Assembly (NCBI GenBank): GCA_001766815.1
Contig: LYOS01000004.1
Coordinates: 163,610-195,609, forward strand
Direction of reading: 5' to 3'
From: Candidatus Syntropharchaeum caldarium
GTDB lineage: Archaea > Halobacteriota > Syntropharchaeia > Syntropharchaeales > Syntropharchaeaceae
DNA length: 32,000 nt
How positions within the stretch are numbered: position 1 is the first letter of the stretch; every line of letters begins with the position of its first letter. Positions 1-32,000 of the stretch are shown piece after piece. The translations under genes were made by a program, and so were the position numbers. The notes below the pieces were generated by a model. The model made no database searches and was not told the origin of the DNA. It saw nothing but the letters and a program-made list of their open reading frames with translations.

Positions 1-977
1 CTGCCAGTCTCTGGCACATCAGAAAAACCCCATCTTCTCAGATCCTCTCTGATCACAAGATCCTCTCCTGCATAGAAGATTGCTCTCATGCCATACCTTC
101 TCGGCTTTTTGATCTCAAAGTCTTCACCCCTGCATGCCTTTACATGTGCGTGAAAGATGTTATCGCCTGTTGCAATCTCAAGCGCCTCAATCGTCCCCTG
201 AAATCTTGGATTAACCTCAATCACGAGAATATCATCTCCACTTATCACAAAATCAATGCCGTTTGACCCAATAAGCCCGAGTTCTACAACGATCTCCTCT
301 GCAATCTTACAGATCTGATCTTCAAGCGCTGTCTCGAGCGGGATAATATTTCCGCAATATGCAAATCTTGATGGTGCATTGAGCCATTCTATCCCGATCA
401 ACTGCTCGTTAACACAGTAGCTTGATACCTCGCCATCAGGGTTTGAGATGACCGATACACTTGCTGGAATCCCGTTGATATACTGCTGTATCAGATATTC
501 AGATGAGTCGATATCCAGTGCCTCAAGCTCTGATCTCTCACGGATAAAGATATTTTTTAGCCCCCCTCCTCCTCTGCGGGGTTTTAAGACTGCTGGAAAC
601 CTGATAGTATCTCTGTCATAGATCTCAGGATGTAAAAAACCCATTTCAATGACTTTTTTACCAAAATACTTTTTATCAGATACTTTCTGCATGAGTGCAG
701 GGCTATTTCCAATCACACGTCTGCTGAGCCTCTCATCGAGCCTGATTCCTTCACACCCTGACCCAATTATAATCCCATCGATCTCACGGTCGAGTCTGTC
801 AAGAAACGCTCCAACACCAAAGTCTTTTGCATCCTCATCAAGCAATGCGCTCGCTTCTACAATCTCCAGAAGATCGAGATCAAGGAAGTGATCCAGACAA
901 AAAACCCTGAACCCAGCATTCACCGCCGATTGTGCGATCTGCCTCGTGGTATATCCTACAATGAGGACTTCTTCCAT
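1..977 (-). CDS. ATP-grasp superfamily ligase (COG2232-like carboligase); 3' end runs off the window
   Basis: Absent from the ORF track because it has no stop in the window. My minus-strand translation from the ATG at 977 gives MEEVLIVGYTTRQIAQSAVNAGFRVF...FPAVLKPRRGGGGLKNIFI...LIQQYINGIPASVSVI...GSNGIDFVISGDDILVIEVNPRFQGT. This shows a Gly-rich loop and the E-V-N-P-R Mg-ATP motif typical of ATP-grasp enzymes. The start overlaps the pyrF 3' end by 22 nt. Confidence 0.6.
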   Translation of the reverse strand, partial: MEEVLIVGYTTRQIAQSAVNAGFRVFCLDHFLDLDLLEIVEASALLDEDAKDFGVGAFLDRLDREIDGIIIGSGCEGIRLDERLSRRVIGNSPALMQKVSDKKYFGKKVIEMGFLHPEIYDRDTIRFPAVLKPRRGGGGLKNIFIRERSELEALDIDSSEYLIQQYINGIPASVSVISNPDGEVSSYCVNEQLIGIEWLNAPSRFAYCGNIIPLETALEDQICKIAEEIVVELGLIGSNGIDFVISGDDILVIEVNPRFQGTIEALEIATGDNIFHAHVKACRGEDFEIKKPRRYGMRAIFYAGEDLVIREDLRRWGFSDVPETG

Positions 978-1639
978 CGCTCAATCATCTCATCATAGAT
1001 TTCAGTGGCTCTGTGTGCCGGGTCATCTGCTTCTGTGATCGCTCGCCCGACGACCTCATAGTCAGCACCCGCAAGAATTGCATCTCCGATTACGCCACCC
1101 TGTGCCCCAATACCTGGCGAGATCACATAGACATCGCTGGGCAGGATCTCTTTTAACTTTTTGATTCGATCTGGTTTTGTTGCAGGAAGCACCACTCCAT
1201 CCACGCCTATGTAGTTAAGATCCTTCGCAATCCGCTCTGCGGCATAATCCAGATAATCTGATGAGCCGGGGTGTGTCATCTCAACAACGACGATCAGATC
1301 GCCCATCTCAAGCTTTCTGATTGCGCTAATTACATCTCTGCCCACAAATCCCTGCACAATTACACAATCAGCACCTGAACGATATGCGATCGCTGCAATC
1401 CTTTCACTGATATGGGGTATGTCTGCGATCTTACCATCATAGATCAGGGGTAGACTTGTCGCAAGTTTTATCCGTTCGATCGCATGCCATCCAAGCTGCA
1501 TCTCACATGTCCTCCCGATCTTGATCGCAAAGTTACCTTTTGCATACTCAAGTTCTTCTGCAAGTTCAATTGCGACCGGCATATCTTCCATATCAAATGC
1601 GACAATAATACCGGGTTCATCACGTTTCAGGATTGACAT
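956..1639 (-). CDS. pyrF: orotidine 5'-phosphate decarboxylase
   Basis: 227 aa. Motifs IIVAFDM, YDGKIADIPHI (the D-x-K-x-x-D-I-P catalytic motif), GADCVIVQGF, VEMTHPGS, ISPGIGAQGG and VVGRAI are colinear with archaeal OMP decarboxylases. The ATG overlaps the stop of the upstream gene (TAATG). Confidence 0.8.
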   Translation of the reverse strand: MSILKRDEPGIIVAFDMEDMPVAIELAEELEYAKGNFAIKIGRTCEMQLGWHAIERIKLATSLPLIYDGKIADIPHISERIAAIAYRSGADCVIVQGFVGRDVISAIRKLEMGDLIVVVEMTHPGSSDYLDYAAERIAKDLNYIGVDGVVLPATKPDRIKKLKEILPSDVYVISPGIGAQGGVIGDAILAGADYEVVGRAITEADDPAHRATEIYDEMIERWKKSSL

Positions 1640-3048
1640 TATACACCACCAGATTTAATCCCAGCCTTCGCAAGAATTCCTCTCCCTGCAAGTACGCCTG
1701 TTGCCGATGCGTTGACGATATCCCGCGATAATCCTGAGCCATCACCTGCTGCAAACAGTCCTTCAATATTAGTCTCCATCTCTGGAGTGAGATCGAATTC
1801 CATTGCATAGAACTTGACCTCAGGCGCATAGAGAAGCGTGGAATCGGAAGCAACGCCAGGGATTATCTCGTTCAGCTTCTCAAGCCCTTCGATGATGTCC
1901 ATCGTGATCCTGTGTGGGAGTGCCATCGATATATCGCCTGGTGTCACGTCGTCGAGCGTATTCTGAACATTGTTTCCTCTTATTGACTTCCATGTGGAAC
2001 GTCTGCCACGCCGTAGATCTCCCATCCGCTGGAGCAGAGGTTTGCCGCCACCTATCGTTGTCGCAAGCTTCGATACCGATCTACCATATTTTGTTGTGTT
2101 TTCCAGTGGTTCTGTCAGCTCCAGTCGGACAAGGAACGCAAAGTTGGTGTTTTCAGATCGTTTGTTCTTCATGGAGTGACCATTCACGCCGATAAATCCT
2201 TCATAAGTCTCTTTCACAACAAAACCGTGTTCATTGGTGCAGAATGTTCTTGTAAAGTCATCATATCGCGCACTTCTGATATAGAACTTTGGATCGCGAT
2301 TGATCTTTGTAACAGGATCCATGATGATGGCTGGAACCTCCACCCTCACGCCGATGTCAATAGGAGCGTGATTTGCCCGAATATTATGTCTTACCACCAT
2401 ATCATTGATCCATGTCGCTCCAACTCTGCCTGGTGCGAGAAGCGTATACTTTGATAGGATACACGCGCCATCTTCAAGCTCAACCCCTTTGCATACACCA
2501 TCCTCAACGATGAGATCTGATACCGTTGTATTCAGTAAAAATTCAACCCCTCCCTCATCAAGATGGTTTTTGAAGTTCTGGATAACTCGCTGTGTATTGT
2601 CTGTTCCAATGTGACGCTGGATGATGTCAACAAACTTTGCACCAACCGATGCTGAGATCCGCTTCAACTCCTCGATCGCCTCAGCGCTCGCATTGGAAAG
2701 GGCTGATGGTGCACCAAACTTGAGAAAGATCCGATCCACATACTCGACAAGATCCCATGCATACGCCTCGCTTCCTGTCAGTTTTGCCAGATCTCCTCCA
2801 ATGTCAGGCCGTAAATTGAGCGTGCCATCAGAAAATGTCCCAGATCCACCAACACCGCACATTATGTCGCAGTGATCACATTCAAGACAGAATCCTTTGG
2901 TATTCATTGGACAGCGCCGTTTTGAAACGTCTTTGCCCATGTCTACGATCAATATTTTAAGGTCATGCCCCAGAAGTTCGTTTGCTGCAAAAAGTCCGGC
3001 AGGGCCTGCACCGATGATCAGTACATCAACTTCTTCTCTATTCATCAT
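1639..3048 (-). CDS. FAD-dependent dehydrogenase (COG2509-like, uncharacterized)
   Basis: 469 aa. N-terminal dinucleotide-binding motif VLIIGAGPAGLFAA, C-terminal GLFAAGDGSG motif, and a Cys cluster CPMNTKGFCLECDHCDIMCGVGG. Confidence 0.65.
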   Translation of the reverse strand: MMNREEVDVLIIGAGPAGLFAANELLGHDLKILIVDMGKDVSKRRCPMNTKGFCLECDHCDIMCGVGGSGTFSDGTLNLRPDIGGDLAKLTGSEAYAWDLVEYVDRIFLKFGAPSALSNASAEAIEELKRISASVGAKFVDIIQRHIGTDNTQRVIQNFKNHLDEGGVEFLLNTTVSDLIVEDGVCKGVELEDGACILSKYTLLAPGRVGATWINDMVVRHNIRANHAPIDIGVRVEVPAIIMDPVTKINRDPKFYIRSARYDDFTRTFCTNEHGFVVKETYEGFIGVNGHSMKNKRSENTNFAFLVRLELTEPLENTTKYGRSVSKLATTIGGGKPLLQRMGDLRRGRRSTWKSIRGNNVQNTLDDVTPGDISMALPHRITMDIIEGLEKLNEIIPGVASDSTLLYAPEVKFYAMEFDLTPEMETNIEGLFAAGDGSGLSRDIVNASATGVLAGRGILAKAGIKSGGV

Positions 3049-3134
3049 GCCACTAAGTTTTATTTAGATCTATCTTATAAACGTTACACATCAAAAAGGG
3101 TAATTCATGTATAAATTCAGAGATGGGGTGAATC

Positions 3135-4337
3135 TTGATGAAAAAATATAATGGGATGGATGATATTCCACATCGTGGGAAGACGGTACTTGTAAGGGTG
3201 GATGTAAACTCCCCAATGGGTAAAAACAACGAGATTTTAGATGATAGGCGATTTAAACTACATTTGCCAACGTTAAATGAGTTAAAAGATGCAAAAACTG
3301 TTTTGATTGCACATCAGAGCAGGGCCGGCAAACCTGACTTCACCACAATGGAGGCGCATGCTGCACACTTCACCGAACTTCTCGGACGCGAGGTTCTTTA
3401 TGTCGAAGATATATTTGGGAGTGAAGCACGCTCAAAGATAGGGAAAATGGATGATGGTGATGTTCTGATGCTTGAGAATGTTCGCTTCTTTGCAGAAGAG
3501 ACGCTTACACGAACCGCACAGGAGCATTCACGATCACATATGGTAAGAAAGCTCGCTCCACTCTGCGATCTCTTCATAAACGACGCTTTCTCGGTTGCCC
3601 ACCGTGCGCATCTTTCTGTTATTGGGTTTACAGCAGTTTTACCGTCTATAGCAGGCAGATTGATGGAGAAAGAGATCGAAGCGCTTGATAAAGCACTTGT
3701 GGATATAAAAAGACCCGCTGTATTTGTGCTTGGTGGCGTGAAAGCACCTGACTCGATCGATGTGGCCCTAAATGTCCTTAAAAGCGGTGCCGCAGATTAT
3801 GTTATATTTACCGGTATTCTTGCAAACATATTCCTCATGGCGTCGGGTATTGAGATAGGAGATGTAAATTCAGATTTTATCGAGAAACTTGGGTATCGGG
3901 GCGAGGTGGATAGGGCAAAAGAGATCCTGAAAAACTTTAAAGATAAAATCCTGCTTCCAGAGGATCTCGCTGTTCTGGGCGCAGATGAAAGACGGGTTGA
4001 ATATCCGGTCAATGATCTGGACCCTGGTCTCCCAATCTTTGATATCGGTTCAGGTTCAATCGAGCGCTTTGGTGAAATTATTCGATCATCTGCCACGGTT
4101 GTTATGAATGGTCCTGCTGGTAAATTTGAGGAAAAGGAGTTTGCAGCAGGGACAGAAGCGCTTCTCAGGGCCGCAACCTCATCGAAGTTCAGTATAATAG
4201 GTGGCGGGCATATATCTGCGGTCGTTGATGAGCTCGGGTTGGCTGAAGAGATCTCACACATCTCAAGTGGCGGCGGAGCGTGTCTCCGTTATCTTGCGGG
4301 TGAGAGCTTGCCTGGTATAGAGGCTTTGATAAAATGA
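3135..4337 (+). CDS. pgk: phosphoglycerate kinase (archaeal type)
   Basis: 400 aa. GKTVLVRVDVNSP, LENVRFF, FINDAFSVAHRAH and IIGGGHISA motifs. The track start is a TTG at 3135. The ATG at 3138 lies 6 nt after a GGGGTGA SD and is the more likely start. Confidence 0.9.
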   Translation: MMKKYNGMDDIPHRGKTVLVRVDVNSPMGKNNEILDDRRFKLHLPTLNELKDAKTVLIAHQSRAGKPDFTTMEAHAAHFTELLGREVLYVEDIFGSEARSKIGKMDDGDVLMLENVRFFAEETLTRTAQEHSRSHMVRKLAPLCDLFINDAFSVAHRAHLSVIGFTAVLPSIAGRLMEKEIEALDKALVDIKRPAVFVLGGVKAPDSIDVALNVLKSGAADYVIFTGILANIFLMASGIEIGDVNSDFIEKLGYRGEVDRAKEILKNFKDKILLPEDLAVLGADERRVEYPVNDLDPGLPIFDIGSGSIERFGEIIRSSATVVMNGPAGKFEEKEFAAGTEALLRAATSSKFSIIGGGHISAVVDELGLAEEISHISSGGGACLRYLAGESLPGIEALIK

Positions 4338-5641
4338 CGCTGATTACCGATGCAATGGCAGAATCATCTGCACCCAAAGACCCGGTGATCATCGAGGTTG
4401 CGAGGATGGAGAATCTGGAGCCGCAAGATCTTGCAAGACTCATTGCACGTGGTAGAGTCGTAATTCCTGCAAATGTAAACCGTGACATAAATGCCAGGAT
4501 CGAGTCGGGCGGGATGCGTGCAGTTGGTGAGCGCGTCTCAACCAAGATCAATGCAAACATCGGGACATCGAAGGATTATATCAATTTCGATGATGAGATC
4601 AGGAAGGCGGAGACCGCTGTTAAATATGGTGCTGATGCTGTCATGGATCTCTCAACCGGCGGTGAGTACGGGGTTGTACGAAGAGAGATACTTAAGAAGT
4701 TGTCTGTTCCAATTGGAACCGTACCGATCTATGATGCATGTCGCAGAAGTAAAACGATCGTCGATACCTCATCCGATGATATGTTCAACGCTGTGCGTGA
4801 GCACGCAAAGGATGGTGTGGACTTTGTAACGATCCATGCAGGCGTGAATCTGAATACACTTGAGCGGCTCAAAAAATCAAAACGAGTTCTGGATGTTGTA
4901 AGCAGGGGTGGCGCATTTACGATCGCATGGATGGTGCATAATGAACGTGAAAATCCATTTTATGCAGAGTTCGATTATCTTCTTGAGATTGCAAACGAGT
5001 TTGATCTTACGATAAGTCTCGGTGACGGGATGAGATCGGGTTGTACCCATGACGCCACGGATCGTGCGAAGTTCGCTGAATATATCGCGCTTGGTGAGCT
5101 TGTTTCGCGTTCAAGATCTCGTGGTGTTCAGGCGATCGTTGAGGGCCCAGGACATGTTCCACTTGATGAGATAAGTGTCAATGTTCAGGCGATGAAACAT
5201 CTGACAGATCATGCTCCACTGTATCTGCTCGGCCCGCTTGTAACCGATCTTGGTGGTGGCTATGATCATATAACTGCTGCAATCGGTGGGGCCGTTGCCG
5301 GTATGCATGGTGCTGATTTTCTCTGTATGACAACACCCTCCGAGCACTTTGCACTTCCCACAGAAGATGACATCAGGGAGGCGACGGTTGTGACCAGGAT
5401 CGCAGCACATGTTGTTGATACGGTGAAAGAAGGCGTGCGTGATGCTGCAAGAATGCGGGAAGATGAGATGGCCGATGCACGACGAAACCTCGACTGGGAG
5501 CGTCAGTTCAAACTCCTGATCAATCCAGAAAGAGCGCGTGCTATGTATGAGAAGCGGCCATCAAATGATCATGAGACCTGCTCGATGTGCGGCGACCTCT
5601 GTGCGATAAAGATTGTGAAGGATGTTTTAAGTGGCGAGTGA
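4334..5641 (+). CDS. thiC: phosphomethylpyrimidine synthase
   Basis: 435 aa. GDGMRSGC, VEGPGHVPL and LGPLVTD motifs, and a C-terminal CSMCGDLCAIK Fe-S motif characteristic of ThiC. Its ATG overlaps the pgk stop (ATGA). Confidence 0.92.
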   Translation: MTLITDAMAESSAPKDPVIIEVARMENLEPQDLARLIARGRVVIPANVNRDINARIESGGMRAVGERVSTKINANIGTSKDYINFDDEIRKAETAVKYGADAVMDLSTGGEYGVVRREILKKLSVPIGTVPIYDACRRSKTIVDTSSDDMFNAVREHAKDGVDFVTIHAGVNLNTLERLKKSKRVLDVVSRGGAFTIAWMVHNERENPFYAEFDYLLEIANEFDLTISLGDGMRSGCTHDATDRAKFAEYIALGELVSRSRSRGVQAIVEGPGHVPLDEISVNVQAMKHLTDHAPLYLLGPLVTDLGGGYDHITAAIGGAVAGMHGADFLCMTTPSEHFALPTEDDIREATVVTRIAAHVVDTVKEGVRDAARMREDEMADARRNLDWERQFKLLINPERARAMYEKRPSNDHETCSMCGDLCAIKIVKDVLSGE

Positions 5642-5646
5642 ATAGT

Positions 5647-5895
5647 TTAGAATATCCCGATAAACTGGTGGAGTAAGATGACGATCGCCGCACCAATGAT
5701 GCCACCGATTGCACAGATCAGTAGAACAATCCATGAATATGTGATATTCAGCCCAAAGAGGATGTTTGCAGCCAGGAGAACAAGCAAACCCATGATTGAA
5801 TTCACAACGATCTGCTTGACTGCCTTGAAGACGTGATAGACCACAATGATCATCACGAGCAGCGCGAGAAGTATAAACAGCTCTGTCAGCACCAA
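5647..5895 (-). CDS. small integral membrane protein, BofA-like
   Basis: 82 aa and almost entirely hydrophobic, with about three TM segments. The pattern NSIMGLLVLLAANILFGLNI...AIGGIIGAAIVILL resembles the BofA small-membrane-protein family. No catalytic motifs. Confidence 0.4.
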   Translation of the reverse strand: MVLTELFILLALLVMIIVVYHVFKAVKQIVVNSIMGLLVLLAANILFGLNITYSWIVLLICAIGGIIGAAIVILLHQFIGIF

Positions 5896-5903
5896 ACCTC
5901 ACC

Positions 5904-6647
5904 TCAAGATACTTCACGACCCAGACGCTTAAGAAAGTTTTCGTAACTGTATCTGAATACCTCTTCCTCAGGATCAAGTTCTATCGCTTTTTCAAAGAGC
6001 GTTCTGGCATCTTCAAACTCCTCCATCTCCGTCAAAAAAACCGCATAGTTGTGGAGTATCACTGCATCCTCTGGAATAAGTTTAAGAAGGCGCTGATACT
6101 CCTTTCTTGCCTCTTCAAACTGCCCGGTATGCTTAAACAACTCAACAAGAAAGTGATGCGCATTGAGATCCAGTGGTTGATCTTCAAGGATTGCTTTAAA
6201 AATCTTCTCTGCATTATCAGCGTTTTTAGCGGCATTCTTGTAGATGACATACGCTGGTACATGCAGATCTGCAAGATACAGCTTCACAAGGTTTTTTGAA
6301 TCGTCATCTGTAGCTCCCGTGCGGATAATCTCTTTGAACCTGCCATACATGACTCCAATGAAGATTCCCTCCAGTTCATCCACCTCTACTCCGATTTCAC
6401 ACTCATCGAGAAAGTATTCAGAGAGTCCAAGAGACTCGATTAGTTCATGCGAGTCCATACCTTCCTCCTCAGGAAAGTACTGCTCAATAAACCACGGGGC
6501 AAACCTGTTGAATGCAGACTCACATGCCGCGCCGCTCTCGAAAACAAGCGAATCTGTCCCGAAAAACTCCGTGAATGCAGCGTAAAAAAAGGCGTTTGCA
6601 ACCTGTTTCATATTTACATCATCAAATTCGTGCATAAAATCCTCCAT
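5904..6647 (-). CDS. TPR repeat protein
   Basis: 247 aa. The C-terminal half has three or four tandem 34-residue helical repeats with TPR-like A/F/Y/L spacing (EKIFKAILEDQPLDLNAHHFLVELF..., EEARKEYQRLLKLIPEDAV..., EDARTLFEKAIELDPEEE). Confidence 0.55.
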   Translation of the reverse strand: MEDFMHEFDDVNMKQVANAFFYAAFTEFFGTDSLVFESGAACESAFNRFAPWFIEQYFPEEEGMDSHELIESLGLSEYFLDECEIGVEVDELEGIFIGVMYGRFKEIIRTGATDDDSKNLVKLYLADLHVPAYVIYKNAAKNADNAEKIFKAILEDQPLDLNAHHFLVELFKHTGQFEEARKEYQRLLKLIPEDAVILHNYAVFLTEMEEFEDARTLFEKAIELDPEEEVFRYSYENFLKRLGREVS

Positions 6648-6770
6648 TCCTATTATGACCTTCCTGTATATATTGGCTTTCCCTCATAGCAACAGGATGA
6701 AATCGTTAAGTTTAAGTAGAATCCGCCTGAATAATACTTACCTATAACGGCGTGATTAAGGTGGAGGAAG

Positions 6771-7106
6771 ATGATACCAGAACAGATCAATCCACATCTC
6801 TGCACAGGATGCGGAGCGTGTGAACTTGCATGTAGTTTCTACAGGGATGAAGTATTTACGACAATGAGATCGAGTATAATGCTCTTTCGAGAGGAGAAGA
6901 AGAATTACTTTGGGGTTGCTGTCAAGGTAACGGATGATGTAATTGCAGGAGTCCCAACAGGCTCACAACTTGCGAGCGAGCGTGAATCAACCGGTGGAGG
7001 CGGATCTGCGAAGCCCATTCTCATGCGAGAGGAATGTGACGACTGTGGTGGTGGCGACCCGCTCTGTGTTAAATTCTGCCCAACAGGGGCATTGAGAGGT
7101 GAATGA
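6771..7106 (+). CDS. 2x[4Fe-4S] ferredoxin-like subunit with an insertion
   Basis: 111 aa. Contains CTGCGACELAC (CxxCxxCxxxC) and CDDCGGGDPLCVKFCP. Strong SD AAGGTGGAGG upstream. Its stop overlaps the start region of the next gene. Confidence 0.75.
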   Translation: MIPEQINPHLCTGCGACELACSFYRDEVFTTMRSSIMLFREEKKNYFGVAVKVTDDVIAGVPTGSQLASERESTGGGGSAKPILMREECDDCGGGDPLCVKFCPTGALRGE

Positions 7107-8325
7107 GATGGACTATATGTATTCAGGTTTGATCGCTGTAATCGATCTCGAGTCAGAAGAGGTTGAAGAGGTTGAGCTCGAAGAGGATTTCATCAGGGAG
7201 CATCTTGGTGGTGCTTCTGCAAATCTTGCGCTATACGAAGAGTACAGTGAGGATAACCCGATAATTCTTGGAACTGGAATCCTTACGGGATCCCTCGCAT
7301 CGGGATCTTCACTTGGCGTGATGACGGCAAAGAGTCCGCTCACAGGAGAGATCCAGCATGCACCATTTGTATGGTTCACTGGCCCCGAGCTTAAGTTCAC
7401 GGGCTTTGACTTTGTTGTCATAAAGGGCGTGGCAGCTGATCCAGTATATCTGTGGATACATGATGAGATCGTGGATATAAACAGTGCGGGAGATCTCTGG
7501 GGGATGGATACGTGGGGCGTTGTGGATCACATCAGAGATGAGCAGGGTGAGGAGCGAGTTCAGGTGCTTGCCATAGGTGCTGCAGGTGAGAATAAACTTC
7601 CATACGCACAGGTTACCAATAATTACTGGGTAAGCGGTGATTTTGCAGGTTTTGGCGCTATTTTTGGTGAGAAAAATCTCAAAGCGGTTGCATTCAGGGG
7701 TATGGGTGAGGTTGATATCGCAGATCCTGAAGGGTTTGTGGAAAAAGCTGCCAGCTTGCTTGATAGCGCGAAAGCAGATATTGACGGTCGAAAGGGGCCT
7801 GAATGGATTGTAGAAAAGGCCGGGTATGATATCAATGGCATTGAGAGCTTTGTACACCGATATGATGCCTGTTTTAACTGTCCGTATCCCTGTCAGACGT
7901 TTGTGAAGTACAACGAAGATCCCAAAACAATGGATAGAGGTGTTGATGAACCAGGTGTACTCATCACGGAACTTTCTGGACTTTCAACCATTTCACAGAA
8001 GCTATCGATGGAGGAAAGTCTCAGAGCAATCGAGAAATGCGCAAGATTAGGTTTGAATCCTGCTGTAGCTGGGGCACTCATCGATACCCTGGCTGATCTT
8101 GAGACGATCGCATCGAGCGAGGCTGAGATCGGTGGCGTGGCAGGAGGCAGTTTCATACCAGAGATAGGTACAGGAGGTAAGGTCGGGCTTGTACTTGGCA
8201 TATGTCCAGTACTGATGCTTCTTGTTCCAGCAATTGATAAGGCGAGTCTGGTTGAGCTTGTCAATCTCGGCTGTGACTGGGATCTTACTGTTGAGGAACT
8301 TGATGAGGTTGTAGATCGGCTCTGA
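7099..8325 (+). CDS. aldehyde:ferredoxin oxidoreductase (AOR)-family protein, strongly shortened C-terminal domains
   Basis: 408 aa. The first ~200 aa are colinear with the AOR N-terminal domain (GGASANLALY, ILGTGILTGS, GVMTAKSPLTG, GFDFVVIKG, LAIGAAGEN, NLKAVAFRG). It retains the AOR cluster motif CFNCPYPC (CxxCxxxC) and remnants RLGLNPAVAG and VLGICP. Canonical AORs are about 600 aa. The track start is a GTG at 7099. The ATG at 7108 lies 4-5 nt after a GAGAGGTGA SD and is the likelier start. Confidence 0.7.
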   Translation: MNEMDYMYSGLIAVIDLESEEVEEVELEEDFIREHLGGASANLALYEEYSEDNPIILGTGILTGSLASGSSLGVMTAKSPLTGEIQHAPFVWFTGPELKFTGFDFVVIKGVAADPVYLWIHDEIVDINSAGDLWGMDTWGVVDHIRDEQGEERVQVLAIGAAGENKLPYAQVTNNYWVSGDFAGFGAIFGEKNLKAVAFRGMGEVDIADPEGFVEKAASLLDSAKADIDGRKGPEWIVEKAGYDINGIESFVHRYDACFNCPYPCQTFVKYNEDPKTMDRGVDEPGVLITELSGLSTISQKLSMEESLRAIEKCARLGLNPAVAGALIDTLADLETIASSEAEIGGVAGGSFIPEIGTGGKVGLVLGICPVLMLLVPAIDKASLVELVNLGCDWDLTVEELDEVVDRL

Positions 8326-8338
8326 GTCTGATATATCG

Positions 8339-9478
8339 ATGTATCCGCCACGTATAGGTATCTATGTGGGAGAGGGTGCATCCCACTCATGGATCTGGTT
8401 TGTAGATACGCTGGAGCGTGCAGGGATCTTAAACATCGTGTTTCTTGATGAGAGAAACTGGATGGATATGCTCAGAGCGCTGGACATTCTGATGATCGGC
8501 GGTGGTGATCCCTGTACAATCCAGAAAACACTCGGTAATTACGGACTTGGAAGTATTCTTGAGTTCATCGATGGTGGTGGAATTTATATCGGTTCGTGCG
8601 CTGGTGCATATCTTCCCTTGCGATCGTTTGGCAGGTGCTCTTCGATCTTTGGCGTGGTTGAGGCTGATCTTCAAAACCTCTCAGGTGATGGCAGGGTGTT
8701 CCATCCTGTGCGGGGTCCAATCAGGATCAGAATGAGGGATGAGGTCTTTGATGCGCCACTTTATGGTGGTCCGTCGATCGCTGCTTCAGAGGACATAGAT
8801 GTGCTTGCCTCGTATGATGGCTTTACAGAGAGGACGAGCTTTCTCTCAGATAGGTTTGTGGCAGAGGAGAAACTCATCGGTAATGCAGCCATCATCAGAA
8901 AACGATATGGGGAGGGTGTTTTTTACCTCTATGGGCCCCATCTTGAGCATCCTGATCATTTACTGGCAAACAGAGTGATGATAGAAACGATTGCATCAAG
9001 AAGGGGGAGAGAGTCTGGAGCTTTCAAAGAGGTGGAGGGAAATGTCATTGATCAAAGATGGCTTCGTCGCCTCAAAAGAGAGATCAGTAACGCAAGAATT
9101 GTTGCTCACGGGCTTGAAACATATCCCGTGCGGTGGAAGCTTGGATATAAGATCTGGAATCCAGAAAAGATTGCCTACTTCTTGAACGCAATCTGGAAAA
9201 GACTTGGATACATCGAATCAAGAATTGATGAGGGGATCGCGATGGATTCTGATCCTGATGAGTTTATCAACTCTGCCGCCGATGTAACCGCCTCACTCAA
9301 GCAACTCAGAAGGATGCTTGGGCATGGAGAGGATACAACAGAACTTGCAGCAACGCTATTTCACGATCTTAAAATGCTTACATCGAGTTTTCTCCTGATC
9401 TATCTGGAGGATAAAATGCGAAAATTTAAATATGATAAATTAGAGGTGAGAGACGATGGTGAACGAAGTTTATTTTAA
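8339..9478 (+). CDS. class-I glutamine-amidotransferase-like (BPL_N-type) domain protein with unknown C-terminal helical domain
   Basis: 379 aa. The N-terminal ~200 aa read IGIYVGEGASHSW...ILMIGGGDP...FIDGGGIYIGSCAGAYLPL, a nucleophile-elbow Cys in the G-x-C-A-G context. I recognise nothing in the C-terminal ~170 aa. Confidence 0.45.
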   Translation: MYPPRIGIYVGEGASHSWIWFVDTLERAGILNIVFLDERNWMDMLRALDILMIGGGDPCTIQKTLGNYGLGSILEFIDGGGIYIGSCAGAYLPLRSFGRCSSIFGVVEADLQNLSGDGRVFHPVRGPIRIRMRDEVFDAPLYGGPSIAASEDIDVLASYDGFTERTSFLSDRFVAEEKLIGNAAIIRKRYGEGVFYLYGPHLEHPDHLLANRVMIETIASRRGRESGAFKEVEGNVIDQRWLRRLKREISNARIVAHGLETYPVRWKLGYKIWNPEKIAYFLNAIWKRLGYIESRIDEGIAMDSDPDEFINSAADVTASLKQLRRMLGHGEDTTELAATLFHDLKMLTSSFLLIYLEDKMRKFKYDKLEVRDDGERSLF

Positions 9479-10223
9479 TACTTTCCTGGCGTTTCATGTG
9501 ATTGCACTGATCATATTCGCGCTTGGGATATATCTGAAAGTATCAACCTGGACAAAAGGGAATCTTCATGGTATCACGAAGCATAAGGAGATCGCATTTC
9601 TGAAATTAATTTTCGGTATCATCTTCAGCAAGCATATCATTGAGGTGATAAAGATCCTCATCCTTGATGTGATACTCCAGCGAAGGATCTTTCATCAGGA
9701 TAAAGTGAGATGGGTGATGCACACGCTCATCATCATCGGATTTCTTGGGTTGTTACTGATCGTTGAGCCATTTTCAATCATTTTCCATGGCACAGAGTTT
9801 GGTACGATCTATCCACAGGGTATATTCGCTGATTTCTTCGGTTTGCTCCTGCTCATGGGATTATCGATCGCGGTCTTGAGGAGGTTTATCCTGAAAGCAA
9901 AACAACTCAGAAGTAGTCTGGATGATACAATCTCACTCCTGCTTCTTTTTGTTGTTGTTGCAAGTGGATTTATCGTCGAGGCGGTGAGGTTCATCGATAT
10001 CAAGCCCACGATCGATGTGATCTATTCCTTCTTTGGATACTGGCTCTCAGGATTTGTAGCAAGTTCATGGTCGATCTATCACGATGATCTCTGGCTGATT
10101 CATGCGCTGATCTCAAGCGCATTTCTTGCGTATATTCCGTTCAGTAAGTTCTTCCACATAATTGCAACGCCGATCACGATCCTGATCAGTTCCTACGAAG
10201 AAGAGCACGGGAAGGTGATGTAG
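9456..10223 (+). CDS. hdrE: membrane b-type cytochrome of the NarI/HdrE/DsrM family
   Basis: 255 aa with about 5-6 hydrophobic helices. Conserved His in TM helices (VRWVMHTLIIIGF) and the C-terminal IPFSKFFHI motif typical of HdrE/DsrM/HmeC. It sits immediately upstream of, and is translationally coupled to, an HdrD-type gene. The size matches HdrE. The symbol is tentative; this could be a DsrM/Isp1-type paralogue. Confidence 0.65.
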   Translation: MVNEVYFNTFLAFHVIALIIFALGIYLKVSTWTKGNLHGITKHKEIAFLKLIFGIIFSKHIIEVIKILILDVILQRRIFHQDKVRWVMHTLIIIGFLGLLLIVEPFSIIFHGTEFGTIYPQGIFADFFGLLLLMGLSIAVLRRFILKAKQLRSSLDDTISLLLLFVVVASGFIVEAVRFIDIKPTIDVIYSFFGYWLSGFVASSWSIYHDDLWLIHALISSAFLAYIPFSKFFHIIATPITILISSYEEEHGKVM

Positions 10224-11495
10224 GTGAGTAAGCGAGAAAAAGCGATCAGTATCGATACCCTCAGCATGCGGCAACTGATCGAGTTTGATGCATGCACAAG
10301 ATGCGGCGAGTGTCTTGACCTCTGTCCAACATACTCGGTGAGCGAGGAGAACGAGGCGATCACACCACGAGGTAAGATCCAGAGCTTTAAAGATCTCATC
10401 CGATCACAGTACGGCCTGAGGGCGCGCATATTTGGTCCAAAACCGATAAGTCATGAAGATATGGTAAGGATCAGTGAAGCGATTTACATGTGCTCAACAT
10501 GTGGTCAGTGCAGGGTCGTATGTCCGTCAAAGATCGAAACCGTCGAGTTATGGGAGAGTGGATTGCGGCGTTTGCTCGTCAAAGAGGGTGTTGGTCCCCT
10601 GGAAGCACACGATCCCCTGATAAAGAGTATAAATAACTATGATAACCCATGGATGCAGCCACGCACGGCACGTGATAAATGGGCAAAACCACTGCAGAAA
10701 GCAGCAAAGAAGGCAAAACTCCCAAATCCTGTGAAGAACTTTGCAAAGGAAGGGGGAGAAATTCTGTACTTTGTGGGTTGCACAGCATCGTATGACGTGA
10801 ACCTCAAGCAGGTTGCGATAAACACATCAGAAATTCTGAACAAAGCAGGCGTTGACTTCGGGATCTTTGGTACAAAGGAGAAATGCTGTGGAAGCACCCT
10901 ACTTCGAATGGGTGATTGGGAGGGTTTTGAACGACTGGCAAAAGATAACATCGAGTTATTCAAGGAGCATAACGTCAGGACGATCATAACATCCTGTGCG
11001 GGCTGCTTCAAGACGATAAAAGAGGACTATGCACTGGTTGAGAAACTTGATATCAGGGTGATGCATACGGTTGAGCTACTGGAAGAGCTTATCAGGGATG
11101 GTCGGCTGAAGCTCACCGAGCCACTTGAGATGAAAGTCACATACCATGATCCCTGTCATCTTGGACGGCATACCGGTGTCTATGATGCACCAAGAAATGT
11201 TCTTGGGATGGTGCCAGGTATCGAGTTCGTTGAGATGGAGCGAAACAGGGAGAACTCGTACTGCTGTGGTGCGGGCGGTGGGCAGAAGACCGCATTCCCC
11301 GATATCGTGAAGAAGATATCAGAGGTGCGTGTGGATATGGCAGAAACGACCGGAGCATCAGTCATCGCTCATGCCTGTCCCTTCTGCTACCAGGGACTTG
11401 AGGCTGCGGTTAAGTCGAAGGGATCAGCCATTAAGAATATGGATATAACAGAGATCGTGAATATGTCTTCAGGAAAAGAAGAAAATTCCGATTAA
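10224..11495 (+). CDS. hdrD: HdrD/DsrK-type Fe-S protein with two CCG domains
   Basis: 423 aa. Two ferredoxin motifs (CTRCGECLDLCP, CSTCGQCRVVCP). Two CCG domains (VGCTASYD...KCCGS...SCAGCFK and HDPCHLGR...YCCGAGGG...ACPFCYQG). GTG start directly after the hdrE-like TAG, with an AAGGTGA SD. The symbol is tentative. Confidence 0.7.
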   Translation: MSKREKAISIDTLSMRQLIEFDACTRCGECLDLCPTYSVSEENEAITPRGKIQSFKDLIRSQYGLRARIFGPKPISHEDMVRISEAIYMCSTCGQCRVVCPSKIETVELWESGLRRLLVKEGVGPLEAHDPLIKSINNYDNPWMQPRTARDKWAKPLQKAAKKAKLPNPVKNFAKEGGEILYFVGCTASYDVNLKQVAINTSEILNKAGVDFGIFGTKEKCCGSTLLRMGDWEGFERLAKDNIELFKEHNVRTIITSCAGCFKTIKEDYALVEKLDIRVMHTVELLEELIRDGRLKLTEPLEMKVTYHDPCHLGRHTGVYDAPRNVLGMVPGIEFVEMERNRENSYCCGAGGGQKTAFPDIVKKISEVRVDMAETTGASVIAHACPFCYQGLEAAVKSKGSAIKNMDITEIVNMSSGKEENSD

Positions 11496-11502
11496 ACAAG
11501 AG

Positions 11503-12345
11503 GTGATTGGTTTGGTAGAGTATAATCCGGATATAGCATGGGAAGTTCCGAGCGATCCTTCATTGAAGGAGTTTCTGGAGCCGACTGAGTATAGCGATAT
11601 GGACAACCCACTTGTGAGGGATCTTGCATTGAGTATGGCAAGGAACGCCAGGCATCCGCGTGAGGTGGCGGTGAAGGTATGGAACTACATTGTTGATGAG
11701 ATAAAGTGGTGTTATGAACCCCCAAAACCTGTTCTGAAGGTGATTCAGGAGAAGTCGGGTAACTGTTTCAACAGGACAAACCTCCATGCATCCCTCCTTC
11801 GTATAAATGGTATTCCCGCAAGATACACGTATGAACAGGTCTACTCAAAGTTTGCAGGTATCGCGATCCCACCGAGCATCATTGAGCGATTGCCTGTTAA
11901 TGCTATAGTGCATATCACGCCCGAGGTTTACATCGACGGGAGATGGATCCAGTGCGATCAGTGGGCAGATCGTGACCTCATACCATATCTCTATCAGTGG
12001 AACGGTGTGGATGATCTCTGCGCACTTCCACCCGACTATGTATGGAAGAACCTTGGATACAGTCCTGGAATTCTCCTTGAGCCATTAAAAGCACAGTTCA
12101 AGAATGCAGGAATCACAAAGAAGTTCAGTCTCGAGAACGTCGATCCTTACACTGATTTTGTGCGAAGCCTGCCCTATGGAGAGAAAGTGAATTTATATGA
12201 AGGAATTCTTGGCAAAGAATACGCGGATAACTTTGCTCGCTATCTCTATATGAAGGCTGTGCCATTCAGAGAGACCGAATGCCCGGATATAAAGCCATCT
12301 GAGCCGAGCAGGCTTCCAATACAGGATAGCATCATACCAAGATGA
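11503..12345 (+). CDS. transglutaminase-like cysteine protease-fold protein
   Basis: 280 aa. Catalytic-Cys context SGNCFNRTNLHASLLRINGIPARY, then HITPEVYIDGRWIQCD (His/Asp of the transglutaminase core). The start is ambiguous: GTG at 11503 lies inside the SD, and TTG at 11512 lies 5 nt after GAGGTGA. Confidence 0.6.
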   Translation: MIGLVEYNPDIAWEVPSDPSLKEFLEPTEYSDMDNPLVRDLALSMARNARHPREVAVKVWNYIVDEIKWCYEPPKPVLKVIQEKSGNCFNRTNLHASLLRINGIPARYTYEQVYSKFAGIAIPPSIIERLPVNAIVHITPEVYIDGRWIQCDQWADRDLIPYLYQWNGVDDLCALPPDYVWKNLGYSPGILLEPLKAQFKNAGITKKFSLENVDPYTDFVRSLPYGEKVNLYEGILGKEYADNFARYLYMKAVPFRETECPDIKPSEPSRLPIQDSIIPR

Positions 12346-12361
12346 AGAGGCGATAGTAAGA

Positions 12362-13003
12362 ATGAGTGATCTAAGTAACCGTCTGAAGATTTATCTCCTT
12401 GAAGAAGGAGCAGACCTTGTCGGCATCACCTCGGCTGATAGCTTTGAGAGCGCACTTGAGGGCTGTAAACCCACCGATATCCTGGAAGATGCAAGGAGTG
12501 TGATCACGATGGCAGTTAGTGTGAATGCAGCAGGTGTCGAGAAAGCTAAGGCAATGGCTGCCTGGCGTGGAAAAGTTTTTCCGCTGGATGAGCTTGCGTT
12601 CAAGGCATCCCGTCTCCTATTCAGGGAGGGTTACAAGGCGATAGTCGTTCCCTCAGCCACGCACTCCGCCTTTCAGGCGCTCAAAGGAGAGATTTCGCAC
12701 AAGCATGCAGCCGTGATGTCAGGACTTGGGTGCATTGGCAAGTGCAGTCTGCTTGTAACACCAAGGTTTGGCACGAGAGTTGCACTGATATCTGTTATAA
12801 CCGACGCCATGCTCACGCCAGATGAGGCGTTCGAGGGTGACCTCTGTGGAGACTGCAGCGTCTGCATCGATGTCTGCCCTGTGGAGGGGACGATCAATGA
12901 GGAGAAGAAGGACGGTTACTACATGATCATGAAGGCACAGTGCGTGAAGTGTTATAAGTGCTACACGAGCTGTCCTGTTGGGATGGATGAGGTTGGACAC
13001 TGA
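12362..13003 (+). CDS. QueG/reductive-dehalogenase-like Fe-S protein (short form)
   Basis: 213 aa. The N-terminus LEEGADLVGITSADSFE resembles epoxyqueuosine-reductase-family N-termini. The C-terminus has CGDCSVCIDVCP and CVKCYKCYTSCP 4Fe-4S motifs. Confidence 0.5.
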   Translation: MSDLSNRLKIYLLEEGADLVGITSADSFESALEGCKPTDILEDARSVITMAVSVNAAGVEKAKAMAAWRGKVFPLDELAFKASRLLFREGYKAIVVPSATHSAFQALKGEISHKHAAVMSGLGCIGKCSLLVTPRFGTRVALISVITDAMLTPDEAFEGDLCGDCSVCIDVCPVEGTINEEKKDGYYMIMKAQCVKCYKCYTSCPVGMDEVGH

Positions 13004-13009
13004 AACTGC

Positions 13010-13056
13010 TTTTTTAATTAAATATACGTATGAAAGGGGTTAAAATAAAACCCCTT
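13010..13056. terminator. bidirectional terminator candidate between convergent genes
   Basis: T6 run at 13010-13015 just after the plus-strand stop. Hairpin AAGGGGTT (13034-13041) / AACCCCTT (13049-13056) with a 7-nt A-rich loop. The right arm overlaps the CBS gene stop. Confidence 0.4.
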
Positions 13057-13513
13057 ACATACCACCAAAATCGGTTGTGACCCCGCGCCAATCTCGTGCG
13101 TAGATTGCAGCTTCAGCAAACTTCTGTACCGCTGCTTCTGCTGCTTTATCCTCGCTCGTGAGTAGTGATCTTGCAGTGATAATCCCAATTATTTTTCCTT
13201 TCTCTGTTACAAGTATTCTTCTTAGGTTTTTCCCACCAAGAACCCTCGCAGCCTCCTCTACAGGTGCATCTGCTTCGATCGTCACAAGATATCTCGACAT
13301 AACCTCGCTCATCGGTACTTCACTCGCTTTTTTATCTGCTGCCACGACGTTTATCGCGATATCCCTGCCTGTTGCAATTCCAACAGGCTCACCAGACTTT
13401 GTGACGACAATTGCACCTATCTTCTTCTCTTTCATTATTGCAGCGGCTCTGTCGGCGGTTGTTTCCACATCACACGAGATGATTGGGCTTGACATGATCT
13501 CACGAACTTTCAT
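13055..13513 (-). CDS. CBS domain-pair protein
   Basis: 152 aa. Two CBS repeats (MSSPIISCDVETTADRAAAIMKEKKIGAIVV... and VMSRYLVTIEADAPVEEAARVLGGKNLRRILV...). GGAGGT SD upstream. Confidence 0.8.
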   Translation of the reverse strand: MKVREIMSSPIISCDVETTADRAAAIMKEKKIGAIVVTKSGEPVGIATGRDIAINVVAADKKASEVPMSEVMSRYLVTIEADAPVEEAARVLGGKNLRRILVTEKGKIIGIITARSLLTSEDKAAEAAVQKFAEAAIYARDWRGVTTDFGGM

Positions 13514-13633
13514 TTATCCAGACCTCCACTATTAATTATTATGTTATGCTCGACCTACAACTTTATATAACTATCGATAATACTGAAACCTTAAAGTTAG
13601 AAAAGTATTTTTGTTAAATTATAAATAAAAGTG

Positions 13634-13654
13634 GATGCATCATCAAGATGCATC
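13634..13654 (-). terminator. hairpin + T-rich tract downstream of the cytochrome c gene
   Basis: GATGCATC (13634-13641), ATCAA loop, GATGCATC (13647-13654). The 8-mer is self-complementary, so the two copies form an 8-bp stem. On the minus strand it is followed by CACTTTTATTTATAATTT. Confidence 0.35.
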
Positions 13655-13679
13655 ACTACTTCAAAAAGGGAAAAAGTGT

Positions 13680-14069
13680 CTATTTATGGCACTCACTATC
13701 CATACATCCCAAATCGCTGTGTCCTACTCCTCCCTTATCGGGGTGAACATTCGTATCCACACCCGAACCATGGCATTGTGTGCAACTTTCTACATACTGC
13801 GATATGTGATCCTCTTTATCTGCATGGCACTTTATACAGTTTGCCCAGTGACCTGATGGCTCAGCAGCCCCTGGGGTTACGGTTGGTGTTACTGTTGGTG
13901 CTGGTGTAGGAGTTGGGGTTGGAGCTGGTGGCGCCTCCTCCCCGAGACATCCTGCCATGAGCACAAGTGATACCACAATGGTTGCGATGATCAGTCTCCT
14001 CATAGCTTCACCTCTCTGTATGCAGCATCCATCTTCGTTGCGATATTTTTTTGTCATATTAGATCCCAT
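13680..14069 (-). CDS. small tri-haem c-type cytochrome, lipoprotein-type signal
   Basis: Two CxxCH motifs (CIKCH, CTQCH) and one CxxxxCH (CMDSECH) within about 55 residues, plus four further His as candidate distal ligands. Signal MRRLIIATIVVSLVLMAGC has a lipobox-like LMAGC, followed by the Pro/Thr linker APPAPTPTPTPAPTVTPTVTP. There are two candidate starts. ATG 14069 has leaderless-type spacing from a TATA box and conserved first codons. ATG 14003 lies 5 nt after a GAGGTGA SD and would give 108 aa. Confidence 0.75.
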   Translation of the reverse strand: MGSNMTKKYRNEDGCCIQRGEAMRRLIIATIVVSLVLMAGCLGEEAPPAPTPTPTPAPTVTPTVTPGAAEPSGHWANCIKCHADKEDHISQYVESCTQCHGSGVDTNVHPDKGGVGHSDLGCMDSECHK

Positions 14070-14098
14070 TTAAATCTTTATCTTCACATTATATATAT
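14070..14098 (-). promoter_or_regulatory. TATA-box promoter module of the cytochrome c gene (copy A of a duplicated module)
   Basis: The minus strand reads ATATATATAATGTGAAGATAAAGATTTAA followed by ATG (14069). The A/T octamer lies 22-29 nt upstream of the ATG, the spacing expected for a leaderless archaeal mRNA. Near-identical to 23320-23348. Confidence 0.45.
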
Positions 14099-14203
14099 GT
14101 TGGCATACTTTTCTTCAACATTTAATATTCTCTGGTGCATTCGCCAACCTCATACCGTAGAATAACTCTTTTACCATTATATCATATACCTTTATAGAGC
14201 ATG

Positions 14204-14224
14204 GTCTCATAGAAATGATGAGAC
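14204..14224 (+). promoter_or_regulatory. inverted repeat between the putative hypE TATA box and its start codon
   Basis: GTCTCAT (14204-14210), 7-nt spacer, ATGAGAC (14218-14224). A TTTATAGA TATA-like element lies at 14191-14198 and the hypE ATG at 14250. Confidence 0.25.
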
Positions 14225-14249
14225 GATATGTAAAAGAGGGATCACCAGA

Positions 14250-15317
14250 ATGATGAATTCAAGACATATCACGATAGCCCACGGCGCTGGCGGAGAGACG
14301 ATGCAGGAATTGATTAAAGGCACCATTCTGAGGTATCTCAGCGATCAGAAACAGGCAAAAAAGGTTGCTGTTCCCCTGGAAGCACTGGATGACTCTGCAG
14401 TTATAGACGATATTGTCTTCACGATAGATTCGCATACTGTTACACCGTTGTTTTTTCCTGGTGGTGATATTGGGAGCCTGGCTGTGAGTGGAACGATAAA
14501 CGACATCGCAGTAATGGGTGCTGAGCCAATTGCTTTATCGTCTGCTTTTGTCATCGAAGAAGGCTTTCTTTTTGATAAACTGGAAAAGATTTTAGAAAGT
14601 ATGTGCAGAACATGTGTGCAGGCTGGTGTTCCGATAATCACGGGTGACACAAAGGTGATGGAGAGTGGTGCTATTGAGAAGTTGACAATCACAACTTCTG
14701 CAATTGGAAGAAGAACTGAAATATTAGAGGAAAACCTGAGTGAAGTTAAAAAGTACAGAAAATTAAACGAGAGATGGGTGAGAGACTGCAATCTGAAAGA
14801 TGGAGATAGAATAATTGTTTCTGGGACGATTGGGGATCATGGGATCTCTTTAATCTCTTTCAGAGAGGGGTACGGTTTTGAGAGCGAAGTTCAATCAGAT
14901 ATCACGCCTCTGAACAGGATGATTGAAGAGGCACTGAAGGTGGGTGGTATCGTCTCGATGAAAGACCCAACAAGAGGAGGGCTGGCGAATGCGTTGAACG
15001 AACTGAGCGAAAAATCGAGTGTTGGAATTTTGATAGAAGAAGAGAAAGTTCCGATAAGAGAAGCTGTTAGATCGGCATGTGAGATGCTGGGGATGGATGC
15101 GTTGGAGATAGGAAATGAGGGAAAGGTTGTGATGGGTGTGGTAAAAGAAAAGGCAGAAGAGGTTTTAAAGTCATTGAGAAAGACAGAAGAAGGGAAGGAT
15201 GCAGAAATTATAGGCGTTGCAACGAAAAAAATCAAAGGTGTGGTGATGGAAACGAGTGTTGGTGGGAAAAGGATAGTAGAGGCGCCTGCTGGAGATCCTG
15301 TGCCGAGGATATGCTAA
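14250..15317 (+). CDS. hypE: hydrogenase maturation protein HypE (carbamoyl dehydratase)
   Basis: 355 aa with a PurM/AIR-synthase-like fold signature (HGAGG, DDSAV, TGDTKV). The C-terminus ends in the diagnostic PRIC motif. Confidence 0.92.
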   Translation: MMNSRHITIAHGAGGETMQELIKGTILRYLSDQKQAKKVAVPLEALDDSAVIDDIVFTIDSHTVTPLFFPGGDIGSLAVSGTINDIAVMGAEPIALSSAFVIEEGFLFDKLEKILESMCRTCVQAGVPIITGDTKVMESGAIEKLTITTSAIGRRTEILEENLSEVKKYRKLNERWVRDCNLKDGDRIIVSGTIGDHGISLISFREGYGFESEVQSDITPLNRMIEEALKVGGIVSMKDPTRGGLANALNELSEKSSVGILIEEEKVPIREAVRSACEMLGMDALEIGNEGKVVMGVVKEKAEEVLKSLRKTEEGKDAEIIGVATKKIKGVVMETSVGGKRIVEAPAGDPVPRIC

Positions 15318-16387
15318 CGTCCATGCCTCAACAGTATATTACAACTCCCTTCTCTGGATACCATACAGGGTCCAACAGGATGCTGAGGTGTGCAGGCTCC
15401 TCCAAAAAGTGGACACTCATCAGAATAGATGATTCCTCGCAGAACTTCTCCGCATTTGCACCCCTCTGGCTCTTTAAACTCTCTTTGCTGCAGTTCTTTT
15501 AACTCATCCTCAAATCGTTTTCTTGAATCGTATCTCTCAAATTCCTCTTTTAACGAGAAGCCACTCTCTGGTATAACAGAAAAACCTCTCCAGCCAAGAT
15601 CACTTTGCCTGAAAACCTCGTCCATCACCTTCAGTGCTTTCTTATTTCCTTCCTCTTTAACCACTCTTGTGTATTCATTTTCCACCCTTGCTTCGCCATT
15701 TTTTATCTGCCTGGCGATCATGTACACGCCCATTAACAGATCCAGTGGCTCAAATCCAGCGATTACCTGTGGAACGTTGAATTTTTGAGAGATGAGCTCA
15801 TAAGGCTTTGTTCCTATGATCGTACTCACATGCCCAGGGTCTATGAAACCATCGATCTTCAGCTCGCCCATTTTGAGCAGGACTTCCATCGCGGGTGGGA
15901 TTGCCCTGTGGCATGTCAAAACAGAGAAATTTTCGGGCGGGTTGTTTAGGATGGTAGAGGCAGTGGACGGAGCAGTGGTCTCAAATCCTATCGCCATGAA
16001 CACAAGATCTTTCTCTATCTTTTTTGCGATCTCGATGCTCTCATTTATGCTGTACACCGTTCTTATGTCACAACCCTCTGCTTTTGCATCAAAAAGCGAG
16101 CCATTCTCGCCTGGAACACGCAGCATGTCTCCAAAGGTTGCTATCGTCTTCCCTTTCATCGCTAAAGTAATCGCTTCATCAATCTCCATAGGTGTTGTAA
16201 CACAGACCGGACAACCCGGTCCCTGTCTGATCTCAACACCAGCATCACACAAGAGATCACTCAGTCCAAACCTGACCAGTGTGTCCTGATGTGTGCCACA
16301 GACATGCATGATCCTGATCTCCAGATTGAGCTCTTTCAATCGCTCTAAAATCCTTTTTGCGATATCTTTCTCCCGGTATCTAAACAT
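15314..16387 (-). CDS. hypD: hydrogenase maturation protein HypD
   Basis: 357 aa. HVCGTHQD, GPGCPVCVT, GFETTAP and DPGHVS motifs, and C-terminal CxxH-type cysteines. Its stop overlaps the hypE stop on the opposite strand. Confidence 0.92.
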   Translation of the reverse strand: MFRYREKDIAKRILERLKELNLEIRIMHVCGTHQDTLVRFGLSDLLCDAGVEIRQGPGCPVCVTTPMEIDEAITLAMKGKTIATFGDMLRVPGENGSLFDAKAEGCDIRTVYSINESIEIAKKIEKDLVFMAIGFETTAPSTASTILNNPPENFSVLTCHRAIPPAMEVLLKMGELKIDGFIDPGHVSTIIGTKPYELISQKFNVPQVIAGFEPLDLLMGVYMIARQIKNGEARVENEYTRVVKEEGNKKALKVMDEVFRQSDLGWRGFSVIPESGFSLKEEFERYDSRKRFEDELKELQQREFKEPEGCKCGEVLRGIIYSDECPLFGGACTPQHPVGPCMVSREGSCNILLRHGR

Positions 16388-16390
16388 CTA

Positions 16391-16765
16391 TCAACCCTCT
16401 ACCTCTACCACAATATTCTTTATTTTACACTCGTTTCCACCAACTATTTTAACGGAGGCACCACATGCTGGACATGTTAGCTTTGGGAAGATGTGAAGCG
16501 ATAAATCCTTTTCGTAATCAATTTCACCCTCATATTCACAGCTATTACAGCTAACCATGGCCTTCTTCTCTTCGATGATCAGTTCAGATCTCTCTAATAT
16601 AGAATTTCTGGATAAGACCTCATAGGCGAACTCCATCTGCTCTCTTCCGAAAAGCGTAAGCTCCCCTATCTCCAGGTGAACTTCTTTCACATCAGTTACA
16701 CTGTGCTTTTTCACCTCTTCCAATACAACATCCACAATTTGTGCCATTGTTGAAAATTCGTGCAT
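16391..16765 (-). CDS. hypA: hydrogenase nickel-insertion protein HypA
   Basis: The canonical N-terminus MHEFS (the Met1-His2-Glu3 Ni site) begins at ATG 16765. Zn-finger motifs CNSC...CPAC. The track ORF extends to a GTG at 16789, adding eight residues that would destroy the N-terminal Ni site. Confidence 0.85.
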   Translation of the reverse strand: MHEFSTMAQIVDVVLEEVKKHSVTDVKEVHLEIGELTLFGREQMEFAYEVLSRNSILERSELIIEEKKAMVSCNSCEYEGEIDYEKDLSLHIFPKLTCPACGASVKIVGGNECKIKNIVVEVEG

Positions 16766-16807
16766 GTTCACGCTACGGGTCGAAAACACCCGGTATTCCC
16801 ATCATAT

Positions 16808-17047
16808 TCAAAACTCCTCCCTTAAAACACCAACTCGATCCTCCAAAAGATCTCTCCACAGATCTAAAGTCTCCTTTGCCCCCTCTTCATCGATCACCTC
16901 TATCGCAAAACCAGCATGGACGATTACGTATTCCCCGGGTTTAACATCAACCAGTGATACGTTAACAGTCTGTAAAACCCCCCCAAAATCCACTCTCGCA
17001 TCGTTACCATCGATCTCCACGACTTTTCCTGGAACCGCAAGGCACAT
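16808..17047 (-). CDS. hypC: hydrogenase assembly chaperone HypC/HupF family
   Basis: 79 aa with the diagnostic N-terminus MCLAVPGKVVEI (essential Cys2). Confidence 0.92.
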   Translation of the reverse strand: MCLAVPGKVVEIDGNDARVDFGGVLQTVNVSLVDVKPGEYVIVHAGFAIEVIDEEGAKETLDLWRDLLEDRVGVLREEF

Positions 17048-17077
17048 AAATAAACCTCCATCCTGTCTGTTATATAT

Positions 17078-19273
17078 TTAACGTTCTAATCTCACACCAG
17101 CAACCGCATTCTGTCCAATGGATATTCCGCCATCCCCATTTGGAACTTGATCGTGCGTCAAAAATTCAAGACCACCATCTTCTACGAACTTCTCCACGAT
17201 CTTCACAATCGGTACATTATACGAAACACCGCCCGTGATACCAATATATCTAATCCCATTCGCATTGGCATTCTCAATTGCAACTTCTGTCATCTTCTTG
17301 AGCAAAGCATAAACGAAAGAATATGCCAGATCAGCTTTCCTGGACTTATCTGGATATTCGGATAACTGATCAAACAATGGAAGCGTTCTAACGATTTTAT
17401 CGTCTACCACTTCTGTTTCAAAATCAATTTTCCTCTCTCCTGCATTCAGATACCGCTCAAGTCTCATCGCGGGTTCCCCATCGTACGTCCTTTTAATTCC
17501 AATATCCAGATAACATGATAGTGCATCCAGAACCCGACCAAAGCTACTCGTTGTGGGGCTTTTCTTCATCAAATTTCTCAAAATATCCGTCTCTTTCTCT
17601 TCAAAATAACCTGAATTCTTCCCCAGCATCTCAAAAATCGCAAAAACAATTCTTCTTGGATCTCTGGTGGCTGCATCTCCTCCAATAAGTGGAATCTGCT
17701 CCAAATGCCCTATTCTCTCAAAAGAATCAAAAGAAGAGATCAGAATCTCTCCACCCCAGATACTTCCATCTGTGCCATATCCTGCCCCATCCAGCGTTAG
17801 AGCGATAATTGGTTCTTCTACCCCATTGTCAACCATCAAAGAGACAGCATGAGCCCAGTGATGCTGCACTTCAAATATTTCAGCAGAAAATCTTTCGGTC
17901 AGATCTCTTCCAAAGTGTCTGGTCAGATATCTTGGATGCAGATCAATGCCAATCCCGCTGATCTCTTTTATGTCCAGTAGATTTATCAGATGATCAGTGG
18001 CTGAGGCTAAAAATTCTAATGAGGGATAATAGCTTGTGTTCCCGATGTACTGTGTTATGTAGAGTTCCCCATCTGTTGAAACGCTCACAGAGACGTTTTT
18101 CTCTGCACCAACGCCTATCACGTTTTTTCTATGTGGAACTTTGATTTTATGCGGCACAAAACCCCTCGATCTTCTCAAAAAGAATTTTTTATCATTGTAA
18201 AAACGTATAACCGAATCATCAACTCTGTTTAATATTTCCCTGTTGTGCAGAAGATATACATCCACATTTAAGTTAAACGCATCTTCATTTCTGGTTATCA
18301 TCGGCTCTCCAGGCAGATTTGCAGAGGTCATTATTATGCCATCGCTCTTTAGATAGTGAAAAAAGATATGGTGAAGGGCTGTGTAAGGCAGATAAATTCC
18401 AGCGGTGTCAAGTCCAGGCGAGATGCCATCTAAAACCCCAAACTTATCTTCACTTTTCTTCAAAACAACTACTGGACGCTGGGGGGATCTCAAAGCCTCC
18501 TCTTCATGCTCCCCAATGTACACATACTCACTTGCAGTTTCCAGGTCTCTCATCATAACTGCAAAAGGCTTTGCCTCCCTCCTGTACCATTCTCTGAATC
18601 TTCCCACCTCCTCAAAGTTACAGACCAGGTGCATTCCACCCCAGCTCTTCATTATACCAGTTGCTCCATCATCTATGAACTTTGCAAATGTTTTAATCGG
18701 ATTGCCCTCAATAGCATTTTTCTCTTCATCATAGAGCATGTATTTTGGACCGCACTCTGGACAGGAGATTGTTTGGGCGTGAAATCTCCGATTTAAAGGA
18801 TCTCTGTATTCTTCTTTGCAATTCCTGCACAGGGAAAACTCGCTCATAGAGGTCTTCTCTCTGTCGTATGGCACATCTTTAATCAGAGAGAAGCGTGCAC
18901 CGCAGTTTGTGCAATTTGTGAATGGATAGAGATAACGGCGATTGCCTCTGTCAAATATCTCGTCAAGGCATTCATCACATGTCGCAGTATCTGGTGGAAC
19001 GAGGGAAGATTTTACACCTTCACTGCTTTCCAGGATTACAAAACCTTCATACTTTCCCTGCTCTTCTTTCAATGATATCTCGTCTATCGAGGCGTTATCA
19101 GGGATCTCTCTTCTTAGTGCCTTTAAGAACTCATCTTCTCTTTTATCAAGAAAGATCTCTACATTCGAGCCTTTGTTCAGTACATATCCATTTATCCCCA
19201 GTGAATTCGCAACTCTGTATACAGTAGGACGAAAACCAACTCCCTGTACTGTGCCCTTAACGAAAACCTTCAT
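17078..19273 (-). CDS. hypF: carbamoyltransferase HypF
   Basis: 731 aa. Acylphosphatase-like N-terminus (VKGTVQGVGFRPTVY). Two zinc-finger pairs (CDECLDEI...NCTNCGARF; CRNCKEEY...CPECGPKY). YrdC-like and Kae1-like C-terminal halves. Confidence 0.93.
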   Translation of the reverse strand: MKVFVKGTVQGVGFRPTVYRVANSLGINGYVLNKGSNVEIFLDKREDEFLKALRREIPDNASIDEISLKEEQGKYEGFVILESSEGVKSSLVPPDTATCDECLDEIFDRGNRRYLYPFTNCTNCGARFSLIKDVPYDREKTSMSEFSLCRNCKEEYRDPLNRRFHAQTISCPECGPKYMLYDEEKNAIEGNPIKTFAKFIDDGATGIMKSWGGMHLVCNFEEVGRFREWYRREAKPFAVMMRDLETASEYVYIGEHEEEALRSPQRPVVVLKKSEDKFGVLDGISPGLDTAGIYLPYTALHHIFFHYLKSDGIIMTSANLPGEPMITRNEDAFNLNVDVYLLHNREILNRVDDSVIRFYNDKKFFLRRSRGFVPHKIKVPHRKNVIGVGAEKNVSVSVSTDGELYITQYIGNTSYYPSLEFLASATDHLINLLDIKEISGIGIDLHPRYLTRHFGRDLTERFSAEIFEVQHHWAHAVSLMVDNGVEEPIIALTLDGAGYGTDGSIWGGEILISSFDSFERIGHLEQIPLIGGDAATRDPRRIVFAIFEMLGKNSGYFEEKETDILRNLMKKSPTTSSFGRVLDALSCYLDIGIKRTYDGEPAMRLERYLNAGERKIDFETEVVDDKIVRTLPLFDQLSEYPDKSRKADLAYSFVYALLKKMTEVAIENANANGIRYIGITGGVSYNVPIVKIVEKFVEDGGLEFLTHDQVPNGDGGISIGQNAVAGVRLER

Positions 19274-19938
19274 CTGTCCCCCTCGATCAACGCAGATAAC
19301 AGCTCTTCCACTCCGGTGCCGTGTTTCGCATCGGTCATAAAGAACTTTCCATGAGGGGACAGTCTTTTGAAATCCTCTAAAATAACAGCAGGGTCAACCT
19401 CAATTAGCTCTGCCAGATCGATCTTGTTCAATACAACAAAATCGGTTTGTGCAAAGATCAACGGGTGTTTTCTTACCATGTCATCACCCTCGGTCACCGA
19501 TATAACGACAACTCTTTTCTCAGTTCCTAAAGGAAAATCAACAGGACAAACGAGATTTCCAACGTTTTCAATGAATAATATCTCCAATTTACTGAGATCT
19601 AATGATTCTAAGGCATGATTTATTAAATGGGCATCTAAATGGCATTCTTTCCCAGTATTTACATTTATAGCCTGAACCCCAAGTCTTAAAAACCTTTTAT
19701 AATCGTCATCTCCTGCGACATCCCCCGCTATGGTCCCAGCTCTCATCCCTCTTTCACTCAGCAGATCTATCATCCTCTCGATCAGCGTGGTTTTTCCAGA
19801 CCCTATAGACCCTAAAATGTCGTATGCTTTTACCTCGTGACTTTCCAATACAGACCTGTTCTCCTTCGCAATTCTTCTGTTTACACCAAGAATATCGCTT
19901 TCCATCTGTATATCCACGGTCTTATGCATATGTATCAC
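19270..19938 (-). CDS. hypB: hydrogenase nickel-incorporation GTPase HypB
   Basis: 222 aa. P-loop GSIGSGKTTLIE, IENVGNLVCP and LNKIDL motifs. No His-rich N-terminus. ATGA overlap with hypF. Confidence 0.9.
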   Translation of the reverse strand: MIHMHKTVDIQMESDILGVNRRIAKENRSVLESHEVKAYDILGSIGSGKTTLIERMIDLLSERGMRAGTIAGDVAGDDDYKRFLRLGVQAINVNTGKECHLDAHLINHALESLDLSKLEILFIENVGNLVCPVDFPLGTEKRVVVISVTEGDDMVRKHPLIFAQTDFVVLNKIDLAELIEVDPAVILEDFKRLSPHGKFFMTDAKHGTGVEELLSALIEGDR

Positions 19939-20425
19939 AATAATATAGATCTTGCACTGAATTTAAGCGTGATAATTCATCAAGTATTCGCCTGACAACC
20001 TCTGGAATTGTTTTTTCCACCTCTGGTGTTAATCCGATGCCGAATTCATCACTTTTTTCAACCTCAATCCCCACAATCGTGATATCATCTGGCATCGATT
20101 CTGGCATAATCGTCTCTCCTATCCTGAGCACATCGACCAGTCCAAGATCGTGAAGTGAGAAGTTAACAGATTCTGGTTCTGGCAGATCATTGCCCTTAAT
20201 GATATGGATCGTTCCGATATCACCACCGGTCCTCACAGCATCGACAATGATGATCTTCTCCGCGTCTTCGATCAGGTTCAGGATTGAAAGCCCACCAGTA
20301 CCCGCATCGACCAATTCCACATAATCGGGCAACTCCTCCTTCCTGAGTTCCTCTAAAACGTAGATTCCAATGCCATCATCTAAAGCCAGAGGGTTTCCAC
20401 AGCACAGGATCAGAACTTTTTTCAA
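19922..20425 (-). CDS. [NiFe]-hydrogenase maturation endopeptidase (HyaD/HybD/VhoD family)
   Basis: 167 aa. N-terminal LILCCGNPLALDDGIG motif (GN-x4-DDG-x-G). Positioned directly after the large subunit. Confidence 0.85.
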   Translation of the reverse strand: MKKVLILCCGNPLALDDGIGIYVLEELRKEELPDYVELVDAGTGGLSILNLIEDAEKIIIVDAVRTGGDIGTIHIIKGNDLPEPESVNFSLHDLGLVDVLRIGETIMPESMPDDITIVGIEVEKSDEFGIGLTPEVEKTIPEVVRRILDELSRLNSVQDLYYCDTYA

Positions 20426-20431
20426 TTTATC

Positions 20432-21985
20432 TTAAACCACCTTGACCTCGTACTTCTTTCTGCTATCCCTCAGGTCCACTGTATGCACGGCACATGCTAT
20501 ACATGGATCGAACGAGCGGACGGTATGCAGGATCTCAATCGGATTGTCTGGAGCAGTTACTGGTGTACCAACTACAGCCTGTTCAACAGCCCCCAGCTTG
20601 CCATCATCATCACGTGGCGAGCAATTCCATGTTGTTGGGACTACGAGCTGGTATCTCTCCAGTTTACCATCTTTTATACTTGCCCAATGCCCCAGTGATC
20701 CTCTGGGTGCCTCTGTCAAGCCTACCCCGGTTGCTGAACTCGGCAGTTCTGCAGGCTCATAGAACTTCCCATCTATGTCAACACCAAGAAGCCATTCCTT
20801 CAGTTTGGCGAGAACCCTCACAGCCTCATGAAGTCTCGCCAGTGTTCTTGTGTACACATTTGCACCAAGTTTGGTAGCCAGGTCAAGAACCAGGGGGTCT
20901 CTGTCATTGATCATTCTTGCCAGTGGACCCACCTCTGTGGGCATGTCATTATATCGTGGAGCCTTCATCCAGGTATACTTATCTTTGCTCGTGAAGTCTG
21001 GATCCTCAATTGGTTCTGTGAACCCCTCGTTAGGATGCTTTCCACCAGTATAGCCACTATACCATGAATACGCTATGTACTCAGTTACTTTTTCTGGATC
21101 AAAGGCATTGAAGTCTCCATCATAAAATCCGGGCTTCAACCATCTCCCATCCCCCTCATAAAATGCGCCATATGAGAGGAATCCACACTCACCTGCCCCG
21201 TACCCACCATATGCATGAAGTCCGAGGTTGATATCTTCAATCGGGCCCCCATATCGAATCAAAAGACCTATATCGCTATTTGCATGGCTTTCGCTTTCGT
21301 CTAACCAGGCCACCACATCATCCAGGCTCCTGTTCTCCAACCACCGATCAACGGAGCACCCAAGTACCTGTTCTTCTACGAAGCTCTTACTCTCTAACCA
21401 CAGTGAATATGCTTTAACAATGTCTCCAACGTCAGGCCTAACTGTAACTCCGCCAGGTATATACGTCATGTGATGGGGCATCTTCCCACCGAAGATGGCT
21501 ATGATCTCGTGGAGCTTTTTTCTGACCATAACTGCCCTGATCCATGAGCTACCTGTAAACGCAGCAAATCTACGGCTAAGTTCATTATATACACTGCCGG
21601 CCCCCGCCGCCTCTAAAATGTCTTTGTATACAGGATTTGCCAGATCTGGTGCCCATAATGCATAAAAGTGTGTTGCATGACTCATTATATTATTGGAGCC
21701 CAATATGATGTTCCTGATCAGTTTCGCATTTTCTGGCACAGAAGCATCAAATGCATCATCCAGACACCGTATCGATGCTGTGGCATGCGCTACTGGACAG
21801 ACTCCACATGCTCTTTGAGTTATGATAGAAGCATCTCTTGGATCCCTTCCTATCAGTATGTTCTCCAGTCCCCTGTACATCATGCCAGAACTCCATGCAT
21901 CCGTTACTTTTCCCCCATCTACATTTGCTCTGATCTTTAAATGCCCTTCAATTCGTGTTAACGGATCGATGGTCACTTCTACCAT
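20432..21985 (-). CDS. [NiFe]-hydrogenase large subunit (group 1-like, membrane/extracytoplasmic uptake type)
   Basis: 517 aa. N-terminal RIEGH. Ni-Fe ligand motifs QRACGVCPVAH and C-terminal DPCIACAVH, followed by a 16-aa extension (TVDLRDSRKKYEVKVV) of the kind removed by the endopeptidase. It pairs with a Tat-signal small subunit. Confidence 0.92.
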   Translation of the reverse strand: MVEVTIDPLTRIEGHLKIRANVDGGKVTDAWSSGMMYRGLENILIGRDPRDASIITQRACGVCPVAHATASIRCLDDAFDASVPENAKLIRNIILGSNNIMSHATHFYALWAPDLANPVYKDILEAAGAGSVYNELSRRFAAFTGSSWIRAVMVRKKLHEIIAIFGGKMPHHMTYIPGGVTVRPDVGDIVKAYSLWLESKSFVEEQVLGCSVDRWLENRSLDDVVAWLDESESHANSDIGLLIRYGGPIEDINLGLHAYGGYGAGECGFLSYGAFYEGDGRWLKPGFYDGDFNAFDPEKVTEYIAYSWYSGYTGGKHPNEGFTEPIEDPDFTSKDKYTWMKAPRYNDMPTEVGPLARMINDRDPLVLDLATKLGANVYTRTLARLHEAVRVLAKLKEWLLGVDIDGKFYEPAELPSSATGVGLTEAPRGSLGHWASIKDGKLERYQLVVPTTWNCSPRDDDGKLGAVEQAVVGTPVTAPDNPIEILHTVRSFDPCIACAVHTVDLRDSRKKYEVKVV

Positions 21986-21987
21986 TT

Positions 21988-23175
21988 TTATTCCCTCCTA
22001 TCCTTGAGATATCGAGCTGCTGCGAGGGTCCCTGCCCCAACCGCCGCTGCTGCACCGAATCCTGGTGCCACCTCTTCTGTTGCCGTTGGCGTTCCTGTTG
22101 GCGTTGCCGTGGGTGTAACTGGCGTTGCCGTTGGTTTTTCAACAGATGATGTTGCTGTGGCCCCTGATGGAAGATAAAACGGAGATTTACCATCCGGGAA
22201 GTCTGGCTCAGCACAACCAATACATGGTGCGCCTGCCTGGGTGCACATGTTTCTACCGTTGTTCCAGAGCCTCAATGGGCACTCAGCCGAAGTAAATGGA
22301 CCCTTGCATCCAAGCCCATATAAACAGTACTCCATTCCAAATTTCAGAGCTTCATAATAGCCCCTTCTCGGACATGTCTCATGGATTGACTCTCCAAAGA
22401 ACGCTGTGGGTCTATTATACTCATCCAGCTCTATATCACCCGTTTTTCCAAGTATAACCGCAGCCAGTGTGGACATGACCCAATCAGGATGAGTTGGGCA
22501 ACAGGGGAGATTTATCACAGGCAATCCAGCCTTTGATCTATAGTTCTCCCCCAAAATCCCACCTTTCTCCTTTCTATAGAACTGGAGCCCGCTACAATCA
22601 CTTGGATTCGGATCTCCCGCAGGTATTCCACCATAAGAGGCACAGGATCCAACAGCCACTGTAGCCAGTGAGTGGGGTGCCAGATCTTCTATGATCTTCT
22701 TAAATGGTTCTCCACCAACCCTGCAGAAATTCCCTGTGCCATCTGGACCCCGCGGGATAGCACCTTCAACAACCAGCACGAAGTCCTTTTCACTCTCTTT
22801 GATCAGCTCCAAAGCATAGTTCGCATTTAAATCAGCGTTCTCTACAGGCACTCCATCAACAAAAAGACCCTGTTGAATCATCACTGTCTCCCAGTATTGT
22901 GGAACGACGTTCAGATCCATTATCGCCTGGATCACATCAGGTTGTTCTGCATTCAGGAAGGAGATGGTGCATCCCGCACAGTCCTGTCCTTCTAACCATA
23001 TAAGATTGGTACTGGTGCTACTTTCCATAAGTCCTCGTACAATCTCTGTCTTATATGTCCCCAGAAAAATACTGGCGCCCACTGCTCCCACAACTTTAAG
23101 AAAAGTCCTTCTATCCAGATTCAGTATATCTATATTCCTTAGATCTTCTATTTTTGTTAATTTAAGATCCTTCAT
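21988..23175 (-). CDS. [NiFe]-hydrogenase small subunit, Tat-exported, with C-terminal Thr/Pro linker and PGF-CTERM signal
   Basis: 395 aa. Twin-arginine signal LDRRTFLKVVGAVGASIFLG. Fe-S ligand motifs WLEGQDCAGC, GSCASYGG, HETCPRRG, CLYGLGCKGP and CIGCAEPDFPD. The C-terminus is ...KPTATPVTPTATPTGTPTATEEVAPGFGAAAAVGAGTLAAARYLKDRRE. Confidence 0.92.
   Translation of the reverse strand: MKDLKLTKIEDLRNIDILNLDRRTFLKVVGAVGASIFLGTYKTEIVRGLMESSTSTNLIWLEGQDCAGCTISFLNAEQPDVIQAIMDLNVVPQYWETVMIQQGLFVDGVPVENADLNANYALELIKESEKDFVLVVEGAIPRGPDGTGNFCRVGGEPFKKIIEDLAPHSLATVAVGSCASYGGIPAGDPNPSDCSGLQFYRKEKGGILGENYRSKAGLPVINLPCCPTHPDWVMSTLAAVILGKTGDIELDEYNRPTAFFGESIHETCPRRGYYEALKFGMEYCLYGLGCKGPFTSAECPLRLWNNGRNMCTQAGAPCIGCAEPDFPDGKSPFYLPSGATATSSVEKPTATPVTPTATPTGTPTATEEVAPGFGAAAAVGAGTLAAARYLKDRRE
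21991..22065 (-). other. PGF-CTERM archaeosortase-type sorting signal (last 25 codons of the small subunit)
   Basis: PGFG, then a 14-residue Ala/Gly-rich hydrophobic stretch, then the basic tail RYLKDRRE. It is preceded at 22066-22167 by a Thr/Pro-rich linker. This matches the tripartite PGF-CTERM architecture by eye; no HMM was run. Confidence 0.6.
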
Positions 23176-23319
23176 TTAAATCCCCCCAAAGTATCCAGAG
23201 TTGTGGCTGATCCCGGCCGTCTCCATTGTCTCGAACGCGATAGCAGTCCTGCTGAACGTACGCCTCGACAGTTCAACATCATCAAATAAATTATACTTTT
23301 CAGTCACATTTGACCCCAT
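23176..23319 (-). CDS. 47-codon upstream ORF / leader peptide preceding the hydrogenase small subunit (hypothetical)
   Basis: My translation is MGSNVTEKYNLFDDVELSRRTFSRTAIAFETMETAGISHNSGYFGGI*. The TAA at 23178-23176 abuts the small-subunit ATG (23175) in the same frame. A TATA-like octamer lies 22-29 nt upstream of its ATG. The first nine codons are shared with the cytochrome c ORF, differing mainly by synonymous changes. It is too short for the supplied ORF track. Confidence 0.45.
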   Translation of the reverse strand: MGSNVTEKYNLFDDVELSRRTFSRTAIAFETMETAGISHNSGYFGGI

Positions 23320-23348
23320 TATAAACTTTAACTTCACAATATATATAC
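23320..23348 (-). promoter_or_regulatory. TATA-box promoter module of the hydrogenase operon (copy B of a duplicated module)
   Basis: The minus strand reads GTATATATATTGTGAAGTTAAAGTTTATA followed by ATG (23319). The spacing and sequence match 14070-14098. A purine-rich GAAAAG (BRE-like) lies immediately upstream. Confidence 0.45.
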
Positions 23349-23508
23349 TTTTCATTCACTATATAAAAAGAACACTATACATGATTATAATTCATGCATA
23401 TAAAGGCTTAAACGGTTCCTGCAAATCCCATTGAAAACTGAGTCGCCCATGCTAAAAAATGCCCGGATAAGAACTTATGCCGCATCCTGCGAGCCGCTTC
23501 TCGCATCA

Positions 23509-25497
23509 TCACTCATCTTTGGTGTTCATCCTCTGTTCAAGTGATACAAGCGGTCTACATCGTTCACAGTAGCGAAGCGGTTCCACATCTATCCCCTGCT
23601 CGCATAATCTCTTTTTAAGTGTTTCATACAGCGCCTCGGTTGTGTATACCTCCCCACACCTGGCACATTTCACGGGTTTGGATGATGCGAGTTCATCCTC
23701 TTCCTGCCTGATCGTCTTTGAAAGATCCAAAACTGCCTCAATCCTGATTGCACTCTCTGGGCATGCTTTTTCACATAATCTACAGTTGATGCACTCTCCG
23801 TGTCTGAAAAAGATTCTATTCTCCTCCTTTCTCAGCGCTCCTGCAGGGCAGACTGCAGTACATGCATCACAGACCGTGCATCTTGAATCAATCGTTGCGA
23901 CACCAAAGGCACTGGATGAGATCTTGAGTTCGGGTATTTTACCGGTTTTATCTGAGAGACTCCTGATTAAAGCAAGAAAAACCGCTCGATTTTTGAAATC
24001 ATCGAGTTCACACATCTTCTTCTTTCGAATTCTGGACGGTGTGAGCTGGCCGCTAAATTCTGTGATTGCTTCTGTGAAGGCATCGGGATCAAATACTTGA
24101 GTTATGAGCATCCTATCCTTGAGATCTAAGCCGTCAAGACATTTCCTGATAAAATCCTGATCAATCCCAGTCTCACCAAGAATTATAACTCCGTCTGCAC
24201 CCGCATCAAGCGCACGGAGAATGTGTTCCACAGATAGAGCCAATGTTGAGGGGAGAAAAAGGGGAAGTATGGGTGGATAGCTCATTCTGAGCCGTCCAAC
24301 CTTATCGAGTAGCTTTTTTCCTGCTTTCAGGTCCGTGAATAAGATTATGCGGGGTTTGAGATCTTTTGCGCCTGTAAGTAGCCGTTCGATCATTGTAAAA
24401 ACTCGTTCATTTGGGAAAAAAGTTAATTTCAGGAGTGATAATGGACAGAGCGAAGCACATAATCCACACCCTTCGCACGATATCTCGTCGATCTCAAGTT
24501 TTCCATCTGGCTTGCGTGTTATCGCACCATTCGGACAGGTGCAGAGTGTGCAGCCTGAAAGCCCATGTGCGTATGATGCACAGTCTGTGAGATCGTGATC
24601 CAGATACCTTGGCTTCTCGATACTATCAAAGTTGCTTACAACCTCTGCAACAAGCGATGCAGGATCTTCTTCGTTGGCGAGATGTATTCCACTTCGTATG
24701 GTTGTGAGCGATTCATCTTCGAGTATTATCTGTCCAGCACCAATCAGCCTGCTCTCGGGGGTGAGGTTGATGGCATCAGCCGGACAGACCCCAATGCACT
24801 TCCCGCACAGTGTACACGCATCTGTGATAGAATATATCATACCATCAAGAATCGCTCTATCATCACAAACTTCGATACACCGTCCGCATTCAATACAGTG
24901 ATTCTGATCAAGTCGATTCGGATCAAACTCAACTTCAAACGCACCTATTTTTCCATAGATTGCCTTTGGTTCACCAATATAAAATTTAATTCCGTTCAGG
25001 CTGTTTAAATTTTTCGGATCTGATGTGAGGATTGAAACATCTGAAATCTTCGCAAGAGATGGTGCAAGATTGTAGACACCCTTTCCACCGATCATAATCA
25101 GAGATCTCCCAACATTCCGCTGGATTGTCCCTTCAATTTCTGGATCTTCCATCAGTGCAAGATTGATTATACCTTTTGCCTTCTGCGTGCCATCACGCTT
25201 GTTATGAACCCATCCACACGCTTCTCTGATATCCACAAGCTTTGGCGGTGGCAATTCAAGCGTTCTGGCAAGGTCATCAAAGATCTCCTGTTTCTTTTCG
25301 CAACCCGCAATCAATATCCTCTCGGGTTTAAAATTTCTGATATAATATGTGATATGGTTCAATCCATCAGCATGACATAGAAAATCATGCGTCTCAACAA
25401 CGCAGAGCTCATCTAATTTTCCAAACGTTTTTTTGAGATCTTTGAATGAGAGTTTGATCGTGCCTGCACAGGAACAGAGAAAGAGACCTGTATGCAA
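23509..25497 (-). CDS. multi-[4Fe-4S] protein (polyferredoxin / HdrA-MvhD-like architecture), cytoplasmic
   Basis: 662 aa. At least five ferredoxin-type motifs (CIECGRCIEVC, CTLCGKCIGVCP, CEGCGLCASLCP, CTVCDACTAVCP, CINCRLCEKACP). N-terminal LFLCSCAG Cys motif. A central region RIILFTD...ALDAGADGVIILGE resembles a Cys-depleted MvhD/FlpD-like domain. C-terminal CxxC...CxxC ribbon (CARCGE...CERCRP). No signal peptide. TTG start 5 nt after a GAGGTGAT SD that overlaps the tatA stop. Confidence 0.6.
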   Translation of the reverse strand: MHTGLFLCSCAGTIKLSFKDLKKTFGKLDELCVVETHDFLCHADGLNHITYYIRNFKPERILIAGCEKKQEIFDDLARTLELPPPKLVDIREACGWVHNKRDGTQKAKGIINLALMEDPEIEGTIQRNVGRSLIMIGGKGVYNLAPSLAKISDVSILTSDPKNLNSLNGIKFYIGEPKAIYGKIGAFEVEFDPNRLDQNHCIECGRCIEVCDDRAILDGMIYSITDACTLCGKCIGVCPADAINLTPESRLIGAGQIILEDESLTTIRSGIHLANEEDPASLVAEVVSNFDSIEKPRYLDHDLTDCASYAHGLSGCTLCTCPNGAITRKPDGKLEIDEISCEGCGLCASLCPLSLLKLTFFPNERVFTMIERLLTGAKDLKPRIILFTDLKAGKKLLDKVGRLRMSYPPILPLFLPSTLALSVEHILRALDAGADGVIILGETGIDQDFIRKCLDGLDLKDRMLITQVFDPDAFTEAITEFSGQLTPSRIRKKKMCELDDFKNRAVFLALIRSLSDKTGKIPELKISSSAFGVATIDSRCTVCDACTAVCPAGALRKEENRIFFRHGECINCRLCEKACPESAIRIEAVLDLSKTIRQEEDELASSKPVKCARCGEVYTTEALYETLKKRLCEQGIDVEPLRYCERCRPLVSLEQRMNTKDE

Positions 25498-25510
25498 GCG
25501 GTATCACCTC

Positions 25511-25807
25511 TCATTGAGAAGCGAGCTTTTCTCGAATTAGCATCTTTATATCTTCATCACTCATGCCTTCGATATCGATACCAAGATCTTTTGCAGCTTT
25601 CCTCAGGCGTGCAGATTCAGATTCTTCGGTGCTCATTGCCAGATTCTCGCCCACCTTGAGTTCCCTCTCAACTTCCATTTTTGCTTTCTTGAACTCGCCC
25701 ATTGCACTCCCTAAACTCCTTGCAAGTTCAGGCACCTTTGATGCACCAAATAGCAGCAAAATAATGGCTAAAATTAAAATTATCTCAGTCGGTCCAAGTC
25801 CAAACAT
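25511..25807 (-). CDS. tatA: twin-arginine translocase subunit TatA/E
   Basis: 98 aa. [42 protein letters not shown] is the canonical TatA TM helix, hinge (FG) and amphipathic helix. GAGGTAAG SD. Confidence 0.9.
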
Positions 25808-25905
25808 CGGTACTTACCTCATATCTATTTATGGCTTTGATATATAAGTTTTTTTGATCACACAAATTTTAAATAGCTTCGCCACTAAGTTAATCTGGGG
25901 TTATT

Positions 25906-26976
25906 ATGCAGGAGATATACAGGCACAGGTATAAACTACTCATCTTTGTCGTCTCACTAACTATCATAGCGGGAATTCTCTCATACAGTGAACTGCGTGC
26001 ACCATGGTGGATGAATCTTTCCGTGCTCGGTTCGATCATTATAGTCACTGCGTTTATCAGAAGAATCGATGATGACCTTATACGAATGATTTCCTACATC
26101 CTGATGGGATTTTCTGCTTACTCACTCGTGGGAGCAGAGTACGTTGCATCCTACGACTATAAAGAGCCTGGTATGATGTTTGCAGACCTTGTGCCAACGC
26201 TTTTCTTTGCAGTAGTTACCTCAGTGGCGGTTTTGATCACAACAGAGGATAAAGATATACATGGATACACCTTCGCTGGTTGTGGGATCGCAGTTATGCT
26301 TGTAATGATAACAAAAGATCTCTATCGCCTGAATGTCCAGGGAGTACTCCTGTTGATGGCAGCCCTCTGGGTACTGATTCCATTACTGTGGTGCTACCTC
26401 TTCTCAGAGCTCTTCAAACCGAACGTGAAGGTTATAGAACGTCTGACAAGGTCTATCGGCGGAGCAATCATCACGTCACCCCTGTACGGCGTCATTGCAG
26501 GTGTGACATTCATCGCTGCTTATGGGGCTGTACCCAGCCTTCAATCGATGGTGGAAGCAATAAGAAACAATCTCTTCGGGCTTGGAACGGTTCTACTCAA
26601 TTATGCACTTTCCCACGTCGTCATTCTGACAGGATCCTACATGCTACTCGGGCTTATCATGTACTCGCTCGGATATGAGAAGAAGATCGCGGTTGTCAAT
26701 AAGAAGAAAGAGATCGTTTATACCAGAGAGGAACGAGAGAAGAAGGAACTTGAGCGTACTAAAACTGAGGAGGCGGATCCTTACAACCAGCTACTTGGCG
26801 AGATGAAACGAACCAGAATTGAACTGAAAGGTGAAGATAAGATAAAAGCATTTCAGGTGCTGCAACGATTAACAAATGAGTATCACATACTCCATGCAAG
26901 ATATGGGGATACTAAAATGAGTGTGGAGGTAAAAAATCTCTTGAGATCGCTTGAAGAGGAGATCTCGTCGAGGTAA
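25906..26976 (+). CDS. polytopic membrane protein with C-terminal charged coiled-coil, unknown function
   Basis: 356 aa. About 7-8 hydrophobic segments by eye over residues 1-260, then a Lys/Glu-rich helical tail (KKKEIVYTREEREKKELERTKTEE...LLRSLEEEISSR). I recognise no family motif. Confidence 0.5.
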   Translation: MQEIYRHRYKLLIFVVSLTIIAGILSYSELRAPWWMNLSVLGSIIIVTAFIRRIDDDLIRMISYILMGFSAYSLVGAEYVASYDYKEPGMMFADLVPTLFFAVVTSVAVLITTEDKDIHGYTFAGCGIAVMLVMITKDLYRLNVQGVLLLMAALWVLIPLLWCYLFSELFKPNVKVIERLTRSIGGAIITSPLYGVIAGVTFIAAYGAVPSLQSMVEAIRNNLFGLGTVLLNYALSHVVILTGSYMLLGLIMYSLGYEKKIAVVNKKKEIVYTREEREKKELERTKTEEADPYNQLLGEMKRTRIELKGEDKIKAFQVLQRLTNEYHILHARYGDTKMSVEVKNLLRSLEEEISSR

Positions 26977-26981
26977 CCTCT

Positions 26982-27851
26982 ATGTTAATCGAAGAAAACA
27001 GGTACCTAAAAATAATCGAAACAAGCAAGATAAAGGGACAGGAGGACGTCTACCTTAAATCCATGCGTTACATCAATCTTGGCTACCCTATTCTTTTATT
27101 TGGACCTCCTGGTTGTGGTAAAACCTCGATTGCACGCCACATCCTCGATAGTCTTGATCGTGAGTATTTTACCATCGAGGCAAATGAAAGTATGACTGAG
27201 TACCAGCTCATAGGTGGTTTTCACCCTTTATCAATGTCTGCAAGCAAAGAGGTTGCGGATGAGTTTATGTACAAGGATGGCATTGTTGCAAGAGCGATAA
27301 TGCATGGAAAAAATCTTCTCATTGATGAGCTGACACGCGCACCAAGTTCGGCTTTCTCCTCGATTTTTTTACTGCTTTCGCATGGAATACTCACACTTGA
27401 ACATCGCGAGATGGTTCTCAGAAAACCAGATGATTGGGTGTTTATAGCGACAGCAAACTTTGGTGACGTTGGATCATTCAAGCTGAGTAGCGCGCTGAAG
27501 CGGAGATTTATACCGATCTATGTCTCATACCCGAAGCGGTACGTGGAGGAGGCACTGATACGTGAGTATGCCCCAGGGGTTGGTGAAAAGGTTGCATCGC
27601 GCATTCTCGATTTTGCCGAGGAGACAAGACGTATGTGGAAGGAAGAAGGAGCGCTTCCACAGGGACTCTCGACCGATGGCATCATCAAGATGGCAAGATA
27701 CTGTGAGTTACTGGCTCGAGAAGGAATAGATGACAGAACCGCCTTCTCAGACGCAGCTTTTCATCAGGGGGTTGTCATCGCAGATGAAACCGATCAGGTC
27801 TCGATTCAGCTTGTGAATGAGCTTGCCCTCCGTCTTACGGCGGGACTTTGA
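26982..27851 (+). CDS. MoxR/AAA_5-type AAA+ ATPase (CbbQ/NorQ/GvpN-like)
   Basis: 289 aa. Walker A GPPGCGKTS, Walker B LLIDELTRA, sensor-1 region IATANFG, LKRRF arginine motif. A single AAA+ module of the size typical of MoxR-class chaperones. Confidence 0.75.
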   Translation: MLIEENRYLKIIETSKIKGQEDVYLKSMRYINLGYPILLFGPPGCGKTSIARHILDSLDREYFTIEANESMTEYQLIGGFHPLSMSASKEVADEFMYKDGIVARAIMHGKNLLIDELTRAPSSAFSSIFLLLSHGILTLEHREMVLRKPDDWVFIATANFGDVGSFKLSSALKRRFIPIYVSYPKRYVEEALIREYAPGVGEKVASRILDFAEETRRMWKEEGALPQGLSTDGIIKMARYCELLAREGIDDRTAFSDAAFHQGVVIADETDQVSIQLVNELALRLTAGL

Positions 27852-28860
27852 GCGGGTGTGGTTTATGCCAGAAATCAACACTCCAGAAAGTCTATGTGTG
27901 CAGTGCATGAAAAATCCCAATGACCCGATGATCATGCAGCAACTTCAGAATGAGTGCAGGAGAATCGGAAGCCGCATGATCTCAGCGTCATCCTATATCG
28001 TCCCAAAAGAGGTCAGGATGGCTTATACACCTTTTAATGGTGGAGGAACTATCGCCTATGGGAAGACGATTCTGGAGTTTGCATCACATGGCAGGAGCAT
28101 AGATAATGTGATCTGTCGCTCAAAGATCTCGGTCACAAAAAAGTTCTCAGCGATGGTGATCCTCGACACATCAAACTCGATGACTGGCTGGTGGAGGGCC
28201 AGACGATTTAATCGAGAAATGAATGAGGAATCGAGTCCACAGACTGCGGCAAAGATCGCAACACTCGCTTTTCTACAGGGATTTGATCGAAGACTCGATG
28301 TTGGAGTGCTTTTCTTCTCGCATACGGCAATGGGACCATTCGAGCGGCGAGAGCGGGTGTACAGGGAGATTGTTGTGCCCAACGGCATGGGTGGAAGCAG
28401 GATGGATTTGGCACTTGAGAGATTGATTAGGCGGCGGTGGACCAAACGTGAAGGGACAAAACTCCTTGTTGTAATAACAGACGGCGTGATTGAGAGTGGA
28501 TTAAAGACACCTGGTGTTCCATACTTGTCCGAGACCGATATACCTGGAGGTACAAACAGAGATCAGCAGGTCAGAGCTGACACGCTTGTTCAGGAGCGCA
28601 CACTCAAATACTTCAGACAGATTACAGCCGATGGGGTCAGCACCCTCTACGTTCCGATCTTCGTGGATGAAAATATGGCCTCATGGCGCAGTGGGGCGTA
28701 TTCAGCAAGAGAGATTGTCAAGGAACTTGAAAGGATTGGAATCGAAGTATCACCTGTTTATAGCAGTGAAAAAATGGTAGAAACGCTCTTTATGGGGTTG
28801 AATCGCGTTGCAAAAAAGAGCGGGTATCAGACAAGTCATGGTTCGCTTCTCATGGGATGA
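27817..28860 (+). CDS. von Willebrand factor A (VWA) domain protein, partner of the AAA+ ATPase
   Basis: 347 aa. MIDAS motif VILDTSNSMTG (DxSxS), with later LLVVITDG supplying the Thr/Asp. The ATG at 27817 overlaps the AAA+ gene by 35 nt. There is an alternative ATG at 27865. Confidence 0.7.
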   Translation: MSLPSVLRRDFERVWFMPEINTPESLCVQCMKNPNDPMIMQQLQNECRRIGSRMISASSYIVPKEVRMAYTPFNGGGTIAYGKTILEFASHGRSIDNVICRSKISVTKKFSAMVILDTSNSMTGWWRARRFNREMNEESSPQTAAKIATLAFLQGFDRRLDVGVLFFSHTAMGPFERRERVYREIVVPNGMGGSRMDLALERLIRRRWTKREGTKLLVVITDGVIESGLKTPGVPYLSETDIPGGTNRDQQVRADTLVQERTLKYFRQITADGVSTLYVPIFVDENMASWRSGAYSAREIVKELERIGIEVSPVYSSEKMVETLFMGLNRVAKKSGYQTSHGSLLMG

Positions 28861-29281
28861 GTAAAAACGCCCTGAACGCTCCTTTATGTAATCTTTCATA
28901 ATCAGGGCAGAAGAATAGATGACTTCTGCACTTACAGTCGCTCGATCCAAAGGAGTCGATAATATCAAAGGATGATGAGAGTTCTTCAGCAAGTACACAC
29001 TCATATTTTGCATCCAGTTCGGCAAAGATCAGGCCCAAAACTTTCATCTCGGGTAAGATGTAGTCGATATGCCAGAAGGTCTTCTTTTCAACCCTGAGAT
29101 GACGGGCTATTCGTGCTTCAATCCCACTCATTGCAGAGCCCACATACGCATAGAAACCTCTTCTAAAATAGATCTCGCCGAGTTTACCCACCTCAAGCTC
29201 TTTATCGTGACTGTTCTCGAGGAGGATGATATACGATCCCTTAATTCCAACCCTCCCCTCATACTTGATCAAGCTCTTCAA
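28850..29281 (-). CDS. DUF123 / GIY-YIG-like (Uri superfamily) domain protein
   Basis: 143 aa. GSYIILLE...VGKLGEIYFRRGFYAYVGSAMSG...RIARHL...KTFWHIDYIL matches the DUF123 pattern (G-x-Y-x-Y-V-G-S-A ... R-H ... H-W-H-I-D-Y-L). Its start overlaps the dtxR-like 3' end by 23 nt. Its 3' end overlaps the convergent VWA gene by 11 nt. Confidence 0.6.
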   Translation of the reverse strand: MKSLIKYEGRVGIKGSYIILLENSHDKELEVGKLGEIYFRRGFYAYVGSAMSGIEARIARHLRVEKKTFWHIDYILPEMKVLGLIFAELDAKYECVLAEELSSSFDIIDSFGSSDCKCRSHLFFCPDYERLHKGAFRAFLLIP

Positions 29282-29675
29282 GAAGTTTTTTACCCGCGGG
29301 GCTCTTTAACTGCGTTAAAAGACGTGTTATTGCTTCAACACTCTCAGGATTGAGGCAATGCTCTATTCCACATGCATCCCTGTTTGCAATCTCCTCATCA
29401 ACACCCAGAGTGGTCAGAAGATCAAATAACAGGTTGTGTCTTTTTGAAACAGACTTTGCGATCTTCTGTCCATCGCTTGTAAGTGTAATCCCCTTGTATT
29501 TTTCATATATTAAAAGTCCATCCTCATCAAGCTTCTGAACCATCTCTGTAACGCTTGGCGTTCGCACATTGAGACGTTGAGCGATTTCGCTCGCTCTTGC
29601 GTAACCTTTTTCACAAATGAGTTCGTATATAGCTTCCAGGTAATCTTCCGCGCTTCTTGAATGCATTTCAATCAC
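29259..29675 (-). CDS. DtxR/IdeR/MntR-family metal-dependent transcriptional repressor
   Basis: 138 aa. N-terminal winged HTH AEDYLEAIYEL...ARASEIAQRLNVRTPSVTEMVQKLDEDGL. Dimerisation/metal-site helix RHNLLFDLL...A..DACGIEH. No C-terminal SH3/FeoA-like domain. Confidence 0.85.
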   Translation of the reverse strand: MIEMHSRSAEDYLEAIYELICEKGYARASEIAQRLNVRTPSVTEMVQKLDEDGLLIYEKYKGITLTSDGQKIAKSVSKRHNLLFDLLTTLGVDEEIANRDACGIEHCLNPESVEAITRLLTQLKSPAGKKLLEELDQV

Positions 29676-29676
29676 C

Positions 29677-31389
29677 TCACAATAGCAGATTCAGGAGACC
29701 TCCCACAAAGAGTGCTGAGAAAATCATGATCAGTGTAGATTTAAGCATATCCAGAGGACCAAGCTCTTTCAACATGATTATGAAGGTTGCAATACATGGG
29801 AAGTACATTGCAAGCACGACACTTGCAATGATCGACTCTGACATCGTTAAATTGAGTGGGAGAAGCATTCCGACAGCGACGTCCTTTCGCAAAAACCCGA
29901 TAATAAGCGCACCTATAGCAGCCTCTGGAAGTCCAAGAATGCCTGTAACAATTGGCGACATCAGGTTACCAATGAAAACGATGATACCAAGAATATAAAG
30001 GATATTGACGATCAGAACCCCAAATAATACCATCGGAACAGCTTCGATGATAAAAGCCCTGATGCGCATCCATACCTTCTTAAAAAGTCCGCTCCAGTAG
30101 GGAATACGGTATGGTGGAATTTCTAAAAAGATCTCTGGACTCACACCAGGGAAGATTGTTTTGAGCAGAAATCCAAGGATGAACATGGTTACAAGTAGGG
30201 TTAGAAAGACGATCCCGATACCTGTAATTCCGTACCTTCCCACAAGACCAAATATCATCGCACTCTGGGCTGCACATGGAACACAGATCGCCATGAGCGT
30301 TGTTGCGATGAAACGTTGCCGTTTTGTCTCAAGCACACGGGTCGCGAGTGCACCAGGTACGTTACAACCGAGTCCAAGGAATAATGGAACGATGGCAAGG
30401 CCGTGAAGCCCCATCTTATGCATCACGTTATCGATGAGAACTGCAAGTCGTGGCAGGTATCCACTATCTTCCAAAAGACTGAGAAAGAAATAAAACGGGA
30501 TGATATAGGGTAAAACCATCGCAATTGGGACATATAGTCCGGTCGTGATAAGCCCCATCGACTCAACATAGTTGATCCTGCCATCTATCAGTGTTCCGAT
30601 GAGTATATCGTGTAAAAATCCTCCCTGCCCGAGATACTGGCTTATCAGATATACAAAAGGTGTATACAGCTCAAATAGCGGATCAAATGCATAGGTGATG
30701 AGACCTTCTCCGATAAGTCTGATCATTCCGAATGTGAAAGCAAGAACGATGGCAGCAAATGGAATTCCTGTTAAAGGATTGACGCTAAGATCCCCGAGCC
30801 GCTCGAGAAATGTATGGTGGTGATGCGTGACCTTTTGCGTTTCCCTTATGATTTTTCCGATCTTAACCCACCGTTCTTCGTCTGTGAGGGGTTTTATTTT
30901 TACTGCTGTATCGGGCAGTGATGATACAAGCTCTTTTATCCCTTCCCCACTCACACCTACGGTTGGAACGACCTTGATGCCCAGAAGCTCGGCTAATTTT
31001 TCATGGTCGATCTCCACTCCTTTGTGTTTCGTCTCATCCCAGAGGTTGAGCGCTATGATCATGGGAATTTCCCTCTCCATCAGCTGGAGAGTCAGGTAGA
31101 GATTTCGCTCAAGGTTTGTGGCATCAACGACATTGATGATGACATCCCCTTCAGCAAGCATATCAACCGCCACCTCCTCTGCCTTTGAGATGGGTTCGAG
31201 TGAATAGACACCAGGAACATCTATCACCTCAAATGCTGTGGTACAGTCACCATCAAGACACATCACTCCTTTCTTGAATTCAACGGTTGTACCTGGGTAG
31301 TTTGATACCATCACTTTCGTGCCGGTTAGACGTGCAAAGATCGCACTTTTTCCGACGTTCGGGTTTCCCATGAGGAGAATCTTCTTCAT
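29677..31389 (-). CDS. feoB: ferrous iron transporter FeoB
   Basis: 570 aa. N-terminal G-domain (GNPNVGKS, DVPG, NLWD) followed by a polytopic gate/permease domain. Overlaps feoA by 4 nt. Confidence 0.9.
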   Translation of the reverse strand: MKKILLMGNPNVGKSAIFARLTGTKVMVSNYPGTTVEFKKGVMCLDGDCTTAFEVIDVPGVYSLEPISKAEEVAVDMLAEGDVIINVVDATNLERNLYLTLQLMEREIPMIIALNLWDETKHKGVEIDHEKLAELLGIKVVPTVGVSGEGIKELVSSLPDTAVKIKPLTDEERWVKIGKIIRETQKVTHHHHTFLERLGDLSVNPLTGIPFAAIVLAFTFGMIRLIGEGLITYAFDPLFELYTPFVYLISQYLGQGGFLHDILIGTLIDGRINYVESMGLITTGLYVPIAMVLPYIIPFYFFLSLLEDSGYLPRLAVLIDNVMHKMGLHGLAIVPLFLGLGCNVPGALATRVLETKRQRFIATTLMAICVPCAAQSAMIFGLVGRYGITGIGIVFLTLLVTMFILGFLLKTIFPGVSPEIFLEIPPYRIPYWSGLFKKVWMRIRAFIIEAVPMVLFGVLIVNILYILGIIVFIGNLMSPIVTGILGLPEAAIGALIIGFLRKDVAVGMLLPLNLTMSESIIASVVLAMYFPCIATFIIMLKELGPLDMLKSTLIMIFSALFVGGLLNLLL

Positions 31390-31622
31390 ACATCACCCAG
31401 AATTATTTTCTTTGCCATACCTCTACCGATGGCAATTCTCATCCCATCAACCTCAATAACAATTGGACCTCGTAGCGGTTGTCTCGTCATAACTCTCAAG
31501 ATCTTACCCTCTCTGATACCCATCGAGCGTATGTTGTGCTGAATTCCATGACCACCTGTAATCTTCTTAACTCTTCCAACCTCGCCTGGATTAAATTCCG
31601 TAAGCAGTCTTTCACCTGTCAC
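31386..31622 (-). CDS. feoA: FeoA family protein
   Basis: 78 aa with an SH3-like FeoA pattern (L..F.PGE.G.V..I.GG......L.SMGI.EG..L.V). GTG start. Confidence 0.8.
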   Translation of the reverse strand: MTGERLLTEFNPGEVGRVKKITGGHGIQHNIRSMGIREGKILRVMTRQPLRGPIVIEVDGMRIAIGRGMAKKIILGDV

Positions 31623-31670
31623 ATGACATAGGTAGTCCTAACTTTTTAAAAGGTTTTGGGTGCCTAACTC
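31623..31670 (-). promoter_or_regulatory. feoA promoter with flanking AGTTAGG repeats (candidate DtxR-family operator)
   Basis: On the minus strand, TTTTAAAAA (31651-31643) is centred about 25 nt upstream of the feoA GTG. The 7-mer AGTTAGG occurs twice (31669-31663 and 31643-31637), bracketing the TATA element. TTAGG is the core half-site of DtxR/IdeR boxes. Confidence 0.3.
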
Positions 31671-32000
31671 CTGACTGAAACTCCACGCTCCCTCAAATAC
31701 CGCTTGACCTCCTCGATCTCGATCTCCCTGAAATGGAATATACTTGCCGCAAGTGCAGCATCCGCCTTTCCTGCTGTCAAAGCGTCGTAAATATGCTCCA
31801 GAGTTCCAGCACCGCCTGATGCGATGATCGGGATATCAACCGCCTCTGAGATTGCACGGGTTATCGGAAGATCGTAACCATCCTTTCTTCCATCTGTATT
31901 CATCGAAGTGAGCATGATTTCGCCCGATCCTCTTCGTTCTACCTCCCTTGCCCATTTTATCGCATCAATCCCAACGGGTGTTCTCCCGCCATAGATTACA
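31664..32000 (-). CDS. hisF: imidazole glycerol phosphate synthase cyclase subunit HisF (C-terminal part; 5' end outside window)
   Basis: The reading frame stays open to the window edge: ...[90 protein letters not shown]. This is the conserved HisF C-terminal half-barrel. Confidence 0.9.

Follow-up and report, generated by a model that had tools for sequence, protein, structure and literature searches.

The operon at positions 6,771-13,003 of the 32,000-nucleotide window analyzed here, from Candidatus Syntropharchaeum caldarium, raises the question of whether its seven genes (g1 to g7) act as a single unit, and whether the membrane electron module that it encodes is the heterodisulfide reductase HdrED. 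The initial annotation had presented the gene combination as one that matches no recognized module and, consistent with this, we found no description of it in the literature.

Organization of the operon

Reading of the sequence confirmed seven open reading frames on the plus strand (Table 1), separated by -8, +13, -23, 0, +7 and +16 nt from g1 to g7. These are the junctions originally listed, and the tightly packed, co-directional arrangement that had been described was recovered at the same coordinates. Domain profile searches (Pfam and NCBIfam) showed that all seven family assignments were essentially right. The region is best read as one operon of a Methanosarcinales archaeon.

Table 1. Positions of genes and candidate transcript signals, in window coordinates.
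Feature	Coordinates	Strand	Description	Basis
TATA-like box candidate	6711..6718	+	TTTAAGTA	read from sequence; presumed role
g1	6771..7106	+	ferredoxin-like, 111 aa	Pfam Fer4, Fer4_9, Fer4_7
g2	7108..8325	+	trimmed AOR-family protein (mini-AOR), 405 aa	AFOR_N plus AFOR_C fragment
g3	8339..9478	+	BPL_N / class-I glutamine-amidotransferase fold, PdxT-like, 379 aa	Pfam BPL_N
g4	9456..10223	+	NarI/HdrE/DsrM/TmcC-type membrane cytochrome b, 255 aa	Pfam Nitrate_red_gam, 4.5e-9
g5	10224..11495	+	HdrD/TmcB-type Fe-S protein, 423 aa	Pfam CCG x2, Fer4_8
g6	11503..12345	+	transglutaminase-core Cys-protease fold	Pfam Transglut_core, 58 bits
g7	12362..13003	+	Fe-S protein with QueG/RdhA-like core segment, 213 aa	TIGR00276
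T6 run	13010..13015	+	candidate terminator	read from sequence

Shine-Dalgarno sites of the GGAGG or GAGGTGA type lie upstream of g1, g2, g4, g5, g6 and g7, and none was found in the sequence read upstream of g3. The g2 reading frame opens with GTG at 7099, and an in-frame ATG at 7108 lies 6 nt past a GAGGTGA. This ATG, also picked by a gene caller on an identical contig, is probably the start, giving a +1 junction. Similarly, g6 probably starts at the TTG at 11512, after GAGGTGAT; its product would then have 277 aa, and the junction would be +16 nt.

The candidate TATA-like box upstream of the operon is 53 nt 5' of the g1 ATG, within the divergent intergenic region of 123 nt. A single further TATA-like box at 9425-9432, ahead of g4, could provide an internal start and split the transcript. 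Runs of five or more T residues occur four times in the 6.2 kb of the operon, a density of 0.64 per kb, which is lower than the 1.84 per kb of the window as a whole. The T6 run that begins 7 nt past the g7 stop could act as an archaeal oligo-T terminator, and the gene that follows, encoding a CBS-domain protein, is convergent. Compared with the sister organism, dN/dS was 0.07-0.26 for g1, g2, g4, g5, g6 and g7 (0.07 for g1 and 0.10 for g7; g3 was not part of this comparison), and this purifying selection indicates that the six are real genes.

A conserved five-gene module and its proteins

Synteny was assessed in the best-scoring 80 of the 256 species genomes that have a g3 homologue, a sample in which conservation may be inflated; g1-g5 were complete and in the same order at 40 of 46 judgeable loci, with g1 and g2 upstream of g3 at 55 of 63 and g4 and g5 downstream of it at 47 of 51. 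Most of these genomes are Desulfobacterota. By gene order, g1-g5 form a conserved, widespread module that spans Desulfobacterota and several archaeal phyla, and the version described here is its archaeal form, which lacks cytochrome c. The constant part is the soluble trio g1-g3, which adjoins varied Hdr-type electron modules. In most bacteria, the trio is beside a Tmc-like set that includes a cytochrome b561 and two multihaem cytochromes c. Soluble HdrABC-MvhD is the partner in two archaeal lineages. At loci L089 and L090 the trio is next to HdrC-HdrB-HdrA-MvhD plus an Fdh-like protein, and in Hydrothermarchaeota there are an HdrA::MvhD fusion and a protein with four CCG domains, with a divergent cytochrome b/HdrD pair adjoining g1-g2. 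The closest homologues of g2 (52-54% identity) and g3 (46-47% identity) in other Halobacteriota are unclustered with the remaining genes, so parts of the module are evidently able to work separately.

The g1 product has two [4Fe-4S] motifs, CTGCGACELAC and CDDCGGGDPLCVKFCP, and a g1 homologue was immediately 5' of every g2 homologue inspected. Together, g1 and g2 are predicted to be an AOR-type heterodimer that is widespread and at times occurs alone. There was a full AFOR_N match in g2 (171 bits, 3.6e-50), with AFOR_C present only as a fragment, and the AF2 model (pLDDT 92) could be superposed on 1aor and 9mqx, with TM-scores of 0.80-0.82 normalized to the query length and 0.55 normalized to the target length. 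Relative to full-length AORs, domains 2 and 3 have lost about 200 residues, and two Arg residues conserved in those enzymes, which we take to be the pterin phosphate binders in the P. furiosus AOR structure, are replaced. These losses argue against a plain soluble aldehyde oxidoreductase; the initial annotation had taken g2 and the ferredoxin as a soluble oxidoreductase. Residues H84, R143, E161, W174, D178 and H250 are essentially invariant, and the many invariant polar residues suggest a specific ligand site. The four [4Fe-4S] cysteines are present in g2 and missing from most bacterial mini-AORs; consequently, an electron path through g2 cannot be universal. Instead of being a redox enzyme, g2 may serve as a subunit for binding or as a scaffold.

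The g3 product has a nucleophile elbow (GSCAGAY), a His-Glu pair (GPHLEHP) and a long helical C-terminal domain. Cys87, His201 and Glu203 are invariant among 30 homologues, and the best PDB matches of the AF2 model (pLDDT 88) are PdxT/YaaE, HisH and the GuaA glutaminase subunit. We predict that g3 is a PdxT-like, amidotransferase-fold Cys-His-Glu hydrolase. At all clustered loci that were examined, its gene directly adjoins one for an Hdr-type CCG protein.

The g4 product has several hydrophobic segments, weak matches to QmoC, TmcC and DsrM, and residues conserved among 62 homologues (H89, H216 and H234, plus R85, W86, R143, E175, R178 and K231). In g5, both CCG domains are complete (6.7e-37, 126 bits), there are two CxxCxxCxxxCP motifs, and the best PDB relative is 9ojn, an 'iron-sulfur-binding reductase'. 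The pair is predicted to be a membrane electron module, with g4 as cytochrome b of the NarI type and g5 as CCG protein of the HdrD type.

The remaining two genes were absent from all 80 loci (the best 80 of 256) and from every other archaeal context examined, and they are beside the cluster only in the sister organism, where g6 is duplicated (g4-g5-g6-g6'-g7). Only four relatives of g6 were detectable in 5.8 billion clustered proteins; its Cys, His and Asp are invariant in the five sequences. The g7 product matches TIGR00276 (QueG/RDH core) with 50 bits, below the cutoff of 200, and the PDB QueG match spans only residues 108-180; there are two CxxCxxCxxxCP ferredoxin motifs. A homologue of g6 (70% identical) stands alone in an unrelated context, and one of g7 (65% identical) likewise lies in an unrelated context. 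We interpret g6 and g7 as recent, lineage-specific add-ons. The conserved synteny that had been looked for in relatives thus applies to g1-g5 and not to g6 and g7, and the seven genes do not behave as a single conserved unit.

Possible function and alternative explanations

The explanation that we favor, with slightly better than even confidence, is that the operon has three evolutionary layers (g1+g2, g3, and g4+g5) in which a soluble trio serves as head and Hdr-type proteins as electron wiring. The trio would be the cytoplasmic catalytic head and the Hdr-type partner would be interchangeable: in its membrane form the partner would connect the head to the pool of methanophenazine or menaquinone, in the Tmc-like form of bacteria it would connect the head to periplasmic multihaem cytochromes, and in two archaeal lineages it is soluble HdrABC-MvhD. 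In the operon described here, electrons could move from the membrane pool to the g4 haems, the g5 cubane and CCG clusters, the two g1 clusters and the g2 [4Fe-4S] cluster, or in the opposite direction. The substrate could be bound by g2, in what was once its pterin pocket and has been remodelled, or by g5 at its CCG site. The g3 product might hydrolyze an amide (glutamine-type, or an amide-linked thiol compound), thereby delivering or removing an amino or acyl group. We infer physical association of the five proteins from gene order alone. The earlier suggestion of amide or thiol chemistry tied to a CCG protein finds a parallel in the literature, the GATase1 gene lipX of sHdr-LbpA clusters (PMC10332631, PMC6067878).

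It seems unlikely that all seven genes are an obligate unit acting on a thiol/disulfide or amide-linked cofactor or carrier, with g3, g6 and g7 serving the CCG disulfide reductase. The tight coupling of all seven, the gene order retained in the sister organism, purifying selection on each of the six genes compared, the Cys-based catalytic residues retained in g3 and g6, and the precedent of sHdr clusters, in which a lipoamide carrier system is paired with a GATase1 gene (PMC6067878), are consistent with such a unit. The distribution of g6 and g7 described above argues against it, as does the lack of a carrier-protein gene of the LbpA, GcvH or DsrC type in the operon. Less probable still is that g4-g5 are canonical HdrED, a methanophenazine-dependent CoM-S-S-CoB reductase, with the other genes unrelated and co-transcribed by chance. 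The initial annotation had raised hdrED as a possibility for g4-g5, and this identity fits the Methanosarcinales host, the full HdrD domain set of g5 and the NarI/HdrE-like g4. JGI pipelines also call many relatives 'heterodisulfide reductase subunit D', but the label is uninformative because Nitrososphaerales proteins receive it as well. The g3-g4-g5 and g1-g5 arrangements recur in dozens of Desulfobacterota, which to our knowledge do not use CoM-S-S-CoB, CoM or CoB, and g4 overlaps g3 by 23 nt. Furthermore, between g5 and the cluster-linked proteins of Desulfobacterota and Hydrothermarchaeota the identity is 49-53%, and the best match of g5 in the whole representative library of 1.84 billion proteins has the same identity. 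Because g5 is as close to bacterial cluster-linked proteins as to anything known, g4-g5 are not demonstrably the canonical hdrED.

We also doubt that the trio is an oxidizing module linked to an aldehyde or 2-hydroxyacid, with the aldehyde possibly derived from an imported organosulfonate or hydroxy acid, electrons reaching the membrane pool by way of the Hdr-type module, and g3 being DJ-1-like or thiohemiacetal-forming. The ancestry of g2 among aldehyde oxidoreductases points in this direction, and so do neighbors that recur in Desulfobacterota: a GntR/FCD regulator, a methylmalonate-semialdehyde-type aldehyde dehydrogenase, and a GlcD-like FAD oxidase accompanied by a CCG protein. An SsuA-family binding protein scoring over its curated cutoff is a further pointer. 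The trio at L089 adjoins a GlcD/CCG pair too, and a stand-alone g3 homologue (L084) adjoins one together with Ldh and LarA. However, all of these accessory neighbors are absent from the window, and the fold of g3 is nearest to glutaminase subunits and not to DJ-1. The losses in g2, together with the [4Fe-4S] ligands missing from most bacterial members, make classical W-pterin aldehyde oxidation unlikely. Most improbable, in our estimation, is that g2 and g3 have no enzymatic role in energy metabolism and act as factors that mature or assemble the non-cubane clusters of the neighboring CCG proteins, or some other cofactor of these proteins. We know of no need for such factors in canonical HdrDE or HdrABC, and the dedicated ferredoxin-like subunit and stoichiometric-looking translational coupling better match a structural subunit. 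The many invariant polar residues of g2, which point to a specific ligand site, also argue against this reading. A maturation role would accord with the presence of a CCG protein beside g3 at every clustered locus examined, whatever the type of complex, with the lack of typical catalytic determinants in g2 and often of its own cluster in bacterial members, and with the location of lipX among cofactor-maturation genes in sHdr clusters (PMC10332631).

Comparison with known electron-transfer systems

The trio and its Hdr-type partners, as we prefer to read them, resemble parts of several described systems. In Bam, an AOR-family large subunit and a ferredoxin-like small subunit work with adjacently encoded HdrABC/MvhD-like electron modules. 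The attachment of an AOR/ferredoxin pair to an Hdr-like module recalls BamBCDEFGHI, one of the best matches of g2, in structure as in sequence, is BamB (4z3w), and the same logic is common to the versions at L089 and L041 (trio plus HdrCBA-MvhD). Unlike Bam, which as class II benzoyl-CoA reductase is a class IV WOR (PMC13328260), the operon has the shortened g2 with its replaced Arg residues, a GATase-like subunit, and a membrane cytochrome b/HdrD pair in place of soluble HdrA-type bifurcation. Class V WORs (E. coli YdhV, ydhYVWXUT) likewise combine an AOR-family protein with ferredoxin-like subunits and an associated membrane subunit (PMC13328260), but YdhV-type proteins are full-length pterin enzymes of one WOR clade only, their membrane partners are not of the NarI/HdrD type, and they lack a GATase-like subunit.

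The sHdr-LbpA clusters for sulfur oxidation share the genetic linkage of an Hdr-like CCG system to a class-I glutamine-amidotransferase-like gene, lipX (PMC10332631; PMC6067878, Fig. 2), and g3 and LipX have the fold in common; the lbpA, lipoate-ligase, radical-SAM and sulfur-transferase genes are absent here. Methanosarcina HdrDE is likewise encoded by adjacent genes, one for a b cytochrome of the NarI type and one for a protein that has 2x[4Fe-4S] and two CCG domains, and Methanosarcina belongs to the same order, Methanosarcinales, as this host. In contrast, g4-g5 are embedded in a larger operon, their Desulfobacterota orthologues are clustered with g1-g3, and g5 is no closer to anything else than to these Desulfobacterota proteins. 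The combination of a cytochrome b (TmcC/DsrM type) and a cytoplasmic CCG protein (TmcB/DsrK type) is also that of the transmembrane redox complexes TmcABCD, HmcA-F and DsrMK(JOP) of sulfate reducers, and NCBIfam matches to TmcB (4e-42) and DsrK (5e-26) were found, both under the cutoff. The bacterial form of the g1-g5 cluster adds multihaem cytochromes c, whereas the operon described here has no cytochrome c subunit; the known complexes lack the AOR-like, ferredoxin-like and GATase-like cytoplasmic head. In this methane-cycle archaeon, g1-g5 would couple a membrane electron-transfer module to two proteins, one AOR-like and cut down, the other a glutaminase-like enzyme.

Organization of the operon and its surroundings

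Reading the open reading frames of the window, we found seven plus-strand genes exactly as the initial annotation had described them: g1, encoding a ferredoxin-like protein; g2, a trimmed AOR-family protein (mini-AOR); g3, a protein with a BPL_N or class-I amidotransferase fold; g4, a NarI-type cytochrome b; g5, an HdrD-type CCG protein; g6, a transglutaminase-like protein; and g7, an Fe-S protein with a QueG core. From g1 to g7, the junctions are -8, +13, -23, 0, +7 and +16 nt. The same annotation had most genes preceded by Shine-Dalgarno sites, and this held: sites of the GGAGG or GAGGTGA type lie before six of the seven genes, the exception being g3. Two genes probably start slightly downstream of the mechanical ORF start. 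The ATG of g2 lies 6 nt past a GAGGTGA and was also picked by the gene caller on an identical Logan contig; the TTG of g6 follows GAGGTGAT.

A scan for sigma-70 promoters and intrinsic terminators gave counts below the shuffled expectation and was rejected, these models being unsuited to an archaeon; counts of oligo-T and TATA patterns were used instead. The operon has 0.64 runs of five or more T per kb, fewer than the 1.84 per kb of the window as a whole, and a run of six T starts 7 nt past the g7 stop. The 3' end of g3 contains an exact TATA-like box, TTTAAATA, 24 nt upstream of the g4 ATG. This one match, compared to about three expected by chance from base composition, is no more than a lead for an internal promoter; its position coincides exactly with the evolutionary boundary between the modules g1-g3 and g4-g7. 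Relative to the sister organism, a close relative carrying the cluster with homologues of g6 and g7, dN/dS was 0.07-0.26 for g1, g2, g4, g5, g6 and g7 (75-95% amino-acid identity). We infer that the seven genes are cotranscribed.

The flanking genes are unrelated to the operon. Upstream are genes for OMP decarboxylase, an FAD protein, PGK, ThiC and a divergent TPR protein; downstream are genes for a convergent CBS protein and a small c-type cytochrome, hyp genes, and genes for a [NiFe] hydrogenase. The cytochrome gene, about 700 nt downstream of the operon, encodes a lipobox-like LMAGC, a Pro/Thr-rich linker, the haem motifs CIKCH and CTQCH, and a CX4CH-like CMDSECH; a Pfam search with its product gave no match. 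The hydrogenase island contains hypE, hypD, hypA, hypF, and genes for a hypB-like GTPase, HycI protease, the large and small [NiFe] hydrogenase subunits, and a 662-aa polyferredoxin with an MvhD/FlpD domain. A gene for an AAA_5 (MoxR/dynein-like) ATPase lies between two ORFs (356 and 347 aa) without a Pfam match.

Coordinates of features in the window and in loci of relatives (L numbers) compared with it
Feature	Sequence	Positions	Strand
Operon g1-g7	window	6771-13003	+
Probable g2 start (ATG)	window	7108	+
TATA-like box	window	9425-9432	
Probable g6 start (TTG)	window	11512	+
Small c-type cytochrome gene	window	13680-14069	-
Hydrogenase island	window	14250-25497	
AAA_5 ATPase gene and two adjoining ORFs	window	25906-28860	
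Tandem g6 copies, sister organism	L100	2202-3888	
Tandem g6 copies, sister organism	L101	944-2435	
Stand-alone g6 homologue and neighbours	L097	3657-7550	
Stand-alone g6 homologue and neighbours	L098	1879-5772	
Split g5 homologue	L022	2446-3933	
Split g5 homologue	L027	11956-13431	
GlcD-like oxidase and CCG pair	L021	1745-7460	
GlcD-like oxidase and CCG pair	L089	5851-8624	
GlcD-like oxidase and CCG pair	L084	5168-9948	
ABC transporter downstream of cluster	L021	15807-18428	

Conservation of gene order and identity of the predicted electron-transfer partners

The g3 family was found in relatives from at least 256 species-representative genomes. The seven operon proteins were used to score the best 80 of the 256 loci, mostly from Desulfobacterota, and a locus entered the counts only if its flanking sequence sufficed for a judgement. 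Within these best 80 of 256, g1 and g2 were upstream of g3 in 55 of 63 judged loci, g4 and g5 were downstream of it in 47 of 51, and all five genes were on the same strand and in the same order in 40 of 46. There were eight loci with g4 directly after g3, as in the window, and a Desulfobacterium MAG (L027) has the same five contiguous genes. In 40 loci, genes for a multihaem cytochrome c, a cytochrome b561 and a cytochrome-c::NarI fusion are located between g3 and the HdrD-like gene; these extra genes are predicted to encode a Tmc/Hmc-like transmembrane complex. The multihaem cytochrome c was present in 40 of the 48 judged loci with g4 downstream, and one MAG with the Tmc-linked form is assigned to Desulfomonile tiedjei. 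The window operon lacks the periplasmic multihaem cytochrome c subunit and is, by this measure, not of the Tmc/Hmc type.

Recurrent neighbours in bacteria include a GntR/FCD regulator, a GlcD-like FAD oxidase with its own CCG protein, a methylmalonate-semialdehyde-type aldehyde dehydrogenase and an SsuA-family ABC transporter. The GlcD-like oxidase was detected in 45 of the best 80 of 256 loci. Its pair with the CCG protein occurs beside the trio g1-g3 or beside stand-alone g3 homologues, accompanied by the regulator and the aldehyde dehydrogenase in bacteria and by Ldh and LarA on one Halobacteriota contig, a neighbourhood that hints at a link to 2-hydroxyacid metabolism. For the transporter in L021, the binding protein scores above the cutoff of the SsuA family (aliphatic sulfonate) and the ATPase is similar to SaoA; homologues were found in 32-36 of the best 80 of 256 loci.

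Archaeal loci were arranged in several ways. In a methanogen-type archaeon (L089/L090), genes for GlcD-like, CCG, ferredoxin, mini-AOR and BPL_N proteins are followed by those for HdrC-like, HdrB, HdrA, MvhD, Fe-S and molybdopterin (Fdh-like) proteins. In a member of the Hydrothermarchaeota (L041), the ferredoxin and mini-AOR genes are opposite a divergent cytochrome b/HdrD pair, and g3 comes directly after genes for an HdrA::MvhD fusion and a 4xCCG protein. Methanomassiliicoccales and other Halobacteriota have the ferredoxin and mini-AOR pair only. The closest homologues of g3 (46-47% identity) and of g2 in other Halobacteriota are unclustered, and one such g3 homologue adjoins genes for GlcD-like, CCG, Ldh and LarA proteins. 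The bacterial and archaeal patterns together indicate that ferredoxin and mini-AOR form the tightest unit, that g3 tracks Hdr-type CCG proteins, and that the electron module is exchangeable.

The interpretation of all seven genes as a conserved unit applies to g1-g5 and has to be given up for g6 and g7, which are recent additions at the 3' end of the operon. The g6 product matched Transglut_core at 58 bits (cutoff, 23), and its NCFN, I-H-x3-E and WIQxD motifs were invariant in five homologues; by inspection, its Cys, His and Asp appear to be the catalytic residues. There were four detectable relatives in a database of 5.8 billion clusters, and a PDB sequence search gave no match. In the sister organism the order is g4-g5-g6-g6'-g7, followed by a convergent CBS gene, and the second of the tandem g6 copies is 62% identical to g6 of the window. 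Another homologue (70% identical) stands alone between secE and a convergent HdrA/HdrB-like pair, possibly a second, weak link of the transglutaminase-like family to Hdr genes. One gene of the convergent pair is for an HdrA-like protein that includes an MvhD domain, the other for an HdrB-like CCG protein. The g7 product has only the core segment of QueG/RdhA plus two ferredoxin motifs. It is 213 aa long, compared to about 340-440 aa for QueG, scored 50 bits against the TIGR00276 cutoff of 200, and aligned with QueG (5d08) only over residues 108-180, so that it does not classify as QueG. A 65%-identical homologue was found in an unrelated context.

The initial annotation had also called g4-g5 HdrE/HdrD-like and considered that they might be the only hdrED genes of the organism. 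The pair is HdrED-like, and the domain content of g5 (two CCG domains at 126 bits, and Fer4_8) is that of HdrD; its motifs are CTRCGECLDLCP and CSTCGQCRVVCP (both ferredoxin motifs), two CCG triplets, CAGC and CPFC. The g4 product is NarI-like (Nitrate_red_gam, 4.5e-9); three His, not four, were conserved in 62 homologues, as were several charged residues, and a PDB sequence search found no solved relative. Assignment as hdrED proper is unlikely from the relationships of g5, whose nearest relatives are the cluster-linked proteins of Desulfobacterota and Hydrothermarchaeota (49-53% identity). These are as near to g5 as its best match among 1.84 billion representatives (52% identity). Neither orthology to methanogen HdrD nor a distribution restricted to CoM/CoB users was supported by these comparisons. 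Database names were uninformative: the named top relatives are called '(Fe-S)-binding protein' or 'Fe-S oxidoreductase', and the KO-based JGI label 'HdrD' on g5 relatives is also carried by Nitrososphaerales proteins. Among solved structures, a 1042-aa 'iron-sulfur-binding reductase' was the best relative, and HdrB ranked far behind it. In the host, a Methanosarcinales MAG, near-identical proteins are annotated as hypothetical. We conclude from these sequence comparisons that g4-g5 probably represent a cluster-specific clade of a broad cytochrome b/HdrD-like family, and canonical hdrED is likely located elsewhere in the genome.

The g5 homologue is split in two Desulfobacteraceae-type MAGs (L022 and L027), where an insertion of about 50 residues with a TAA stop separates the ferredoxin-like and CCG parts. 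Selenocysteine was ruled out for these homologues: the in-frame stops are TAA within the insertion, indicating a split gene.

Properties of the trio proteins

The g1 product has two [4Fe-4S] motifs. The g2 product matched AFOR_N at 171 bits over positions 3-198 of 199, indicating that the fold of AOR domain 1 is present, and matched AFOR_C only at positions 61-139; residues 7-213 aligned with 9mqx and 1aor. Its AlphaFold model (pLDDT 92) superposed on the full-length tungsten AORs 1aor, 9mqx and BamB (4z3w) with a TM score of 0.80-0.82 when normalised to the length of g2 and of only 0.55 when normalised to target length. As modelled, g2 is a trimmed AOR comprising more than domain 1 alone. It is 405 aa long, compared to about 600 aa for full-length AOR/WOR proteins, and domains 2 and 3 are incomplete: relative to a full-length AOR ORF in another locus (L071), about 25 residues of domain 2, about 130 of domain 3 and the last 70 or so are missing. 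A CxxCxxxC, a G-L/I-D motif and a G-I-C segment are retained.

Two Arg conserved in full-length AORs, which we take to be the pterin-phosphate binders in the P. furiosus AOR structure, are replaced in g2 (SSRF by SSLG, and AARGG by SGDFA, with an invariant Asp). Residues H84, R143, E161, W174, D178 and H250 were essentially invariant in 74 aligned sequences, including that of the window. The invariant His, His, Asp and Glu occupy sequence positions of residues that are conserved, and presumably pterin-binding, in full-length AORs; they point to a remodelled site for a ligand or a metal. The window protein has a [4Fe-4S] ligand set (C255, C258, C262 and C366; CxxCxxxC plus a distal Cys). All four Cys were complete in only nine of the 74 sequences, including the window's, nearly all of them archaeal, and Desulfobacterota mini-AORs mostly have CTTH or DTTQ at these positions. 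The mini-AOR is a remodelled AOR that has probably lost the pterin. Short AORs are not covered by the WOR classification.

The model of g3 (pLDDT 88) has an N-terminal class-I glutaminase-subunit fold followed by a long helical C-terminal domain. The closest fold was that of PdxT/YaaE (best Foldseek match 2nv2 PdxT; E 1.7e-8, TM to target 0.73-0.75), followed by those of HisH and the GuaA glutaminase subunit. The nucleophile elbow GSCAGAY and the motif GPHLEHP (GPHxEHP across homologues) are present, and C87, H201 and E203 were invariant in 30 homologues, giving a Cys-His-Glu triad. None of the curated families matched; PdxT scored 17 bits (E 0.004) against a cutoff of 105. At residue 117 of g3 (gene at 8339-9478) the window protein has Asp; in 29 of the 30 homologues this position is occupied by a second conserved Cys (consensus YGC).

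Proposed function and relation to known systems

In methanogens, methanotrophs and sulfate reducers, CCG complexes of the Hdr, Tmc and DsrMK types have a central part in conserving energy. To our knowledge, the cytoplasmic partner reaction is unknown for many of them, and the module described here is a defined candidate for such a partner. Its proteins carry no annotation beyond 'hypothetical', 'BPL-N domain' or 'AOR N-terminal domain', and their recurrent gene order argues concretely for viewing them as a single system. In metabolic reconstructions of Methanosarcinales and ANME-type genomes, a pair resembling hdrED should not be scored as the heterodisulfide reductase by default. Bacterial isolates with the Tmc-linked form may serve for genetics.

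We propose that the trio g1-g3 would act as a cytoplasmic catalytic head, with the Hdr-type partner deciding the destination of the electrons. By comparison with class II benzoyl-CoA reductase and its BamBC-BamDEF subunits, we would place the substrate site in the AOR-like/ferredoxin pair. Class II benzoyl-CoA reductase is listed as a class IV WOR (PMC13328260). Classical aldehyde oxidation by the mini-AOR is unlikely, because most bacterial versions lack a cluster of their own and the pterin determinants are gone. For g3, the intact triad and the constant place beside CCG proteins suggest that an amide is hydrolysed or transferred, in a step coupled to a reaction in or close to the CCG site. 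It is conceivable, although on balance doubtful, that the trio and the CCG protein constitute an unrecognised Hdr-coupled enzyme in which a tungsten-free AOR relic and a glutaminase-type Cys hydrolase share a new active site. The reaction of such an enzyme would join amide or ammonia transfer with low-potential redox chemistry. In Desulfobacterota, Methanosarcinales, Hydrothermarchaeota and other anaerobes, the enzyme would connect to electron modules of the membrane, periplasmic-cytochrome or flavin-bifurcating kind. If so, it would fill a gap in the energy or cofactor metabolism of anaerobes.

In the literature searched, neither the trio nor its linkage to Hdr was described. The cluster is not mentioned in the WOR classification paper or in an ANME comparative-genomics paper, and a Desulfobacterium genome paper describes TmcBCA clusters only. 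All of the component families are already known, and modular complexes of the Hdr/Tmc/Bam type are an established principle; what is new is the proposed catalytic head with its recurrent pairing. The sole published parallel that we found is in the sHdr-LbpA clusters, which include lipX, encoding a putative glutamine amidotransferase (PMC6067878, PMC10332631).

Follow-up and report, generated by a model that had tools for sequence, protein, structure and literature searches.

Two exported redox proteins of the archaeon Ca. S. caldarius, a small cytochrome c and the small subunit of a [NiFe] hydrogenase, are encoded behind similar stretches of DNA. This raises the question of what the repeated element is and whether it ties the two genes together. 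Ca. S. caldarius is a butane-oxidising archaeon. The Syntrophoarchaeum hydrogenase has been reported as highly expressed in propane and butane oxidation, with a function, and a role across Syntrophoarchaeia, that the authors describe as unresolved (PMC9539880). We analyzed a stretch of 32,000 nucleotides that contains both loci, in the following called the window. The initial annotation had described the repeat as a cassette of a promoter and nine codons under selection as a peptide, serving as a common module for both genes.

The reported 44 identities in 56 ungapped positions, between 14043-14098 and 23293-23348, were reproduced. When the intergenic regions of both loci were aligned in full, the best local score was 33 over 55 nt, whereas 2000 dinucleotide-preserving shuffles of these regions gave 10.2±1.3. 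In this comparison, proposed with the initial annotation, the cassette score thus lies far above the shuffled maximum of 17. The pair was also the top non-self match when the window was compared with itself by blastn (E 9.5e-8; the runner-up scores 21), and the 22-mer TATATATAWTGTGAAGWTAAAG occurs at two sites only, i.e., in the two cassette copies, when up to three mismatches are allowed (0 expected). Mismatches between the copies are evenly distributed along the cassette. Outside it, no likeness between the two loci was found, either upstream or downstream. A weaker upstream continuation across an indel had been reported as well; at 14105-14119 there is indeed a 15-mer resembling GTGAMTGAAAAGTAT, but the gapped alignment stops short and the extension is weak. 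Copy 1 (cytochrome locus, 14043..14097) and copy 2 (hydrogenase locus, 23293..23347) both lie on the minus strand, as direct repeats with a spacing of 9,250 bp that enclose the whole hyd-hyp cluster. These 9.25 kb are occupied by the hydrogenase operon and by hypE (14250..15317, plus strand; AIRS and AIRS_C domains), which is divergent from the cytochrome gene.

Each copy has a TATA box of the archaeal core-promoter type. The TATA boxes (14090-14097 and 23340-23347, minus strand) contain TATATATA, which fits the methanogen pattern TWTATATA (PMC2699501). The spacing between TATA box and upstream ATG (14067-14069 in copy 1, 23317-23319 in copy 2) is identical at both loci, as had been stated, but it amounts to 20 nt from the end of the TATA run (28 nt from its first T) and not to 29 nt; similarly, TAAAG and ATG are separated by 6 nt at both loci, not by 8. 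An A+T-rich stretch precedes the predicted transcription start, for which a position some 23 nt behind TATA would suit the observed spacing. In 94% of mapped M. jannaschii promoters the distance from TATA to start is 23±2 nt (PMC2699501), which with the 20-nt spacer would put initiation of transcription between +2 and +6 relative to the upstream ATG, the TATA register being ambiguous by ±2 nt. In the hydrogenase copy, a candidate BRE, GAAAAG, adjoins the TATA box; in the cytochrome copy this hexamer is displaced by 8-10 nt, and GCCAACA adjoins the box instead. With no same-strand gene upstream of the cytochrome gene, its promoter must lie in 14004-14249. We found no transcript-derived contigs for start mapping, and these genes were present on one metagenomic contig alone.

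The probable origin of the cassette can be seen in two relatives, L007 and L043, which keep an intact operon of fdhA, fdhB and a cytochrome c gene with a Tat-exported FdhA. In L043 the order is fdhA-fdhB-cytochrome-CBS, and its CBS protein is 86% identical to that of the window, where the CBS-domain gene (13055..13513, minus strand) lies downstream of the cytochrome gene as a synteny anchor to the ancestral operon. The first gene of L007 encodes a formate dehydrogenase alpha subunit (TIGR01591, 8e-168; FdhA of PDB 9vap_A, 1.6e-256) and the product of the second is nearest to FDH3 beta. Judged from these matches, whose scores lie under the curated equivalog cut-offs of NCBIfam, formate is the probable substrate of the relatives' FdhA and FdhB.

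Copy 1 aligned to the promoter and start of L007 fdhA over exactly the 55-nt cassette, with a score of 28 (shuffles 10.6±1.4, maximum 17), and the copy 2 region aligned to promoter and coding start over 149 nt with a score of 56 (shuffles 10.4±1.3). The first four of the presumed nine codons (ATGGGRTCWAAT) correspond to the former 5' UTR with its Shine-Dalgarno sequence GGGATC, and L007 has GAGGGATCTAAT here, without an ATG. Presumed codons 5-9 are fdhA codons 1-5, for which the L007 counterpart reads GTG ACA AAA AAA GAT. On the minus strand of copy 1, the former Shine-Dalgarno GGGATC is found at 14062-14067, the former fdhA start ATG at 14055-14057 and fdhA codons 1-5 at 14043-14057, whereas the upstream ATG is lineage-specific. 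Copy 2 has a degraded Shine-Dalgarno, GGGGTC, at 23312-23317 and the former fdhA start as GTG at 23305-23307, likewise on the minus strand. The promoter parts of the copies agree at 23 of 28 positions ungapped (25 with gaps), and with L007 at 19 and 20 of 28; moreover, both S. caldarius copies carry ATG where L007 has GAG, and TAT where it has GAT. The copies are hence nearer to each other than to L007, which fits a duplication inside the lineage. Similarity starts at the TATA box in all three comparisons, and the sequence just upstream is unalignable, even between the cytochrome locus and L007.

At the hydrogenase locus, the cassette precedes an operon for the hydrogenase and its maturation (15314..23175, minus strand), assigned by Pfam and NCBIfam matches, in which genes abut or overlap. 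It encodes on the minus strand the small subunit (21988-23175), with a Tat signal, a C-terminal Pro/Thr linker and a hydrophobic tail, the large subunit (20432-21985) and a protease (19922-20425), followed downstream by hypB, hypF, hypC, hypA and hypD. The small-subunit tail did not match the PGF-CTERM model at E 0.1. A cytochrome b gene is absent from the window operon and from that of the 79% identical relative L002; in L039 and L040, with hydrogenases 57-59% identical, such a gene (PF01292) follows the large subunit.

Between the cassette promoter and the small-subunit gene runs an open frame of 47 codons plus TAA (23176..23319, minus strand; 43 codons from the ancestral GTG), which had been described as a uORF. 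As stated initially, its TAA abuts the small-subunit ATG at 23175 in the same frame. The body of this frame is the decayed 5' end of fdhA, i.e., 34 codons (23206..23307, minus strand) with the twin-arginine motif LSRRTF. Its residues 5-37 are 55% identical to residues 1-33 of L007 FdhA (E 2e-10) with LSRRTF retained, and 71 of 102 nucleotides of the fdhA fragment are identical (pN 0.24, pS 0.50). We rejected the idea that the frame is a copy of the small subunit's own Tat signal, since the RRTF match was non-significant (67 of 1000 shuffles were as good) and the motif is the fdhA Tat signal. An RNA element in the leaders was rejected too: folding was no better than in shuffles (z-scores of 0.32 and, for the hydrogenase leader, 0.46), and the leaders had no Rfam match.

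The cytochrome locus holds the other end of the ancestral operon. Here, directly after fdhA codon 5, the cassette joins the final ~39 nt of fdhB, followed by the cytochrome gene. The fdhB remnant, the 3' end of the iron-sulfur subunit gene (14000..14042, minus strand), was assigned by alignment to the fdhB-cytochrome junctions of L043 and L007, in which GATGCTGCATACA is invariant among the three sequences and the ATGA overlap is retained. It encodes DAAYREVKL* in another frame, its TGA overlaps the cytochrome ATG, and it holds the cytochrome gene's Shine-Dalgarno sequence GAGGTGA. The cytochrome c lipoprotein gene SCAL_001461 (13680..14003, minus strand; 100% match to the S. caldarius protein) encodes a signal peptide, MRRLIIATIVVSLVLMAGC, a Pro/Thr-rich linker and a single domain with the motifs CIKCH, CTQCH and CMDSECH. 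A terminator-like hairpin lies nearby at 13634-13654. The C-terminal domain is 72% identical to that of the homologue P0122. In both P0122 and P0124 the first residue is the Met that corresponds to 14003 (MKRLI.../MKHMI...), and neither has an MGSN extension. The initial annotation had correctly noted that this Shine-Dalgarno-preceded ATG lies in an open frame from 14069 without an intervening stop; from the comparison with the homologues, 14003 is most likely the true start.

Nearly all of both fdhA and fdhB is absent from the S. caldarius locus. Intact molybdopterin catalytic domains are missing, the fdhA remnants of 34 codons (hydrogenase locus) and five codons (cytochrome locus) being gene fragments, and one promoter copy with its 34 codons is joined via TAA|ATG to the [NiFe] small-subunit gene. 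We therefore conclude, with good confidence, that the repeat consists of paralogous copies of the fdhA core promoter, its short 5' UTR and the first five codons. We further infer that both copies are still active promoters, so that hydrogenase and cytochrome would be co-expressed and would be candidate partners. Of the common module proposed at the outset, the link stands, a promoter-proximal duplicate in the same orientation joining the cytochrome c gene with the hydrogenase operon; selection on a peptide finds no support in the form proposed. In one plausible history, the hyd-hyp cluster would have inserted into fdhA, the rest of fdhA and fdhB would then have been lost, and a second promoter copy would have restored expression of the cytochrome. 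Both copies would still function as archaeal TATA promoters, with transcription starting at or within a few nt of ATGGG, and the hydrogenase operon and the surviving cytochrome would be expressed and regulated jointly, as formate dehydrogenase and cytochrome once were. Such joint expression would make the cytochrome a likely electron acceptor of a hydrogenase that has no cytochrome b. Ribosomes may still initiate at the old ATG or GTG (14057, 23307), and reading of the relic frame would end at TAA|ATG before the hydrogenase or continue in frame into the cytochrome; this translation would be a by-product and not a selected peptide. A more far-reaching version, which we put forward tentatively, is that the hydrogenase has taken the slot of an extracellular formate dehydrogenase whose promoter and cytochrome were kept, with the orphan three-haem-motif lipoprotein as the hydrogenase's physiological electron acceptor and the relic leader perhaps still translated and coupled, via TAA|ATG, to synthesis of the small subunit.

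The arrangement is young. Copy 2 is unchanged in two further strains (L006, L037), but 0 differences in 55 positions compare with ~0.7 expected at the 1-1.4% divergence seen in neighbouring genes, which is too low to reveal constraint. Apart from one match by chance, scanning metagenomes with TGTGAAGNTAAAGNTTNNAATGGG returned no more than L037, a further strain whose hydrogenase locus is near-identical, and a scan of 185,579 species genomes, S. caldarius not among them, with TATANTGTGAAGNTAAAGNTT gave 28 matches in unrelated taxa, i.e., at chance level. L002 has a different hydrogenase promoter, without homology to the cassette, and different neighbours, which confines the arrangement to one lineage. 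The initial annotation had named a lack of conservation at orthologous loci as an argument against its reading, and such a lack is borne out in part: the cassette is absent from L002, which has the one moderately diverged hydrogenase orthologue (79%).

A different account, which we regard as possible but doubtful, sees in the conserved element chiefly an array of operators for a single, hypothetical transcription factor, with selection on these sites keeping the promoters alike; it would be compatible with the promoter-relic explanation as an extra layer. Three motifs on the minus strand suggest such an array. [quoted passage not shown] At the hydrogenase locus, R1 and R3 are identical at 15 of 16 positions, which 0 of 300 shuffles reached. 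An R1-like site as good as that of the cytochrome locus arose within the last 60 nt in 18 of 5000 shuffles of the TATA-upstream region (P about 0.004). R2 and R3 are spaced by 30 nt at both loci, and R1 and R2 by 22 nt versus 32 nt, so that the loci differ here by roughly one turn of the helix. When the window was scanned with a weight matrix, these six sites ranked as the six best, but the matrix was made from these same six, and an R1-like TTGAAGAAAGG upstream of the L007 fdhA promoter was spotted by eye. However, shared ancestry by itself already predicts the likeness of R2 and R3 between the loci, R3 belongs to the coding part of the former fdhA gene, and R2 is poorly conserved in L007 (GTGTAAAGTGAGA). 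The motif is A-rich within A+T-rich DNA, and about 45 kb of S. caldarius DNA contained no further R sites.

We consider it improbable that both copies are inert fossils of rearrangement, with other promoters or read-through driving the genes and no co-regulation. The even spread of mismatches within the cassette and the low strain divergence described above would agree with this. Further TATA-like runs lie upstream at both loci (23360-23408 and 14160-14195) and terminator prediction gave nothing between the small-subunit gene and the Fe-S gene that precedes it, so that read-through or other promoters could contribute. Yet, next to an upstream flank that cannot be aligned, the TATA box is retained in full and so is its distance from the start region. 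The monocistronic cytochrome gene also requires a promoter, and the only full TWTATATA match in its 180-bp interval is this box. Finally, without selection for expression it is difficult to account for a second copy positioned exactly before the cytochrome gene that had been orphaned.

That MGSN(M/V)T(K/E)KY is a selected N-terminal or leader peptide, forming a common module for initiating translation of the two exported redox proteins or for regulating them, is very improbable. As described initially, the 27 nt that follow the ATG hold six differences, four synonymous changes plus M/V and K/E. Four of six are synonymous in the fdhA frame versus one and none in the other frames, and at least four would arise by random substitution with P 0.005-0.014. 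Both short frames are open as far as the main start codon, the start at codon 5 (ATG or GTG) and a Shine-Dalgarno-like GGGRTC are retained in both copies, and the TATA-to-ATG spacing would permit a leaderless or very-short-leader mRNA, leaderless transcripts having roughly 22-27 nt between TATA box and ATG, against the 20-nt spacer here. But the peptide frame is the ancestral fdhA frame, in which presumed codons 1-4 are untranslated in the intact gene, and two changes in codons 2-4 fall in this former UTR; selection of nine codons as one peptide is therefore unsupported by the comparison with relatives. The peptide part (21 of 27) is no better kept than the untranslated promoter part (23 of 28), conservation between the loci ends at residue 9, members of the cytochrome family start at the downstream Met, and the usual TATA spacing would start the transcript within or just behind the upstream ATG. 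A 15/16 DNA copy of codons 5-9, R1, also lies ahead of the TATA box and is untranslatable in that frame. Searched as a separate protein against 1.84 billion representatives, the 47-codon frame matched nothing beyond its own cluster, its codon-usage score is undistinctive (24% of spurious open frames score as high), and the two nucleotide changes between strains fall in one codon and are non-synonymous. The synonymous excess is nominally unusual but can be a legacy of the period as a working gene plus chance, as far as sequence comparison goes, and the case for a functional present-day peptide is weak.

The promoter-relic explanation invokes ordinary genome remodelling and no new regulatory principle. 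It provides a concrete candidate redox partner for the hydrogenase, i.e., a small surface-tethered cytochrome c left under the same promoter. Two annotations should be amended: the 59-aa gene that gene callers predict before the hydrogenase represents a piece of a formate dehydrogenase gene, and the cytochrome ORF of 125 aa (or 129 aa) most likely starts 18 (or 22) codons downstream, at 14003.

Compared with leader peptides and termination-reinitiation systems, the relic frame likewise is a short ORF with Shine-Dalgarno sequence and start and, at the hydrogenase locus only, a TAA directly before the main ATG; unlike them, it can be recognised as part of a former gene, lacks alternative RNA structures and is not kept at the 79% orthologue. 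The copies resemble archaeal TATA/BRE promoters in their methanogen-pattern TATA and, at the hydrogenase copy, the purine-rich GAAAAG directly upstream, whereas this case of promoter reuse differs in that the promoter is present twice, each time with a stub of the old gene, one of which forms a 47-codon frame abutting the new gene. The hydrogenase is similar to the Vht/Vho-type group 1 [NiFe] enzymes of Methanosarcinales and ANME-1c relatives in its Tat-exported small subunit, large subunit, protease and hyp genes, and its closest sequence relatives (57-59% identical) are cytochrome-b-linked. In contrast, the window has no cytochrome b, and the small subunit carries an extra Pro/Thr linker and hydrophobic tail (PGFGAAAAVGAGTLAAARYLKDRRE). 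The relatives' operon, with its Tat-exported FdhA, Fe-S protein FdhB and a small multihaem cytochrome c in third place, resembles FdhABC3 of Desulfovibrio vulgaris, a periplasmic formate dehydrogenase with a dedicated c-type cytochrome. It differs in being archaeal, and the window has lost the dehydrogenase genes proper. The S. caldarius cytochrome is a Pro/Thr-tethered lipoprotein with three haem-binding motifs, versus six CxxCH/Cx4CH motifs each in P0122 and P0124, and had no significant match to c3/c7 models. Periplasmic hydrogenases use cytochrome c3, and in Desulfovibrio the same small cytochromes receive electrons from hydrogenases as well as from formate dehydrogenases. This sharing is the logic that we propose for S. 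caldarius, in a history where H2 and formate enzymes would have been swapped on one cytochrome module.

The similarity that the initial annotation had seen between the cytochrome and hydrogenase loci is real: 14043–14098 and 23293–23348 are identical at 44 of 56 positions without gaps. Local alignment of both whole intergenic regions gave a score of 33 over 55 nt, compared with 10.2 ± 1.3 (maximum 17) for 2000 dinucleotide shuffles, and when the whole window was compared with itself by blastn, the pair was the top non-self match (E 9.5e-8), the runner-up scoring 21. No third occurrence of the 22-nt core was present in the window with up to three mismatches allowed, and the sole return of a metagenome scan was another strain of the hydrogenase locus. 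On the minus strand both copies read TATATATA-W-TGTGAAG-W-TAAAG-N6-ATGGGRTCWAATRTGAC.... The ATG lies 6 nt from TAAAG and 20 nt from the TATA run, where 8 and 29 nt had been given, and the two loci had no similarity beyond chance downstream of +27 or further upstream.

The entire hyd-hyp cluster lies between the two copies, which have the same orientation and are 9,250 bp apart. On the minus strand, tatA and a 662-aa polyferredoxin/HdrA-like gene lie upstream of copy 2 (23293–23347), which is contained in the 333-nt gap before the [NiFe] small subunit; the operon continues with the large subunit, protease, hypB, hypF, hypC, hypA and hypD. hypE is on the plus strand, followed by a 180-nt gap with copy 1 (14043–14097) and, beyond it on the minus strand, by the cytochrome gene (SCAL_001461 of Candidatus Syntrophoarchaeum caldarius) and a CBS-domain gene. 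hypE and hypD converge with a 4-nt overlap (15314–15317), i.e., each transcription unit ends inside the other. Elsewhere in the window, a feoA-feoB-DtxR-type repressor operon occupies 29259–31700; GTTAGG-containing repeats upstream of feoA are a candidate operator of this repressor and are unrelated to the cassette motif.

Among 5.8 billion proteins, the only homologues of the cytochrome were P0122 and P0124, both encoded by the third gene of an operon. Gene 1 encodes a 906-aa Tat-exported molybdopterin enzyme, the alpha subunit of a formate dehydrogenase (TIGR01591 8e-168; PDB 9vap_A FdhA 1.6e-256), and gene 2 a 171-aa Fe-S protein with FDH3 beta as nearest match. In one of these relatives' loci, L043, a CBS gene follows; its protein shares 86% identity with the CBS protein of the window, and we hence conclude that the window's cytochrome-CBS pair is in the orthologous place.

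In the other relative's locus, L007, fdhA begins with TTTATATATA-GTGTAAAGTGAGACGTGTAGA-GGGATCTAAT-GTG ACA AAA AAA GAT GGT..., encoding VTKKDGILDDVKLSRRTFTKVAAAFGAMATTGIG. The alignment of the hydrogenase locus with this start spans 149 nt, beginning at the TATA box and taking in 34 codons (score 56; shuffles 10.4 ± 1.3), and residues 5–37 of the upstream frame (uORF, 23176–23319, minus strand) are 55% identical to FdhA residues 1–33 (E 2e-10). At the cytochrome locus, exactly the 55-nt cassette aligned (score 28). Directly after copy 1, 14042–14000 is a remnant of the last fdhB codons, in which GATGCTGCATACA is invariant in all three sequences compared, i.e., the remnant and the relatives; its old frame reads DAAYREVKL*, with the TGA overlapping the cytochrome ATG as in the relatives. 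Judged from these alignments, the repeat is a recycled, duplicated fdhA promoter with gene stubs and not a peptide cassette. By the same comparison, the first four supposed codons of MGSNxTxKY were once 5' UTR, Shine-Dalgarno included, and the remaining five are the first codons of fdhA; at the position of the first, S. caldarius has ATG and L007 has GAG.

The Met with which P0122 and P0124 start (MKRLI.../MKHMI...) corresponds to 14003. This position is therefore most likely the true start of the cytochrome, and the GAGGTGA Shine-Dalgarno in front of it is inherited from the fdhB end. The public 125-aa cytochrome model begins at the old fdhA start codon. The S. caldarius cytochrome (13680–14003) consists of signal peptide, linker and last domain only, with three haem-binding motifs; P0122 and P0124 (200 and 176 aa) have an extra N-terminal domain with three more. 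Since S. caldarius lacks this domain, its cytochrome gene also underwent internal deletion. At the hydrogenase locus, a 59-aa gene call (23176–23355; records L001, L006 and L042) starts inside the promoter (MKSIYIVKLKFIMGSN...) and is promoter plus fdhA fragment, not a gene.

The nine codons had been read as a selected functional peptide, as four of their six differences are synonymous. This excess stands (as many or more at random, P 0.005–0.014), but selection on the peptide is very improbable. Three of the six differences fall in genuine former codons of a once-functional fdhA and two of the four synonymous ones in the former UTR, and conservation of the 27 nt (21/27) does not exceed that of the promoter (23/28). 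Moreover, the uORF is without protein homologues and not conspicuous in codon usage, and between strains only two of its nucleotides differ, in one codon and non-synonymously; pN/pS was 0.24/0.50 for the uORF against fdhA and 0.18/0.57 for the working cytochrome signal peptide. Ribosomes may still translate the relic frame, and would stop at TAA-ATG before the small-subunit gene or continue in frame into the cytochrome gene.

The promoter parts of the S. caldarius copies match each other at 23 of 28 positions ungapped (25 gapped) and L007 at 19 and 20 of 28, with derived states common to both copies. For the transcribed part, identity with L007 is 23/27 in the cytochrome copy and 19/27 in the hydrogenase copy. 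This pattern fits a duplication within the S. caldarius lineage, then faster decay of the hydrogenase-side stub. In a relative with a 79%-identical hydrogenase (L002–L005), the genes lie among glycosyltransferase genes with an unrelated promoter in front, from which we conclude that the hydrogenase cluster has moved. The simplest path would comprise, in this or another order, insertion of the hyd-hyp cluster into fdhA near codon 35, loss of the remaining fdhA and fdhB, and placement of a second promoter copy directly before the orphaned cytochrome gene.

A 16-nt direct repeat borders the TATA box and start region of the hydrogenase locus: GTGAATGAAAAGTATA (23344–23359), in non-transcribed DNA and reaching into the TATA box from its upstream side, matches GTGACTGAAAAGTATA (23292–23307), i.e., fdhA codons 1–5, at 15/16 positions, 52 nt apart (0/300 shuffles as good). 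A related 15-mer (14105–14119; 18/5000 shuffles as good) precedes the TATA box of the cytochrome locus by 7 nt. The six best window matches in a weight-matrix scan were the six sites, from which the matrix itself was built, so that the scan is not independent. The hydrogenase locus has site spacings of 22 and 30 nt, the cytochrome locus of 32 and 30 nt. The sites could be a phased array bound by a single regulator, or could have been left behind by the rearrangements.

TATATATA matches the TATA pattern of methanogens. Of the mapped promoters of M. jannaschii, 94% start transcription 23 ± 2 nt after the TATA box (PMC2699501); with this spacing, transcription at both loci would begin at +2 to +6 relative to the upstream ATG, or at this ATG itself if the TATA register is shifted by 2 nt. 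The predicted mRNA 5' end, (AU)GGGRUCWAAU-RUG, would be the old 8–12-nt fdhA leader plus start codon. As the cytochrome gene has no same-strand upstream neighbour, its promoter must be in the copy-1 interval. If both copies are active, hydrogenase operon and cytochrome would be under the former formate dehydrogenase/cytochrome control. Two other minus-strand genes (5904–6647 and 1639–3048) have no Shine-Dalgarno, and the TATA-like boxes in front of them (within 6648–6680 and 3049–3090) end 19 and 25 nt before the ATG; mRNAs with no or almost no leader may be common in S. caldarius.

The Syntrophoarchaeum hydrogenase is highly expressed and of unknown function according to published work (PMC9539880); the link with the cytochrome suggested by the repeat is plausible. 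Relatives with 57–59% identical hydrogenases (L039, L040) carry a cytochrome b gene (PF01292) after the large subunit, which is absent there in S. caldarius (19922–23175) and in L002. The small subunits of the latter two instead carry a Pro/Thr-rich linker plus a hydrophobic tail at their C-terminus, and the cytochrome is a lipoprotein with a similar Pro/Thr linker. At the nucleotide level, the small-subunit C-terminal (21988–22140) and cytochrome post-lipobox (13876–13950) linker regions share 70% identity over 57 nt, a low-complexity match with E 0.35. The small subunit end, PGFGAAAAVGAGTLAAARYLKDRRE, resembles a PGF-CTERM sorting signal, with no NCBIfam match. Because cytochrome b is missing and both proteins have Pro/Thr linker tethers, a reasonable reading is that a surface-tethered hydrogenase would pass electrons to a surface-tethered small cytochrome.

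Desulfovibrio periplasmic hydrogenases pass electrons to cytochrome c3. The proposed arrangement would resemble these enzymes and cytochrome c3 in that an exported enzyme feeds a small cytochrome. On the formate dehydrogenase side, the Desulfovibrio analogue is periplasmic FdhABC3 (PMC10920352).

Follow-up and report, generated by a model that had tools for sequence, protein, structure and literature searches.

Membrane-bound [NiFe] hydrogenases of the Vht/Vho type, the methanophenazine-reducing enzymes of Methanosarcinales (VhtGAC/VhoGAC, HydDB group 1k), feature a Tat signal, LDRRTFLK, and a C-terminal Ala/Gly-rich helix with basic residues after it; a dedicated protease and hyp genes are encoded close by, and a dihaem cytochrome b, VhtC/VhoC, is characteristic of the group. 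In E. coli, HyaA and HybO each have a twin-arginine signal at the N-terminus and one helix at the C-terminus of the same polypeptide, and anchoring through the C-terminal tail is established there for Tat-dependent hydrogenase small subunits (PMC10924467). The E. coli tails pack on a cytochrome b (HyaC) or on HybB/HybA, and have neither a long Thr/Pro spacer nor a PGF motif. The periplasmic enzymes of Desulfovibrio and Desulfomicrobium (groups 1a/1b) are soluble, Tat-exported heterodimers with no cytochrome b, which reduce a small multihaem cytochrome c, cytochrome c3, that is a separate protein. In the [NiFeSe] enzyme of D. vulgaris, a lipid at the N-terminus of the large subunit serves instead as an anchor. 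A different type of tether is provided by the PGF-CTERM signal of archaeosortase A (ArtA), the substrates of which (the Haloferax volcanii S-layer glycoprotein, multihaem cytochromes of Methanosarcinales and ANME) end in a Thr/Pro-rich segment, PGF, a hydrophobic stretch and basic residues. The hydrogenase of Ca. Syntrophoarchaeum has been described as membrane-bound and highly expressed in propane and butane oxidation, with unknown function (PMC9539880).

The hydrogenase analysed here is encoded on the minus strand of a 32-kb stretch of DNA of Ca. Syntrophoarchaeum caldarius (the window, to which all coordinates refer). It is best explained, with a probability of about 0.55, as a Tat-exported enzyme descended from the Vht/Vho type that would have lost cytochrome b, would be anchored by its tail helix and would be coupled to c-type cytochromes.

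Gene layout and affiliation of the enzyme

The ORF at 21988..23175 (−) encodes a [NiFe]-hydrogenase small subunit of 395 aa, the translation of which ends in ...KPTATPVTPTATPTGTPTATEEVAPGFGAAAAVGAGTLAAARYLKDRRE; it matches exactly a protein of Ca. Syntrophoarchaeum caldarius (OFV67552.1). It passes TIGR00391 (185.8 bits, cut-off 179.5), and both Pfam small-subunit domains, PF01058 and PF14720, match. The NCBI name of this small-subunit protein is wrong, reading 'large subunit'. The true large subunit (20432..21985, −; 517 aa; OFV67551.1), also an exact match to Ca. S. caldarius, is recognized by PF00374 at 5e-107. Its alignment contains the motifs RIEGH, RxCGVCxxxH (RACGVCPVAH) and DPCIACAVH, and the catalytic core of a [NiFe] enzyme is complete, with both Ni-binding CxxC pairs, a 16-residue extension after DPCIACAVH and an adjoining protease gene. 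The latter (19922..20425, −) codes for a hydrogenase maturation endopeptidase, scoring 146 bits on TIGR00072, above the cut-off, and matching PF01750. The small-subunit stop is separated by 2 nt from the large-subunit start, and the large-subunit stop by 6 nt from the protease start; hypB and hypF follow, exactly as the first-pass annotation had read the order and the gaps.

The hyp maturation cluster occupies 14250..19938 on both strands: hypB (19270-19938, −), hypF (17078-19273, −), hypC (about 16808-17077, −), hypA (16391-16789, −), hypD (15314-16387, −) and hypE (14250-15317, +). HypB, HypF and HypC were assigned from Pfam matches on the orthologous contig L069, while HypE, HypD and HypA show hallmark motifs in translation (a C-terminal PRIC, GPGCPVC and CxxC pairs, respectively). 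Upstream of the small subunit is an ORF of 47 codons (23176..23319, −; MGSNVTEKYNLFDDVELSRRTFSRTAIAF...), the TAA stop of which abuts the small-subunit ATG; a gene is predicted here in L069 and L097 also, and a cluster look-up gives it as a 59-aa hypothetical protein (OFV67553.1, SCAL_001471). The head of the cluster is a TatA/E translocase subunit (25511..25807, −; TIGR01411 71.5 bits, above the cut-off). The remaining operon neighbour is a 662-aa cytoplasmic polyferredoxin (23509..25497, −) with an MvhD/FlpD-like and an HdrA-C-terminal-like segment; it was considered as an obligatory subunit and ruled out, as it carries no export signal and is missing upstream of a 79%-identical orthologue.

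The closest solved structures are those of a group 2a enzyme, Huc of Mycobacterium smegmatis (7utd/7uus; E-values of 2.9e-108 for the large subunit with 7uus_A and 3.9e-63 for the small subunit), and OFV67551 has been labelled 'Group 2a' (PMC6176080). Huc and the cyanobacterial HupSL have large subunits of similar length, but group 2a enzymes stay in the cytosol and lack a Tat signal, whereas the window small subunit carries RRTFLK and a putative C-terminal anchor, which is at odds with the assignment to group 2a. Nor is a large subunit of 517 aa unusually short for group 1, as had been proposed; the idea was rejected on comparison with sister clades (516-541 aa) and Huc (513-515 aa). It is compact beside the single Methanosarcinaceae large subunit compared, which has 597 aa and comes from a cytochrome-b-less Methanolobus locus. 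The Desulfovibrio-type [NiFeSe] enzymes are second among the solved structures, and the best NCBIfam matches are NiFeSe models. In contrast with these soluble enzymes, the one in the window keeps a C-terminal tail, has Cys rather than Sec in DPCIAC, and belongs to an archaeon without an outer membrane.

In a simple neighbour-joining tree of the core regions, the window clade is nested within a Vht/Vho-like radiation, and this position, together with the Tat signal, places the enzyme in the Vht/Vho clade. Identity of the small subunit to its Methanosarcinaceae counterparts is 44-49%. A metagenome scan added a single clade member, L070, which is 98% identical and lies on a contig of 2.5 kb; a scan of genome contigs with the small subunit turned up no close relative and at best a Methanosarcinaceae MAG with 43% identity. 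The dihaem cytochrome b of group 1k is missing. By tblastn, no VhtC-type cytochrome b was found in the 32-kb window, and the loci L001, L069 and L097 of the orthologues were likewise negative; PF01292 is absent from the precomputed Pfam matches on contigs matching the window; and none of four orthologous contigs has a membrane protein gene in or next to the operon. An operon lacking cytochrome b, as first described, is thus borne out, and with it goes any direct link to quinone or methanophenazine through a VhtC-type cytochrome b. The enzyme would descend from membrane-bound hydrogenases of the Vht/Vho type by loss of this subunit.

Export signal and C-terminal tail

The Tat signal region spans residues 1-45 (23041..23175, −), with DRRTFLK at residues 21-27 and R22-R23 at 23107-23112. 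R22, R23 and F25 are near-invariant in 50 homologues; the Tat HMMs score slightly under their cut-offs (TIGR01409, 15.8 against 16.7; PF10518, 17.0 against 22.7). As in HyaA and HybO, the same polypeptide carries the twin-arginine signal and one helix not more than 50 residues from the C-terminus. The motif and the homology to Tat-dependent relatives suggest that Tat carries the folded heterodimer outward via the small subunit, and the sequence points to an enzyme facing outward. The twin-arginine signal and outer-face location claimed earlier are in line with the RRTFLK motif and its near-invariant residues.

The tail consists of three elements, which the translation confirms as previously described. 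A Thr/Pro-rich spacer of 34 residues (337-370; 22066..22167, −), with T or P at 14 of 20 residues, forms an insertion relative to the Vht-type relatives. The PGF tripeptide (371-373; 22057..22065, −) is directly N-terminal of the terminal helix. The Ala/Gly-rich helix and basic tail, GAAAAVGAGTLAAARYLKDRRE (374-395; 21991..22056, −), end in ...AAARYLKDRRE, the C-terminal peptides being GAAAAVGAGTLAAAR and then YLKDRRE. AlphaFold2 predicts a helix at 374-394, with pLDDT below 50 over 333-388, a stretch that is predicted, at low confidence, to be unstructured.

Comparison with the 79%-identical orthologue (L001) shows that no segment of the gene is under less constraint than the spacer (8 synonymous changes and 13 of amino acids). 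From PGF onward, 21 of 25 residues are identical and all changes are conservative (7 synonymous against 5 amino-acid changes). All three PGF codons are synonymously changed in this orthologue, with the amino acids kept. The PGF is retained in P0001, P0002 and L070, as are, down to 79% overall identity, the spacer, the helix and KDRRE. Among 267 diverse small-subunit homologues, both the Thr/Pro spacer ahead of the terminal helix and its combination with PGF are confined to this clade, so that the tail is no frequent product of chance; the PGF that opens the helix is both specific to the clade and conserved. It is very improbable that the tail is a decaying remnant, with PGF arising by chance in an enzyme that became an effectively soluble, pseudo-periplasmic hydrogenase after the loss of cytochrome b: purifying selection acts on the tail while the adjacent spacer drifts, and all elements are kept at 79% identity. 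Such decay would account for the very weak hydrophobic stretch (about 15-17 residues) and has parallels in several relatives with no tail at all (P0011, P0070 and bacterial forms of 317 aa).

The tail '...AAVGAAxxxAGxHAxRR', an Ala/Gly-rich helix ending in H-A-x-R-R, is near-universal in the Vht/Vho-like radiation. The His motif occurs in 63 of the first 120 homologues and is absent from the window small subunit, where a Tyr occupies the site of the conserved His. The juxtamembrane LxGxNIDT, conserved in cytochrome-b-linked relatives, is also lost in the window clade, its place being taken by the 34-residue Thr/Pro spacer and PGF. In position, length and hydrophobicity, the window tail equals a Vht tail: its Hessa sum of 4.99 falls among those of 63 His-type Vht tails (5.35 ± 1.35), while a true PGF tail sums to 1.77 and an ordinary TM helix from this organism to −0.27. 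Our preferred reading is that the enzyme would be tethered to the outer membrane face by the Ala/Gly-rich helix inherited from its Vht-type ancestors, now with Tyr for His and placed at the end of a flexible Thr/Pro spacer of some 34 residues. Several points speak against this anchor. With a crude Hessa sum of about +5, the helix looks too weakly hydrophobic to stand alone; in the relatives, cytochrome b presumably supports it, and this subunit is missing here; PGF occupies the very place expected for an ArtA signal, after a Thr/Pro spacer as in S-layer glycoproteins; and PGF has been kept through synonymous change.

Comparison with archaeosortase signals

The layout of the tail is what the first-pass annotation had interpreted as a PGF-CTERM signal. 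In its fuller form, the proposal is that once Tat had exported the protein and the helix had inserted transiently, ArtA would cleave near PGF and attach an archaeal lipid, the spacer possibly being O-glycosylated. We regard this as possible but on the whole unlikely. The tripartite layout itself is real, with PGF at 371-373, directly before the helix as in PGF-CTERM proteins, the helix at 374-394 and a KDRRE terminus, and the tail is equal in length to that of a Methanolobus PGF example, PGFEAILAVAGTISALMFMRRRRE. The basic residues at the extreme C-terminus (...RYLKDRRE) conform to the signal as well, but do not discriminate, since ordinary Vht tails also end in basic residues.

The formal tests are less favourable. 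The cut-offs are 18.8 (GA) for Pfam PF18204 and 24.5 for TIGR04126, and, whole-protein matches being weak, the models were calibrated on tails taken alone, alongside positive and negative controls. On PF18204 the window tail reaches 10.2-10.5 bits, and it has no match to TIGR04126, so that it falls under both thresholds in the HMM check that had been proposed for it; on TIGR04126, the tail of P0002 reaches 12.5 bits. As positive control, the tail of a Methanolobus multihaem cytochrome scores 30.8 bits on PF18204 and 23.1 bits on TIGR04126. Changing P to A in the PGF in silico removes the weak PF18204 match of the window tail, while ordinary Vht tails into which PGF is grafted in silico give no match to PF18204; the resemblance of the window tail thus slightly exceeds the tripeptide alone. 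Across both libraries, the tail is touched by no HMMs other than those for PGF-CTERM and, through their C-termini, those of four PGF-anchored families (E 0.007-0.8).

Further observations are in accord with processing by an archaeosortase. PGF with the spacer is unique to the clade, as discussed above, and each of its P, G and F codons has been synonymously changed in the orthologue; a weakly hydrophobic helix with no adjacent cytochrome b is easier to reconcile with a transient signal than with a permanent anchor. Extracellular redox proteins of related archaea bear PGF-CTERM. The Methanolobus protein used as control is a heptahaem cytochrome located beside a cytochrome-b-less hydrogenase, small multihaem cytochromes of ANME also carry PGF-CTERM (PMC9012536), and the processing of sorting signals on Tat substrates has a precedent in bacterial sortases (PMC10924467). 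Against these stand not only the scores, far under the curated thresholds, but also the composition and hydrophobicity of the tail: the segment is Ala/Gly-rich, much less hydrophobic than real PGF tails, and aligns with the non-signal anchor of the relatives. The survey of homologues suggested earlier finds it at the usual position of the Vht anchor. A related cytochrome-b-less clade has AGFG where the window has PGF, which puts PGF one substitution away from a non-signal sequence. About 45 kb of the genome, covering the window and flanks of 8 kb and 5 kb taken from Logan contigs of the same organism, showed neither artA nor further PGF-tailed proteins; the two secreted proteins in the flanks have an ordinary TM helix and a lipobox, respectively. 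ANME-2 has ArtA, whereas its absence, together with that of S-layer proteins, is reported for the sister order ANME-1 (PMC5244752). Nor is the spacer specific to PGF in this organism, for a lipobox cytochrome (see below) has one after its N-terminal anchor.

The tail resembles an archaeosortase signal only superficially and fails the formal tests; the layout seen in the first pass stands, and the signal is not established, given sub-threshold HMMs and a Vht-like tail. It is doubtful, though conceivable, that the tail is a divergent archaeosortase signal evolved from a cytochrome-b-docking helix, which would make this the first known [NiFe] hydrogenase lipid-anchored in such a way. The range of archaeosortase substrates would then extend to respiratory metalloenzymes, and the enzyme would float on the outer leaflet, exchanging electrons with tethered multihaem cytochromes, so that alkane-oxidising consortia would be able to switch between H2-mediated and direct interspecies electron transfer.

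Electron partners

The loci that were inspected, representing two independent lineages with the tail His and four without it, show a correlation between tail and partner. The His-type loci L004 and L007 encode a VhtC-like cytochrome b, which is absent from the non-His loci (the window, L001, L069, L005, L067 and L068). In L005, a NapC/NirT tetrahaem protein takes the place of cytochrome b, and in L067 the PGF-CTERM heptahaem cytochrome accompanies the hydrogenase; c-type cytochromes thus replace cytochrome b in two of the four independent non-His lineages inspected. As a working rule from few lineages, the tail His accompanies cytochrome b; where the His is lost, so is cytochrome b, and in some cases c-type cytochromes are encoded close by. 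Such a rule could help in the annotation of archaeal hydrogenases.

The window contains two candidate partners. The first is a pair of genes at 9456..11495 (+), coding for a NarI/HdrE-like membrane cytochrome b (255 aa) and an HdrD/TmcB/DsrK-like CCG Fe-S protein (423 aa), with PF02665 and PF02754 matched on L096; the NCBIfam models TfrB, TmcB, DsrK and HmcF match as well. This TmcB/HmcF/DsrK-like plus NarI-like module near the hydrogenase recalls the Tmc, Hmc and Dsr conduits, and the pair is a possible transmembrane electron conduit. The tail helix might accordingly dock on another membrane partner in place of VhtC, for example this cytochrome b, 12 kb away. Conservation of the tail from PGF onward at about the level of the catalytic core, the abundant small-xxx-small helix-packing patterns read directly in it, and the presence of the NarI-type cytochrome b and CCG protein in the window would all suit such docking, as would the P0008 clade, in which a membrane-anchored NapC/NirT protein directly downstream of the large subunit replaces cytochrome b. 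We nevertheless consider it quite improbable: the four orthologous contigs offer no membrane protein gene at the operon, the LxGxNIDT juxtamembrane motif is lost, and a 34-residue spacer would hold the distal Fe-S cluster off a partner docked only via the helix. Were it true, the enzyme would still be coupled to the quinones of the membrane or to the chemistry of heterodisulfides, and not to soluble or tethered cytochromes c.

The second candidate, and the one that fits the preferred tail-anchored, cytochrome-c-coupled enzyme, is a small c-type cytochrome at 13680..14069 (−). It has a signal peptide with a lipobox (LMAGC), a Thr/Pro spacer, and the haem motifs CIKCH, CTQCH and CMDSECH. It matches Cytochrome_C7 weakly (13.9 bits) and has weak similarity to c3-type cytochrome genes near hydrogenases of Desulfomicrobium and Desulfovibrionaceae; a PDB sequence search with it gave nothing meaningful. 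A 44-nt promoter/leader element occurs upstream of the small-subunit gene (23303..23346, −) and a second time ahead of the cytochrome c ORF, whose start it overlaps (14053..14096, −); the degenerate 44-mer has 2 matches in the window, against 0 expected from 100 shuffles. The leader ORF has a TATA-like ATATATAT some 20 nt ahead of its ATG. We infer from two grounds, the proximity of 8 kb and the shared upstream element, that this cytochrome c is the best candidate redox partner of the hydrogenase. No homologue of it was found beside orthologous hydrogenases, on contigs that end too soon.

As there is no cytochrome b dock, exchange of electrons with extracellular c-type cytochromes is likely, as in the periplasmic hydrogenases of Desulfovibrio, the lipobox-anchored, spacer-extended cytochrome c at 13680-14069 being the preferred partner. 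Tat export, the absent cytochrome b and the spacer also support the earlier proposal of a linker-extended extracellular enzyme whose acceptor is a separate protein. Catalysis probably runs in the direction of H2 evolution, or of equilibration between H2 and cytochromes, during alkane oxidation. The outward-facing position, the lack of cytochrome b and the apparent shared control with a tethered cytochrome c suggest that the hydrogenase is wired to an extracellular cytochrome pool. The wiring model bears on how propane- and butane-oxidising consortia pass on electrons, as H2 or by direct transfer through cytochromes.

Organization of the hydrogenase operon

The small subunit is encoded on the minus strand by a 395-residue ORF (21988..23175) that ends, as the first-pass annotation had described, in ...KPTATPVTPTATPTGTPTATEEVAPGFGAAAAVGAGTLAAARYLKDRRE. 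In profile searches it passes TIGR00391 (185.8 bits; cut-off 179.5) and matches both Pfam small-subunit domains. The twin-arginine signal noted earlier is borne out by an alignment of 50 homologues: DRRTFLK occupies residues 21–27, with R22, R23 and F25 nearly invariant; generic Tat HMMs place the protein slightly below their cut-offs. The large subunit (20432..21985, minus) starts 2 nt past the small-subunit stop and is followed, 6 nt past its own stop, by the maturation protease and then by hypB, hypF, hypC, hypA and hypD on the same strand, with a convergent hypE at the end of the cluster; the order and both gaps were confirmed in the sequence. At 517 residues the large subunit, which had been called short, is of ordinary length for its clade. 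A VhtC-type cytochrome b, already noted as missing from the operon, gave no tblastn match anywhere in the 32-kb window.

Directly upstream of the hydrogenase promoter lie tatA and a gene for a 662-residue cytoplasmic polyferredoxin (23509-25807, minus), which includes an MvhD/FlpD-like and an HdrA-C-terminal-like segment; this arrangement is kept in the 98% relatives and is not found upstream of the 79% orthologue. Beyond a 356-residue multi-TM protein with no family match (25906-26976), a MoxR-like AAA+ ATPase (289 residues) and a 347-residue protein that reads like a VWA-type partner are encoded divergently from the TatA-hydrogenase cluster (26982-28860, plus).

The subunits are exactly the Candidatus Syntrophoarchaeum caldarius proteins OFV67552.1 (small) and OFV67551.1 (large), which are encoded on a 221-kb contig, and the flanking replication factor C is 100% identical to the protein of this organism and 83–85% identical to those of other Ca. 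Syntrophoarchaeum MAGs. NCBI and UniRef list OFV67552.1 under a wrong name, '[Ni-Fe]-hydrogenase large subunit'. The literature describes this enzyme as a membrane-bound NiFe hydrogenase of unknown function whose expression is high while propane and butane are oxidized (PMC9539880). OFV67551 has been taken as a 'Group 2a' outgroup (PMC6176080), consistent with the nearest solved structures, of which Mycobacterium Huc (group 2a) comes first and the [NiFeSe] enzymes next. The Tat signal on its partner subunit is nevertheless incompatible with a cytosolic group 2a enzyme, and this label, like the name of OFV67552.1, counts as an annotation problem.

Nature and origin of the C-terminal tail

Among the best 120 homologues of the small subunit, the window gene clusters with P0001 (98%), L070 (98%) and P0002 (79%, the orthologue at locus L001); spacer, PGFG, Ala/Gly helix and KDRRE are retained in each of the four. 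This clade nests within an archaeal radiation of small subunits of the Vht/Vho-like type, whose tails nearly all follow the pattern '...LxGxNIDTxxKAAVGAAxxxAGxHAxRR...', in which basic residues come after a helix that is rich in Ala/Gly and carries a conserved His. The window tail equals these in position, length and composition, with Tyr in place of His. Its Hessa sum, a crude insertion energy, is 4.99, within the range of 63 His-type tails (5.35 ± 1.35); the values for a genuine PGF tail (1.77) and for a conventional TM helix from this organism (−0.27) lie far away. The simplest reading of the sequences is that the tail is an inherited, modified Vht-type anchor.

The first-pass annotation had instead taken the tail for a PGF-CTERM signal, processed by archaeosortase A. 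The HMM test proposed with that reading was calibrated on isolated tails. The positive control (...PGFEAILAVAGTISALMFMRRRRE, from a heptahaem cytochrome whose gene adjoins a Methanolobus hydrogenase) scored 30.8 bits with PF18204 and 23.1 bits with TIGR04126, whose cut-offs are 18.8 and 24.5, respectively. The window tail reached 10.2–10.5 bits on PF18204 and gave no TIGR04126 match; that of the 79% orthologue scored 12.5 bits on TIGR04126, and ordinary Vht tails matched neither model. Formally, the window tail therefore does not qualify. The only other matches to it, all weak (E 0.007–0.4), are with the C-terminal ends of four families of PGF-anchored proteins. In silico, the weak PGF-CTERM match depends on the Pro, and grafting PGF onto ordinary Vht tails creates no match; the resemblance goes slightly beyond the tripeptide alone.

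Processing by archaeosortase has, in our estimate, about one chance in four. In its favour, this clade alone among 267 diverse homologues has a Thr/Pro run followed by a PGF immediately ahead of the terminal helix. In the comparison with the 79% orthologue, all three codons of the PGF differ synonymously. The stretch that begins with PGF shares 21 of its 25 residues with that orthologue, with 7 synonymous changes and 5 amino-acid changes that are conservative; the corresponding counts are 8 and 13 for the spacer, which drifts, and 86 and 44 for the core. AlphaFold2 predicts an unstructured stretch at 333–388 and a helix at 374–394, with PGF at 371–373. So weakly hydrophobic a helix would make a poor permanent anchor when it lacks the support of a cytochrome b. 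Against this, a sister clade that also lacks cytochrome b has AGFG at the equivalent position, and Thr/Pro spacers are not confined to PGF-type tails here, a lipobox cytochrome of this organism having one too. Neither artA nor another PGF-tailed protein was found in the approximately 45 kb of genome read, and ANME-1, the sister order, is reported to be without archaeosortase A (PMC5244752).

The original observation is thus confirmed and its interpretation partly supported: the Tat-exported, tail-bearing enzyme without cytochrome b stands, while the PGF-CTERM assignment falls below the HMM cut-offs and is a less likely alternative. The enzyme is a Vht-derived hydrogenase of this kind, carried on a long spacer.

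Tail type and redox partner among relatives

The two loci with a His tail (L004, encoding P0006, and L007) have a VhtC-like cytochrome b as neighbour. The window, L001 and L069, with PGFG and the Tyr tail, have no cytochrome within or adjoining the operon; L005 (P0008; AGFG...SY) has a NapC/NirT tetrahaem protein immediately 3' of the large subunit; L067 (P0036, Methanolobus; ...SAAYAARK after a long linker) has a convergent heptahaem PGF-CTERM cytochrome; and L068 (P0009; ...AAQQGRK) has no cytochrome, with only Tat genes nearby. The sample is small, two His against four independent non-His lineages, but it fits the familiar vhtGAC and vhoGAC operons. The pattern suggests that the His-bearing helix is a cytochrome b docking element, the tail being free to change after cytochrome b loss.

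L067 (6001-10207; Methanolobus sp. WCC4, CP150629.1) represents a second, independent Vht-like hydrogenase without cytochrome b. It encodes TatA, a small subunit with a Ser/Thr/Gly linker and Tyr for the tail His, a 597-residue large subunit and the bona fide PGF-CTERM cytochrome c (PF18204, 30.8 bits). L005 (10001-13263) is a metagenome contig of the sister clade, whose other member, P0015, comes from a Methanocellales MAG; the small subunit ends in ...VAGFGALEATIAAGGSYAVAKLL (AGFG, not PGFG), and the tetrahaem cytochrome, of 174 residues, takes the place of cytochrome b.

A candidate cytochrome c and electron route

Adjoining hypE, translation revealed a small c-type cytochrome (13680..14069, minus) whose signal peptide ends in a lipobox (LVLMAGC) and is followed by the Thr/Pro spacer APPAPTPTPTPAPTVTPTVTPG and then by a domain of about 60 residues bearing three haem-type motifs (CIKCH, CTQCH and CMDSECH). 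Its Cytochrome_C7 match is weak (13.9 bits), it has no PDB relative by sequence, and it is weakly similar to c3-type cytochromes encoded near Desulfomicrobium and Desulfovibrionaceae hydrogenases.

A 44-nt element, ATATATAWTGTGAAGWTAAAGWTTAWAATGGGRTCWAATRTGAC, lies upstream of both the small-subunit (23303-23346) and the cytochrome c gene (14053-14096), on the minus strand. These are its only two matches in the window (0 expected by chance); the copies are approximately 80% identical, and each holds a TATA-like box and the beginning of a short leader ORF, MGSN(V/M)T(E/K)KY; slightly further upstream, GAAAAGTAT is also common to both. In L001, the region preceding the gene of the 79% orthologue lacks the element. 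The shared element points to a common transcriptional control of the hydrogenase operon and the cytochrome gene. A 47-codon ORF (23176-23319, minus), annotated as the 59-residue hypothetical protein OFV67553.1/SCAL_001471, has its TAA stop abutting the small-subunit ATG; its stretch ...DDVELSRRTFSRTAIAF... has the look of a degenerate duplicate of the Tat signal ...DILNLDRRTFLKVVGAV... of the small subunit.

By analogy with the periplasmic hydrogenases of Desulfovibrio, the most economical model is that the tethered hydrogenase would exchange electrons with the tethered small cytochrome. Elsewhere in the window, the plus strand at 9456-11495 carries genes for a membrane cytochrome b of NarI/HdrE-like type (PF02665) and for a CCG iron-sulfur protein that resembles HdrD/TmcB/DsrK/TfrB. 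Upstream of them, at 6771-8325 (plus), come the gene for a small ferredoxin and one that resembles aldehyde:ferredoxin oxidoreductase but looks truncated. The cytochrome b and HdrD/TmcB-like pair could serve as the transmembrane conduit; the genes from 6771 to 11495 would form a DsrMK/Tmc-type transmembrane module, through which extracellular cytochromes could be connected with disulfide chemistry in the cytoplasm.

Follow-up and report, generated by a model that had tools for sequence, protein, structure and literature searches.

In archaea and bacteria regulatory uORFs and leader peptides whose stop overlaps the start of the gene that follows permit termination-reinitiation coupling. A short leader ORF whose stop similarly abuts the downstream start (TAAATG) is present in Candidatus (Ca.) Syntrophoarchaeum caldarius, an archaeon from butane culture, before the gene for a Vht/Vho-like [NiFe] hydrogenase small subunit, in the 32-kb stretch of DNA that was analysed as a whole and is here termed the window. 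With the Vht/Vho-type operons of Methanosarcinales, vhtGAC(D), this hydrogenase cluster shares a small subunit whose Tat signal is long (xDxLxLDRRTFLK) and whose C-terminus forms an anchor, followed by large subunit and endopeptidase genes. Unlike them it is without a cytochrome b gene, has a full hyp set attached and occupies the site of an earlier fdh operon, flanked by tatA/polyferredoxin on one side and a c-type cytochrome gene on the other. What is the short ORF doing there? Very probably it is the scar of a gene replacement, comprising the leftover promoter, start region and first ~33 codons of a gene for an FdhA-like molybdopterin oxidoreductase, and for this reason it is referred to below as the stub (Table 1).

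A first-pass annotation of the same DNA had pointed to a spacer-less junction, and the small-subunit ATG at 23175 does directly follow the stub TAA at 23176, in the same frame. It had also considered the ORF unlisted, which is not so: the mechanical ORF listing has a 59-aa version starting at ATG 23355, and GenBank has a protein of identical sequence for Ca. Syntrophoarchaeum caldarius, SCAL_001471 (OFV67553.1), which is entered as hypothetical but would be better described as a gene fragment. As ATG 23355 is upstream of the conserved TATA box, this longer version is probably not carried by the mRNA. The L-S-R-R-T-F-S-R to which attention had been drawn is encoded at 23271-23248 of the minus strand. 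In the six-frame translation of the window (63,996 residues) RRTF occurs twice, in the stub and in the genuine small-subunit signal, the two being 51 codons apart and in one frame. At this sequence composition a run of 47 stop-free codons has a chance of P ~0.08, and the chance of RRTF inside such a run is P ~8e-4, so that the motif needed explaining; the explanation is homology to the FdhA-like protein.

Table 1. Features at the two ends of the hydrogenase cluster (window positions)
Feature	Position	Strand	Remarks
TatA	25511-25807	minus	conserved upstream scaffold 23509..25807, 83% nt identity to L098
662-aa polyferredoxin/FlpD-domain protein	23509-25497	minus	same scaffold, collinear with L098
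Scraps of TorD/DmsD-family (PF02613) Tat proofreading chaperone gene	23435..23516	minus	
Putative captured fdhA-like promoter region	23320..23398	minus	81% identity to L098 3071-3223
BRE-like GAAAAG	23353-23348	minus	
TATA box TATATATA	23347-23340	minus	kept in L098 and in copy B
47-codon ORF (stub)	ATG 23319-23317 to TAA 23178-23176	minus	translation MGSNVTEKYNLFDDVELSRRTFSRTAIAFETMETAGISHNSGYFGGI, then stop
Alternative stub peptides			MGSNVTEK... or (M)TEKYNLFDDVELSR; 43-47 aa
GGGG	23316-23313	minus	probable SD remnant; L098 counterpart AGGGGAT
GTG	23305..23307	minus	aligned with ATG start of the intact FdhA-like gene in the 80% relative L098
fdhA-derived part (stub codons 5-37)	23307 to ~23209	minus	
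RRTF of stub (AGG CGT ACG TTC)	23265-23254	minus	twin-arginine motif, inherited from FdhA-like signal peptide
GGGGGGAT-TTAA	23176..23187	minus	SD GGGGGGAT (23187-23180) and spacer; gives stub its last four codons and TAA
[NiFe] hydrogenase small subunit, Vht/Vho-like	21988..23175	minus	first gene of hyd/hyp cluster
Copy B: fdhA-like TATA-SD-ATG module and 5 codons (ATGGGATCTAATATGACAAAAAAATAT)	14043..14112	minus	
FdhB-like last ~14 codons (GATGCTGCATACAGAGAGGTGAAGCTATGA) and intact lipoprotein-type multihaem cytochrome c gene	13680..14042	minus	

In BLASTP the stub matches the N-terminal end of the L098 FdhA-like protein at E=4e-12, with 16/33 residues identical and stub V5 opposite Met1, while the n-region taken by itself has 13/18 residues identical to the FdhA-like signal; in the reverse direction, the L098 protein as tblastn query has a match in the window at 23307-23206 with E=1.3e-8. 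The similarity is also present in the DNA, with window 23398-23250 matching L098 3071-3223 by blastn (81% over 153 nt) and no difference at all over TCGAGGCGTACGTTCA, around the RRTF. When anchored by codon, nucleotide identity to L098 falls from 85% (codons 1-18) through 49% (codons 19-33) to 27% (codons 34-44); for codons 19-33 the 22/45 identical nt compare with 11.5±2.9 of 45 in shuffles, 0/5000 of which reach 22. No homology of the last 11 stub codons is detectable, except that the final four are the hydrogenase SD and spacer. As to the rest of the FdhA-like gene, tblastn with the 924-aa L099 protein and with L098 fragments recovers nothing from the window beyond residues 1-34; what is there is thus a fragment and not a member enzyme, the Molybdop_Fe4S4 and molybdopterin-binding domains being missing. 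The intact operon orthologues have the family profiles Fdh-alpha-like, at 552 bits (below the equivalog cut-off of 666), FDH3-beta-like and TorD/DmsD.

At the same site in relatives the gene order is TatA, a 662-aa Fe-S protein, a TorD-like chaperone, FdhA-like, FdhB-like and cytochrome c, in some cases with an AsnC regulator between chaperone and FdhA-like; this order, the ancestral one, is common to the L098 scheme and to three relatives at greater distance, one of them Ca. Argoarchaeum. Window 25900-23504 is collinear with L098 29-2423 (83%), and the chaperone piece and then the promoter with the 5' end come in the same order. The chaperone remains consist of an ATG that overlaps the 662-aa gene at its stop and a 69-nt internal piece, ~452 nt being deleted with respect to L098; the piece, window 23503-23435, matches L098 2876-2944 by blastn (75%) and by tblastn (54% over 24 aa, E=1e-4), with its family assignment taken from the intact orthologue. 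Beyond the hydrogenase cluster, the DNA of 13680..14042 aligns to the fdhB end and cytochrome c start of L099/L100, and BLASTP of the cytochrome c gives E=1e-7, with which tblastn agrees. To judge from these alignments, the cytochrome c gene and the fdhB end are what is left of the tail of the earlier fdh operon; they are headed by a second copy (B) of the promoter with 5 fdhA codons, joined directly to the fdhB end.

In a Methanosarcina species TATA boxes are 20-30 nt upstream of +1 (PMC2838876) and, by archaeal analogy, a TSS is predicted at ~23316-23320. The A/T-only octamer described earlier was sound as a TATA box at archaeal spacing, though not in its bounds, as 23348-23341 contains one G; the true A/T run is 23347-23338, with its centre ~24-27 nt upstream of ATG 23319. 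Support for the spacing argument comes from conservation of the TATA-to-start module, which recurs both in the 80% relative and, as copy B, at another place within the window. The two copies, A at the stub and B, have ~84% identity over 56 nt (score 58 vs 19±2.5 for shuffles), a 26-nt pattern has 2 matches vs 0 expected, and the copy B junction is also found in Logan contig L102. Identity of promoter and n-region to the 80% relative, 81-85%, is as high as the 83% of the functional neighbours, which may be a sign that promoter and initiation region are constrained.

That the last stub codons double as an SD-like purine run was correctly seen at the outset. Its distribution in relatives indicates that the SD, TTTAAATG, is that of the hydrogenase gene: homology with the 79% relative L062 begins at the SD (GGAGGGAT), and the 59% relative L067 has AGGAGGGTTTAAATG, and there too TTTAAATG, with the uORF absent. 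In the 79% relative and in the 57-60% relatives the same hydrogenase is preceded by other genes and by no stub-like ORF. A 78-aa ORF upstream of the L067 small subunit was rejected as a stub counterpart, being an unrelated small membrane protein. A scan of the genome-contig collection revealed no close small-subunit relative, the best being 43%.

The whole ORF with its TAA is also present in L061 and L072, which are assemblies from other samples. Only three substitutions distinguish the stub across the three strains, two of them making up a double-nucleotide Ala/Val replacement and the third being synonymous; vs L061 the sole codon difference is non-synonymous, and substitution density is the same as in the neighbours. 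Comparison of the n-region with the 80% relative reveals 5 non-synonymous and 2 synonymous codon changes. Among 5.8 billion proteins a word-indexed search for stub homologues found only the 98% strain variant, and a full HMMER scan of 1.84e9 representatives found that variant and two weak matches, in proteins of 1601 and 3603 aa, taken as spurious. The peptide search and the upstream alignment of orthologues that had been proposed as a check on frame conservation thus had a negative outcome, the ORF being absent outside the 98% strain group.

In the lineage that led to Ca. Syntrophoarchaeum caldarius, a ~9-kb [NiFe] hydrogenase and hyp maturation cluster has taken the place of fdhA-like (codon ~34 onwards) and of fdhB-like save its last ~14 codons and, with the chaperone gene gutted by deletion, what is left before the small subunit is the fdhA-like promoter (BRE/TATA), the start region and the first ~33 codons. 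The match of stub frame and small-subunit frame is most simply a 1-in-3 accident. The hydrogenase operon would now be transcribed from the captured fdhA-like promoter, with the stub serving as a ~145-nt leader, and the small subunit would be translated from its own SD. Because the promoter-proximal start is retained, the stub may still be translated, perhaps from ATG 23319 or perhaps from the ancestral start that is now GTG 23307 with its GGGG remnant. Export of the stub peptide is unlikely, and ribosomes that end at TAA-ATG could incidentally aid small-subunit initiation.

Has the remnant been put to use? A translated stub, whether from a leaderless ATG 23319 or from GTG 23307, might by termination-reinitiation at its TAA feed ATG 23175 and set the level of hydrogenase translation. 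An open frame of 47 codons, a TAAATG junction and a promoter-proximal start inherited from a real gene are what such coupling would have, but it is unlikely when set against the small-subunit SD being common to relatives without any uORF, the restriction of the ORF to the 98% strains, the non-synonymous nature of its one codon difference from L061 and a substitution density no different from that of its neighbours. Codon usage points both ways. The score is mildly coding-like (density ratio ~4) and would not be out of place among genuine genes (28th percentile), with 9.6% of spurious open frames scoring as high, but the synonymous-codon score of -0.03 is nearer that of spurious ORFs (0.005) than of genuine ones (0.10). 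An open frame with a coding-like codon score would be explained by a young relic, and continued translation under selection would also explain it. Folding of the putative leader reveals no special RNA structure for coupling to open (z=+0.40), and an Rfam scan of 22900-23700 at E<=10 gave only two sub-threshold C/D-box chance matches, outside the ORF. The regulatory leader peptide first suggested has no support either, for no such ORF precedes the orthologous hydrogenase in relatives outside the 98% strains. That the fragment has been exapted, with stub termination loading ribosomes onto the small-subunit start so that hydrogenase expression depends on the remains of the enzyme it replaced, is quite improbable, and there is no indication in the sequence of a selected function for the stub.

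Another proposal was that a free peptide of 43-47 aa mimics a Tat signal and, by binding a proofreading chaperone or TatA/TatC, modulates hydrogenase export in trans. The stub L-S-R-R-T-F-S-R does conform to the consensus S/T-R-R-x-F-L-K at the n/h boundary, its n-region is conserved and tatA is 2.3 kb upstream. However, the motif is inherited from FdhA-like rather than evolved in place, conservation is nil outside near-identical strains, and the cognate TorD/DmsD-like chaperone gene alongside has been reduced to scraps. In addition the h-region, TAIAFETMETAGIS, carries two Glu, where an uncharged hydrophobic stretch of about 12-20 residues is expected and where the orthologue has ATVALGAMAATGVG; 12/15 of its codons are changed non-synonymously vs the orthologue, and the best 12-residue Kyte-Doolittle mean is 0.86 as against 2.11 for the genuine small-subunit signal. 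Pfam TAT_signal (PF10518) has no match to the 47-aa peptide even at E<=10, while the intact orthologue N-terminus (E=0.011) and the small subunit (E=0.0058) give weak matches, below the gathering score. The stub ends 25 residues past RRTF, with no folded passenger protein behind the signal. A Tat mimic is therefore very hard to credit, and the stub RRTF is a genuine but decayed Tat motif of another enzyme. The GC-rich core that had been taken as expected for coding sequence is real, ~0.58 at 23180-23260 vs 0.2-0.3 in the flanks; GC is 0.37 in the n-region and 0.60 in the h-region in the window vs 0.39 and 0.56 in the orthologue, and the patch is due to the inherited Ala/Gly-rich h-region of the FdhA-like signal, now degraded.

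A relic had itself been among the early suggestions. The direction was right but the source was not, as the relic was taken for an older small-subunit start that a nonsense codon had inactivated; a variant of this idea is a small-subunit 5' end duplicated in tandem. The small subunit does have a Tat signal of its own (RRTF codons 22-25) before a Thr/Pro linker and C-terminal anchor, the two RRTF motifs share a frame, and tblastn of the stub picks up small-subunit signal peptides at several loci. Yet profile and Smith-Waterman similarity to Vht/Vho signals beyond RRTF is marginal (flank-shuffle P = 0.025-0.08), BLASTP between the stub and the N-terminus of the adjoining small subunit finds nothing, the 79% relative has no trace of it, and similarity to FdhA-like, which is far stronger and reaches protein, DNA, promoter and synteny, refutes such an origin, leaving it scarcely believable. 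Lastly, an ORF that arose by chance in a long, AT-rich 5' UTR, for which the odds of an open run and the 5' UTRs of 51-137 nt commonly seen in Methanosarcina acetivorans, a methanogen from a different order (PMC2838876), could be cited, or an assembly artefact producing the TAA, can be dismissed in view of the FdhA-like homology, the RRTF odds and the same sequence, junction and TAA included, in three further assemblies. For the read-through isoform that had also been put forward, the observation to note is this recurrence of the TAA.

With a gene-replacement scar as the explanation, what looked novel here no longer is: hydrogenase operons have not yielded a new class of Tat-mimicking leader peptides. 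What takes its place is that in this archaeon a Tat-exported [NiFe] hydrogenase, together with its maturation genes, has probably supplanted an Fdh-like module predicted to be Tat-exported and so outward-facing, inside a conserved scaffold of tatA, polyferredoxin and c-type cytochrome and with reuse of the old promoter. Vht-like hydrogenases are generally missing from ANME genomes (PMC9012536), and so a clean, datable swap bears on which electron carriers these syntrophs can use, the ones at issue being a formate-like substrate, H2 or cytochromes. The swap also illustrates how such modules get exchanged.

Unlike regulatory uORFs the stub is not conserved across orthologous operons and has evolved no dedicated RBS, the downstream gene has an independent SD, and the origin of the stub is traceable to a gene fragment. 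With the Tat signals of periplasmic formate dehydrogenase/DMSO-reductase-family subunits it has in common S-R-R-T-F and a homologous n-region and, like those Tat enzymes that have TorD/DmsD-type chaperones, it once adjoined a chaperone gene of that family together with tatA; it differs from them in being without a passenger, in an h-region broken by two Glu, in the destruction of the chaperone gene and in going unrecognized by TAT_signal. Its nearest likeness is to the truncated 5' pseudogene left by gene replacement with promoter capture, in that promoter, start and ~33 codons of a recognisable gene are kept in place and nothing else of that gene is left, while a cluster of foreign or relocated genes with its own RBS is directly downstream and the chaperone neighbour is decaying. 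Where it departs from the usual replacement scar is that the stub has stayed open and ends exactly at the start of the new gene, in frame, and that a second promoter/start module flanks the inserted cluster on its other side.

On the minus strand, one frame offers ATG 23319 and a further ATG at 23355 and stays open to a TAA at 23178-23176, on which ATG 23175 of the [NiFe] hydrogenase small subunit gene (SSU) follows in the same frame with zero spacer; the 47-codon stub so delimited translates as MGSNVTEKYNLFDDVELSRRTFSRTAIAFETMETAGISHNSGYFGGI. The first-pass annotation's account of this junction is borne out by translation and by two more assemblies from other samples (L061 and L072, near-identical strains), which carry the same stub sequence, TAA included. 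Its GC-rich patch (~0.58 at 23180-23260 vs 0.2-0.3 on both sides) and its A/T-only element (23347-23338, with TATATATA inside the run and centred ~24-27 nt upstream of ATG 23319) likewise stand, as does the twin-arginine-like motif. Translated in all six frames, the window has RRTF at just two places, the stub and the genuine signal of the SSU 51 codons downstream. Simulated sequence of the ORF's composition stays open for 47 codons with P ~0.08 and has RRTF inside such a frame with P ~8e-4; the motif is no chance feature. The ORF was mistakenly called unlisted: gene callers give a 59-aa version, and the identical sequence is deposited as GenBank OFV67553.1 (hypothetical protein SCAL_001471, Candidatus Syntrophoarchaeum caldarius), the window's SSU being identical to OFV67552.1. 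GenBank misnames that subunit '[Ni-Fe]-hydrogenase large subunit' (record range OFV67552.1-OFV67554.1).

The origin of the stub emerges from contigs that carry orthologues of its upstream neighbour, the 662-aa polyferredoxin/FlpD-domain protein. An 80% relative (L098) and three ~54% relatives (L099-L101, including Ca. Argoarchaeum ethanivorans) have the order tatA, 662-aa Fe-S protein, PF02613 TorD/NarJ-like chaperone, (AsnC regulator), ~924-aa molybdopterin oxidoreductase, 171-aa 4Fe-4S subunit and small c-type cytochrome. In NCBIfam the large subunit comes closest to formate dehydrogenase alpha, its 552 bits falling short of the 666 set for the equivalog; the 171-aa subunit is nearest to FDH3 beta, and the chaperone is assigned to the TorD/DmsD family of Tat proofreaders. 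The N-terminus of the L098 oxidoreductase reads MAEKYNLLDEVKLSRRTFTKATVALGAMAATGVG, and the 47-aa peptide matches it by BLASTP at E=4e-12, with 16/33 identical and peptide Val5 (GTG 23307) opposite Met1. At the DNA level L098 3071-3223 matches window 23398-23250 at 81%, a span comprising TATA box, SD remnant, start and first 19-20 codons. Further upstream, window 25900-23504 runs collinear with L098 throughout, at 83% identity, and 23503-23435 corresponds to an inner segment of the L098 chaperone gene, a pattern that points to a deletion in the window (see table).

Remnants of the FdhA-like operon in the window, with nucleotide identity of the stub to L098
Feature	Position	Strand	Detail
torD-family chaperone scraps	23435-23516	-	start codon (ATG) overlapping the 662-aa gene's stop, and 69 nt from the interior; ~452 nt deleted vs L098
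Stub codons 1-18 (n-region + RRTF)			85% (codon-anchored)
Stub codons 19-33 (h-region)			49%; far above shuffles, 0/5000 as high
Stub codons 34-44 (tail)			27%, random
Copy B, TATA-SD-ATG module + five codons	14112-14043	-	upstream of the cytochrome c gene; ~70 nt
Copy B + FdhB-like tail + intact lipoprotein-type multihaem cytochrome c gene	13680-14112	-	

Since identity falls to random after codon 33, the fdhA-derived part ends near 23209. The stub's last codons had been taken for an SD-like run, and the last four with the TAA are indeed the hydrogenase RBS. GC is 0.37 in the n-region (0.39 in the orthologue) and 0.60 in the h-region (0.56), a profile inherited from the FdhA-like gene. ALGAMAATGVG in the orthologue's h-region has become AFETMETAGIS in the stub, whose hydrophobicity (0.86 vs 2.11 for the SSU signal) reflects a lost hydrophobic character, and resemblance to the TAT_signal profile was not found. 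L098 itself has its FdhA-like gene broken into two ORFs, of 94 and 355 aa, by a frameshift at a G run (L098 3425-3450) that has five G where six would preserve the frame of EPWGDHPVNAGS; the cause is either a homopolymer error in the assembly or pseudogenisation beginning in that lineage as well.

A relic had been among the earlier readings, and a relic it is, of the FdhA-like gene rather than of the SSU, which leaves the earlier interpretation only partly supported. A decayed SSU N-terminus was suggested by repeated tblastn matches of the peptide to SSU signal peptides in the collected loci; when RRTF is kept and its flanks are shuffled, similarity beyond RRTF is marginal (P=0.025-0.057 by profile, P=0.05-0.08 by Smith-Waterman). 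The proposal of a leader peptide controlling the hydrogenase finds no support in conservation among SSU relatives of 98%, 79% and 57-60% identity. The 98% strains have the ORF, differing by a double substitution that exchanges Ala and Val and by a single synonymous change; the 79% relative (L062-L065) has no trace of it in the 144-nt spacer before the SSU, its DNA homology with the window starting only at the Shine-Dalgarno sequence (GGAGGGAT vs GGGGGGAT) and its upstream gene being a glycosyltransferase fragment; the 57-60% relatives, also without the ORF, have HycI or an unrelated small membrane protein upstream. The ORF does not belong to the conserved parts of the hydrogenase operon. The glycosyltransferase fragment preceding the cassette in the 79% relative has 179 aa (L062 2317-2856); such differences between close relatives in upstream neighbourhood are consistent with the cassette having moved. 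Among 5.8 billion proteins the peptide has no homologue except the strain variant, and HMMER, run against all 1.84 billion representatives, gives just two weak matches beyond it, in very long proteins; no Pfam match for the peptide and no Rfam family at the region were found, and the leader's RNA fold is ordinary (z=+0.40). Substitutions between strains are as dense in the stub (1.39 per 100 nt) as in its neighbours (0.97-1.66), the sole stub codon changed against L061 is non-synonymous, and whole-codon usage is mildly coding-like while synonymous usage is not, evidence on selection that is uninformative or negative.

The downstream end of the old operon also survives. With the relatives' proteins, tblastn finds the c-type cytochrome at window 14003-13770, preceded by a second promoter module, copy B, that matches copy A before the SSU (23352-23290) over 56 nt at ~84% identity (score 58 vs shuffles 19±2.5); a 26-nt pattern finds both copies, with 0 expected. 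Copy B runs directly into the 3′ end (~14 codons) of an FdhB-like gene, whose overlap with the cytochrome start is just that seen in Argoarchaeum, and the junction recurs in an independently assembled contig (L102). The present order is tatA - Fe-S(662) - torD' scraps - promoter A - fdhA' (~33 codons) - [SSU, LSU, hycI, hypB, F, C, A, D; hypE on the other strand] - promoter B - fdhA'' (5 codons)::'fdhB (~14 codons) - cytochrome c, the hydrogenase and maturation (hyd/hyp) cluster sitting between two direct copies of one promoter. By this comparison the hyd/hyp cluster has taken the place of fdhAB; candidates for the promoter duplication include Campbell-type integration then deletion, or templated insertion at a repair junction.

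The Vht/Vho-like hydrogenase cluster (window 14250-23175) has its hyp genes complete (hypB, F, C, A, D, E) and no cytochrome b gene; at the end of the SSU are a linker rich in Thr and Pro and a hydrophobic anchor. Relatives' loci have Ni_hydr_CYTB (L066/L067) or a NapC/NirT-type cytochrome c (L070). As redox partners of the hydrogenase one might, speculatively, consider the cytochrome c that was kept and the polyferredoxin of 662 aa. Divergent from tatA (window 25906-28860, plus strand) lie a 356-aa membrane protein without Pfam match and two further ORFs, AAA/MoxR-like ATPase-like and vWA-like in appearance on sequence reading alone.

How might this arrangement work at present? TATA-to-TSS spacing is 20-30 nt in a Methanosarcina species (PMC2838876), and the conserved TATA at 23347-23340 would by that measure give a TSS at ~23316-23320. 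The captured fdhA-like promoter probably drives the hydrogenase operon, with the stub as a ~145-nt leader, a size ordinary in M. acetivorans, the sole comparison species (PMC2838876). Because ATG 23355 lies upstream of the TATA, the annotated 59-aa product is unlikely. ATG 23319 occurs in copy B too, the ancestral start position being now GTG, and either inherited start may still serve to translate the stub, giving a short peptide whose export seems unlikely. Since the SSU has its own SD, and AGGAGGGTTTAAATG stands at the SSU start of a 59% relative that lacks a uORF, the TAA-ATG abutment looks native to the hydrogenase initiation region; the frame match is a 1-in-3 event. Ribosomes terminating at the stub might incidentally favour SSU initiation. 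The 11-mer TGAAAAGTATA is present twice, 51 nt apart (window 23293-23303 and 23344-23354, minus strand), once at the BRE/TATA and once as stub codons T-E-K-Y, whose GAAAAGTATA part L098 keeps too; the second copy could be an internal TATA-like element giving a TSS near 23265.

Of modest interest as a by-product is the swap, in a lineage of syntrophic alkane oxidisers, of a predicted Tat-exported Fdh-like module for a [NiFe] hydrogenase; Vht-like hydrogenases are generally lacking from ANME genomes (PMC9012536). There is little new in the ORF itself. Of the four features that define a Tat signal peptide it lacks three, and it lacks the conservation of a regulatory uORF; with coupling uORFs it has the stop-start overlap in common, explained here by the downstream gene's own RBS. 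Functionally and structurally the stub is best described as a 5′ pseudogene fragment with promoter capture, an event of known kind.
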